This document shows, piece after piece, positions 1 to 64,000 of a stretch of 64,000 bases of DNA. Position numbers and translations under genes: made by a program. The notes under the pieces were generated by a model that searched no databases, was not told the origin of the DNA, and worked only from the letters and a program-made list of their open reading frames with translations. Origin of the DNA: Chiloscyllium plagiosum (lineage: Eukaryota); the NCBI RefSeq assembly GCF_004010195.1, contig NC_057753.1, positions 2,776,782-2,840,781 of the forward strand, given 5' to 3'. Position 1 is the stretch's first letter. Every line of letters starts with the position of its first letter.

Positions 1-960
1 CTAACCGTCAATTCCCGGTACCAGTACCTTTTCTGGTAATAGTCCATCAGGAGTATGCACCTCCTCATCTTTCAACATCACAGACTCTGAGGATCCTGTG
101 GCGCTTAATATTGTAATCTCTTTATCTGCAGATCCTGTCCTCTGCGAAACTTCACCTTAGCAGGTATATTTTTAAGAAATTCTGAAACCTCCTCCTTAAA
201 CAGCCTCCGATCATTATTGTATATTCTGAGGCAGCTTTCTAATCTCCACTGTGCTTTCGGTTACCACTCCAACAAAGTTGATTGGGTTATACTCTTATCC
301 TACATACTGGCATTGCAGTGTGTCTCCTAACCCACCAACACAGTGATTGCGTGCGGCCTAATATATTGCAATGTAAACACCAGAGTTTTTTTTCACTTCT
401 TTTTTTCCCTTCAAGGGTTTCCTTTTTACCCTGTGCAAGTTAGCCTTATATATTTCACTGAGATTGAACGTGCCCTTTCCTCAATTTCTATCCCTCGAGG
501 ATTGAAGGTAATTCTGGAAACCAAACTTTGGTTTATTAATCAACTCACAATCATCAGCTATTTCAGCTGCTAATCTTACTGTTTTTACTCTCTGTTCTTC
601 CACATGAGTTCTCCATACCACAGCAATCAAATTTTTGAACTCACACCTGAATGTCAATTTCTGAAGTGCAAACACTCTTCTTCTCTTTCCTCTGCCTTTA
701 ATCGCAAATCATTGCCTTTTGCCTCTAATTCAAGATGCTTCATTTGCAATTGAAATTTAACCATCTCTAAAGGCTTTGATGGCGCTCCTAGCAAATTTAA
801 ATTCTGAACAGTTGCTGTAACTGTCTCTTCTTTCCTCACAGAAGGAGGCAGCTCCAGCTCCATCTTGTTTGCTAATTTCCGCAGCTTGGCCTTAACCATC
901 TTTAATAAACACCCCTAGATTTCTTCTTCTTCCCCAGAAAACTCTTGGTGACTGGAAGAG
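1..960 (-). mobile_element. Decayed Gypsy/Ty3 LTR retrotransposon, gag to aspartic protease region (runs off the window start)
   Basis: Minus-strand translation gives a Gag-like N-terminus (ORF 654-899) and a degenerate CCHC knuckle CLHCNILGRTQSLC (~339-380, His replaced by Arg). It then gives a protease-like segment KEITILSATGSSESVML (~75-125) where ILRDTG is expected. The gag-knuckle-protease order is correct, but the frame is broken by stops and frameshifts. Confidence 0.75.
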
Positions 961-1099
961 CCATTGCTATCCCAAGCATTCTTCAAACAAAGTAAACCAG
1001 CACATGGAAAAAAAGACCCTAACACCTACCACTCGCTGCTTAATTCCAACAACTCCACCTCCAGTTTGGAAGGACAATATAAATTCCGCAAAGTGCCTG

Positions 1100-1798
1100 C
1101 AGTCCACTATGGGATAGGCCAGATGGCTAAAAACATTTCCAGTAGGTAGATATTCGACTTTAAGCGGGTGTACAATGGATATTCCAGGAGAGAATCAGCT
1201 GGTCAGACTACTTCGTGTTAAACAAAACTGCATTTTTTCCAAGATTACTGAATGAAACACAAAAAAACAGAAAACAGAATTCCGAATAGAAATTTAATTT
1301 ATCCGTCAACCCAACAGACTATACTAACTTAATGATGTTGCTACACAATAATTGCAACAATCTCTATAAACATCGCTTGACATAAAATGTAAATTCAAAG
1401 AAAGGCTGACAGGCTTGAGGTTAGAGTGAGAGGAGTGAGAGAGACAGAGAGAGAGAAAGAGGGAGAAAGAGAGTCAGAGAACGAGTGAGGGGGAGAGAGA
1501 GGAAATCCTCGTCGGACATGCTTCCAGCAGCCTTTCTTCACGACACACACACATTGCATTCGACCAGACCATGCAACAGCCGAACTGCGCTGAGAGAACT
1601 GCCCACTGCTTTTTCATGACACAAGTGTGTGTTTTTCTTAACTTTAAAGCCTTCTGTCTGAGGAAGAATCTGTTAGCTGTAAACAAATTGTCTCTAAGCT
1701 CCTTCACCTGAGACATTTCAGAACCAGTGTCGTTTACAGCCTCTCTGAAGCAAAAACCCAAGGACAGCCTAACCTTGATAAAGGACCAGCTTCATTAC
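1100..1798 (-). mobile_element. Probable 5' LTR of the Gypsy element
   Basis: Lies directly upstream of gag on the minus strand and begins TGTAATG on that strand (ttcattaca ending 1798). It is non-coding and contains a GA-rich tract. The inner boundary and PBS were not resolved. Confidence 0.4.
1425..1502. repeat. Imperfect (GA)n-rich microsatellite
   Basis: gagtgagaggagtgagagagacagagagagagaaagagggagaaagagag... Confidence 0.85.
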
Positions 1799-2119
1799 AA
1801 AGTGAACACTTTTTGTCAGTGTTTGAAACTAAATGAAAACGGTTTCTGATTTGTGTTTTGATGCAGAGTTCGTTATACTTTCTTGAATGGTCACATGAAA
1901 TAATGTTTTAAAAGCAGACAATAATATGAAAGCAGTCTGTGTGTAACATGAGGTGGAAGAGGGCGTGCTGCGGTGCGCAATATTTTTCATGTTAAATAAT
2001 TCTATTTTCACATTTAAATATGGCACCCAGAGTGGAATGAAACATTTCAATCCACTCTGGGCACCATGGATGAAAAGACCTGAGGTGGTGAAGACGTTCC
2101 GTTCATTTCCTTTATCATC

Positions 2120-3850
2120 TGCTGTATCTGTATACGAGTTTCTGGGACTCATGAACGAGGACACAAAGATGCGTCTGCACCAGATCACCCGAAGTCTCTC
2201 CATAGTCGCCTTCTCATTTTAACGACCCAAATGCACGACCTTATAATTATCCATGTCGAACTCCATCTGACACTTTTTGCTCCACTCTTCTCACCGCTCT
2301 ATATTCATTCCTAATGTTCTTATTTCCGCATTGCAATTAAGCATCCTGTCTATTTTTGAGTCGTCCGCCACTGTAGCTACTACCTCTATCTCAAGGTTGT
2401 TAATGCAGATTGTAAATAGCTGGAACCCCAGACCGAACCTTGTTGCATCATACAAGTTACATTTGCCATTCAAAAAGCAGATTTATCCTGACTCTCTGTC
2501 TTCTGTCATCAGCCAGTCAACTATCCATGCTAATACATTACTGCTAATCCAACATGATCCAAACTTGTGAATTAATCTTTTTTTCATTTGCATTGCCCAA
2601 TCAAACGCCTTGCAGAAGACCAGATAAATTATACCTGCAGCACCGCCATTGTCCATGTTGCTTGTTAGTTGTTTGAAGAAAACTGACAAAATTAGCCAAG
2701 CATTATTTGCCTCCCTTCATAATGGCAAGTGTCCCGAATTCCTTTTTTCACTATCCTAATATCATGCCGTTCCACCTTCAAAGAGTTTTGGACAAATCCT
2801 CCAGATCCTTTTGCTCAATGGAACTTCTCTTTCTCCATCCCATTTACATTTTTCTTGTCGCCCAAGACATTCAACAGCACTCTTAAATACCTGAACAACT
2901 TTCTGTCTTTTCCAAATGTACCCATCCAGCCCCTCACACAGTCATCTAAGTCATTTATTTTAAAAAATTAATAATTAAGGACTCAGCAGATGCCACTTTC
3001 ATCAACCACTGAAAACTGGCTGCCAATCATTAAAGCAGCCTTCTGTCACCACACTCTGCCTAATGGAAATCAATTAATTTTAAATCAAATCCATCAAATT
3101 ACCCTGTGCGGCATATACGTTTACCTTCTTGATAATTTCCTATGTGAGACCTCATCAACAGTTTTGTTTAAATTTATATTACTAACCTCATTTAAACATT
3201 TCGTCACCTTCTTACGTTTCAATCAAATTCAGTCGGCTTGACCATACTCTGACCAAGCCATGCTGACTGTCCTGATCAATCTTTGCTTCTCCAAGTGGAG
3301 ATAGACGCTGTCCCTCAAAATTATCTGCAGCAATTTCCTGACCACTGGTGTGGGAATCGCTGCTCTGTTGTCCTCTGGCTTATCTCTAAAATCCTTCATA
3401 AGTATTAAGAACACATTAATCTTTCTCCTGTACTCTGCGACCTGCAGAGATTTTGCTTTTAAAATGTCAGTGTTTCTGCAATCTCCTCCCTTGCCTCCGA
3501 CATCAGGCTGTGACACATTACATCTGGACCATGAGATTTATGCACTTTCAAACCCGACAACATTTCTAAAACCTTGCCGTAACTGCTCAATTCGCTCAAG
3601 CACCTCACAGTCTCTCCCAAAAGCTTGCATACCTATGTCCTCATTCTCTTGGTTGAACGACACTCAATAATTGGGCTTCACAGCCCTTCTGCAACAATAA
3701 TTTCCACAGATTCAGCACCATCTGATTTTAGAGATTCTTCCTCATCTTAGCTCTAAAACATCATCCTTTCTCCCCGAGGCTGTGCCTCAGCAGAATCGTC
3801 TCATTTGTTACTGAATATGTTTTTTTTTCAACTCCACTCTTACCAGGCCT
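2120..3850 (-). mobile_element. Old CR1-clade LINE fragments (RT region, at least two pieces)
   Basis: Minus-strand ORFs contain LFTICINNL...VADDSKI (FADD-like), IIYLVFCKAFD and KLLQIILRDSVYLHLEKQRLI. Confidence 0.75.
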
Positions 3851-3856
3851 CTTAGA

Positions 3857-5228
3857 GTGACAACAGTACGAAAGAGTGCTATATCTTCAATCGCGTGGAT
3901 GAAGTGTTGAAGGCATCGTTTCAAGGTTGTAGTATCATTGGAAGATTGGGTTTGAATGTCAGCGATGCCACGTTATTTTCAAAGTTGACATTTCTTTCAC
4001 TTCTCTGCAGTAAATTTCTGTGATTTAATTTGGTAGCCTGATAAGTAAAGGCAATGCAACCATAGACTGTTTCTGGGGTAAAATAACATATATTACTGAA
4101 GAGCGACAACAGTTCGTATTATGGAGAGCAACACAGACGTTTTGGAGTATACAGGAGTGATTTAAAAAAATGTGGACCAGTAAGAGTCGTGTCGAAGAGG
4201 GAGACCAGGAGAGGGAGGTGAAAGCAGAACAATGCTGCATTTGCCAGTCTAAATAGAAGCACAATGTTCCCCAAGCAGTAGTGATAAAGGAGAAATGAGG
4301 GGCCTTAGCAGAGGAGTGCAGAGGTGCTGCGGAACAGAGTAGAATAGAACAGAATACCCTTTATAGTCATATGTACTCCAGTGTAGATGCTATTTTTAAC
4401 ACAGCTTTGAAAAGCTATCACAGTGTCGGCATGATATTGGCACCAGGTTAGGTACAAGTACGGAGGTACAAATCATGGCCACGAAAGAGCATTAGAAAGC
4501 ATTTGCATCATTTTACGGATTTTCTAAAAAGTTATCAATACGATATCGTTAGAGGATTGTTGTTGCAGTCAGGTTAAAAACATCAAATATAAAATGAATT
4601 GCACAAGCTCAGCACAGGACCACAACATGTGGTTTGATTACTCGCACCCGTCCCCAGTTCACAGTGGTCCACACTCCACTGCAAGCTTACAGATCATCCT
4701 GTACAGGCACTCAGCTGCTCCAAGGTAAGTTTGAGGACTGCATCCCCCACATCAGTCTCCATTTGGGAGTCACTGCCCGCGAGCTGCTCCTGGACTCACT
4801 GCCCACGATATGCTCCGGGACTCACTGCTGTGCGCTGCTCCAGGATTCAGAATAACAGTGCAAAAGTGCATATAATTTTCCTATGTATAAAAGACAGAAC
4901 AGACTAGTTCTCTGAAGAATGTTCATGGGAGTCAAAATATTAACTTCGCTTTACCTCCATCGACGCTGAGAGACATGCTGAGTTTCGCCAGCAAATTTTC
5001 TGTCTCTTTCTGAATTCCAGCTTGCACAGCTTTTTTTGCTTTCGGCTAGTGAAAACAGGAAGCTGCCAGCACAGAGATAGGTCATGTCACCCCATCTGCC
5101 GCTTTGAAAGAACTTTATGGATGTTTGCTCTGGAATAATGAATGCACCAACGTAAACACTCAGTCATTAAACAGATCACACCATCACCCTTCGCCCACCT
5201 CCCATCGCCTTATGCAGTCAGTAGTTTC
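3857..5228 (+). repeat. Local duplication unit, copy A (~1.37 kb)
   Basis: Colinear with 7076-8031 and 8032-9137; long near-identical stretches are visible by eye. Confidence 0.95.
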
Positions 5229-5267
5229 TGAAGTTTCTTCATACTCTGAAAGAAATTTCTCTTCATC

Positions 5268-5767
5268 NNNNNNNNNNNNNNNNNNNNNNNNNNNNNNNNN
5301 NNNNNNNNNNNNNNNNNNNNNNNNNNNNNNNNNNNNNNNNNNNNNNNNNNNNNNNNNNNNNNNNNNNNNNNNNNNNNNNNNNNNNNNNNNNNNNNNNNNN
5401 NNNNNNNNNNNNNNNNNNNNNNNNNNNNNNNNNNNNNNNNNNNNNNNNNNNNNNNNNNNNNNNNNNNNNNNNNNNNNNNNNNNNNNNNNNNNNNNNNNNN
5501 NNNNNNNNNNNNNNNNNNNNNNNNNNNNNNNNNNNNNNNNNNNNNNNNNNNNNNNNNNNNNNNNNNNNNNNNNNNNNNNNNNNNNNNNNNNNNNNNNNNN
5601 NNNNNNNNNNNNNNNNNNNNNNNNNNNNNNNNNNNNNNNNNNNNNNNNNNNNNNNNNNNNNNNNNNNNNNNNNNNNNNNNNNNNNNNNNNNNNNNNNNNN
5701 NNNNNNNNNNNNNNNNNNNNNNNNNNNNNNNNNNNNNNNNNNNNNNNNNNNNNNNNNNNNNNNNNNN
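5268..5767. other. Assembly gap (500 N)
   Basis: Run of N. Confidence 1.
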
Positions 5768-6220
5768 TATATCTAAATTCCATCGCGTTAAGTTCCAGAG
5801 TCCTCAAGTGACAAACCCTTCATTCCCGGAATTGGTCCTGCTAACCTTCTCTGAACCCCCATGAAAACTATGATATGGAAACGAAATTTGCTCACATTAC
5901 AAACCCGATCTGACTAGCGCCTCATACAGCCTTAACAGTATATATCAAGACTCGTGCATTCCACCACTCCCAAAATGAATTTTACCATTGCATTGGCCTT
6001 CCTAATTGGCAAGTATAAATGTATATTAACCGAAAAAGTATCCTGACTGAGAACTCACAAGTTCTTTTGTGCTTCAGATTTAGAAAGCCTTTAACAAATA
6101 ATCTGCACCTCCATTCTTCCCACTAAATATGTATAAACTCTCAATTTTCCTTATTGTACTCTATCTGCCTCTTCTTTGCCCACTCGTCTAGCTTGTCCAA
6201 GTCTTTCCCCAGCCTCGACA
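5768..6220 (-). mobile_element. Old CR1 LINE fragment (C-terminal ORF2)
   Basis: The reverse complement resembles the CR1 region from 'W..KWQM' to 'QRRFTR' seen in younger copies in this window. Confidence 0.6.
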
Positions 6221-6221
6221 A

Positions 6222-6536
6222 TGTCCTGCTTAAACATTTCTCCTATTTCATGTGTATGGAAATTTCAGGCGTTTGTTTTGAAACTAGAGGTAAAGCAAAT
6301 ATTATTGACTGGAATTCCGTTGGTTAAGTGAATCTCATTGAGTAGGAATTCCCTGTTCATGTTTCCTGACTTGGGTGAATTAGTATGTCCTGGCTGACAG
6401 ATATAAAGAGGAGTCTCGGGAATTCCCCTCACTCTCGGGATTGGCTCTTAGTTGGCTGGACAGCGTCCAAGTACTGTCCACCTAAAACTGAATGATCACT
6501 TGGTGACAGAATGCGGGGCTCCCTGGAGTTATTTCT
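6222..6536 (+). mobile_element. Probable solo LTR
   Basis: About 315 bp, starts TGT and has an internal TATAAA (~6402). It ends ...cacttggtgacagaatgcggggctccctggagttatttc, resembling a shark LTR 3' end as recalled. The terminal CA is mutated and no TSD was resolved. Confidence 0.4.
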
Positions 6537-7075
6537 AAGTTCACATGGATGGATGTAGGACAGAAGAACAGTTTCTCCTTAAACTGGAGATCAGCAACTT
6601 TGGGTTACATCCATTTATTTAAAAGTAACAGTTGTGTGGGAACGTGTACACGACACTAAGTGAATTGAAAAAGCTAAAATCAGGGAATATTAGAAATACA
6701 ATCGGGAGGGATTGAACGTGTACAGGGAGATCCGAATGGTGTTCATACTCCTCCCTTTCACCACTGCGCCACTCCAGCACACACAAACATTGTTCATGCT
6801 ACTCAAATAAAATATCAGGACGGACATAGTTGCCTAGGTGATAATTTGACTTGTTGCCTCTGTCTGGGTACGTGGCAGCAGCACCTCAACAGTCTCACTG
6901 TCGTGCCTTTTCCCGCCCGCCATGCAGCGTTTATTTGCCTTGTCGCTATTTCAACAAGGATTCAGCATGAACTTGGAGTTTTGATTGGGGACCAGTGATG
7001 GATTTAGTAAATGACAGAACAGGCTTGAGATAATACCCGCTCCTTTGACTATAATTTGTTGCCAGGATGTTAACA

Positions 7076-8031
7076 GTGACAACAGTACTAAAGAATGCTG
7101 TATCTTAAATAGCGTGAATGAAGTGTTGACGGCATCGTTTCAATGTTGTAGTATCATTGGAAGATTGGGTTTGAATGTCAGCGATGCCACGTTATTTTCA
7201 AAGTTGACATTTCTTTCACTTCTCTGCAGTACATTTCTGTGATTTAATTTGGTAGCCTGATAAGTAAAGGCAATGCAACCATAGACTGTTTCTGGGGTAA
7301 AATAACATATATTACTGAAGAGCGACAACAGTTAGTTTTATGGAGAGTAACACAGACGTTTTGGAGTACACAAGAGTGATTTAAAAAAACGTGGACCAGT
7401 AAGAGTAGTGTCTAAGAGGGAGACCAGGAGAGGGAGGTGAAAGCAGAACAATGCTGCATTTGCCAGTCGAAAGAGAAGCACAATGTTCCCCAAGCAGTAG
7501 TGATAAAGGAGTAACGTCACAGAAAGGAGAGGCCTTAGCAGTGGAGTGCAGAGGTGCTGCGGAACAGAGTAGAATAGAACAGAATACCCTTTATAGTCAT
7601 ATGTACTCCATTGTAGCGCTATTTTTAACACAGCTTTGAAAAGCATTCACAGTGTCTGCCTGATATTGGCACCAGGTTAGGTACAAGTACGGAGGTACAA
7701 ATCATGGCCACGAAAGAGCATTAGAAAGTAGTTGCATCATTTCATAGATTTTTTAAAAAGTTATCAATACGACATCGTTAGAGGATTGTTGTTGCAGTCA
7801 GGTTAAAAACATCAAATATAAAATGAATTGCACTAGCTCAGCACAGGGCCACAACATGTGGTCATTGCTCGCACCCGTCCCCAGTTCACAGTGGTCCACA
7901 CTCCACTGCAAGCTTACAGATCATCCTGCACAGGCACTTAGCTGCTCCAAGGTACGTTTGAGGACTGCATCCGCCACGTCAGTCTCCATTTGGTAGTCAC
8001 TGCCCGCGAGCTGCTCCTGGACTCACTGCCC
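7076..8031 (+). repeat. Local duplication unit, copy B (3'-truncated)
   Basis: Matches 3857-4804 and ends at ggactcactgccc. Confidence 0.95.
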
Positions 8032-9137
8032 TATTATGGAGAGCAACACAGACGTTTTGGAGTATACAGGAGTGATTTAAAAAAATGTGGACCAGTAAGA
8101 ATAGTGTCGAAGAGGGAGACCAGGAGAGGGAGGTGAAAGCAGAACAATGCTGCATTTGCCAGTCTAAATAGAAGCACAATGTTCCCCAAGCAGTAGTGAT
8201 AAAGGAGAAATGAGGGGCCTTAGTAGAGGAGTGCAGAGGTGCTGCGGAACAGATAGAATAGAACAGAATACCCTTTATAGTCATATGTACTCCAGGGTAG
8301 ACGCTATTTTTAACACAGCTTTGAAAAGCTATCACAGTGTCGGCCTGATATTGGCACCAGGTTAGGTACAAGTACGGAGGTACAAATCATGGCCACGAAA
8401 GAACATTAGAAAGCATTTGCATCATTTTACGGATTTTTAAAAAAGTTATCAATACGATATCGTTAGAGGATTGTTGTTGCAGTCAGGTTAAAAACATTAA
8501 GTATAAAATGAATTGCACTAGCTCAGCACAGGGCCACAACATGTGGTCATTGCTCGCACCCGTCCCCAGTCCACCGTGGTCCACACTCCACTGCAAGCCT
8601 ACAGATCATCCTGTACAGGCACTCAGCTGCTCCAAGGTACGTTTGAGGACTGCATCCCCCACGTCAGTCTCCATTTGGGAGTCACTGCCCGCGATCTGCT
8701 CCTGGACTCACTGCCCACGAGATGCTCCGGGACTCAATGTCGTGCGCTGCTCCAGGATTCAGAATAACAGTGCAAAAGTGCATATACTTTTCCTATGTAT
8801 AAAAGACTGAACAGACTAGTTCTCTGAAGAATGTTCACGGGAGTCAAAATATTAAGTTCGCTTTACCTCCATCGACGCTACGAGACATGCTGAGTTTCGC
8901 CAGCAAATTTTCTGTCTGTTTCTGAATTCCGGCTTGCACAGATTTTTTTTTTCTTTAGTGAAAACAGGAAGCTGCCAGCACAGAAATAGGTCATGTCACC
9001 CCATCTGCCGCTTTGAAAGAACTTTATGGATGTTTTCTCTGGAATAATGAATGTACCAACGTAAACACTCAGTCATTAAACAGATCACACCATCACCCTT
9101 CGCCCACCTCCGATCGCCTTATGGAGTCAGTAGTTTC
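8032..9137 (+). repeat. Local duplication unit, copy C (5'-truncated)
   Basis: Starts tattatggagagcaacacagacg (same as 4117) and matches copy A through cagtagtttc. Confidence 0.95.
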
Positions 9138-9439
9138 CAAAACCTCACAGGCCTTCAGTTTTCTCTTTCACTCCCTCTACCCGCCTCTAAGTTTGTGCAC
9201 AACCTGTATTCAGGAAATATTTCCAACTCAGATGTGAAACTTCAACTCTCGCTGATTCTGACCGTTGCGCTGTGTGCTTTTGCTGTGTTAATGAAAAAGT
9301 TAAATGTCGTGCTTACACAGGCCAAGGGTATCATCATTCCACGAATGGGACTCGAGATAAGTGGTGGTGTTGGGAGCACAACAAAACTGGAAATTGGCTG
9401 TGCTGGTCGTGTCCTGAAATAAATACTAAGTAAATGGCA

Positions 9440-10085
9440 GTGGTCAGCTACATTGGAATAGATATTTTTAAGAATGATTCATTCTGCATGAGAAATCCCA
9501 AGAGGGATGTCATGCAGAATGATTAAACATGAAGCGGACTGATTCAATGCTGTTGATAAACTTTATGTCGTTTTCGGTAGGCCACACTTGTCATACTGCA
9601 TAAATTGCGGGTCACCACGCGACCAGAAGGATGTGGATGCTTTGGAGAGGCTACCGAAAACATTTAACAGGATGTGGCCTCGTGTGCGGGGGTTTAGCTA
9701 TGCAGTCGGTTGGATAGACTAGGTTTATTTTCAACAGTTGAGGGGCGACCTGATAGAAGTTTATCAAATTGTGAATGGAAAGTGTGATTATTTTTCCCTG
9801 GGTGGCGCAATCAATTACAGACTCTAGGCCCGAAGTTGAAAAGAGTTGCAAAGGAAGTTTTACACAGAAAGGGTGAAGAGTTCCTGGAACGCGCTGCCAG
9901 AGGAAGCGGTGGAAGCAGACACAATAGCAGCATTCAAGAAACATCAGGGCAAAAACGTAAACAGGAAAGGAATAGTGGGATACGGATCCTGTAAATGAAG
10001 ACCATTTTGGTATGGCAAGGCAAAATGTGTCGGCGAGGGCTTGGAAGACTGTAGTGTTTTTCCTGTGCTGCACTCTTCATTGTTC
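9440..10085 (+). mobile_element. Old CR1 LINE 3' fragment
   Basis: Degenerate ...aaggatgtggatgctttggagagg..., ttgaggggcgacctgatagaagtttat and tggaacgcgctgccagaggaag, followed by a 3' UTR-like end. Confidence 0.75.
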
Positions 10086-10679
10086 TTTTTAAAGTGGAAA
10101 CATGTAGGTTTTTTTTTCAATGTATGCAAACTTGTTTATGGACCGCTACAACTAAAACATCGCAAAGTTCATAAAATGGTCACCTGAGCTGTTTTATCAT
10201 GCAGAAAAAGTCTGAAAGAGTTTGGCAGTTATATAAATCAAATGTGCAGAGTTAGAGTTGTACTATTCAAACAGATAATCTGGACAAGATTCTTCATAGG
10301 ACGAAACAGTAAGGATGTTATTCAGGTTTCTATCGACAGATAGTTCTAAACATATAAGCATTTTAATTCGGGGCATTTTTATAAGGCCTAGTTCAGCCAC
10401 ATTCCAAGTTTGTAATTTAGTAAAAACAAAAAGAAGGAAAAGTCTGATTGTACTCTATCTGAACTGTTTAAATAATTGTGCATGTCGGCAAGCGAACAAC
10501 AAAATCGTGTGAAAATGTTAGCTGCATTCCTTGTGCAAATGTTTATAGGCGATGAAAAGAATTAATGCGTTATTAGTAATAAATGTAAACTTAAATGTTC
10601 AAGTAATAAATGATATAAACACGACCACCAAGAAACCATTGACGCAGGAGAAAAGTCGTAAAAGGAGAGGTCACGAATA

Positions 10680-11390
10680 GGAAACATAAGCAATTGATAC
10701 TCAAGTGCAGATGGAAATATTCGAACAGTGAAGAAGATTATCAAAAATTGGAGCAGGACCTTGATCAGTTGGAGAAGTGGGATTAGAAATGGCCAACGGA
10801 GCTCGCAATATCATATGAAGGTAGGAGTTCCATGCTAAATGGTAAGACCTTACGTTGTGTAGTGGAACAGAGTTCAGGCGCACGATTTTTTGAAAGTTGT
10901 GTCACAGTTAGAAAGGGCAGTGAAAGTGATTTTTGGCACAGTGGTCTTGATAATTCAGAGCATTGAGTACAGAACTTGACAAGTTATGTTGCAGTTGTAC
11001 AGGATGTTGATGAGGTCGCATTAGGTTTATTGTGTTCAGTTTTGGTCACCTTGCTATAAGAGCGATAATATTAAACTAGACAGAGTGCAGAAGAAATATC
11101 CAAGGAATTTGATAGGATTCAATGGTCTAGGTTACAGGGAGAGTTGGGAGAAGCTACGTCTGTTTTCTTTCGAGCTTGGAGACTGGGAGGGGTGATCATA
11201 TAAAAGTATGAAAGATCATAAGAGCCTAGAATAGGGTGAATACACTCAGATTTTTTCCCCCGGTTTGGAGAATCGATGACTGGAAGGCAACTGTTAAGGT
11301 TAGGTGGAAATAAATAATAGGGAATCTGGGGCGGGGGGGGGGGGTGCAATCTTTTTACTCAGAAGGTGGTATGCATATGAAACGAGCAAC
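10680..11390 (+). mobile_element. Old CR1 LINE fragment (post-RT region)
   Basis: Similar to 54110-54830, e.g. caggaccttgatcagttgg and gttatgttgcagttgtacagga. Confidence 0.75.
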
Positions 11391-12906
11391 ACAGGATGTA
11401 AGACTCCTCTTTGCTATTTCTCCCTATAACAGTTTTCAAGACCCAATAGGGAAGAGAAGCAAGTGCTATTTTGATGTAAGGAATGTTAATGCTGATGTGA
11501 AGTGTAGTAGGAATATTTTGTTGTTGAATTAAAGGTGTTATATATATTCACCCTGTTATTATTTTTGCTGTCCAAGAGCAATACTCTGTATGCTAGTTTA
11601 AACAGGAGCCCTGAACAGATTCCCCAGGGTGAATTTACATCATGGATAGACATTGATAAATGTTGTAACCTTTATTACCGGTTATTACACAGAGATTTGC
11701 AGACAGGAAACTGAAACCAAGCATCACCTGCAAACTGGACAGAATCACTCCCTCCATATCACTGGACTTTGAAAGTAAGTATTGAGTTCCCGATCATTAT
11801 TCCGTATTACATACAGCTTTTCATTACATTCTCCCCATGTCGCTTCATCAAAATCTTCAATCAGTGTACTTTTTCTCACCAGCATTTTCTCTTTTTATTT
11901 AAGATATCCAGCATGTGTAATTATTTTATTGCAAACGTTGCTCACAGATCTGAGTCCAGAAACATAAACGGTTGAAGTCGGAGATGGCTTACACCATGGC
12001 GTGTGTTAGTTTTGTGTTTAGTCCTTTGACTTCATTTCCTGATTTTATAAATTATTGAATTGTTACAACACATTGTGCCCAAGTTGTCTGTCTGTTAAAA
12101 TACATTGGCTAATAGCACTCCCTACACCTTATTAACAAGGTTACCGCACATTGTGAAATGCTCAGTTAGCTGTGGAGATGTTTCAACGTCTTGACCTACT
12201 GTCGTCCACGTGATGAAGATAGAGAATTACACGGTGTAATGGTGCATTGTAAAGTTGTTTCTACCAACTGTGCAATTATTGTTATGGCTTTGATCCATCT
12301 GCCTGCTTTTAACCTGTACCTCTGCACATCATTTATGTTTGAATAATCTCCAATGCCACCCCGAATGCTTCAGTTAAACCAGCATTCACTGCACGTACAG
12401 CCAGCATATTCCAGACACAAATCAATCTTTGCACATAGTTTTTCTTTCTTACTTCATGTTTGTTCATTTGTTAATTACGTTAAATCTATGACTCATTATT
12501 GATCCTTTTCAAAATTAGAAAGTCTTACTTGTTTTGATTCTGCAGTCGAATCATGTTTTTGATTTATTTTAAGAATGCATTCTGATGAACTATTGTGCTG
12601 ACAGATGAGGTTCTAGTTTATTTACCTAATGATGATAAAGGAACAGTGACGTATGTACAAATCAGCAATAGAAAGTAATGCAATGCTGCAGATCCGTTCA
12701 CAAAAAAAATGTTAAAAACGCTATATTTAACATCGAGCCAAATACTGAGATGTTGGGGCAGGTGCCTCAAATATGCGGCTGAATAACGAGGTATGGAGAA
12801 GTATTTTAGTGGAGGAAAGGGAGGTAGAGACTCAGGGTCGTTTAGAAAGGATATTCCGGATCTTATGTTCATGGTAGCTGATAAAATAAGCACTAATGTT
12901 TCAATA

Positions 12907-13243
12907 TTCCTACACTGTGGAAACAGGCTCTTCGGCCCAACAAATCCACACCAACCTTCAAAAGAGTATCTCACCCAGACTTATTACCCAACTACTGTAC
13001 ATTTCCCATGACTCGTGCACCTAACCTAAACATCCCTTAGCACTATGGGCAATTTAGCTTGGCCAATTCACCTAACCTGCATATCTTTGGACTATAGAAA
13101 CAAACTACAGCAAACGGAGGAACCCACGCAGAGACTAGGAGAATGTGCCAACTCCACAGAGTCAGTCGCCTGAGGCTGGAATCGAACGAGGGTCTCTGGT
13201 GGTGTGAGATAGCAGCATTAAATACTGAGTCACTGCATCACCC
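12907..13243 (-). mobile_element. HE1-like tRNA-derived SINE
   Basis: Reverse complement of the SINE at 27846, with head, central domain and cactgtggaaacaggc...ttcggccc tail. Confidence 0.85.
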
Positions 13244-13544
13244 CATGAGTGCCCATTGCTAATGGTGGAATGATTAATATCTGTTGGGTGTGCATTCGTA
13301 TATTTAAGTTTAGAGTAAACAATGTAATGGATGAGAGTTACAGCAGCAGATGAATAAGACTAGGGCAGGGGCAGGTGAGGTTATTGTGGTAGAGGTGGGT
13401 TGTCTTGTTAATGATGGGAACATAAGTTTGGAAACTCATGTTGGGGGAGAATATTTTACCATAGTTATGAACGGTTTGTACACAGTACAATACCTTTCAC
13501 TGCATCTCAGTCTCTGAGACAAGAATACATCAAATCAAATCAAA

Positions 13545-13980
13545 AATCCTCACATCACCTCTCAACCTCCAGCCGTTCCCTTAGACGTATGCTCGCCACT
13601 CTATCCACCCCTCTCCCCACCTACTACTGAACCTTGGGCTAAGGAGAATACCTGCTTTCCATTCACCGTGACCAAGGCCATCATATCATTAATCACCTCT
13701 AATAGGTTGCATTGAACGTTCACTGCTCCAAGCTTGTCGAGCCTCCCTGCTACGCTGAAATGCTTCATTCCAAGAAAATGCTGGTGAATCCTTTCTTAAC
13801 TCTCTCCAGTGCAATTACACAATGTTAACGTATGTTAATCAGAGAAGCGTAGTTTATTTGCATAGTTCCCTAATAATCACCCTGCACTTGTAAACGTTGC
13901 CATGACAGGAAAATAAACAAGCGTCCCTTTTGCCTTATTAGCTCCCTTATTTACCTGTTCTGCCACCTTCAGTGAACGAT
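13545..13980 (-). mobile_element. Old CR1 LINE 3' fragment
   Basis: Contains ctggtgaatcctttcttaactctctccagtgca, the reverse complement of the 'LERVQRRFTR'-like region. Confidence 0.55.
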
Positions 13981-15309
13981 GGAAAAAGCATAACATGATA
14001 CCTCTAATCCTCTGAGATTCTTAGTTATGTTTTGCGTAGCTTGTGCTGAATTTAACTGAATCAAAGGCATACGTTTTACAAAGCCCGAATACCCCAGTTC
14101 ATTCCTCTGAATCACTGAAATTGTCAGGCACATCTTCCACATCTCAACTGTAACTCCTTGAGAACACTGCAATCCATTTTCAACTTGCTCCAGGATTTAG
14201 TATTCAATATTCCTTTATTTAATATGGATGTCCTCATCATGAAATACATCACATGACTCCCTGTAAGTCTGTGAGGGGGCGAATAAATCTGTGAAGGTGT
14301 TTAACTCAATCATATATATCTCGTGCAGAATGTAGGAAACGTTAGCCATTAGGATTACCTCAATACTCCCACCACTTTCCCTGTTATATGTGTCAGCAAC
14401 ATTTGCCACTTACCATTTTGAGGAATTGACTTACCAGGTGTAAAAGATTCGAAGGACTATCTGCTGCAAACATTAACAGAATTAAAGTGTTTTTCTCCCT
14501 TCGAATGAGAAGAAAAGCTCACGAGAGGCAAGTTTATACGTTTGTCAGCTTAGGTTTCTTTAGTGTAGTTTAATGACAAGATAACTCATTCGGGAATTGC
14601 CTAAGTGTTGCTTGGATGTTTGGTGAGTATGGAGAACTCTGCGTGAGGTTCCCTACGCCACTGCTTCGTCTATTGGGAGGTCTGACATAGATTGGAAGAC
14701 AGGTATTTCCTGGATTGGAGGACATTGCATCCCAGCGATAGTATGATAGTGAGGGTTGGAGAGTGTCGTGTAAATACTGCTGCGTGACCCTGTCTCACTC
14801 AGTGTGAAATCAGATACAGCTCTCGCATCACAGGTTCACACCGCTCTTCAGTCAATATCATAATTTAAGATAGCAATGAATTTCCACAATGAATTTCCGC
14901 AATCACTGCCTCAGAAGCATATTTTTCATATTCCATAAACGACACCACCTAACCCGTTGCAGCTTTAATTTAAGACAGAGTGCGATGTACTCTCGTTCCA
15001 CAACAATCCACAACACTGTCAGGTACCTCAGATACAGAAATGAACTTTCCAAAGATCTATGGATGAATTTACTTGGAAAATTTACTCTTCAGTTCATCAT
15101 GAAAATCCACATATTACGGCAGCGCAAGAGTCCCTTTTAAGAAAAATATTGCAACGATATTTTAAACTGAAATTGGCCATTTTGAAATTAGCTATTCTTT
15201 GGGAGAAAATGTAAATACGAACGTTTTCACTGTCCATAATTTCATAACTGGGAGAACAGAAGCATAATTAAATGCATTCCAGTGCACCTTTCTTCAAACA
15301 CAGGACGTA

Positions 15310-16100
15310 ATTGTCGTTGGTTGGGCAATAACTTACTGCCCACCCCTTTGGGAAGGTTCTAGCCAGTTGCCTTCTTGAACTTCTGCAATCCTTTATCTAT
15401 AGACAGACGAACAAGGCTGTTGGGGGTGTGAGGGGTGAGTTCTGTTGCTTTGACCCAGTGATGTTGGAGGAAGAGCAATATACTTTCAATCAGGTTTCTT
15501 GAGTGGATTGAAGTGAACTCCTGGTGTTGTTTTTCGCAAACGGCTACTGGCCTTTCCCTTCCAGGTGATATTGGTTATGGACTTGGAAGGTGCTGTGCAA
15601 AGGATTCTTTGCAAACATCTTTGTGCACCTCATGGATGGTTCCTAAATTGCTGGTGTTGGTGGGAGTGAACATTTGTGTATTTGTGCCGAAGAAGCATGA
15701 TGCTTTGACCATAAGGTGTACACGGGCAATTCATAATTTAAGGTAACAATAAATTTCAACAATGAATTTCCGCAATCACTGCCTCAGAAGCAGATTCAAA
15801 TGGCGAATGGTTCTGCTTTCAGATCAACACCTCTTGGTCCCCGGATGTGATGACCCTTGTGATTTATTTTCACTGAACCTGATTATCTAAGGGTGAATTC
15901 CAGTGCAGTCTACCTACCGTGGACATTTCCTTCTGCTATCTTGACAGTTGGCTACATTTTATCACGTGTGGAATTGGGGAGTGCACTTGATGAAAAATAC
16001 ATTGCACCAAATAGACTTGAGATGGAACAAGTCGAGGGCCTATTCAATGTTCCCAGTGACTTCAACCAGGCAAACGTCATGAGTGTGCTGTGAGACAGCG
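15310..16100 (-). mobile_element. Decayed 3' fragment(s) of the LINE family seen at 57965-61161
   Basis: ttactgcccacccctttgggaaggttctagccagttgccttcttgaac is the reverse complement of the 3' UTR at ~61050-61120. Confidence 0.55.
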
Positions 16101-17880
16101 CCAACACGTCTCCTACGCTATCAGAGGTCCAAATACCATGCATTATTTGTACACAACCATCAAAGATGCATATCACTCCATTCCTTGCCCAAACCTTCAG
16201 TAAATCAGAAAATAAGTGTATGGTTCTTCTCCCAGGTTGCAAGAAATAAAAAAAACTCAGGTATGATGATCCACTGCAGAAGTCATACATTGCTGGTCTG
16301 CGATAATCGAGGAGCTCCTACCTGACTGATCCATATTCAAGAATTCAGCAGCTATCATAAATCAGTATGCCACTACCGTCACAGACGTCTTCAGTAAATG
16401 TACAGATGATTGTGTTTGCAAAGGTAGTTAATCCACTTGTCCACCAACCAGAGATGATGGATGAACCATAAAGTACACTCCCTAAAGAAGTCTTGGATTT
16501 GAGACGAATGTGTCAGGTAAACCTAAGCTGCACAAAAATCCAGGTATGCGTTTTGCAAAGTCACTAGAGACGCCAAGGTACAACAGCAGATTAAACTAGA
16601 GTCCCATGCTGAATAAACATACACACACAAGTTGTGGCAACCCTTACAAGATATAACAGGCTATAAGTTGAAATCAAGTAGAATGGCTGATAGCAAGACA
16701 GCCCTGCATGATGACCTCAATGCATACTATGCTCGATTTGAACAGAGGTTCAATGAAATAATGTTACCTGCCTCAACAGACTTGGGTGTACAAGTACCCA
16801 AAGATAGTGCCACAAGGTCAGATCAGCGTTCTTGAGGATGAACTCACAGAAAGAAACGGGTCTGGAAGAAGTTCCCACTGTGCACGTAGATTCTGCTTAG
16901 ACTAGTTTGTAGGAGTATGTGCTAACATTGTTCACTTCTCCTTCCTACGATGTGAGGTTCCCACCTGCTGAAGAACACCACTACCATCCCTGTGCCAAAG
17001 GAAAATCCGGCAATGTGTCTGAAAGAGCGATCACTCAGTGGGTTCTGACGTCCAACATTATTAACCAATTCTGGAGGTTAGTAATAGCACATATAAACAC
17101 AAGCCTCCAACATTGTGGCCTCCCTGGCTCTAAACTCCGTTCTGGAATATCTAGATAACAAGGACACCCAGGGCAGAATCCTATGCATTGACTTCCGGCC
17201 GTGTACTCACCGTTTTAAGACAGCTCTTCCAAACCAATGATTTTATTGCCAAATGCGGCTCGAAATGCATTTGCAAATTTATTGATGGCACTTCCGTAGT
17301 GAATCGGATCTCAAACAATGACAAGACATAGTACATGAATGAAACCGATAGCTGAGTGGCAAGTCATAAAGACAATGATCATTTTTTTAATATCAAAATG
17401 AAAGAGCTGATCATTGAGTTCAGGAAGCTTGATGAATGGTGCTTAGTTGGAAGTGGCCGAGAGCTACAAAGAGTAAGAACTTCAACGATCTATGCTGGTC
17501 CATCCACGTCGACACTGCAATAAGCATAGCCTACCGATGCTTGTACCTGTCTCAGAAGGCTAAGGAAATGTGTCATGTCTACAATGACTCTTCACAATTT
17601 TTCTCGATGCGCCATTGAAAGCATTCTTTCGAGATGCATCATAATTCGGTACAGTAACTGCAATGCTTAAGTTCGTCGGAAACTACAGAGAGTTCTGAAC
17701 ATAGCCCAGTCCATCATAAAAGCCAGCGTTATTTCGCTTGTCTGTTCTATTCTAAGTAGTTCCGTTCTATTACCCTAATGTACATCTGCAAGGTGCAATT
17801 TATCTGGTTAGCAGGCAGTACAGTAACTTTCACTGCATTTTTCTGCATGTGTAAATGTAAAATCAAATCACATCAAAATC
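16100..17880 (+). mobile_element. Decayed Rex1/Babar-type LINE, 5'-truncated
   Basis: ORF 16632 reads WQPLQDITGYK...LHDDLNAYYARFE, a Rex1-like motif. RT remnants follow, and there is an (AAATC)n-like tail at ~17858-17880. A short copy of the same tail lies at ~13485-13548. Confidence 0.7.
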
Positions 17881-18578
17881 CTCGATAGCCTCCATTTTTT
17901 TCAGTGTTTCTGCTGATGCATTCCCCAAGTGGGGAGTACACCACCACGCTGTCGACTTGTCCCTTGTCGCTGGAAGAAAAGATCTGGGGAGTCAGACGCT
18001 GAGGTACTCAGTTCAGGACTCGTCGCCTCGGACTTACTCTGCAGCCAGAGTACTAATATTGTTAACAAATAGTTACGTGGAAATTAAAGCTTTAGCCTTC
18101 TCTCTCCGTAATTTGTTTTCAGAAATATTGAGTGTATCTAACGTGTTTTTTTTCCTTTTATTTCAGATTTCTAGCACGATGTTTTGCTTCCATTAATAGA
18201 GGTAATCCAGTTTGTGCCAAAATGACTATTAGTGTATACAAAAGATTTTTGGTATAAGAAAAGCAGTTAAGACATTTTTTTCGGTGCAGATAAATCAGAG
18301 TTAACGTTTCACGTCCAGTTCTGAGGAAAGGTCACTGGTGCAAAATCTGCTAAGCATTTCCAGCATTTTCTGTTATTGTTTCTGACTTCCAGCATCCGCA
18401 GTTATTTTGGGGTATTTTGTAGTCCTGAGACATATTGCATTCAAGACATGGGAAAAAATCATACTTCATCAAAACATTTCGAGCCACAGCTATACTAATG
18501 TGTGTTTTTGTAACAGGCATAGCATTTGCCGTTCAAGGTCCAAACTATCTAATTCAACCCCTAGAGCGTAAGGTTGCT

Positions 18579-18584
18579 TATAAA
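18579..18584 (+). promoter_or_regulatory. Candidate TATA box of GPCR copy 1
   Basis: TATAAA about 55 bp upstream of the exon-1 ATG. This is weak evidence in AT-rich DNA. Confidence 0.3.
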
Positions 18585-18889
18585 TGCAGCAAAATACAGC
18601 ATAACGTGGAATGTGATTAAAATTTATTTTAGAAATGCACATATCACCAAAAGATTTTGTGTTTTCCATTTTCTATCCTTTACATGCAGCTATTGGGATT
18701 CCAGGTAAAGTATTTGGATTATTAGATAACTCGCTGGTTTGTAAATAATTTAGAAATGTTATTTGTAAATTATTTATAAGCATTTATAAATATCTCATTT
18801 TACGACCAATAGCATATTTTCCCAGCATGGATATCGTGTCTGTAATTTAAACTGTTCTGTTTTCCTTTAAATGGTTCATCTTTTCATTT

Positions 18890-21800
18890 TCAGGCAAGGA
18901 ATATGGAGAGAGAGGAGTTGAACTCGTGCCTACAAGGATAGTGCAGGAGGGAGGGTTTTGGATTCTTGGATAACTGGGGCTCTTTCTTGGGTAGGTAGGA
19001 TCTCTACAAGCAGGATCTCTTCATCTGAACCAGAGGGGTACCAATATCCTGGGGCAGGAATTCACTAAGGCTGTTGGGGTGGGTTTAAACTAATCCAGCA
19101 GGGGGATAGGAATCAAAATTGTAGTTCGTGTATAGAAGAGGTTGAGAGTAGGGAGGTCCAAAATCAAGTTTCAGGTATGCAATATGGCACCGGCAAGCAA
19201 GACGTTGGTTTGAAGTGTGTCTACTTCAACGCCAGGAGCATCCAGAATAAGGTCGGTGAAGTTGCAGCATGGGTTGGTACCTGGGACTTCGATGTTGTGG
19301 CCATTTCGGAGACATGGATAGAGCAGATACAGGAATGGTTGTTGCAGGTTCCAGGATTTAGATGTTTCAGTAAGAACAGAGAAAATGGTAAAAGAGAGGG
19401 AGATGTCGCATTGTTGGTCAAGGACAGTATTGCAGTTGCAGAAAGACTGTTAGGAGACTCATCAACTGATGTAGTATGGGCTGAGGTTAGAAACAAGAAA
19501 GGAGACGTCACCCTATTGGGAGTTTTCTATTGGCCTCTGAATAGTTCCAGAGATGTAGATAAAAGGATAGTAAAGATGATTCTCAACAGGAGTGAGAGAG
19601 ACAGAGTAGTTGTCATGGGGGACTTCAACTTTCCAAATATTGACTGGGAACATTATAGTACGACCACTACAGATGGGTCAGTTTTTGTCCAGTGTGTGCA
19701 GGAGGGCTTCCTGACACACGATGTAGACAGGCCAACAAGGGGTGAAGCCACATTAGATTTGGTACTGTGTAACGAGCCCGGCCAGGTGTTAGACTTGGAA
19801 GTAGGTGAGTACTTTGGTGATATCGATCACAATTCTATTATGTTTACTTTAGTGATAGAAAGGGATAGGTGAATACCAATGTGCAAGAGTTACAGCTGGT
19901 GGAAAGGCAATTACAACGCGATTAGGCAAGATTTAGGAAGCATAGGATCGGGAAGGAAACTGCAGGGGATGGGCACATTAGAAATGTGGAGCTTATTCAA
20001 GGAAAAGCTCCTGTGTGTCCAAGATAAGTATGTACCTGTCAGGCAGGGAGGCAGCTGTAGAGCGCGGGAGCCATGGTTTATGAAGGAAGTGGAATCTCTG
20101 GTCAAGAGGAAGGAGAAGACTTATGTTAGTATGAGATATGAAGGCTCAGTTAGGGCGCTTGAGGATTACAAGGTAACCAGTAAAGACCTAAAGAGAGAGC
20201 TCAGAAAAGCCAGGAGGAGACATGAGGCTCTGTTGGCGGATAGGATCAGGGTAAACCCCAAGGCTTTCTATAGGTATTTAAGGAATAAAGAATGATGAGA
20301 GTGAGATTAGGGCCAGTCAAGGATAGTAGCGGGAAGTTGTGTGTGGAGTCAGAGGAGATAGGGGAAGCACTAAATGAATATTTTTCGTCATTATTCACTC
20401 TAGGAAACGACAATGTTGTCGAGGTGAATACTGAGATACAGGATAATAGACTAGGTGGGATTAAGGTTCACAAGGAAGAGGTATGAGCAATCCTGCAGAG
20501 TATGAAAATAGATATATCCCCTGGGCCGGATGGGATTTATCCTAGGATCCTCTGGGAAGCCAGGGAGAAGATTTCCGAGCCTTTGGCATTGATCTTTAAA
20601 TCGTCATTGTCTCCAGGAATAGTGCCAGAAGACTGGAGGATAGCAAATGTTGTTCCCCTGTTCAAGAAGGGGAGTAAAGACAACCCTGGTAATTATCGAC
20701 CAGTGAGCCTTACTTCAGTTGTTGGGAAATTGTTGGAAAAGGTTATAAGTGATAGGATGTATAATCATCTCGAAAAGAATAATTTGATTAGGGATAGTCA
20801 GCACGGTTTTGTAAAGGGAGGTCGTGCCTTACGAACCTTCTTGAGTTCTTTGAGAAGGTGACCAAACAGGTAGATGAGAGTAAACCGGTTGATGTGGTGT
20901 ATACGGATACACCACATGGCGTTCGATAAGGTTTCCCGCAGTAAGCTATTATACAAAATGCGGTGGAATGGGATTGTGGGAGATATAGCAGTTTGGATCA
21001 ATAATTAGCTTGCTGAAAGAAGATAGAGAGTGGTGGTTGATGGGAAATGTTCATCCTGGAGACCAGTTAGTAGTGGTATACCGCAAGGATCGGTGTTGAG
21101 TTAACTGCTGTTCGTCATTTTTATAAATGACCTGGATGAGGGCGTAGAAGGGTGGGTTAGTAAATTCGCAGATGACACTAAGGTCTGTGGAGTTGTGGAT
21201 AGTGACGAAGGATGTTGTAGGTTACAGAGAGACAGAGATATAAGCTGCAGAACTGGGCTGAGAGGTGGCCAATGGTTTATAATGCGGACAAGTGTGAGGT
21301 GATACACTTTGGTTGGAGTAACCGGAATGCAAAGTATTGGGCTAATGGCAAGATTCTTGGTAGTGTAGATGAGCAGAGAGATCTCGTCGTCCAGGTACAC
21401 AGATCGTTGAAAGTTGCCACCCAGGTTGTCAGGGTTCTTAAGAAGGCATACAGTATTTTGGCATTTATTAATAAAGGGATCGAGTTCCGCAACCATGAGG
21501 TTATGCTGCAGCTGTACAAAACTCTTGTGCGACCGCAGTTGGTGTATTGTGTACAGTTCTGGTCACGACATAATAAGAAGGATGTGGAAGCTTTGGAAAT
21601 GGTGCAGAGGAGATTTACTAGGATGTTGCCTGGTATGGAAGGGAGGTCTTACGAGAAAAGGCTGAGGGACTTGAGGCTGTTTTCGTTGGAGAGAAGAAGG
21701 TTGAGAGGTGACTTTAATAGAGACATATAAGATTATCAGAGGGTTAGGTAGAGTGGACAAGGAGAGCCTTTTTCCAAGTATGGTGACGGCGAGCACGAGA

Positions 21801-22073
21801 GGGTATAGCTTTAAATTGAGAGGTGATGGATATAGGACAGATGTCAGAGGTAGTTGCTTTACTCAGAGAGTAGTAAGGGTATGGAATGCTTTGCCTGCAA
21901 CGGTAGTAGATTCGCCAACTACTACCATTTAAGTGCATTTAAGTCGTCATTGGACAAACATATGGACGTACATGGAATAGTGTAGGTTAGATGGGCTTCA
22001 GATTGGTCTGACTGGTCGGTGCAACATCGAGAGCCGAAGGGCCTGTGCTGCGCTGTAATGTTCTATGTTCTAT
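18890..22073 (+). mobile_element. CR1-clade (HER1-like) LINE with near-complete ORF2 (APE endonuclease + RT), 5'-truncated within ORF1; inactive
   Basis: Begins with the C-terminus of an esterase-type ORF1 (...REGFGFLDNWGSF...LHLNQRGTNILG). The endonuclease shows YFNARSI, ISETW, MGDFNFP, LDLV and DH. The RT shows PGPDGI, NYRPVSLTS, QHGF and KFADD. It has several stops and frameshifts and ends gccgaagggcctgt...ttctatgttctat. Confidence 0.95.
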
Positions 22074-23211
22074 AATTACTCCTATTTTACAGAATCGCGT
22101 TTTTAACATACATTGTCCATTGATTTCTTCTATGCAACAATTTTATAAGATACAAGAAAAAACTCACCTTAAAATTACTCTGCACACTAATGGAACAACA
22201 TATTTCAATTGTAGACATTTATTTTGAACGTTATTCATTGATCTTCTCACTTTCTACAATATTATTTGCCTCCGTTCCAAGGTGATTTTCTTTCAGGTAT
22301 AATGTTTCAGTTTTAACTCCATAAGTTTTTGTTATATCTGTACTCTTCCTTATCTTTAATGAATCGCAAACTTGTCGGAGTACAGAAGAAGGACATTCTT
22401 TACATCTTCTGTTCATCCGATCTCCAAGTAAACAATTCACTTTCTCCTATTCTCGTGCATTCTCTTCACAAACCTGCATAATATTCTGCAAAGATAAAAA
22501 TCTAATTCAATGTTAAACATTGCATTCGTAACATCATTAGGCAGTGCATTCCTAACATTAACATATAGCTGTGAGCAAACAATATTTTGGTTTCTCTCTA
22601 TCATTTTCGTTTAGTTTTCGATTGTTGCAACTTTATGACCTCCCGTTATTGATCATTTCACTGATTGGAAAAATAGCTTCACATCTACTCTCCACAGGCA
22701 TTTTAATGATTTAAGTTGCTTTGTGAGCACGACCATTTCAAGGTAAAGTGCATTGACATTGCATGTTGGGAACATTACTCTGAATAAACATCGTAAAGTT
22801 ATGCTGGTGTGAATGCTGAAATGTTACAACATTGTTGCAATTACTAGTTTTGAGTCTGTTACATTGTAAGCGCTTTCACTGTGGCTGACTTAAAACGTAG
22901 TTTTTCCGTATAAATGTGGACTTACCACGATCTTGGCCGTATTCACTGTCTGTGGACCATTGCATTGGCATTTTTTGATATAAATGTAGAACAGGTTATG
23001 GTGTTCCATTTGTTCTGGAGGTGAATTGTCATTTTGGAATTAGGGGGCAAGTCTGATTTTTTTTAATAAACATTAAAAGTTGCATAACAATTCGCCGAAC
23101 TAACTGATAGTTTATAAGGTTTGAAGCGTTGGTCACATTCGATCTAATTTAAGGACGAATTTAATGAATAAAATATTGTAATTACCTAGATATTGACGAG
23201 CACAAAATATT

Positions 23212-23620
23212 AGTATGTAGATTGTCCTACCAGAGGGGAGGCCATATTGGATTTGGTACTCGGTAATGAACAGGGACAAGTGATGGGCTTGTTAGTGGGT
23301 GAACATTTTGGTGATGGTGACCACAATTCTGTGACTTTCACCTTGGTTATGGAGAGAGATAGGTGCGTGCAACAGGGTAGGTTTTATAATTGGGGGAAGG
23401 GAAATTACGATGCTGTAAGACAGGTTCTGAGGAGCATAGGCTGCCAGGGAAGGATGTCGTGGAAATGTGGAACTTTTCCAAGGAACAGATACGACGTGTC
23501 CTTGATATATTTGTACCTGTCAGGCAGGAAAGAAATGGTCATGTGAGGGAACCTTGGTTGACGAGGGAGGTTGAATGTCTGGTAAAGAGGAAGAAGGAGG
23601 CTAACATAAGGTTGAGGAAA
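23212..23620 (+). mobile_element. CR1 LINE fragment (end of endonuclease/linker), cut by the gap
   Basis: Encodes LDLVLGNE..QV..VGEHFGDGDHNSVTF. Confidence 0.85.
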
Positions 23621-23861
23621 NNNNNNNNNNNNNNNNNNNNNNNNNNNNNNNNNNNNNNNNNNNNNNNNNNNNNNNNNNNNNNNNNNNNNNNNNNNNNNNN
23701 NNNNNNNNNNNNNNNNNNNNNNNNNNNNNNNNNNNNNNNNNNNNNNNNNNNNNNNNNNNNNNNNNNNNNNNNNNNNNNNNNNNNNNNNNNNNNNNNNNNN
23801 NNNNNNNNNNNNNNNNNNNNNNNNNNNNNNNNNNNNNNNNNNNNNNNNNNNNNNNNNNNNN
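23621..23861. other. Assembly gap (241 N)
   Basis: Run of N. Confidence 1.
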
Positions 23862-24172
23862 CTTTCCAAATACATGTACATCCTGTCCCTCAGCATTCCC
23901 TCAAACAACATGCCCACCACCGAGGTCAGGCTCACCAGTCTATAGTTCCCTGGCTTGTCTTTACCGCCCTTCTTAAACAGTGGCACCACATTTGCCAACT
24001 TCCAGTCTTCCGGCACCTCACCTATAACTATCGATGATACAAATATCTCAGCAAGAGGCCCAGCAATCACTTCTCTAGCTTCCCACAGAGTTCTTGGGTA
24101 CACCTGATCAGATCCTGGGGATTTATCCACCTTTAACCATTTCAAGACATCCAGCACTTCCTCCTCTGTAAT
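23862..24172 (-). mobile_element. CR1 LINE fragment (RT N-terminus), cut by the gap
   Basis: Encodes KVDKSPGSDQVYPRTL...VPEDWKLANVVPLFKKG..PGNYRLVSLTS. Confidence 0.9.
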
Positions 24173-24374
24173 CAGGTCGTGGAGGGGTGTTTGAGAGTGG
24201 GAGGTGGTGTTGGTATTATTTCACGACATTGATAGCATATCAATTTACAAACACCATCCTCTGCTTCTGGTCATTTTTTGAAGGCCAAATCAAGATAGGT
24301 AGCCAATCTTTAGGGTCATAATTCAAACCCAAAATCTTGCTCTTGGTATCTCATGTATCAACGGTCTATCAACT

Positions 24375-26080
24375 CCATACAGGTCAACAAAGGTTTGATT
24401 ACCCTAATCCCATTTTCCAGCTCTTGGTCCATATCCCTGCAGGCGATTGCAATGCAAGTGAATACCTAAATGCAGTCCAAATGTTACAAGAATTCCTGAC
24501 TCAACCACTCTTCTAGGCAGTGAGTTCCAGACCCCCATCCTTCTCAGTGAAAAATAAAATTCTCCTCAATTGTCCTCTTAGCCCTCCACCTCTTATCTTA
24601 AATCTATTCCTCATGATTATTTGACCCTTCTACAAATGAAAAAAGTGCCTTCCTATCCACGCTATCTATGCCCTTCATAATCTTACAGACATTATCTGGT
24701 CCCCTCTCAACATTTGCTGCTCTGAGGAACACAGCCTCAGCCTTCCAATCTTTCCTCTTAGCTCAGACCTTCCAATCCATGCAGCATCTTGGTAAATCTC
24801 CTCTGCACTCTCGCTAGTGCAATCACACTCTTCCTATATTGTGCTGACAGGAACTGCACTCTCCAACGGTGGCCCAGTCAGCACTTTTATACTGTTCCAG
24901 CATACCTCCCTGCTCTTGAAATCTGTGCCTTGACTTATAAAAGCAAGGATCTCATATTCCTTCTTAATCAGCTTACCTATCTGTCCTGCAGGGATTTGTG
25001 GGTATAAACATCAAGGTGCCTCTGATCTTCAGTATTTTCCGGGGTTCTACCATTCATGGTTCAATCCATTGATTTGTCTCAAATACATTACCTCACACTT
25101 TTCTAGGTTGAATTTTATTTGCCATGTCTCTGACCAACTGACCAGCCTGTCAATATCCTCCGCAATTCATGGTGATCCACCTCACTATTACCACCTTTCC
25201 TATGTTTGTATTGTCTGCAAGGTGAACTTCTTGATCACACCATCACACTTACGTCCAAATCATTATTATAGAACACAATTAGTAAGTGAACAGGAATCAA
25301 CTTTCTGTAGAATCTCATGGAAAAAGACTTCTAGTCACAGAAATATGCCTCGACATCACCCACTGCTTCCTGTCTCTCAGGCAATTTTAGATCCCGCATG
25401 CCATTTTGTCTTGGAATCTACGTGCTCTTACTTACTTGACCAGACTACCATGAGCGATCTCATCAAAAGCTTTACTAAAATCCATGTTGATCACATCAAA
25501 TGCAATACCATCATCAACACTCCTGGCTACCTCCTCAAATAATTAAATCAAATTTCTCAAACAGAATATTCCTTTAACAAACCTATGATGATTATCCCTG
25601 ATTAATCTGTATTTCTCCAAGTATATATATTTTCAATCTTTTAGCATTCTTTCTGATAACTTCCCCATCATAAGGATAGGCGGACTGGCCTGTAATTTCC
25701 TGGTCTGTCCCTTCCTTTTGCTTTTATAACGGACAATGTTGAGAGTGTTCCACTTGTGACCAGAGAGGGTTTGAAATTTACTGGCAGTGCCCTTAATATC
25801 TTCTCCCTTGCCTCCCTCAACAGCCTGGGATACATCTCACCTGAGCCTGCAGGTTAATCCACTTTTAGGGCAATGAAATCTGGTAGTATCTCCTCTCTCT
25901 ATACGCTAATTTCTTCCAACATTTCACAGTCCTCCACCCTGATGTCTATACATGTGTTGTCCTTTTCCATTGTGAAGACAAATGCAAAATATTTTTTGAG
26001 AACTTTTCCCAGACCTTCCATGTCCACACACAGATTGCCTCGATTGTCCTGAATGGGCTCCACTCTTTCCCTGGTTATTA
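24375..26080 (-). mobile_element. Older CR1 LINE, RT to 3' end
   Basis: The reverse complement contains RT-like segments (DVINMDFSKAFD near 25460-25500) and a CR1-like 3' region. Confidence 0.75.
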
Positions 26081-26261
26081 TAGTAAAAGTAGCCTTTTCA
26101 CAGTTCAGGACTTCGATACCAAACCCAAGCCTTCCTTTTTTATAATTATCCTAGGGTCAATACAAATGTTAATGATTTAATGAACTATGCTAACTCCCCA
26201 GTCAACCTGATAGAATTAGTTTAACAAAGAAACACTGACCAGATACTTAACACAATAAGAA

Positions 26262-27000
26262 TGTGGAATACAGGGTTAATGGTAGGGTTCTTAGTCAGGT
26301 GGAGGAACAGAGGGATCTTGGGGTCTATGTACATAGATCTTTGAAGGTTGCCACTCAGGTGGATAGAGTTTGTAAGAAGGCCTATGAGTATTATCGTTCA
26401 TTAGCAGAGGGATTGAATTCAAGAGTCGTGAAGTGATGTTCCAGCTGTACAGGCCTTTGGTTAGGCCACATTTGGAGTATTGTGTGCAGTTCTGGTCGCT
26501 TCACTTTAGGAAAGATGTGGAAGCTTTGGAGAGGGTGCAGAGTAGATTTACCAGGATGTTGCCTGGAATGGAGAATAGGTCGTACGAGGATAGGTTGAGA
26601 GTGCTAGACTTTTTCTCGTTGGAACGGCGAAGGATGAGGGGTGACTTGATAGAGGTTTTTAAGATGATCAGAGGAATAGATAGAGTAGACAGTCAGAAAC
26701 TTTTTCCCCGGGCACAACCGAGTGTTACAAGGGGACATAAATTTACGGTGAAGGGTGGAAGGTATAGGGGAGATGTCAGGGGTGGGTTCTTTACCCAGAG
26801 AGTGGTGGGGGCATGGAATGCGCTGCCTGTGGGAGTGGTAGAGGCAGAATCTTTGGTGACCTTTAAGCGGCAATTGGATAGGTACATGGATGGTTGTTTA
26901 AGCTAGGACAAATGTTCGGCACAAGATCGTGGGCCGAAGGGCCTGTTCTGTGCTGTATTGTTCTATGTTCTATGTTTATGTTCTATGTTCTATGTTCTAT
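26262..27000 (+). mobile_element. Young CR1 LINE 3' fragment
   Basis: Open ORF 26433-26906 (LYRPLVRPHLEYCVQFWS...FFTQRVVGAWNALP), followed by gggccgaagggcc and a (TTCTATG)n tail. Confidence 0.95.
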
Positions 27001-27294
27001 TAGTGCCCTTTCGTTAAATAATTAAAATTAGTACCTAAAGCGAAGAGCACAGTAATTTAGAAATTTATACGTAACACGATCTGCATAAGCCCAACTATGT
27101 TCTTTCCAATTAACTGCTGGTTTATCGACACTCACAACTGTTCATCTGAACATATTAACGACTGCAGATACTAAGATCTTATGGAAATAAGTGTTAAAGT
27201 TTTGAAAGCAAATATCTACTGCACAGAAATCATTACTTGTCCTGACAACAAATTGCAGCACTGAGGAATGGTGCATTTTAAGAAATGTTACTTG

Positions 27295-27685
27295 AATGAG
27301 AGGCGACATGATAGAAATTTCAAAACTAAATGAGAGATAAAGAGAGAGTTAATAGTCGTGGTCTTTTCCCAAACGTGGGAGATTTCAAGAGTCGTGGGCG
27401 TATTGTGATGGTGGGAGGAGAAACATTTTAAAAGACAACAGAGACAATTTTTCTTTTTGTATAAAGGGTATTTCGCGTGCAGAATGAACTTCCCGAAGAA
27501 GTGTTGGATGTGGGTACAATTACAACGTTTAAGTGACGTTTGGAAAGATATTAAAATACGAAAGGTTTGGAGGGGTATTGGTCAGGAGCAGTCAGGTGGG
27601 ACTAGTTTAGTCTGGGATTGTGTTCGGCATGGACTGGCAATACTGAAGGGTCAAATTACGTGATGTGTGTAACTATGACTCTTTG
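27295..27685 (+). mobile_element. Old CR1 LINE 3' fragment
   Basis: Contains gaggcgacatgatagaaattt..., a degenerate 3' UTR and a ctatgact tail. Confidence 0.65.
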
Positions 27686-27845
27686 AACAAGCACACTTTT
27701 ATCTGCGGAGTTTCAGTGGTTCAGTTCGATGTGGTGGTTGTCAGGTGTTTTTTGAGGCAATAACTAGAATGAAGAAAATCTTGAGTGTTACATTACGTAC
27801 CTTATCAATTTCCTTACACTAAGTTCTATCAGAATGTGCTCATTT

Positions 27846-28121
27846 GGGCGGCACTGTGGCACAGTGGTTAGCACTGCTGCCTCGCAGCGCCAAAGATCCG
27901 GGTTCAATTCACGCCTCCGGCGACTGACTGTGTGGAGTTTGCACGTTCTCCCCGTGTCTGCGTGGGATTGCTCCGGTTTCCTCCCACAGTCCAAAGGTCA
28001 GGTGAATTGGCAACATGCTAAGTTGCCCGTAGTGTTAGTTAAGGGGTAAATGTAGAGGTATGGGTGGGTTGCGCTTCGGCGGGTCAGTGTGGACTTGTTG
28101 GGCCGAAGGGCCTGTTTCCAA
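27846..28121 (+). mobile_element. HE1-like tRNA-derived SINE
   Basis: A box TGGCACAGTGG (27857-27867), B box GGTTCAATTC (27901-27910), central tgtgtggagtttgcac.ttctccccgtgtctgcgtgg and a CR1-like tail gggccgaagggcctgtttcc. Confidence 0.92.
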
Positions 28122-28159
28122 TTCTTCAAACCATTTAACCAAACAATTATCTGTATGAA

Positions 28160-28295
28160 ATGCACAAAACAAGAAATAGCAAGAGAAACTCCGCAGGTCT
28201 GGCAGCATCTAAGGAGAGAAAACATCAACTCTGTCTTCTCATCACAGATGCTGCCCGACCTGCTAAGTTTCTTCAGCAATATTTGATTTTGTGTG
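28160..28295. repeat. Inverted-repeat element (dispersed family, probably Penelope-derived)
   Basis: Arms gcaggtctggcagcatct / agatgctgcccgacctgc. Related sequence occurs at ~4905-5040, 8815-8950, 18280-18410, 37385-37480, 37805-37930, 49530-49640, 51585-51710, 52225-52325 and 56220-56330. Confidence 0.75.
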
Positions 28296-29149
28296 ATTCA
28301 CATCGTCAATATCGGCAATTCCTTGTTTTATTTAAATCATTTGTTCCACTAACTTTCATGATACAACTACTGATCTCAAAAGACCTCATGTCCCATTGTT
28401 TCGAGTATATGTCAATTTTTGCATATATATGATTTCTCCAGATTATTTATGTGCTTATTTCAATGTGTCTGTAACACCATTCTCTCTAATTAACAATAAT
28501 ATGCAATTGATTATTGCTTTGTCATTGGCGTAAAATAGAACATAACATATCGAAAAGTACAGCACAGAACAGGCCCTTTGGCCCACGATGTTGTGCCGAG
28601 ATTCAATCCTAATGTAAAATATTACGACTTAACCTATGCACCCCTCAACTGACTGTTGTTCATGTGCATGTCCAGCGGTCGCTTAAATGTTCCCAATGAC
28701 ATCTCTTCCTCCACTACAGCTGGCAACGCATTCTACACAATCACAACGCTCTGTGTAAAGAACCTACCTCTGACGTCTCCTTTACACCGTCCTCCTAATA
28801 TCTTCAAACAAAGACTTCTCGTACCAGTCAATCCTGACCTGGGGAAAAGTCTCAGGCTATAGACTCTATCTATTCCTCTCATTATCTTGTGTACCTTGAT
28901 GAGGACTCCTCTCTTCCTCCTTCTCTCCAGACAGAAAAGTCCAAGCTTTATCAACCTTTCTTCATAAGGCAAGCCCTCCAGTCCAGGCAAAACCCTGGTA
29001 AACCTTCTTTGCACCCTCTGCAAAGCCTCTATATCTTTTCTATAGTAGGGCGACCATAACTGGACACAATATTGCAAGTGTGGTCTCGCCTGGGACTTAT
29101 AGAGCTGCAGCAAAACCTTGGCGCTCTTAACCTCGAACCCCCAGTTAGT

Positions 29150-30197
29150 GAAACATAGAACATAGAACATAGAAAAATACAGCGCAGTACAGGCCCTTTG
29201 GTCCTCGATGCTGCGCCGATCCAAGCCCACCTAACCTACACTAGCCCACTATTGTCCATATGCCTATCCAATGCCCGCTTAAATGCCCATAATGAGGGAG
29301 AGTCCACCACTGCTACTGGCAGGGCATTCCATGAACTCACGACTCGCTGAGTAAAGAATCTACCCCTAACATCTGTCCTATACCTACCACCCCTTAATTT
29401 AAAGCTATGCCCCCTCTCTAATAGCTGACTCCATACGTGGAAAAATGTTCTCATGGTCAACCCTATCTAAACCCCTAATCATCTTGTACACCTCTATCAA
29501 GTCACCCAAAAACCTTCTTTTTTCCAATGAAAACACCCCAAGTGCCTCAGCCTTTCCTCATACGATCTTCCTACCATACCAGGCAACATCCTGGTAAACC
29601 TCCTCTGCACCCGTTCCAGTGCCTCCACATCCTTCCTATAGTATGGCGACCAAAACTGCACACAATACTCCAGATGCGGCCGCACCAGAGTCTTATACAA
29701 CTGCAACATGACCTCAGTACTCCAGAACTCAATTCCTCTACCAATAAAAGCCAGTACGCCATATGCCTTCCTCACCGCACTTGTAACTTGACACATCCTT
29801 CCTCACTGTCAACAACTCCACCGACTTTCGTATCATCCGCAAACTTGCTCACCCAACCTTCTCCTCCAGGTCATTTATAAAAATGACAAACAGCAATGGT
29901 CCCAAAACAGATCCTTGCGGAACACCACTAGTAACTGCACTCCAAGATTAACCTTTACCATCAACTACTACCCTCTGTCTTCATCCAGCCAGTCAATTCC
30001 TAATCCAAACCTCCAACTCACCCTCAATGCCATACCTCCGTATTTTTTGCAGTAGCCTACCATGGGGAACCTTATCAAACGCCTTACTAAAATCGATATA
30101 CACTACATCTACCGCTTTACCCTCGTCTACCTCCTTAGTCACCTTCTGAAAGAATTCAATAAGGTTTGTGACGCACGACCTGCCCTTCACAAAACCT
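29150..30197 (-). mobile_element. CR1 LINE 'B' inserted inside CR1 'A', with an internal deletion near 29780
   Basis: Has its own (ACATAGA)n tail at 29152-29175. ORFs 29236-29460, 29497-29796 and 29993-30190 (DVVYIDFSKAFDKVPH). Confidence 0.9.
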
Positions 30198-30199
30198 AA

Positions 30200-30553
30200 T
30201 CCTTAGCTATTCTTAGCAGCCACACACGCAGATGACAAGCAAATTGAGTTCGACTGGGACAACACTACTATTACAGGACAAGCCAAACAGAGAACAGCCA
30301 GGGAAATCCGAGAGGCATGGCACTCATCCACAGATTCTATCAACAAACACATCGACCTGAACCCAATATACCGGCCACTGCAGCGGACAGCTGGAACTGA
30401 CAACCGGAAGCGGCAGAGGCAAACCACTATAAATACCAGAGGAATCAACACAGAAGAGCTTCACAGGAGGATCCCAAGCACTGAGGATGTCACCTAGACA
30501 GGGGACGAAACGTCTGCAACAAACCTTCCCAGCTCAGCGAACAGGACCACAAC
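30200..30553 (+). mobile_element. Penelope-like element 3' fragment (C-terminal endonuclease region plus terminal repeat)
   Basis: Plus-strand translation ATHADDKQIEFDWDNTTITGQAKQRTAREIREAWHSSTDSINKHIDLNPIYRPLQR resembles the C-terminal part of Penelope GIY-YIG domains. It is followed by TATAAAT and a hammerhead motif. Confidence 0.8.
30478..30517 (+). ncRNA. Minimal type I hammerhead ribozyme motif
   Basis: GCA-CTGAGGA-T-GTCACCT-AGAC-AGGGGAC-GAAAC-GTC-TGC: stem I GCA/TGC, core CUGANGA and GAAA, stem II with 6 of 7 pairs, and palindromic ACGT in place of stem III. Predicted cleavage is after 30514. Confidence 0.75.
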
Positions 30554-30691
30554 ACCATATGCTTTCTTAACAACCCTATCCACTTGGCTGGCAATTTTGA
30601 GGGATCTATGTACTTCCACACTGCCAAGAATCCGGTCTTTAATCCTATATTCAGCATCGAGGTCAACCTTGAAAAATGCATTGCTTCACAT

Positions 30692-30983
30692 TTAGATTAG
30701 ATACGTACAGTGTGGAACTAGGCCCTTCGGCCCAACAAGTCCACACCGAACCACCAACGAGGTGCAACCCGCCCAGACCAATTCCCCTAGATTTACCCCT
30801 TCACCTAATACAACAGGTAATTTAGCATGGCCAATTCACCGAACCTGCTCATTTATGGACTGTGGGAGGAAACCCACCCACACAGGGAGAATGTGCAAAC
30901 TCCATGCAGACAGTTGCCGAGGCTGGAATTGAACCAAGTCTCTGGCGCTGTGAGGCAGCAGTTCTAACCATTGTGCCACCGCA
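30692..30983 (-). mobile_element. HE1-like SINE inserted in CR1 'A'
   Basis: Reverse complement of SINE head, body and tail, with a gattagattag tail. Confidence 0.9.
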
Positions 30984-33900
30984 TCCAGGTTGAACGCTTT
31001 TGGCCATTTCTCAACCCAGCTCTGCAACCTGTCTATGTCGCGCTGCAGCTTGCATAAGCCTTCTATACTATCGATGACAACTCCAACCTTAGTGTCATCT
31101 GCAAATTTACTAACCCACCCCTCAACCTTCTCATCCAAGAAATTTATAAAAACTACAAAGAACAGAGGTCCAAGAACAGAGCCCTGCGTGACCCCACTCA
31201 ACACTGTCCTACAGGCAGAATACTTTCCATCTGCAACCACTCTCTGCCTTCTGTCAGCCAACCAATTCTGAATCCAGATAGCCAAATCTCCCTGTATCCC
31301 ATGCTTCCTGACTTTATGAATGAGCCTACCATGGGGAACCGTATCAAATACCTTTCTAAAGTCCATAGACATCACATTCACTGCTCGACCGTCGTCATCC
31401 AGTCTTGACACCTCCTCAAAGAAATCAATAAGATTTGTGAGGCATGACCTGCCCCTCACAAAGCCATGCTGACTGCCTTTAATCACACTACGCTTTGCCA
31501 AATTGTCATAAATCCTATCCCTCGGAATTCTTTCCAAATATTGCTGATCACAGATGAAAGACTGACTGGTCTGTAATTGCCAGGGATTTCCCTGTTACCC
31601 TTCTTGAAAATAGGAACAACATTCGCCTCCTTCCAATCCTCTGGCACGACTCCTGTGGAGAGTCAGGAGGCAAATATCCTCGCCAGCTCTCCTTTCTCGT
31701 TTCCCGAAGCAGCCTAGGATAAAGTCTGGTCTGACCCTGAAGACTTATTATTCTTAATGTTTTCCAAAATTTCCAAAATTTGTAAAATGTCATGATTGTG
31801 TTAAGATTAACAGAGACTCATAAAACAAGTGTGAAACAGGTTATTAACTTAAAAACAGGTCGCAAGTATACTGTCTTCATGTGGAATGCCGTTTGAATTA
31901 TTTTGGTGCTATCCTGCTCTGATACATAATTATCACTATTTCCTCGCTTTATTCTTTCTGGTACAGCAAATTTGGCAATGGGAGCGATCCTTTACCGAAT
32001 ATGTGGTCTGTCTAGATGTATAATTAACTACGTCGTGTCCATGGCGCTAGCAGATCTGGTCATCATTGTCACTGTCATTATAAATCGATTTTCTGGTATT
32101 TATTTCCCATTCACTTTCCTATCCATCATACCAATTTTCTGTCTCTGTGCAATCCTAATTTATGCTCTCATAGATAGTTCTGCCTGGTTAACAGTTGCTT
32201 TCACCTTTGATTGGTTTGTGGCCATTTGTTGCCAGCAGCTGAAAATTAGATACTGTACGGAGAAGATTGGAACGTGAGCTAATGGGAGTGTTTGCACACT
32301 GAGCTGTCGAAGAAATGCGTTCTTGTATTTTATATTTGAACCTTTGTATATAATTGATAATGTACCGTGTTTCTGTGTTGTTAAACAACTATTTAGTTCA
32401 ACACCAGCACGGATTGCATATGATTTGAGGCGGTCTATTTTCGCTCCCTGTCTTCCATTCACTCTGATTGTACTGCGCAACGTTCTGACTGTAAGACATA
32501 TTCTAGCAGCCAACAGAGCCCGTAAAAGACTCTGGACCCAGACTAATGCAGAGAATCAGAGTGACCCAGAGATGGAGAAGCGGAAAAAATCCATCACCTT
32601 ACCTTTTGGCGTTTCAGGTAATTTTACCTTGCTATATTCGGTACTTTTTATAGCAGTACTGTATTCTAGAATTGCAAAAGTTGCTTATTATTCACGTTCT
32701 GATTACGGTGCCTCATCCTTTATCCTGGAAAAAAACGGGTGTATGCTTCAGTTTCTGAATTTCTGCATCAATCCCTTTATCTACGCTGGAACTCAGAGTA
32801 AATTGAGAGATGAGTTGAAGAATGGTTTGCAATATCCTTTGAGATTTTTTGCTAAGTTGTAAAAGTCTCCAACTCTTTGAGAAAATTAAATGAAACATGG
32901 ATGTTACATGTCGCCCACACATGCCTTCAACATGTCTTGTCATCCGTGCCCTCAAACTGAAAGTTCATTCGTGTTTGAACATTTGTGAAATATGTACGCA
33001 GTGCTTCATTAATTAATTTACAACGTCATTTTGCAAAGAGAAACAGCAGCGAATAAATTTGCAACTGTATAGGTCCAGGCCTGATGATATTCAAAACCCT
33101 CCCTTTTTTTTGTTTGTAATCAGTAAGTGAAGGGTCATGCAGGCACAAGCTATGCTGCTGTGCATTGTTCAAAAGCCAGCAAGGTCAGAAAACATGATGC
33201 ATGCCCATTGTTCTTCTGTAAACATCATCCTGTTCCACCAATAACCTGGGTTAGCCTCTGGCCCGCTTAATTTATGCGTTTCTACTTGGAGCTTTGTCAC
33301 ATATTCACGCAATTCCTGAGCAATCAAACTTCATGCACAGTTCCATCGCGTACTACCTTTGGGATTATACCAAAGCCACAGCCTCAGAAATGGAATGTGG
33401 CTATTCTCTCACATTCTCTTTTGAGCGTCAATGATCATAACTATCAAAGCCATGGTCAGAATTTTTGCATCTGCGCTGTGTCATGTCACATTCGTCATGA
33501 ATTTGATGCGCCTGCATGGTCAAAGGTTAGCATCTTCGTAAATAGAGGGTGTAAACTATAATGAAGATGTTCCTTAATGTTTGAGTTGTTACACCTTGGC
33601 AAAATTCCGTCTTCTTGTTAATCTTGCTGATCATCTGTGTGATTGGTTGAGACTGTTGAAATGGCAAAATTTCCATGGATAGATCATGACCTGGACTTTG
33701 ACATGTCTCCACATGTGAACATTATATTATTCAATTGGTGGAGGGTTTCTTCATCTCAAAGATAGCCTATTCTCCTCCTCAGGATTCATGGTCTTGCTCT
33801 CCAAATGCAGTTGCCCACTCAGCATTCATTTATCCCACTTCCTACCCCTCATCAGTTTTGTACACATGGCGTTCATTCTTTACTTTCTTCATGAGCTATG

Positions 33901-34392
33901 ATCCCTGCATGTGAATTCATTTCATTGGTCCTCGCACTGATGTTGAGTTTGTTGAAAGGTAGCCGCTCACGGTTCATGCATGTGATCAATCGACGATGGA
34001 TGTACATCAGTGACCTCTAAATGACCAATATTCTGAACAGAGAGACGAACATGCTTCTGACAGCCAATCTGATGACTGCCCACGACCTGTGGTATCTGCT
34101 TCACCTTTGCTTTTGTCTAAGGTTGCTTGTTCATATTGTCTACAGCAGAAAACATTGTAGAAAGCTTCCCCTCATTTATCGTCACTCAGATCTGCAGTGA
34201 CATGTTTAGAGGAAGCAAATTAGATACTTCATGGTTTATATGCTGGCCTTTCTCGTTTTATTGTAAATACTGCCAAAATGTTCCTGAGGGAGAAAAATGT
34301 CACTACTCCTCACTCAGAAATTAGTCCTTTGAAAATAAAGCCAGTTGTCTTTGCAACATTGCAGAAACCATAACTTCGGCGGGGCTTCCCGT

Positions 34393-34692
34393 GGGATGGT
34401 AGCACAATGGTTAGCACTGCTGCCTCACAGCGACAGGGACCTGGGTTCAATTCCCGTCTCGGGAAATTGTCTGTGTGGAGTTTGCACATTCTCCCCGTGT
34501 CTGCGTGGGTGTCCTCCGTGTACTCCGGTTTCCTCCCACAGTCCAACAACGTGCAGGTTAGGTGAATTGGCCATGCTAAATTGCCCGTAGTGTTTGGTGT
34601 AGGGGAATGCGTCTGGATGGGTGGCACTTCGGAGGGTTGGTATGGAATTGTTGGGCCGAAGGGCCTGTTTCCACATTGTAAGTAATCTTATT
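34393..34692 (+). mobile_element. HE1-like tRNA-derived SINE
   Basis: ggttagcactgctgcctcacagcg..gggttcaattcc..gtgaattggccatgctaaattgccc..gggccgaagggcctgtttcc. Confidence 0.92.
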
Positions 34693-36382
34693 TATAAAAA
34701 AAACACGACATCTCATTAACCTGTTCAGTCGCCTGGACGACAATTGAATAACAAGATTTGTGAACAGTGTTATTCATATTTAAGTCAGGCGACTTCCCTT
34801 GGACTTAAACATCAAAACCATGGAATAAATAACACTGCAAGTTACTTGGTCAAGGAGTAACCCACTCAGAAGTGAGAGCTGGATAATTGTTATTTCAATA
34901 TCAATACTCCTTGCTTCTGGACCACAAGTTAATAATATTGTCGACATCAGTACGATGTTAAGAAATCTGTCAATGCAGTCTTGAACTACATTTCCTATTT
35001 GCTGACTCATAATGTAATAGGATCACCAACTTAAAAGAGAGCTAAGTCATAGATTCAAATCTTCTACAAATGGCATGAGGTGCATTGAGGGCAGCTGGTA
35101 GTTCAACATACTTACAAATGCATCCAAGATCCAATAGAATCAATTTTATTTTACCACACTAAAAGCTGTCATTTTCCAACATTACCGGACAGATTAGCAT
35201 TGTAGAATAAGGAAACAGCTTTGATAAGTAAAGAAGAGTTGGAGCATGTTGTAGCGATATGGCAGTGGAATCAAGCGGCTGATAATTGAGCCTTTTGGTT
35301 CCTTATTTTCGAGGTAAATATCAATTTGTCGCCATATTGGTACAGACGGTGCATGGCGGACACAACGGATTCCAATATGGGAAGTAGAAATTAAGATTCT
35401 CTGACACGCTATGAGTTCATGAACATTCAGCAGTGGAATGTTCACGAGAAACCTCATGCAACCCTCCGTAGCAGCAAAGAGACTGAAAGGATGTGAATGT
35501 GGTGATACCACTGAGAGGCCTATTTCGTGCAGAAAGAAATTCAATCATTCCTTTCAGTTGTCGAATTAGTGTCATTTGACCCAATACTCCAAGTTTAGGG
35601 CGTGATATAAGAGTTCCTCAAAACTAATAAATCCGCTCAAAGTTTGTTGCATTGAAGGAACTTCGCCCTTTTCAATTGCAGCACAGTTTTATATGTTCCA
35701 CCCAAGTTGGGAACCACATTGCACCAACAGTATAGATCTAATATTCAACTGCAATGATTTTAACCACTCTTGCAACGTGCTGACCTTTCATACATTCATT
35801 CCTGTAGCGACATGTCAAATTGTGCTATGTCTGGTTCTAAGTCCCCACATTTGTTTCTAATGGCTGCTGAAGCTTCAAGACAGCCACAGGGGGAGTGATC
35901 CAAACCGAGCCAGCTGAGATTTAACTCGCTATTTTCCGTTATTTTTCTCTGTATATTAAATGCTCACAAATCTATACCTCTCTCTCATTAGATATGTTTC
36001 GCCTAATGTAATGTATTTCTATGTGTATGTTATCTGCATTTGTTTTGCAGTGAGACTTACAGTTGCACATTCTTTTGTGACTGGACATTTGCTGCTACGC
36101 TCCCGAAGGGATATCATTTTATTTTGGATTTTAACAAACAAGGAGATGGAGGCATTGCAAAGAGGGGGTTCCTTTATTAATAGGCGAGTGATGTTTATAT
36201 TTGTTATGTCAAAATTGGAAACTGGATAAATTCTGCGACAAACATTATCATTATTATTGTTTCCCGAAAGAAACTGAGAGCTGGATAGTAACTTGCAACA
36301 TGGCGTCAATAACATCTTTTTCAATATCATCAGAAAACAGGATTCGGCGCTCCTTCCGGTATACAAGAGGTCCAAAATTATA

Positions 36383-37382
36383 AAGTCATAGAATCAAGCA
36401 ACACAGATTCACGCCCTTTGTACTAGTCTGGCGACCAATAAAAACCAAACAAGATTATTCCCATTTACCTGCAGTTGTTCCACAGCCGGTTATGGCCTGG
36501 CATTCGATATGCTGTTTCAGATGATTCTTAAATGTTGCGAGTGCACTTGACTCCACCGGTGTTGGTGGAGTGTCTTTGGTGGAGACTCTCATCCAACTCA
36601 TGCCATGTTTGTGGAGCCGTCGTGTGAGCTTTTTGTTATTCATATTTCCACTAAAACGTCTTGAACTCGTCTTAAACTAATAGACTCTCTTCTTAGACTA
36701 GCTGTCTATGTCCCTTGTAACTTTTTAAATGTATTAATCAAACACTGCCCCTCCCGCTCAGCATCCTACTCACACACAGTCGTTACAGTTTTTCGTCATA
36801 CTGAGACGTTTCATTGAAGGCAATATCCTGGTGAATCTCCTTTCCACTCCCTCCACTGTAATCAAATCCTTCGAACAGCATGACGATCAGAACTGTAAAC
36901 AGCATTCAATTCTAGCTTGTTGCTCTGTCCAAGTTACGAGCTGATTAATAACAGATTATTGCCTGAGTCCACCTACCTCATCATCAACTGTACCACCAAT
37001 TTTCATGTCATCTGAAAACTTCCTGATTATAATTTCCACATTCACATTTAAGTCGTTATTTTACATTACAAACAAGAAGAGTTCCTGCACTGAAACAGCG
37101 GTAGACCAGAGATCACAGGCTTCCAATCACAAAAAAGACACTCCACCAACACCGATTGCCTTCTATGCAAAAGTCAACTTTGAAACCAGTTTGTCTACTT
37201 GATTTGGGCTCGAATATTTTGGACCAGCCTTCCGTATGGGACATTGCTAAATGCCTTACGGAAGTTCACACAAAACCAAGTTCTCATCAATATATGCAGT
37301 CGTCCTTTCAAAAATAAAGTCAATTAAATTAGTCAGACAAGACACTCTCTTGACAAATCCATCCTGACTTCCGTTGATCATT
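36383..37382 (-). mobile_element. Old CR1 LINE, RT to 3' end
   Basis: Minus-strand KFSDD remnant near 37005-37022 and a 3' UTR near 36385-36560. Confidence 0.7.
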
Positions 37383-37934
37383 AAAATCAAAATCAGAAAT
37401 TGCTGGAATATGTAGGTCAGACACCGTGAGCAGAGAAAGAAGAGTTAATCTTTTGTCTCCAGTGGTCCTTCTTTAGATCTGATCATAGCTAGGAAATGGG
37501 TTATGTACATAAGAAAGAGAGGCTGCAGGAAGAAGTCAACCGTAGGTGGAGATGGAATCCAGAGAGCGAAGAACAGTTACACAGACAGAGACGTGAGTAA
37601 CTGTCAAACTGGGAGAATGAATACTTGCTCATGGGAATCGTGAGCAGCTGGCAAATGGCTGTAAATATTAGCAGTCCGTGTGATGACAAGACCTGATTTG
37701 TGGAGCTTGAGTAAGGGCAGGGGAGATTTCTGATCTTTCCCTGCTTTTCTAAGTGTTGATGCATTCTGCTACTCAAACATTTCACCAATAAATTCCTGAC
37801 ACCAAACCAAAAACAAAAATTACCCGAAAGCTCAGGAGGTCTGGAGGCATCTGTGGAGATAAAGCAGAGTTAACGTTTCACCTCAGAACAAGGGTCACTT
37901 TCAGTATCTACAGATCCTTCTTTCTTTTGTTCTC

Positions 37935-40180
37935 CATTTAGTCTTTCCACTGACGTCAGATTAGCTGGCATTAATTATATGGACTATGCATGCTACTATT
38001 CGTGACCAAAGAAAACAAGATAGAATAGATCTGGATTGGCTATTTTTCAGTCACCTTGCACTGCACTTGTGGCTAGCGAAGAATTTTGATATTTCTCCCA
38101 GCGTCCCAGCAGTTTCCTTTCTTGCCATAGAGGCCTGATATAGATTTCTTCAGGTAATGGGTATTTGTGTGCTAATATGAAGGCTAAAGCATCCATTAAT
38201 TTTCCTTTATTAATCTTAGCATGTTCTGGAAATCACCATGCCAAATTAAATTCAGGAATACAAGGTCTTGTCCTCTGTGAAGATAGACAAGAAGTATTCA
38301 TTTAAGACCACAGCCATGACCAGTAGCTCTAAGCACATGTAGCCGTATCTTGGTCTATAATAGGTCCAAAATTTATTCTTTGGTAATCCTCTTACTCTTA
38401 AAATTCCGGTGAAAACACTTAGGGATTTCCTCAAAATAACTACCAGAGATAATTCGTGGCCAATATGTGCCCTCCCATATCTTTTCATTCTACTCAGCCA
38501 CTATTTACATTCTCTATACTCCCAAAGGGTTCGCCTGTATTTAACTTACTGTACCTGATATTTGTTTCTTTCTATTTTTTATCAAACTGTCGATATCCTT
38601 TGACATCTAGGTCGCCTTGAACTTTCTGTTTTTGTCTTTCACTTCCAAAGTCACATGTTTGCTTAAATTCTGACCGTACTAATTTTGAAAAATTTGCAAA
38701 TTCCAAACGTGGACTTCTTTGAAATAAACTCTCCCACACTATGCTCACCATATCTGATGATATTGAAATTGTACTTCTCCAAATTTCGAGACTTACTTGC
38801 TGCATTGTCCATATTCTTTTCTCTGATAATTTTGAAAACTACAAAGTTATGGTAATTATCAACAAAATGTTCGCCAACTGAAATTTCAACTACTTGACTG
38901 ACATTGTGATCACCAATTACCTCTCGTCCTGCCCCATCTCTAGTAGGACTAGCCATGTACTGGTACAAAAATATTTATTGAGTTAAATATTTTGTCTATT
39001 CTTTCACACTAAGGTGATCCCAGTTCGTAGTAGCAGTGGTGAAATCCGCTACAACTGTAATTCTGTTTCTTTCACAGATTTTGTGATGTGTCTTTATATC
39101 TGAACCCCTGTCGCTCTGTGACGGTCGTGAGACCTGTAGTATAATCCTAGCTAATTAATCATCTCTTGATTATCTCTGAGCTCTTTCCAGATGTGATCAT
39201 TCAATGCCACTTCTATGATATTCCCCATCATTGCATCATTTAATAAGGAAACCATCGCTGCAGTAACGTTCCCACCTGTCTTCCTGTCCAACCCCATCTC
39301 GCCCCAATCTCCCATAACCTGCAATTTTTACTGCCTATTCTGTCTTCCCTCAAACAAGTCTCAGTGATGGCCCCACCTGCCGATAAATGCTCTAACATTT
39401 TCAGCCTCACCAGTCAAGATCCTTGCCGTAAAATAGATGCATTTTAGGTTTCTGAACATCCTCATATTCGTATCCTAGCCATTTATTCTTCACCTCCTTG
39501 ACAGTCCTAATATTTCTTCCTTATCTAATCGGAGCGTGCTCCCTAATTTACACAACATCTTGGCTCAGTCTCACTGCCAATTTGGTTGTAAACCTTCAAA
39601 CCAACGCGAGCAACCTCACAGCTGGGATATCAGACCAAATCCTGTTCAGCTATAACTGCTCTCATATACATCCGAAGCCATCCCATTGATCCAGACTCTA
39701 AATCCTTCCTTCCTGTACCATCCCTATAGTCACGTGTTCACCTGACTTATCTTTCCATATCTATGCTCAGTAACCGTAAGCCGCTGGAAGCATTCAGTAG
39801 ATCACAGCTTTAGTCGTCTTCCTCTTTAATCTACTACCTAACATTCTTAGTTTCGTATGCATGACATGATTTATTTCTTTACCCACTTTGTTGATAGCAA
39901 GATGAAGATGGCTGTTAACATTCGCTCTTCAGAATACCTGATAGTTGCTCTGAGACATCTCTGGACCTCCTGCCACAAAACTGGTTGTCAATTCCCATCA
40001 AAATGTAATTCCCTACCAATAGAAACCTCTCAATATTATTCCTGCCCTGCTGCACGGCAGACGCAATTCGCTGCCACAAAGTTGACCGTATCACCAATCC
40101 CCTGAGAAGGCATAATGCACCACCCACCCACCCCCATCCCCTCCCTCAACTGTATCCATCATGCTATATCTTATTATGGT
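37935..40180 (-). mobile_element. Old CR1 LINE 5' part (endonuclease/linker, probably ORF1 remnants)
   Basis: Minus-strand ORFs contain SPTRDGAG..QVVEISVGEHFVDNYHNFVVF and LNEYFLSIFTEDK. It probably continues the 36383-37382 piece across an insertion; the upstream limit is uncertain. Confidence 0.6.
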
Positions 40181-40204
40181 TCGAGGGTGATATGTTCCTG
40201 TCAG

Positions 40205-41338
40205 GCTGTAAGGTTCATACGAATAGACAACGCTGAAAGGCAAGAGATAATGAGGTTTTGACGAGAACATTGAAGGAGGCGTGGCTCAGATGCATGCAGC
40301 TGGGATCAAGGGACACCTAGAGCTATACAGGGAATATAGGCGTTTGCTGAAGAAGGAAATAAACAGGGCAAAAAAGGGTCACGAGATGGCTTTGACTGTG
40401 AAGTTTCGGGTGAATTCAACGAGTCTGTTTACGTATATTAAATGAAAAAGAAAAACTAGAGAAGGAATAAGACCCTCAAGGATCAAAGTAGACGTGTATG
40501 GAGCAACAGCAGGTGATGGGTGAAGTTTACAATGACTGTTTCTCCTCTTTGTTTATAACAGAGAAAGATATGAAGGCTTGTAAACGTGGGAAACGGAGTG
40601 GCGATATCTTGGGGACAGTCAGTACCACAATAGTGGAGGTATAGGATGTATTAGAGTGTATGGAGGTGGGTAAATCTCCTGCACCTGACCAGATATAACC
40701 AGAAACACTGCAAGAGGCTGGAGAAGAAATTGTGGGGAACCTGGCTGAAAATTCTGCATCACAGATAGCCACAGGTGAGGTTCCAGCAGACTGGAGGTTA
40801 GCAAATGTTGCACCATTATTCAAGAAGGACTGCAAAATAAAACCTGGCATCTTCAGTAGATTCTCAGATAAGATATAAATGCATTTGAAAAGACAGGCTT
40901 TGATTAGCAGCAGTCAGCATGGCTTTGTGCGTGGGAGATCACGGCAAACAAATTTGATAGAGCTGTTTGATGAAGTGACCAGGAAGGCTGACGAGGTCAG
41001 GCCAGTGGGCGTAGTCTACCTGGGTTTCAGTTAGAGCTCTGATGAGGTTCCACATGGTAGGTTGCTGTGGAAGGTGAGATAGCATGGATTCCAGAGGGAC
41101 GTGGCAAACCGGATACACAGAAAGCAGCGGATTATAGTGGAAGCATGCTTGTCAAACAAAAGGCCTGTGACTGATAGAGTGACGCAGGCGTCAGTTCTCG
41201 GCCAATTGCTTTTTGTTATCAATATCAATGATATGGATGAAAATGCAAAAGGCATGATTAGTATGTTTGCAGATGACACGAATATAGGTGGTATCGTGAA
41301 GAGTGAGAAAGATGATCAGAAATTGCAGCAAGATCTGT
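40205..41338 (+). mobile_element. CR1 LINE fragment (linker to RT)
   Basis: Encodes VPADWRLANVAPLFKK, SQHGFVRGRS and QASVLGQLLFVININDMD..MFADDT. Confidence 0.85.
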
Positions 41339-42862
41339 CAACATTCCCTTTGATTCCTCTCCATGCAAGGGCAATTTCCACCTCTCTCTTGAATATATGT
41401 AATGAAGTGACTACAACAACGTTTGTGGGAGAGAATTCCACAGGTTCACAATTCATTGAGTGTAGAAATGGTTCCTCATCTCGGTCCAGAATGGCTTAAA
41501 CCTATCCCTTAGACTGAGATCCTAGGTTCTGAACTTCCCCAACATTGGGAACGTTCTACCCACATCTGGCTTGTCCAGTCCCAAAAATATATTTTATGTC
41601 ACTTCACGCCGGCATTTTTCTAATTTCCAGCGAGTACAAGCCCAATCTATCTATTCTTTCCCCATATGTCAGACGTAAGACTGACTGGACTGTAATTCCC
41701 ATATTTATCTCTATTCCCTTTCTTGAACAAGGGAATGGCATTTGACACTCTCCAATCATCTGGCACTACTCCAGTGGCAATGTATTGAAGGAGATTCAGA
41801 GAGACAGGATTAATGATTACATGGAAAACTACAGGTTGATTAGAGGTAGCCAGCATAGCTTTTGATGGCAGGTCATGTGTTACAAACCTTATTGAATTTC
41901 ATGCTGAAATCACAAAACACGTTGATGAAGGTCGAGTAGTGGATGTGGTGTACATGGATTTTAACAAGGTTTTTGATAAGATTCTCCACTGTAGACTCAT
42001 TCAGAAAGTAAGGTGGCATGGGATGTAGGGAAATCTGTCTTTCTGGCTACAGAAGTTTCTGGCCCATTGAAGAAGGTTGTGGTAGATGAATAATACTCAG
42101 TATGGAGCTTGGTGAGCAGTGGTGTTCCTCAAGGATCTTTTCTGGTACCTCTGTTTTTTTTTCTAAATGACTGAGATTGGGAAGTGGGAGGTAGGGTTAT
42201 TAAGTTCACTGTTGACACGGAGGTTTGTGGAGTTGTGTATAGTGTGAAAGGTTGCTGTAGTTTGCAGTGGCACATTGACAGGATGCAGAACAGAGCTGAC
42301 AGGTGGCAGATGGCGTTCAACCTGGGAAAGTGTGAAGTGATTCACTTTGGAAGGTCGAAATTGAATGCAGAATACAGGACTAAAGGCAGGATTCTTGGTA
42401 GTGTGGAGGAATGGAGGGATTTGTGATCCAGGTCCATCGAACCCTCCAAGTTGTCAAACAAGTTGGTATGTTTGTTCAAAAGGTCTGTTGGTTTTCATTA
42501 ACAAGGGGATTGAATTTCAGTGGTGCTGGTGAGACCACACTTGGAACACTGTGATCGGTTCTGGTCGCCTCATTATAAAAAAAGATTTGGAAGCTTCAGA
42601 AATGGTGCGGAGTAGATTTATCAAACTGCTGCCTCGACGAAACGGCATGTCACACGAAGAACGGTTGCAACTAGGGCTTTGCTGGAGCGAAGAAGGATGA
42701 CAGGTGACGTGGTAGAGGTGCACAAGATGATGAGAGATAGATAAATTGGATAGCTAGGCACTTTTTACCCATGGCAGAAATTTCTATCACCAAGAAGGAT
42801 AAGTTTAGTCTCATTGGAAGAAGATATAGTGGAGATATCATAGGTAGGTTATTTGCACAATA
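41339..42862. mobile_element. Patchwork of CR1 fragments: minus 41339-41670, minus 41671-41782, plus 41783-42862
   Basis: The minus piece encodes VPDDWRVSNAIPLFKKGNRDKYGNYSPVSLTS. The plus piece has DVVYMDFNKVFDK, KFTVDT and [16 protein letters not shown]. Confidence 0.8.
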
Positions 42863-43429
42863 CATTTTATAACAACACTAGATATCACTTCTAAGTCTGT
42901 GAGACAAAAATGTTAATACGATAATAGAAGTAGCAAAACTAGAGGTATGGAGGGAACTGTTTTTAAACCGATAAGATAGAATTGGCCTCTATGGCTTTAT
43001 TTAGAGCTGTTCATACACGAACAGAAATAAGAATTTCTGTTATCATATTGACATTGCTGTATGCAAATTCAATGCATTGGTTTTAATTTTCCTAAAGTCT
43101 ATAGATACGAGTTCGGTTTCATGAATTTATTTAAAGCACAAATGATTTTTGCAGAAGTAGATAGATTGCAAATTATGAACGGAATGAAAGATTATCGGAG
43201 ATATCCATGAATTTAGAGTCTCACAAACTTTGAAAGTAGAGTTAAGTTTAAAATCAGATCAACCATGATGTATTGAATGGAGAGAAGGCGCGAAGGACCA
43301 GACTAACTTTTTGTGCTTCACTTTTACATGTATACATGAAGCACTCTGCTTACTGACTAACACTCACTCTGCTCAAGAAACTTTTTTTATTTTAAACCGT
43401 TAGCATTGTGCTCCCGACTCTCAACTGCA

Positions 43430-43600
43430 TTGGAATGGAAGCCCCACGAAGTGGAAACAGACGGTTTCGTAGAATATTGTGAATGTTGGAACAATGTAAA
43501 ATGAAAAATTAAGAGGACGAAAATGGGTTCTGAAATATCTTTAGCAAACAGCTTTAAGGAAAACGCCAAAGGCGTTTATTTATATGTAAGGAGCAAGACT

Positions 43601-43632
<32 letters not shown>

Positions 43633-45108
43633 GCAATAGCTGGGGCCTTAACAAATATATTTGCAGCATCCTCAAGCACAAGTGAGGTCCCGGAGGACTG
43701 GAGACTTGCTAACGCTGTCCACTATTTTAAGAATTTTAGCAGGGATAATCCAGATACTTATATACCAGTGAGCGTGGCATCAGTGTCGAGAAGCTGCTGG
43801 AGAAGGTACAGAGGAATAGGATGTATTCCCTTTTGGAAGAAATTGGGGTTATCTATGGTAGGCAACATGGGTTTGTGTAGTGAAGGTCTTGTATTACAAG
43901 CTTAATAGAATTATTTGTGGAAGTGACAGCGTTGATTGATGAGAGAAGGGCTGTCGATGACATACACAGAGACTTCAGTCAGGCGTTTGATAATATTGCC
44001 ACACTGGGTTGTACATGGCATCCATGTTGTACTAGTTAAATTGTTAAAAAAACTTACTGGGCACCAGGAGACAGAGAGGAGTAGTGGAATAGAGCTCCTC
44101 AAAATGGAGAACTGTAACCAGTGGTGCCCCAAAGGAATCCGTGCTGGGACCATTGTTGTTTGTGATATATATCCATGATCTGGATGAAGATATAGGTGCC
44201 CTGATTAACAAGTTTGCAGATGATATTTGGATTGGTGGAGTAGCAGATAATGAAAAGAAGGTACGAGATTACAGCACAATATAGACAGACTGGACAGCTG
44301 GCCGGAGAAATTGTTTGTGGAGTTGTGTGCACGCATGTATGAGGTGATGCACTTTGGAAGAGCCAATTCAAGAGCAAACTACACGGTAAATGGGAACGTC
44401 CTTGGGGAAAATTGATGTACAGAGACAACTGGGTATTCATTGTATCCTGAAAGTGGCAATGCAGGTCAATAGAGTGGTCAAGAAGGCATACAACATCATT
44501 TCCTTCATTGGACTGGGTTTTCAGTACAATTGCTGGCAGGTCATGTGGAATTGTACAAGACTTTGTATCGGCCACATTTGGAAGACTGCGTGCCGTTCTG
44601 GTTTCCACATTACCAAAGAACGTGGATGCTTTGGAGGTAGTGCAGAGGAAGTTCATCAGGTTGTTGCCTGGTATGGAGAGCACTATCTATGAAGAGTGGT
44701 TGAGTAGATTGGGATTATTTTCGTTAGAAAGAAGGAGGTTGAGTGCTTGTCTGATTGAGTTCGAGAAAACCATGAGAGGTATAGACAGGGTAGATAACAA
44801 GACGTTTTCTTTTTTCCAGAGTGGACGTCTCAACTACTTGGGATCACGAGTTCAAAGTGAGAGGGGAAGGTTTAAGACAGATATGCGTTCTTTACACAGA
44901 AGGTGATGAGTCCCTGGAACGTGGTTCTAGCGGAGGTGGTAGAGATGAGTACGAAAGCATAATTGAAGATACATCTAGACAGATACATGAATAGGCAGGG
45001 ATCAGAGAGATACGCCTAAGACAATAATGACAGGTTTCGGCAGAAGATCTGAACTGGTGCAGGCTAAGAGTGCCAAAGGGCCTTTTTCTGTACTGTAATT
45101 TTCTTTGT
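43430..45108 (+). mobile_element. CR1 LINE, linker to 3' end, decayed
   Basis: Contains gtcccggaggactggagacttgctaac, aagtttgcagatgat (KFADD), ALEVVQRKFIRLLPG and a 3' tail gccaaagggcc. Confidence 0.85.
43597..43632. repeat. (GA)n microsatellite
   Basis: gagagaagagagagagagagagagagagagag. Confidence 0.9.
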
Positions 45109-45190
45109 TTGTGTGTGTGTGTGCGTGTGTGTATGTGTGTGTCTGTCTGTCTGTGTGCGCGTGTGGTTATGTGTGTCTGTTAACGTGTGC
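45108..45190. repeat. Imperfect (GT)n microsatellite at the CR1 3' end
   Basis: gtgtgtgtgtgtgcgtgtgtgtatgtgtgtgtctgtctgtctgtgtg. Confidence 0.9.
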
Positions 45191-46916
45191 AGGTGTATAT
45201 TCAAATATAATTGCCCCAAGGATCTTAAGTAATTTCTGTTGAGCTTTCCTCTTCTATTCCATATTTAATAACAAACTACAAAATAAGTTGCTAAAAGTCT
45301 TCTATCCAAGCTTACTGTATGCAAAACTTCTCAGTATCCATTTTTTTTCTCCTTGTACTAAATTTCTCTGGGACATTTAAATCGTCCCCAAAAGTATGAA
45401 GGTTATGATTCCAAATGTATAGACAGATGTTTGCAACTAACCATTCTCTTCAGCCATTTTTGTGTCCAATAAAACCGCAGGCAACAATTTTATGTTACTC
45501 TCAAACATGGGCGAGTCCAAAACATGCTGACCCAAATCTGTCCATGTTGAATGTAACCATGTGGGGCATACCTGGACTTGTCAACATTAAGTACAAACTT
45601 CGTGAACAGTTTTGTGCCCCATATCTATACGGCGATAAGCTGGACATTTTCACAATTTTTGTAATGAATCTGTTCACTGTGTAACTAACCGCTCACTAAA
45701 GAATTTTCCAAAAGAATCTAACGAATACTTGGATCTATCGCTCATTCATAAAACCTACTAACTGAACATGTCTGCTTTTAGTTTATTCACCAAGAAGTAA
45801 CAATGTCGGGGATTGTTTGCAAACTTGCTGTGATGTACTTGTCTCCAGTCAATTCTTTTATTTTAACTAATCAATAATGAACTGTGGGCATCTTTAACAC
45901 TTATTATTGCTGAAAGAACACTGTGGAGTGAACCACATTGCTCGGATCCGAAGTGTAATAAAGGCTCAAAATGTCATTGATCAAATATGTTAATTGTTTT
46001 AAAACTAAATAGTGGGTACATAGTCACCATCTGTCGCAAATTTTATTTCAGGTTTTTTTTTCCACCAATTAATTTTCCACAATTTAATTTCCACCAATTA
46101 CTCTGACACACTTCCTCTGAATATTAGCCTGAAGATTCGGATTGCACTAAAACTAACAGATCTGATCAGATTCTCTATACATAAAAAAAATCTGCTTTAC
46201 TGGATTAATTTACACTCAATATGATCACGCTGGACTGTCACTTGTCCAACCAGAATGCAATGATATTGGCCTTACTTCTTCATTTCGAAAATAATCCTTG
46301 ACTCGATCCTTCTACGATGATGTACAGTATTTCATGATGATTACGACAAGTATTGAAAATAGTAGCATAGATCTGGAACCGTTATGAATCGTGCTGATGC
46401 ATAATCAATGATCCAGAATGATAATATTGACTTCCATTACATATAATACTGCTTCAAAGTTAATTTATAATTTCAGGGATACTTGAGCCCATTGTATGAG
46501 TGAATTACAATCACGGGCACCGAATAACCTTCACTTGGTTGAGATTCCCTTCTTGTCAGATTATCTCTGGAAAGTATTATTTTCCATTGAGTCAGTTTAA
46601 AAAAAGACCTAACGAACCTGAACACATGATTGCTTTCCATCGAACGCTGTATTTTACAGGCATATATTTTAATTTTTCTTTGCCTCTATAATAAAGTGTA
46701 ACTGAAATTCAACAGTTCAATTTAGAAAGGTTTCACTGCAATTTTAAAAATCACCAAATCACACACAACATAAACACGAGACTTGCAGCAGCTGTGAAGA
46801 AACTCTTTGCTTCACATAATCTCATAATCTGAAAGAAATTCCTGGAGCCTGGCGGGAAGTATATGTATGGCTTTACCTTAAACTCGTGCAGAAACCACGT
46901 GAAAGGCATATGAGAA

Positions 46917-49117
46917 ATGCACGGATTGCCAACGGGTCTGGTGTTTGTCATTTACTATCCAGTTAATGCAATTGTTGGTGTTCCAGGTAAAAGTTAATTA
47001 ACGTTTATGAGTATTTTGTTTCACTTTTACAACATCTCTCATTTAGTAAAACTGCATTCGCCAGCATGCCAGTATTTATTGCCTGCTTTAATAGGAAGCT
47101 GTTCCTTTTAGTTCCTTCACCATTCTTTTTATCTGAAATAACTTCTCGCCCTTTATGCCATAATCTTAGACACATTTAGAGCATTAATTTTGAGAGTTAA
47201 GATTAATTATTTATTCTATTTGCCAGCATTACTTAATTCCATTATGATTGCAATTCCTTCTTAAACGTGTATCTTTGCTTTTGATGGTAATATCTTAAAC
47301 CATGCAAATTCATACACACCACTTTCTCCTAATATTGTAAATTTTTATCCATTACATAAATAAGATTTTTGAACTTCTTGAACTTTAATATTGCTATCAA
47401 GCCGAAGTCTCTTCCTATCGTGTACTTGGCGTCTTGGTGAAATTCTTAATCTCGTATCTAACTGACGTTTACACAAAATTTCAACATGCTCATCATTGTG
47501 CACGTCTCGTTTCTTTTTTGTGTTTCCCAGCTCTACTAACTGTTGTTAATTCAGTGTGTGCTATTGAATTCGATGTTCCTCAGTTTAATGGAGAAACAAC
47601 AATGCTGATATGCTATAGACGAACTGAAGGCCAACACCAGTTGTTTAAATTTCACGGCTATTGTAAAAATATTGACGGATTAAGCTGCAGAAATTACTTA
47701 TCAAGAGCGCCGGGTTTCTTTGATTTTCAATGCAATTTACATTCCTTCTGAGAAAGACAAGGATGTTTATAAATTTTAGCCCGACATCTCATACGAAATG
47801 CATTGCATTGATTATTTCTTGCATTCTTTATTCTTAATGGATAGACATTATAATGCCAGAGCTCTATTGAATTCCAAATATAACAGTATTTGTTTTGTCT
47901 AAGTCAACGTTTATGCAGCAAATGAGACCATATTTGCTTCTATTTCCACTCTTTCAGGCAAAAAAATTTAAATCTTATGGATCACTAATGGATTTAGTGA
48001 GAATATTTCAGCCAAATTCGCAAATGAAATTCTGATTTCAAAGTGTGTTATGATGCGATTTTCTCCACTGAGATGCAAAAATTTCCAAACTTTTTAAAAA
48101 ACTGCTGTTGCTTCATCAGCATTGTTTCCAACATTTCCTGTTTTTATTGCCTTCTTTTGCTTACCCTTCCCTAGATTTATCTTTTGCAGCTAATTTGGCA
48201 GTGAATCTTCTCCTGTCTTGGAAACGATGTGGTCTATCCAGATGTATTGCTCTCTAAATGATGTCTATGGCAGTAACAGATTTCCTAGTCATGTTTACTG
48301 GTGTAATACTAAATCGTATTGTATATGATTACTTGTCAATGAGTTTCCTCTCCATCACTCCAATACTTGCTTTCAGTTTTTCTAATATATGCAATCAGAG
48401 ATTCTTCTGTATGGGTTACTGTCACTTTTACTTTGGATTGATTTATAGTAATTTGTTGCCAGAAGCTGAAAAACACACATTGCACCGGGAAAACAGTAGT
48501 TTTTGTTATAAGCTTTGTCTGTGCTCTGAACTGTGTTCGAAAATCCCTGTGTACTTTACCTGTGAACCTGCCTTTCTAATTGATAATGTTCCTTGGTACT
48601 GCAACACCAGAATAACCTTTTATTCGTCACCTGCTTGGATTGCATATGATAGTCTAATGGTGATTTTAACCGCTTGTCTTCCATTCATTATTATTTTGTT
48701 ACTCAATGTTTTAACCGTCAGACATATTCTAGCAGCTGGTGTTGCCCGCAGACGACTCTGGTCACATAAGAATGCATAGGACCAGACTGACCCAGAAATG
48801 GAGAAGAGGAGAAACTCCATAGTTTTACTTTTCTGTGTCTTGGGAAGTTTCATCCTGTCCTATTCATTGATTTTTATAACGTTCCTCTATGTTCAAATTG
48901 CAAGTATTACTTATTCGTCAGCTCAAATTCCACCGAATCCAATGTTATTCTGGAGGAAAGCAGTTATATGCTTCAGCTCTTGAGTTCTTGCGTTAACCCG
49001 TTCATTTATGCAGGTACCCAGAACAAATTTAGAAAGGAGTTAATGAATGGTATGAAGTACTTTTTGAATCTGATTGTTACGTTATTTAAGTGCAGGCAAC
49101 ATTCAAACCCAAGCTAA
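46917..49117 (+). pseudogene. Class A orphan GPCR (GPR139/GPR142-like) pseudogene, copy 2; exon 1 46917-46986, exon 2 48190-49117
   Basis: Exon 1 encodes MHGLPTGLVFVIYYPVNAIVGVP and ends at CCAG|gtaaaa; the acceptor is ttttgcag|CTAAT. Exon 2 reads ANLAVNLLLSWKRCGLSRC...SMAVTDF...NVLTVRHILAA...DPEMEKRRNSI...CVNPFIYAGTQNKFRKEL. Stops are at 48255-57 (TAA), 48439-41 (TGA) and 48777-79 (TAG); frameshifts lie near 48370, 48540 and 48920. Confidence 0.92.
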
Positions 49118-50251
49118 ATTAAAATCTATATTATGTTTTGTTTTGTTTTTGACATTTCTGAAAAGATGTTGATGTCCCAAAACATCGTCGATTCATGTGA
49201 GACCCTCATGCACTTTATAATTCTAATAAGATGTTCAAAACTGTGAGTGTTCTCTTTTGATTTTCTCCTCACAATCAAGTTCTTGTCATTTTCAAGAGAG
49301 TCCGGGGCAGCAACATGGGAGTTAAAGTTTCAAAACTCTCATCTGTGTGAGCATATCATTTTAAATTGTATAAAGAAAAGAAAACAAAATCTTCTTTATG
49401 TATCTGTTGAACACTTTGAAATTAAAGGTAGACAACAAAATGCGACTACAGAATCTTGATGCATTATATCACGAAAGAATTACAACAGCGAAGATGTGAA
49501 ACAAAAACATTAATTCCTGAAGAAACACAGCAAGTCTAGAAACACCAGTGGAGAGCAGGAGTTAATATTTCAAGCTCAGTGAAAGTTCTGAAGAAGGATC
49601 ACTGGACTCGAAACATTAACTCTGCTTTCTCTCCTCATCCGTAGATGTTCATTTATATTGTTAGCATCTCAGCACCATTTGTCTGTTCTCCAGCATAACT
49701 GGAAAAAATAAACTAACACGGTTAATCTGCTTATTTTGCCATACATTTTTTTTCACAATGGCCAAAGAAGTCGTCATTCCGGTTGTCATCAAATCGAGAC
49801 TTAGCAATATCCCTCTTTTAATGAATCCCAAATATAAGTCCCAAATTAGTTACATATTATCATAGATATTGGAAGTCTGTGAAAGAATACTTGCTACACA
49901 CATCGATGAAAACTACAATGCTAATAGGTTTCTGGAATGTTCTCAGTGATTATTCCCTCTCCCCAACTTCTTGAGTGCTCGGAACGTGCCTGGAAAGGGG
50001 AACACATATGATTCATTCCTGCTTCCGTTTGAACGTACGTGATTAACAATGTGTTACTCGAAGTCCTGTTTAGGCATTTCAAAGAGTAGTTCAGAGCCAG
50101 ATACATTTCTTCAGATATTGAATTCCATACAGGCAGATGGTGATTAATTTGTTTTCTAAAGTACATTGGCAAACTAGATTTTGAAAGACAATCCAGAAGA
50201 TAGAATTTTATCATTATATGTGATGACATTTTTTTTCTATATAACTTACTT

Positions 50252-50500
50252 AAGATTAGATTACTTACAGTGTGGAAACAGGCCCCCAACAAGTCCACAA
50301 CGACCCTCCGAAGAGCAACCCACCCAGACTCATTCCCCTACATTTATCCCTCACCTAACACTACGGGCAATTTAGCATTGCCAAATCACTTAACCTGCAC
50401 TTTTGTTTTGGACTGTGGGAGGAAACCCACGCACACACGGGGAAAATGAGGCAGGAATTAAACTGTGAGGCAGCAGTGCTAACCACTGTGCCACCGAGCC
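50252..50500 (-). mobile_element. HE1-like SINE with internal deletions
   Basis: agattagattacttacagtgtggaaacaggccc...gtgaggcagcagtgctaaccactgtgccacc. Confidence 0.88.
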
Positions 50501-50654
50501 AGTGGAACACAATAACCTAAAGTATCATTTGATGCACACAACTGCTCATCAACGACTTTGTGCAACAACAGAGAACTTCAGAACTTCAGAATCTCCATTT
50601 ATAACTCAGTCGTGGAATTCCACAAACAATCAACATATGAACAAAACAACAAAA

Positions 50655-50850
50655 AAAATTGCAGCGGAGGAACAGGCCCTTTCACCCTCCAAGCCGGTGT
50701 TGATCCACATCCTTTATCGAAAACTGTCATCTATTTTCCAAGGATTTGTATCCCTCTGCTCACTACCCATTTATGGTCTACCTAGGTACATTTTAATTGA
50801 TGCCAGCACGCCCGTATCTACCACCTCCGATGGCAACGCAGTAAACCACA
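50655..50850 (-). mobile_element. Short CR1 3' tail fragment
   Basis: aacaggccctttcaccc...gtatctaccacctccgatggcaacgc. Confidence 0.6.
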
Positions 50851-50859
50851 CATCAACTC

Positions 50860-51244
50860 CCGTGGGTTCGTTACATGGCTCAGAGTTCAGTCTGAGTGGA
50901 ATGGGTTTCAGTTTGTGTGGCACTGTCACCAGTACTGGGGTAAAAGGGGGCTGTTCTTCTGTGGGAGGATTCACTTCAACCCTGCTGGAACCAGTGTCCT
51001 GGTGAATTGAATAACTAGGGCTACAGAGAGGATTTTCAACTAATTAGAAGGAGGAAGGATTCAGGAGAAAGGGGCTGGGGGCTGACAAAGCAAGAGGAGA
51101 CAGCAGCTACATTACCCAGAGTAGGACAGGAACAGACAGAGGATACTAACACAGAAAAACAGCAGTGAATAGGGTCACCAGGGGAAATAATGTTAAAAAG
51201 GCAAAGTTAATGCATATAGTATTCTGAACAATATAACTGAAATG
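50860..51244 (+). mobile_element. Old CR1 fragment (ORF1 C-terminus to ORF2 start)
   Basis: Encodes NGFQFV.H.HQYWGKRGLF...IHFNPAGTSVL, parallel to the ORF1 end at 18900-19090. Confidence 0.6.
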
Positions 51245-51547
51245 ATTTAGATTAGATTACAGTGTGGAAACAGGCCCTTCGGCCCAACAAGTTCACACCG
51301 ACCCGAAACCCACCCATACCCCTACATTTACCCCTTACCTAACATTACAGGAAATTTAGTATGGCCAATTCACCTGATCCTGCACATCTTTGGATGGTGG
51401 GAGGAAACTGGAGCACCCGAAGGAAACCCACGCAGACACGGGGAAAACGTGCAAACTCCACACAGTCAGTCGCCTGAGTCGGGAATTGAACCCGGGTCTC
51501 TGGCGCTGTGAGGCAGCAGTGCTAACCACTGTGCCACCGTGCCACCC
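51245..51547 (-). mobile_element. HE1-like tRNA-derived SINE, full length
   Basis: Complete reverse-complement head (gtgctaaccactgtgccaccgtgcc; gggaattgaacccggg), body and tail. Confidence 0.93.
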
Positions 51548-53371
51548 ACAAATAATGGCCCAGTTTCAGGCGGACGTAGAATTGTGAAGAAGAGTCAGAT
51601 CAAACATGTAACATTCACTCTGTTTCTCTCTCTGCAGATACTGCCAGACATCCTGAGTCTCTCCAGCATTCTCTGTATTTGTTTCAGGTTTCCATCATCT
51701 GCAGTATTTTGATCATCTCAACTGAGGGACAGCCCTGTTTCTCCACACAGTTTATTGTACGTTTAGTTAAAACAACTAAACCCAAACTGCCCCAGCCAAC
51801 TGCAGCTTCTTTAATGTCTCATTTCTCAGGAGGTAAAGAAGTTAAAGTGTCAGTAAAGGGGAAGCAGTGAAAATAAACCAATGGCTGTTCCCTTCTCAGG
51901 GAGGATATGAGTGGCTGGATTTTCTAAATGTGGCTCAGAGAGGTTTATTTCAGGAGTGATCATAATTACTTATTTACTGCAAGTTCCTCACAATCAGTCA
52001 CTGAAACTTCGAGAATTCACACATTTGCTGCAACCCTGTGAATGGTCAAAACACTTTTTAAAAAACACACTGAGCCAAAGCCCTCAACCTTATAACAACT
52101 GCCATTTATGTAGCAGTGTGTACTCACTAAAATTAAGGCAAAACCTTTCAAAAGTGAGGAAATGAACAAATGTTAACACCAAACAAGAAATGTGACCTCA
52201 AGACAATAAATCAAAACATTTGACCAAAAAACTGAAATTGCTGGAGAAACTCAGCAGGTCTGGCAGTGTCTGTGGGGAGAGAAATAGAGTTAATGTTTTC
52301 AGTTCAGTGTGACTCTATTTCAGAAACTTGATCAAATGGTTTGGTCTGAAGCAGAGTCGGAAAGCGAATGGTGGAGAAATGGGATGGGTGAAACTAGAGA
52401 ATAAACAAAAATAGATGCTGGGATCACATTGTGTGATTAATTCACGGCCAGTCATTGTGGTCTCAGCTGGAGATCACCAAACAGAACACAGGATTAGTTA
52501 AATACAGAGCTAGAAATTACTTCTCAGCAGCCTGTGAGAGTGTGCTGTACCACAGGGTGGGATTTGATCCCTGACCTTGAGGTCTGCAGTTAGGGGCACT
52601 GCCAGTGTGCCATAGCACCCTGACCCTGACATTGGTTACACGTCCCACGGGCAGTAGCTTCTCTCAAACAAATGGCTTGAACCATTTGTCATTTCTGTTG
52701 CTGTTCATTCCAAGGCAGTTGTTGATAACACATGAATACACAGTGGGTTTGGGTGATGTCGGGGGGGGGAAAACTTTGTCACCTCAAATGTGCACAAGCT
52801 GCCAGCAGCTCCTGGTCAGACTTTTCAATTAATTAGCTCAAGAACACAGACACACAGTTTAATGGTCAGGTAATTAGATTTTTTATTGAGAAACTGGTTA
52901 TATCAGTGAAATCAAGCACAATTTAAAATATCGGCTGAACAGACTCTGTCAGTGATGATTGACAAAGAAATAAATGAGAAATAAACACAACCAGACCACA
53001 GGCAATAACTGATGTTCCCTATTGTTCATGATGTAATTTGCCAGTCTCTGACTGCAACATTTGAAAGCCATATTAGGTCAAAATGTGGAAGCTGATGAGT
53101 GGATTCGCTCAAACATGATGGAATAAGAACAAATCTCACATGGAGTCACATGGGGAGATATTAGTCTGGGTGAGATTCCACAATGGCAGGTGTGATGAAG
53201 AGGAATTTCATCAGCCAGAGGGTAATGAATCTGTGGAACTCAATACACAGAGGGCTGTAGAGACCAACATATTGAATGTATTTAAGACCGAGACAGACAG
53301 ATTCTGGATCAGTAAGGGGATCAAAGTTTATTTGGAGTGGCCAGGAGAATAAGGTTGAGAAACATGAGATG

Positions 53372-53669
53372 ACATACAGGGTGGAAGCAGGCCCTTCAGC
53401 CCAACAAGTCCACATCGACCCACGAAGCGCAACCCACCCAGACCCATTCCCCTATATTTACCTTTTCACCTAACACTATGGGCAATTTAGCATGGCCAAT
53501 TCACATAACCTGCACATTTTTGGACAGTGGGAGGAAACCAGGGCACCCGGAGGAAACCCACGCAGACACGGGGAGAATGTGCAAACTCCACACAGTCAGT
53601 CGTCTGAGGCGGGAATTGAACCCGGTCTCTGGCGCTGTGAGGCAGCAGTGCTAACCACCGTGCCGCCCA
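53372..53669 (-). mobile_element. HE1-like tRNA-derived SINE, full length
   Basis: Same structure as 51245-51547. It sits inside the 3' UTR of an old plus-strand CR1 fragment (~53125-53745). Confidence 0.92.
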
Positions 53670-53851
53670 TGTGAGTCATGATGGCGAATCAGGCTCCTTG
53701 GACCAAATGGCCTCATTCTGCTCCTATATCTGATAGTCTTATAGATTAGACTGAGAAACAGTAATTGTTTGGGTATATCCCCACACATTGCAAGTAAAGA
53801 CTGCAGTGTCACTGGGCTGTACATTTGCAATGGGCAGAATGAAGCTGGAAG

Positions 53852-55033
53852 GTGTTTGACAAGGTTCCCCACATGAGACTGATTAGCAAGGTTAGATTTC
53901 ATGGAATACAGGGCGAACTAGCCATTTGGATACAGAAGTGGCTCAAAGGTAGAAGACAGAGGAAGGTGGTGGAGGGTTGTTTTTCAGACTGGAGGCCTGT
54001 GACCAGTGGAGCTCCACAAGGATCGATGCTGGGTCCTCTACTTTTTGTCATTTACTTAATTGATTTGGATGCATGCATAAGAGGTACAGTTCGTAAGTTT
54101 GGAGATGACACTTAAATTGGAGGTGCAGTGGACAGCGAAGAGGGTTACCTCAGATTACAACAGGATCTGGACCAGATGGGCCAATGGGCTGAGAAGTGGC
54201 AGATGGAGTTTAATTCAGATAAATGCGAAGTGCTGCATTTTGGGAAAGCAAATCTTAGCAGGACTTATGCACTTAATGGTAAGGTCCTAGGGAGTGTTGC
54301 TGAACAAAGAGACCTTGGAGTGCAGGTTCATAGCTCCTTGAAAGTGGAGTCGCAGGTAGGTCGGATAGTGAAGAAGGCATTCGGTATGCTTTCCTTTATT
54401 GGTCAGAGTATTGAGTACAGCAGTTGGGAAGTCATGTTGCAGCTGTACAGGACATTGGTTAGGCCACTATTGGAATATTGCATGCAATTCTGATCTCCTT
54501 CCTATCAGAAAGATGTTGTGAAACTTGAAAGGGTTCAGAAAAGATTTATAAGGAGGTTGCCAGGGTTGGAGGATTTGAGCTATAGGAAGAGGCTGAACAG
54601 GCTGGGGCTGTTTTCCCTGGAGCGTCAGAGGCTGAGGGGTGACCTTGTAGAGGTTTACAAAATTATGAGGGGCATGGATAAGGTAAATAGGCAAAGTCTT
54701 TTCCCTGGGGTCGGGGAGTCCAGAACTAGTGGACATAGGTTTAGGGTGAGAGGGGAAAGGTATAAAAGAGACCTAAGGGGCAATTTTTTCACACAGAGGG
54801 CGATACGTGTATGGAATGAGCTGCCAGAGGAAGTGGTGGAGACTGGTACAATTGCAACATTTAAGAGACATTTGGATGGGTATATGATTAGGAAGGGTTT
54901 GGAGGGATATGGGCCGGGTGCTGGCAGGTGGGACTAGATTGGGTTGGGATATCTGGTTGGCATGGACGGGTTAGACCGAAGGGTCTGTTTCCATGCTGTA
55001 CATCTCTATGACTCTATGACTCTATGGCTCTCT
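53852..55033 (+). mobile_element. Young CR1 LINE, 5'-truncated (RT to 3' end)
   Basis: Encodes FDKVPH..PQGSMLGPLLF..KFGDD, KWQMEFNSDKCEVLHFG and FFTQRAIRVWNELP, and ends in a (CTATGACT)n tail. Confidence 0.95.
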
Positions 55034-55533
55034 NNNNNNNNNNNNNNNNNNNNNNNNNNNNNNNNNNNNNNNNNNNNNNNNNNNNNNNNNNNNNNNNNNN
55101 NNNNNNNNNNNNNNNNNNNNNNNNNNNNNNNNNNNNNNNNNNNNNNNNNNNNNNNNNNNNNNNNNNNNNNNNNNNNNNNNNNNNNNNNNNNNNNNNNNNN
55201 NNNNNNNNNNNNNNNNNNNNNNNNNNNNNNNNNNNNNNNNNNNNNNNNNNNNNNNNNNNNNNNNNNNNNNNNNNNNNNNNNNNNNNNNNNNNNNNNNNNN
55301 NNNNNNNNNNNNNNNNNNNNNNNNNNNNNNNNNNNNNNNNNNNNNNNNNNNNNNNNNNNNNNNNNNNNNNNNNNNNNNNNNNNNNNNNNNNNNNNNNNNN
55401 NNNNNNNNNNNNNNNNNNNNNNNNNNNNNNNNNNNNNNNNNNNNNNNNNNNNNNNNNNNNNNNNNNNNNNNNNNNNNNNNNNNNNNNNNNNNNNNNNNNN
55501 NNNNNNNNNNNNNNNNNNNNNNNNNNNNNNNNN
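55034..55533. other. Assembly gap (500 N)
   Basis: Run of N. Confidence 1.
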
Positions 55534-55839
55534 AGTGATGTCATTTGTTCCTGTCATGCAATAACCAGACAAATCTAACCACGCAATACGCACACTCCGC
55601 AATGCGCCACTAATGTTTCAAGCAGTTATTTCGTCTTTAATAACATACTCACGCCAGAATCATCTTATTCGCATCGATTCCTTACCTCCACCCTTACAAG
55701 TTTTTTTTTACTTTTTGAAAGTCAGATTGAGCTGAACATTTAAAAATGAAGTTTTGGCGCGAATCACCGCAGGCCAACGGTTATGATAGAGACTCGATGA
55801 GTTTTATACTTTCAATCAGTGAAACAGTCGGTTTACTTT

Positions 55840-56066
55840 TGAAAGTGTTTGTGAAGTGTGGTGCAGAAATGGAACGAGCTGACAGAGGGAGTGGCAAAGG
55901 TGACTAAAATTGCAATATCTTAAAGTCATTTCGAAAGCTACGTAGATAGGGAAGTTGAAAGGGGATATCGGACAATTACAGGCAAATGAGACAAGATTAG
56001 ATTTGGAATCTTGTTCGGCATGGATGCGTTGGGCCAAAGAACATGCTGTAGACCTTCATGACTCTA
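55840..56066 (+). mobile_element. Short CR1 3' fragment
   Basis: tggaacgagctgacagagggagtgg...ttgggccaaag...atgactct. Confidence 0.65.
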
Positions 56067-56349
56067 ACCGAACACGGGCGTTATTCTTGGAGGAACAGAA
56101 AGAGGTGAGGCAGTAGTGTGTAGCATGCACCCCTCGTGGCTAACTCTACCGCCAAGGACGAATGTTGAGTTGGGACATGCAAGAGATCTTGATCGAGAAA
56201 GAGGGAGAACACAAAGTCTGGAATAAATGACACTGCTTCTCTCTCCACAGTGTTACTGGAGCTGCTGGGCTACTACAGGATTTTCAATTTTTACTTCTGA
56301 TTTGCAGCAGCTGCAGTATTTTCATTTTGTTCGATTGATATTATTTTTA

Positions 56350-57015
56350 ATTAGGTTGTGCAGTGATGTCCAACATTTTCGAGACACAAGCGACAGGCAA
56401 TGACCATCTACCACAAAAGTAAGTGTAACTTATTCTCCTTGTCATTCAGTGGAATTGCCATGACTGAAAGCACTATTATCAACTTGGTGGAGGTAATCGG
56501 GGACATGTGTTAAATACTCATTCAGAAGCTGGGAATTCTGCGGAAGGTTTTACATCACCTAACTTCCCAACGACTCCCAAGATTTAAAAGGCTCAACTCA
56601 GGAGTAAGGTGATATACCCGCTGCTTGTGAGGTTCGGTGCAACTCTAACAACACTCAAAAAGTTTAAATTTTCAGGACACGACAGCCCATTTGATTGGAA
56701 ACCCATCCAATATTGAAACTTCCTGGCAGCAGTCAAAACTATTCATACTTTACAGTAAAGTAACTCACTAAGGTCCTCCCGCAGTATTTTTTAAAGTATC
56801 AAATTCAACACCTCGATAGAGCAGAAGATTTATAAGAGCAGCACCAGATGCAAGTTCCCCGCAAGACATGAACTATACTTCTTTCGAAATTTAGCAGCAT
56901 TCATTTTCAGTAGCTACACCAAAATCTTGATAGGCCCTTCCTTACAGCTCTGTGGATTTACCTCCACCCCAGAACTATACACCTTCAAATAAAACATTAT
57001 TGCCTCCTTCTGAAG
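56350..57015 (+). mobile_element. Old fragment of the LINE family at 57965-61161 (post-RT region)
   Basis: Parallels 60400-61080, e.g. cacaag..caggcaatgaccatc, gccatgactgaaagcactattatcaac and acaacactcaa. Confidence 0.6.
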
Positions 57016-57017
57016 GA

Positions 57018-57527
57018 CTTTGGTTAGGCCACATTTGGAGTACTGTGTGCAGTTTTGGTCGCCTCACTTTAGGAAAGATGTGGAAGCTTTGGAGAGGGTG
57101 CAGAGAAGATTTACCAGGATGTTGCCTGGAATGAAGAATAGGTCGAACGAGGATAGGTTGAGCATGCGAGGCCTTTTCTCATTGGAACGGAGAAGGATGG
57201 GGGGTGACTTGATAGAGGTGTATAAGATGATCAGGGGAATAGATAGAGTAGACAATCAGAAACTTTTTCCCCGGGTACAACAGAGTGTTACAAGGGGACA
57301 TAAATTTAAGGTGAAGGGTGGAAGGTATAGGGGAGATGCCAGGGGTGGGTTCTTTACCCAGAGACTGGTGGGGGCATGGAATGCGCTGCCTGTAGGAGTG
57401 GTAGAGTCAGAATCTTTGGTGACCTTTAAGCGGCAATTGGATAGGTACATGGATAGGTGCTTAAGCTAGGACAAATGTTCGGCACAACATCATGGGCCGA
57501 AGGGCCTGTTCTGTGCTGTACTGTTCT
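57018..57527 (+). mobile_element. Young CR1 LINE 3' fragment, same subfamily as 26262-27000
   Basis: Open ORF 57020-57469, nearly identical to 26433-26906. Confidence 0.95.
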
Positions 57528-57742
57528 TAACCTAAACATCGTTGAGCACTATAGGCAATTTAGCATGGTCAATTCACCTAACCTTCACATCTTTTTGGTT
57601 GTGGGAGGAAGACAGCCCCCAGATAAAGCCCACACAACAACGAAGATAATGTGCAAACTCCACACAGACAGTCGCCCGATACTGGGATCAAATCTGGGTC
57701 TCTGCCACTTTGTGGCAGCAGTGCTAATCAATGAGCCACCGT
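57528..57742 (-). mobile_element. HE1-like SINE, older and partial
   Basis: ggcaatttagcatggtcaattcacctaacc..tgtgcaaactccacacagacagtcgccc..ggcagcagtgctaa. Confidence 0.8.
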
Positions 57743-57964
57743 GTCTTACGTTTGGTCAACTGCTGCCGAGTCAGTTCTCTATCCATCAAGCTTGTATACC
57801 CTGGAACCCATGCGATTTCACTTTCCCGATTCATCCCATTCAAAACCTTATCGATAGCCTTTCTGAATATCCTTGGTTTTCACATTAAAAATAAACTGAA
57901 GTTAACATATATTTACTGCAGAGTTTATACTTCCTCCAAAATAACTAGACGGTGCAACTAGAAA

Positions 57965-60900
57965 TTGGAGATGGTGATGGACTCATAGTATTATCGCTTG
58001 ACTATTAATCTAGATACCCAGAATCATGCTCTGTAGACTTGGGTTCGAATTCTGCCATGGCATGAATAAAGACCTTAAATTTAGAGTCGACTGATGACCA
58101 TTAAACTGTTGTCAACTGTTAGAACCCGTTAGGTTCACTAATGCCCTTGAGGGAAGGAAATCTTCCATCTTTACCTTGTCTGGACGGCATGTGACTCCAG
58201 ACACACAGCAATGTGGTTGACTCTCAACTGCCGTCTGAAATGGCCTAGCAAGCCACTCAGACACGCCAATCGCGAGAAAGTCACAATGAAGAAATGAACT
58301 AGGCGGACCACCTGGCATCACCCTTGAAAACGGAAAAGACAATGATAAAACAGCCTTGTCGACGATGCAAAGTCTTCCTTATCAACGTCTTGGTGCTAAT
58401 GCAGAAATTGGGAGAGCTGCCTCACAGACTAGTCGAGCAACAGCCTGACATACTCATTCTTAGAGAGTCATACCTGGCAGATAACACTCCAAACACCAAT
58501 ATTACCATCCCTGGATATGTCCTGTCGCAGTAGCAGGACAGACTCAGCAGAGGTGGTAGCACAATGCTGTGCAGTGTGGAGGGAGTTGTCCCGGGAGTCT
58601 TTGACATCATCTCCAGACCCCGTGAAGTCTCAGCTTAAATGTGAGCAAGGAAAGTTCTTACAGGTTACCACATACCGACCTCATTCAGCTCATGAATTAG
58701 TACTCTTCCATGTTGAACGGCACTTGGAGGAACTACTGACGGTGGCAAGGGCACAGAATGTACTCTGGATGGGAGATTTCAATCTCCACCACCAAGAGTG
58801 GCTCGGAATCAGCATTACTGACCGAGCTGGCCGGGTCGGCATATAACTGCTAAACTGGGTCTGCGGCAGTTGGTGAAGGAACTAACAAGAGGAAAAAAAA
58901 ACATATATGACCTCATTCTTACAAATCTGCCTGTTGCTGAAGCATGTCCAAGACCGCACAGGTAAAACTTGACACTGCCTCTTCTTGTTCAGACCAAGTC
59001 CCGCCATCACATTGAGAACAAAATCCATCGTTTTGTGTGGCATATCACCTTGCTGAATGGAGCACACTTTAAACCGATTTAGTAGCTCAAGACTGGGCAT
59101 CCATGAGGCGCTGTGGGCCATCACCAGCAGCAGAACTGTACTCCAGAACAATCTGCAAACTCATGGTCTGGCATATTCCCCCACTCAGCAATTACCATCA
59201 AGCCAGTGGATCAACCCCAGTTCAATGGAGAGTGCAGCATGGCATGCCAGCAGCAGCACCAGGCATACCTAACAATCAAGTGTCAACATGATGAAGCGAC
59301 CAACCTGGAGTAATTGCATGCCAAACAGTAGAAAGAGTAAGTCATAGACAGAGCAAAGCAATCCCACAAACAACGGATCAGATCTAAGCTCTGCAGTTTT
59401 CCCACATCAACTCATGAATGTTAGTGGCCAATTAAAAAACTCAGGAGGAAGCTTCACAAATATCCTAATCTTCCATGATGGAGAGGCTTAGCATATCAGT
59501 GCAAAGGGTAAGGCTGATGCATTCACAACAGTCTTCAGACAGGATGTCCAGTGGATGATGCGTCTCGGGTTGCTCCAGTCGTCCACTGCATCACAGTACC
59601 AGTCTCCAGCCAATTCGATTCACTCCACATGATAATAGAAACAGCTGGAAGCACTGGATACTACAAAGATAATGGACCCTGCTAACATTCCAGCAATAGT
59701 ACTGAAGACATGTGCTCCAAAACGTGCCGCTCCCCAAGCCAAGCTCTTCCAGCAGTTACAGCACTGGATTCTATCCGACAATGTGGAAAATTGCACAAGT
59801 ATGTTCTGCACACAAGAAGCAGGAGAAATCCAACCTGGCCAATTATCGCTCAATCAGTCTACTCCATTATCAGTAAAGCGATAGAAGGGGCCATCGTCCG
59901 TGCTATCAAGTAACACATACTCAGCAGCAACCTGTTCAGTATTGCCCAGTTTGCTTTTCGCCAGAGTCACTGAGCACCTGATCTCTTTTCAGCCTTGGTT
60001 CAAGCATGGACAAAAGAGCTGAACTGCGGAGGTGGGTTGAGTGGCAGCATTTAATATCAGGGACACATTTGACCGAGTATGGCATCAAGGCACCCTTGAA
60101 AACCTGGAATAAATGGGTTTCGGGGGGCGGATAGTCCGCTGGTGATAATCATGCTTGGCACGATGGAAGATTGTTGTGCTTGTGCATGGTCAATCATCTC
60201 AGCTCCAGGATATCACAGCAAGTGTCCCTCCACTTAGTGTCCTCGGCCCAACAATCTTAAGTTGCTTCATTAATGACTTTCCCTCTGTCATAACGTCAGA
60301 AATGAGCATGTTGGCCCGTGATTGCATAGTTTTAACCACCATTTCTTACTCCTCAGACACTGAAGCAGACTGTGCTCAAATGCAACAAGATCTGGACAAT
60401 ATCCAGGCTTGGGTCCACAAGTGGCAAATAACATTCGTGTCACACAAAGGCCGCGCAATTAGCATCACCAATAAGAGGCACTCTGACAACCACCCCTTGA
60501 CGTTCAACGGTATTACCATCACTGAATCCTCCACTATCAACATGCTTGGGGTTACCATTAAGCAGGGACTGAAATGGACTCACCACTTCACCACAGTGGC
60601 TAATAGACCATGTGGGAAACGAGGGATACTGTAGCGAGTAACTCACCTCCAGAAACCCCAAATTCTATCTACCGCAAGTCAGAAGTGTAATGGAATACTC
60701 CCCACATGCCTGGATCGTGCGGCTCAAACAACACTCAAGAACAAAGTAACCCGCTTGATTGGTACCACATCTGCAAACATTCAATCCGTCCACCACCGAT
60801 GCTCAGGAGCAAATATATGTCCTATCTACGAGATGCACTGCCGAAATTCACCAAAGATCCTTAGGCATTATCTTCCAGGGCCAAAGATACTTCCATCATG

Positions 60901-61161
60901 AAGGACAAGAGCAGCAGATACTTGGGAACACCACTACCTACAAGATACTCCACCCACAGTTGGATATGTACTGCCGTTCCTTCACAGACTTAAGAAGAAA
61001 ATCATGGAATTCACTACGCACTGCTATTGTGGTTCAACATACAGCAAGTGCACTTAGCGAATCAAGAAGGCAGCTCACCACTATCTTTTTCAAGACAAAT
61101 ATGGATGGGCTATAAATGCTGACCAGCCTGACAAGCCCAAGTCACGCAAATGAATAAAAAA
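57965..61161 (+). mobile_element. Apparently full-length, decayed single-ORF LINE (APE endonuclease + RT; CR1/L2-group-like) with a tRNA-like/SINE-like 5' head
   Basis: The head (57965-58062) has a B box GGTTCGAATTC at 58042-58052. The endonuclease shows KVFLINV..L..KLGEL..QQPDILILRESYL, TTYRPH, WMGDFNLHH and DLILTN. The RT shows GPANIP-like, FDRVWH, SVLGPT and INDFPS. The element ends tgaataaaaaa. Confidence 0.8.
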
Positions 61162-61775
61162 CAATCTGTCACTGCATTCAAACTGAGTACTGTGTTTATC
61201 CATTGTGATTGCATTCAGAATTTTCTAATATTGGCAATTAGGTAAGCCGTTTAGACCAGTGTTAATGCAATGATTTTTTGATCTTTGTAAAGTATCTGCT
61301 TCCACATTAGCCATTAGATGTTGATAGCAATATGCCACATTTATATGGTAAGTTAATACTTGACAACAGTAAATTCGTTCATTTGTGTAGAAGTAATATT
61401 GTTGTTTACTACAATCAATGGAACGTTTTTTCTTTATTGAGAACATTCCCGAACAATCATTCTTGGATTGTATCAGCAATGTTAAGTCTTGGTAACATTT
61501 AAAGAGTCGATCCCTGTGCACAAAAAAAAATGAAATGAATACAGAGGGGAAAAATAAACTACCGTAAATTCACAGGGTATAGACTATGTACATAAGGTAC
61601 CTGGATGAATGTTTCGTGGAACAAACTATGATAGATACATATACAGACAAAAAAAACGTGAAAGCGATTGAGACAGACATGTAGAGACTAAGAGTTACAG
61701 ATATTTGCATGAAGAACTTCTATTACCCATTTGGGAACTTTTGGCTCTGAAATAGTTTAAGTGACTTTTTGCTGC

Positions 61776-62027
61776 CCTGCAATGGTGGTTCGATGGTTAG
61801 TATTGCTGCTTCATCGCGCAAGGGTCCCAGGTTCGATTCCATGCCTCCGGCAACTGTCTGCGTGGAGTTTGCATATTGTCAGCGTGGGCTTTCTACCACA
61901 GTCCAAAGATATGCCGGTCAGGCGAATTGACCATGTTAAATTGGGTCTGGGTGGGTTACTCTGCGGAGTGTCGGTGTGGACTTGTTGGGCCGAAGGGCCT
62001 GTTTCCACACAGCAGGGAATCTAATCT
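61776..62027 (+). mobile_element. HE1-like SINE, diverged
   Basis: ggttagtattgctgc..caggttcgattcc..gtggagtttgca..gggccgaagggcctgtttccacac..aatctaatct. Confidence 0.85.
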
Positions 62028-63584
62028 GGAAGCTTGGTATGCGTTTTCCATTTTAAGAACCGTGTTTTGAAGGAGCTCTGGTCTTCCATTTCAAAGCCAA
62101 ACTGGAAGTCAGGTCTTGCGAAGTTCTAAGAAAACAAAAGGGTAGTTTAGATTGTACGTCTGTGGAACATGCTTATGCTGGTGTGTACCAGGAGCTTGGA
62201 AGGGATGCATTTCGTCTCGTAAATTTTACAGTCCGAGAGATAGACTGACACATGAAATTAAATATGGAAAATCCATTATTTTGGGTCCAAATCACCTTTC
62301 AAATAAATTATCCAGATCTGCCAAACATTTGAATGGACGAATTGCTTCGAAGTGGAAGGCAAATAGATTTTACAAGAAAGTTCCATTGCTTGCAGCTTTG
62401 CGTCTCTGCATGTTGTGACTTTGAAATTGCCCAAGTTGAATGTTCAAGTATGCAATGCTTCTTTCGTTTAATTATAATACTAGAAATCTCTTATTTCCAA
62501 CCAAAATAATAAAAAGCTGAATGTCTGTCCAGTTTAAATTGTAGGCTTATCAATGTCTTGTTTGTCCTTCTGCATGTACTGTGGTTGTCGTTAGTATCGA
62601 GTTCAAAACTAGTACAAAATTGAAGGCATGTATTCCATTGTAAGGACAGCATTTGACTTCACCACGAAACGCTTGAAGTGAGGAACTTTATTATTTCCAG
62701 ACGCGGGCTTCACAAAGTCCTGCATTAAGTATCAAATGTAGAATTTGCAATAATGTTGAAAAACAAGTAAGTGCCAAAAAATTTCATTACAATAATTTCC
62801 TCATTCCCAAATTTCTGAAATGGCACTCAAGTTCTCAATTGCTGATTCGAATGCAACATTTCATTAACTTTTTCGGCAGTCATGGCTCATATTGTCAGCC
62901 CAGGTTTGTTTTGACGCAACGATTTACATTGGTTATGAAGCTGCATTCAAAATAACAAGTCAAGGTTTGACGCTCTGCTTCTACAGTGTCTTGGAAGTGA
63001 CCTGCTTATAAACCAGGCAGGAAAATTATCATAAACTGCTGCCGTCACCTTGAAGACGGGTTTCAAGTTTCGCGTTCTATGTTCATTGATAATTCAAGAC
63101 AGTTTTGGCAGAGTTATTTAATTTGTTCCTCGCTGTTTCAAAGAACCGAAGGCCTTACTATTTCTAATCAGTTCAAATTTAAGCACATCAGGCCCAGCAG
63201 GAGTGCAGTCTGTCAGCAACCTAAATAAATACATCTAAACTCGTACGTGAACACGTGGACTTAACGACTGAAGCTGAGTTGTGTTCTGGGAAAGGAGGCA
63301 AAAATAATATTGCAAGGGGAATGGAGGAAGTAACAGACAGCCTACAACTACTTCGTGTGAGTTTTTCTTTTGTTTTTTGTTATAATAGAGGTGCAGAGAA
63401 AGAAAGAAAAGAAAAGAGTCAGCGAGCCGAGGAAACTGAGGGACATAAGAATCTGGTGAAATGTCTTTTATCATATGCAGTCCAAAACATAAGACGTTAA
63501 TGCTGCACACTTGGAACAAAGTACTTTCAAATAAAGGTGGGTTTGTTTCTCTTTTTTTAAAATCTGATCTCCTATAACGTTAGT

Positions 63585-63990
63585 GTCATAAAGTCAGAGA
63601 GATCTACAGCATAGAATATTACCATTCAGTCCACATTTCCATGCTGGGGAAAACGACCATATTCTGCAAATTCCATTTTCCAACACCCATGCCATTGCTT
63701 TGGATACATAGAATTAACAGCATGGAAAGTGACCCTTCAGACCAACCCGTTCGCACTGACCAGCTATCTGACTGACCTATCCCATTTGCCAACGTTTGTG
63801 AACAGTTTTGGGCACTGCATACACGGCAGAGTGTGCTGACATAGGCGAGTTCTGAGAGGTTAACAAGGATGATCCCAGGGATGAAGGGCTTATCATATGA
63901 GTAGCGATTGCCGACTCTAGGACTGTGTTCGAAGGAGTGTAGAAGGATGGCGGGAGGTATCTTTGAAACAGAATACGGAGAGCACTGTCT
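63585..63990. mobile_element. Short CR1 fragments (two minus-strand tails and one plus-strand piece)
   Basis: gtcataaagtcagagagatctacagcatag.., acagcatggaaagtgacccttcagaccaac and gagaggttaacaaggatgatcccagggatgaaggg. Confidence 0.55.
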
Positions 63991-64000
63991 AGAGTCAATT

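Follow-up and report, generated by a model that had tools for sequence, protein, structure and literature searches.

A tRNA-like 5′ head on a decayed Zenon-type LINE of sharks and rays, and a short form that shares both of its ends

The window analyzed here, a stretch of 64,000 nucleotides of Chiloscyllium plagiosum DNA, contains at positions 57967-61161 (+ strand) a decayed single-ORF APE-RT element, as delimited by a protein profile and by the depth of aligned contigs. Judged by its sequence, this element is a decayed member of the elasmobranch Zenon (CR1 group), which is old and very common in sharks and rays. Its 5′ end is made up of a tRNA-like head and a conserved central block. These two form the 5′ end of the family as a whole, in sharks and in a ray, where a constant linker ties them to the ORF. 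We have very little doubt that this layout (tRNA-like head, block, linker and single ORF) is real as a structure. The features of the window copy are the following.

57967..58065 (+): tRNA-like head; contig depth rises here from flank level, and the 5′ end is placed within ~3 nt
57978..57988 (+): A box, decayed, with 3 mismatches to the type-2 consensus
57997..58013 (+): anticodon-like arm, 4 of 5 stem pairs formed, loop of 7 nt
58018..58038 (+): second arm, which probably duplicates the anticodon arm in tandem (21 nt)
58042..58052 (+): B box, with 1 mismatch
58066..58131 (+): A+T-rich spacer, which differs between species
58132..58260 (+): conserved central block of 129 nt, common to the long and short forms
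58261..58353 (+): linker of about 94 nt, in the long form only; present in the consensi
58354..58990 (+, end approximate): APE endonuclease remnant (PF14529, E=3e-5; PF03372, E=8e-4; both below the curated cut-off)
59751..60560 (+): reverse transcriptase remnant (PF00078, E=0.005, below the cut-off)
60561..61102 (+): C-terminal part of the single ORF, the end of which is extrapolated to ~61100-61120
61089..61161 (+): 3′ tail, common to the short form; AATAAA (61153-61158), then an A run

Contig depth places the start of the multi-copy part near 57964-57967 and its stop near 61161. The motifs that the original prediction had named are each present where it placed them, and its view of the copy as dead is borne out by five frame changes and in-frame stops across the APE-RT match. 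The profile used for this match, built from 19 APE-RT relative proteins (959 positions), covers 58354-60949 in collinear order, entering at its position 17 and leaving at position 909, with E=3e-62 over 60038-60949, and the RT catalytic motif is decayed at about 60308-60331. Since the match begins 94 nt past the block, and 390 nt past the 5′ end, there is no room for an ORF1, as had been claimed. The nearest proteins are unnamed single-ORF APE-RT proteins at about 30% identity, protein matches to the ordinary CR1 of the window are short ones only, and a search with the RT fragment returned none of 382 candidates. We note that a Heterodontus protein labelled CWC25 (P0001) opens with Zenon endonuclease and RT-side fragments that are 59-71% identical to the window copy; it is probably a gene-model artefact or an exonised repeat.

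Family membership and the head-endonuclease junction

The first 400 bases of the element match the elasmobranch Zenon consensi published in the supplement of PMC13343379 (Genome Biol Evol 2026). These consensi are seven sequences of 2886-3314 characters from five species (CarCar, HypSab, RhiTyp, ScyCan and SquAca-1, -2 and -3), and over the first 400 nt compared, 7/7 start with an A box, an anticodon-like arm, a B box, the 129-nt block and the linker. Such a head is present in 0/3 of the hagfish and coelacanth Zenon consensi, again over the first 400 nt. The nearest consensus, RhiTyp_Zenon-1, is identical to the window copy at 116/129 positions of the block (58132-58260) and at 41/49 positions of 57973-58021 (both by eye), so that identity to consensus above 80% is observed on these two stretches of the first 400 nt only. 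The element likewise shows a single ORF in which APE is followed by RT with no ORF1, and an A-rich 3′ end, AATAAA plus an A run at 61153-61161, which is short in this old copy. Its length is also that of the elasmobranch Zenon, 3.2-3.3 kb (PMC13343379), and there is no structural difference between the two, the window copy having simply decayed. All Zenon elements lack an ORF1, and every one has a poly-A end, according to the same paper; a single ORF is thus ordinary for the clade, and the premise that a missing ORF1 is unusual does not stand.

In PMC13343379, copies are tabled for six families (59 to 2313), which we have taken as those above 80% of consensus length, and the copy cell of the seventh family, garbled as a date, reads as 6/3750. 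The best ORF2 in the published families is given there as 324-747 aa, versus about 960 for relatives, so that no whole autonomous copy is on record, and by the paper's account repeat databases contained no formal deposit of an elasmobranch Zenon before. Within the available text the words "tRNA" and "promoter" have 0 uses and "SINE" occurs in a reference only, the head and the short form being undiscussed, and the available supplement leaves the head unremarked. A literature search with most subscription journals outside its scope gave no description of a tRNA-headed shark Zenon, while a motif search of paper full texts returned only two plant papers, both unrelated, and no match in the hagfish supplement. 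The tRNA-headed architecture apparently sits, unremarked, in published consensus sequences.

The original prediction held that the junction of head and endonuclease belongs to the family and should be given up if it proved unique to this locus. The junction is found in 7/7 elasmobranch Zenon consensi and in bridging contigs of 3/3 DNA runs, which rules out a junction unique to the locus. For the latter analysis, public contigs of three organisms were aligned to 57800-61300 at 80% likeness (53851, 50829 and 49481 records). The resulting depth, which here is not copy number, ranges over 24-83 for the bin of the 5′ flank, exceeds 1100 for that of the head, amounts to 470,000-670,000 for that of the block (the top bin in 3/3 DNA runs) and to 440-1350 for that of the linker; over the ORF, most values lie between thousands and hundreds of thousands. 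Among the 15 joints listed of 3116, the block (58232, 58260) is joined to the endonuclease (58395, 58405) by 6, 15 and 13 contigs in the three organisms; in these bridging joints, taken at 80% likeness, the stretch between is marked "not known", and 2/3 of the organism A rows have under 31 letters on the shorter side. One 201-nt contig of organism A covers 58234-58433 with 7 differences, and mid-linker depth (58296) is 136, 138 and 718 in the three organisms, versus ~9-50 from single contigs.

Being 23-43% identical to the query, and from hosts of unknown identity, the metagenome loci with distantly related elements are only a loose outgroup. The A/B box test covered 36 of 80 such loci, the other 44 being without an ORF start or 300 nt upstream, and an A/B pair was found in 1/36, versus 0.47 expected. 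This lone positive (L047) shows no tRNA-like arm by eye, and its B-box-like word comes after a G run. The head and tail gave no real match against the 80 metagenome loci (best E 0.19). The head seems, from these comparisons, to be special to the elasmobranch lineage.

The tRNA-like head, the block and the linker

Of the seven elasmobranch consensi, 7/7 have a flawless A box near the start, and their B box has no mismatch or almost none (by eye), so that the arrangement of SINE2-type elements, with A and B boxes at tRNA-like positions of the 5′ end, is decayed in the window copy and intact in the consensi. Both boxes are kept across consensi while the spacer between them differs among species, although SINE copies could inflate the box conservation seen there. 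The anticodon-loop variant of the window copy is common to RhiTyp_Zenon-1. A duplication of the anticodon arm accounts better for what had been described as a long variable arm: the duplicate matches at 17/21 positions in SquAca_Zenon-1 (by eye), and in the window copy the self-match at offset 21 is 10/20, the best among offsets 17-25. A class II variable arm was rejected, and the extra arm, which is shortened in the ray consensus, probably arose from the anticodon arm by tandem duplication of 21 nt.

The window copy by itself carries little of this signal. B-box-like words number 11 in the window versus 6.5 expected, with 9/100 shuffles as high, and so are not above chance when taken alone. 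On the window copy, ARAGORN finds 0 tRNA genes, and none with relaxed thresholds either, Rfam gives 4 matches at E<=10 with tRNA not among them, and the fold of the head has z=+0.59, with no tRNA signal. As no tRNA model scores this decayed copy, the tRNA reading rests on the published family consensi.

The block motif has 0 matches in viral, metagenome and prokaryote contigs. Its likening to a Meta domain has to be withdrawn, as the 17-nt core of the Meta consensus gives 0 matches with 3 mismatches allowed, and alignment by eye to the Meta consensus in the available supplement of PMC7245038 stops at ~11 of the first 14 letters; the 66-bp Meta domain that follows the head directly in MetaSINEs is thus not found here. 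The UCON3 and Deu bodies were also considered and rejected by eye. SlmI-type SINEs, the other likeness that had been suggested, are described in the available part of PMC3747384 as a tRNA-Leu head, an SlmI body and an RSg-1 tail.

As to possible starts of translation, the block holds a two-codon AUG frame at 58240-58248 and the linker a conserved AUG at 58294, which in the ray consensus is out of frame with the endonuclease, there being no in-frame AUG ahead of the endonuclease in that consensus (by eye). An ORF start by stop-codon read-through from the AUG frame at 58240 was considered and rejected: it is in frame in the consensi of 3/5 species and broken in RhiTyp and SquAca-1 (by eye).

Short forms and transcription

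A matching short SINE had been predicted, and it exists in 3/3 DNA runs, as joints of head and block to the 3′ tail. Contigs that join the block straight to the 3′ tail are far more numerous than those that join it to the endonuclease, and joints from 58231-58260 to 61059-61114 occur in all three organisms (among the 15 joints listed of 3116). In addition, the sequence of loose ends behind 58224, 58232, 58237 and 58260, for each of which the listed rows count ~400-630 contigs, corresponds to the 3′ tail of the element itself, with 25/30 letters behind 58237 agreeing with 61094-61123 (by eye). The joints and loose ends together define two 5′ breakpoints, 58237 (to about 61094) and 58260 (to about 61089), and establish that short head-block-tail elements exist. 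Their tail begins at about the last ORF codons (ORF end extrapolated to 61100-61120), and, with both LINE ends kept and the ORF missing, they have the make-up of a SIDE.

The explanation of the whole that we favor, and to which we give a reasonable though far from complete degree of belief, is a headed Zenon ancestor with the A and B boxes as its internal promoter, deletions of the ORF giving rise to SINEs. Type-2 Pol III promoters are internal and are thus carried along with each copy, and LINE proteins bind the 3′ tail of an RNA and copy it at the target (target-primed reverse transcription). Before the split of sharks and rays, template switching in reverse transcription would have put a SINE-type head and body in place of the original 5′ UTR of a Zenon ancestor, and the A and B boxes would then have been the internal promoter in every new copy. 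Bound to the 3′ tail, the ORF protein would carry out target-primed reverse transcription of the RNA, and internal ORF deletions would yield ready-made SINEs outnumbering their parent. Template switching is reported to add small-RNA heads in PMC4494074, PMC5786205 and PMC4824008, and Zenon to yield internally deleted forms repeatedly in PMC6740152.

The order of events could also be the reverse: an older, ordinary SINE (tRNA head, body and Zenon tail) would have given its head and body to Zenon by one template switch, the present short copies being descendants of that SINE. Such an origin would accord with short forms far outnumbering long ones (block depth of 470,000-670,000 versus 440-1350 for the linker, although depth is not copy number), with the 58237 form, which a small deletion could have produced from the 58260 form, and with the literature, in which exchange of tails and modules is the usual history of SINEs (PMC4824008, PMC5786205) and Zenon tails serve SINEs in butterflies and bivalves (PMC6685494, PMC11481361). 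It requires, however, a headless Zenon partner, of which there is none among the 7 elasmobranch consensi, and the short-form tail starts inside the ORF end. We therefore consider a SINE-first origin a serious possibility, with a chance of perhaps one in three.

Returning to the headed ancestor, its internal promoter would most simply be used by Pol III, a step on which we are evenly divided. Pol III terminates at T runs, and the window copy has 6 sense T4+ runs versus 7.2 (mononucleotide) and 5.5 (dinucleotide) expected; being no fewer than in shuffles, they show that Pol III terminators are not depleted in this copy. The first T4+ run lies 1066 nt in (not significant), the single T5 is at the ORF end, and the first 400 nt of the 7 elasmobranch consensi have no T4 run (by eye); in so decayed a copy, such runs may be new rather than ancestral. 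RNA made by Pol III moreover carries no cap, and at 3.2 kb the transcript would be a long one for this polymerase, so that translation of the full element would need an extra, cap-independent step. That the LINE has been transcribed end to end by Pol III throughout shark and ray history and translated without a cap, and that one of the commonest short repeats in these genomes is this LINE minus its ORF, a SINE arisen from a LINE in a single step, appears to us rather unlikely.

The same structure could instead be transcribed in its long form by Pol II, starting in the block or linker or reading through from the flanks, with the head only marking or protecting the 5′ end, or kept for the sake of the short form. 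The undepleted T4+ runs of the window copy and the AATAAA immediately ahead of the A run agree with this, as do the available accounts of U1/U2 heads on Tx1 LINEs, which lack an internal promoter and are proposed to rely on flanking transcription (PMC4494074), and of lepidopteran Zenon, which works without any Pol III promoter (PMC6740152). Yet the complete head stands exactly at the 5′ end in 7/7 consensi with both boxes kept, and the ~94-nt linker shows no other evident promoter, and we regard transcription by Pol II as conceivable but short of probable.

Chance neighbouring of a SINE and a 5′-truncated LINE at one locus, or an assembly artefact, which could be read from the want of a convincing target-site duplication around the element (the best candidate, 6/7 letters and A-rich, was dropped) and of a second Zenon copy within the 64-kb window, has a negligible probability in view of the 7 published consensi, covering 5 species, that share this head, block and linker, and of the 201-nt contig of organism A (58234-58433) and several further block-endonuclease contigs in three organisms. 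Contigs joining flank and head in both organisms B and C, plus tail-flank contigs, show that the insertion predates the split of these two organisms. We note that the 3′ flank (61165-61300) has 3-5 contigs per run, versus 1-2 for the 5′ flank, and may be a low-copy repeat or a duplicated segment.

The headed Zenon has several precedents. In crocodilians, Tx1-Mar LINEs (Tx1-2_Crp, Tx1-2B_Crp, Tx1-4_AMi and Tx1-11_Crp; PMC4494074) share a small-RNA head with their partner SINEU; their U1/U2 heads contain no internal promoter, and the elements are target-specific members of the Tx1 clade (PMC4494074), whereas the shark Zenon head has A and B boxes and its short form also shares the 3′ tail. RTE-1_DAn and elements related to it (Repbase; PMC5786205) are LINEs with a tRNA-like sequence that matches many SINE2 families, and differ from the shark Zenon in belonging to the RTE clade. 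In Lepidoptera, the Persaeus SIDE consists of the 5′ and 3′ ends of Zenon, has arisen several times by internal deletion and, unlike the shark short form, lacks both homology to tRNA and a Pol III promoter (PMC6740152). MetaSINEs (PMC4824008) and the shark SINEs HE1, SacSINE1 and CmiSINE (PMC3747384, PMC5499810) also combine a tRNA head with a conserved body and a LINE-type tail, but the Meta consensus does not match the shark Zenon block, and in known shark SINEs the body is V, Deu or CORE and the tail HER1 or L2 (PMC3747384, PMC5499810). None of these SINEs is described, in the available parts of the three papers, as sharing its head with a LINE.

Promoter and coding capacity separate LINEs from SINEs, and the headed Zenon blurs that line, as a widespread LINE with a complete type-2 Pol III-like head and, by the published table, hundreds to thousands of long copies per genome. 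Deletion of the ORF would offer a one-step route from LINE to SINE, and the family lends itself as a natural test for the ability of Pol III to produce a coding retrotransposon RNA of 3.2 kb. In practical terms, repeat libraries will score the abundant short form as a Zenon LINE. What limits the surprise is that LINEs headed by a small RNA were known before and that the sequence itself has been made public.

Other repeats in the window

The Zenon copy has no DNA likeness to the ordinary CR1 copies of the window or to its other SINE family. This other tRNA-headed SINE, which we take to be HE1/V-SINE-like, is present as nine copies or fragments (12911-13239, 27845-28120, 30690-30985, 34391-34694, 50250-50446, 51245-51548, 53361-53667, 57528-57743 and 61782-62027), which do not match the Zenon head and explain most B-box matches in the window. 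A long ordinary CR1-type ORF2 remnant at 19195-22073 (+), with many shorter relatives across the window, belongs to a family separate from Zenon. The CR1 3′ fragments at 57014-57527 and 26451-26964 are 94% identical to each other and much younger than the Zenon copy adjoining one of them. At 32001-32842 and 48227-49067 lies an 850-bp repeat pair of 66% identity with no LINE-profile match. Around an assembly gap (5268-5767) within 3856-9137 there are duplicated stretches of 0.7-1.1 kb, 93-96% identical and lying nearly in tandem, which reflect either a recent duplication or a mis-assembly.
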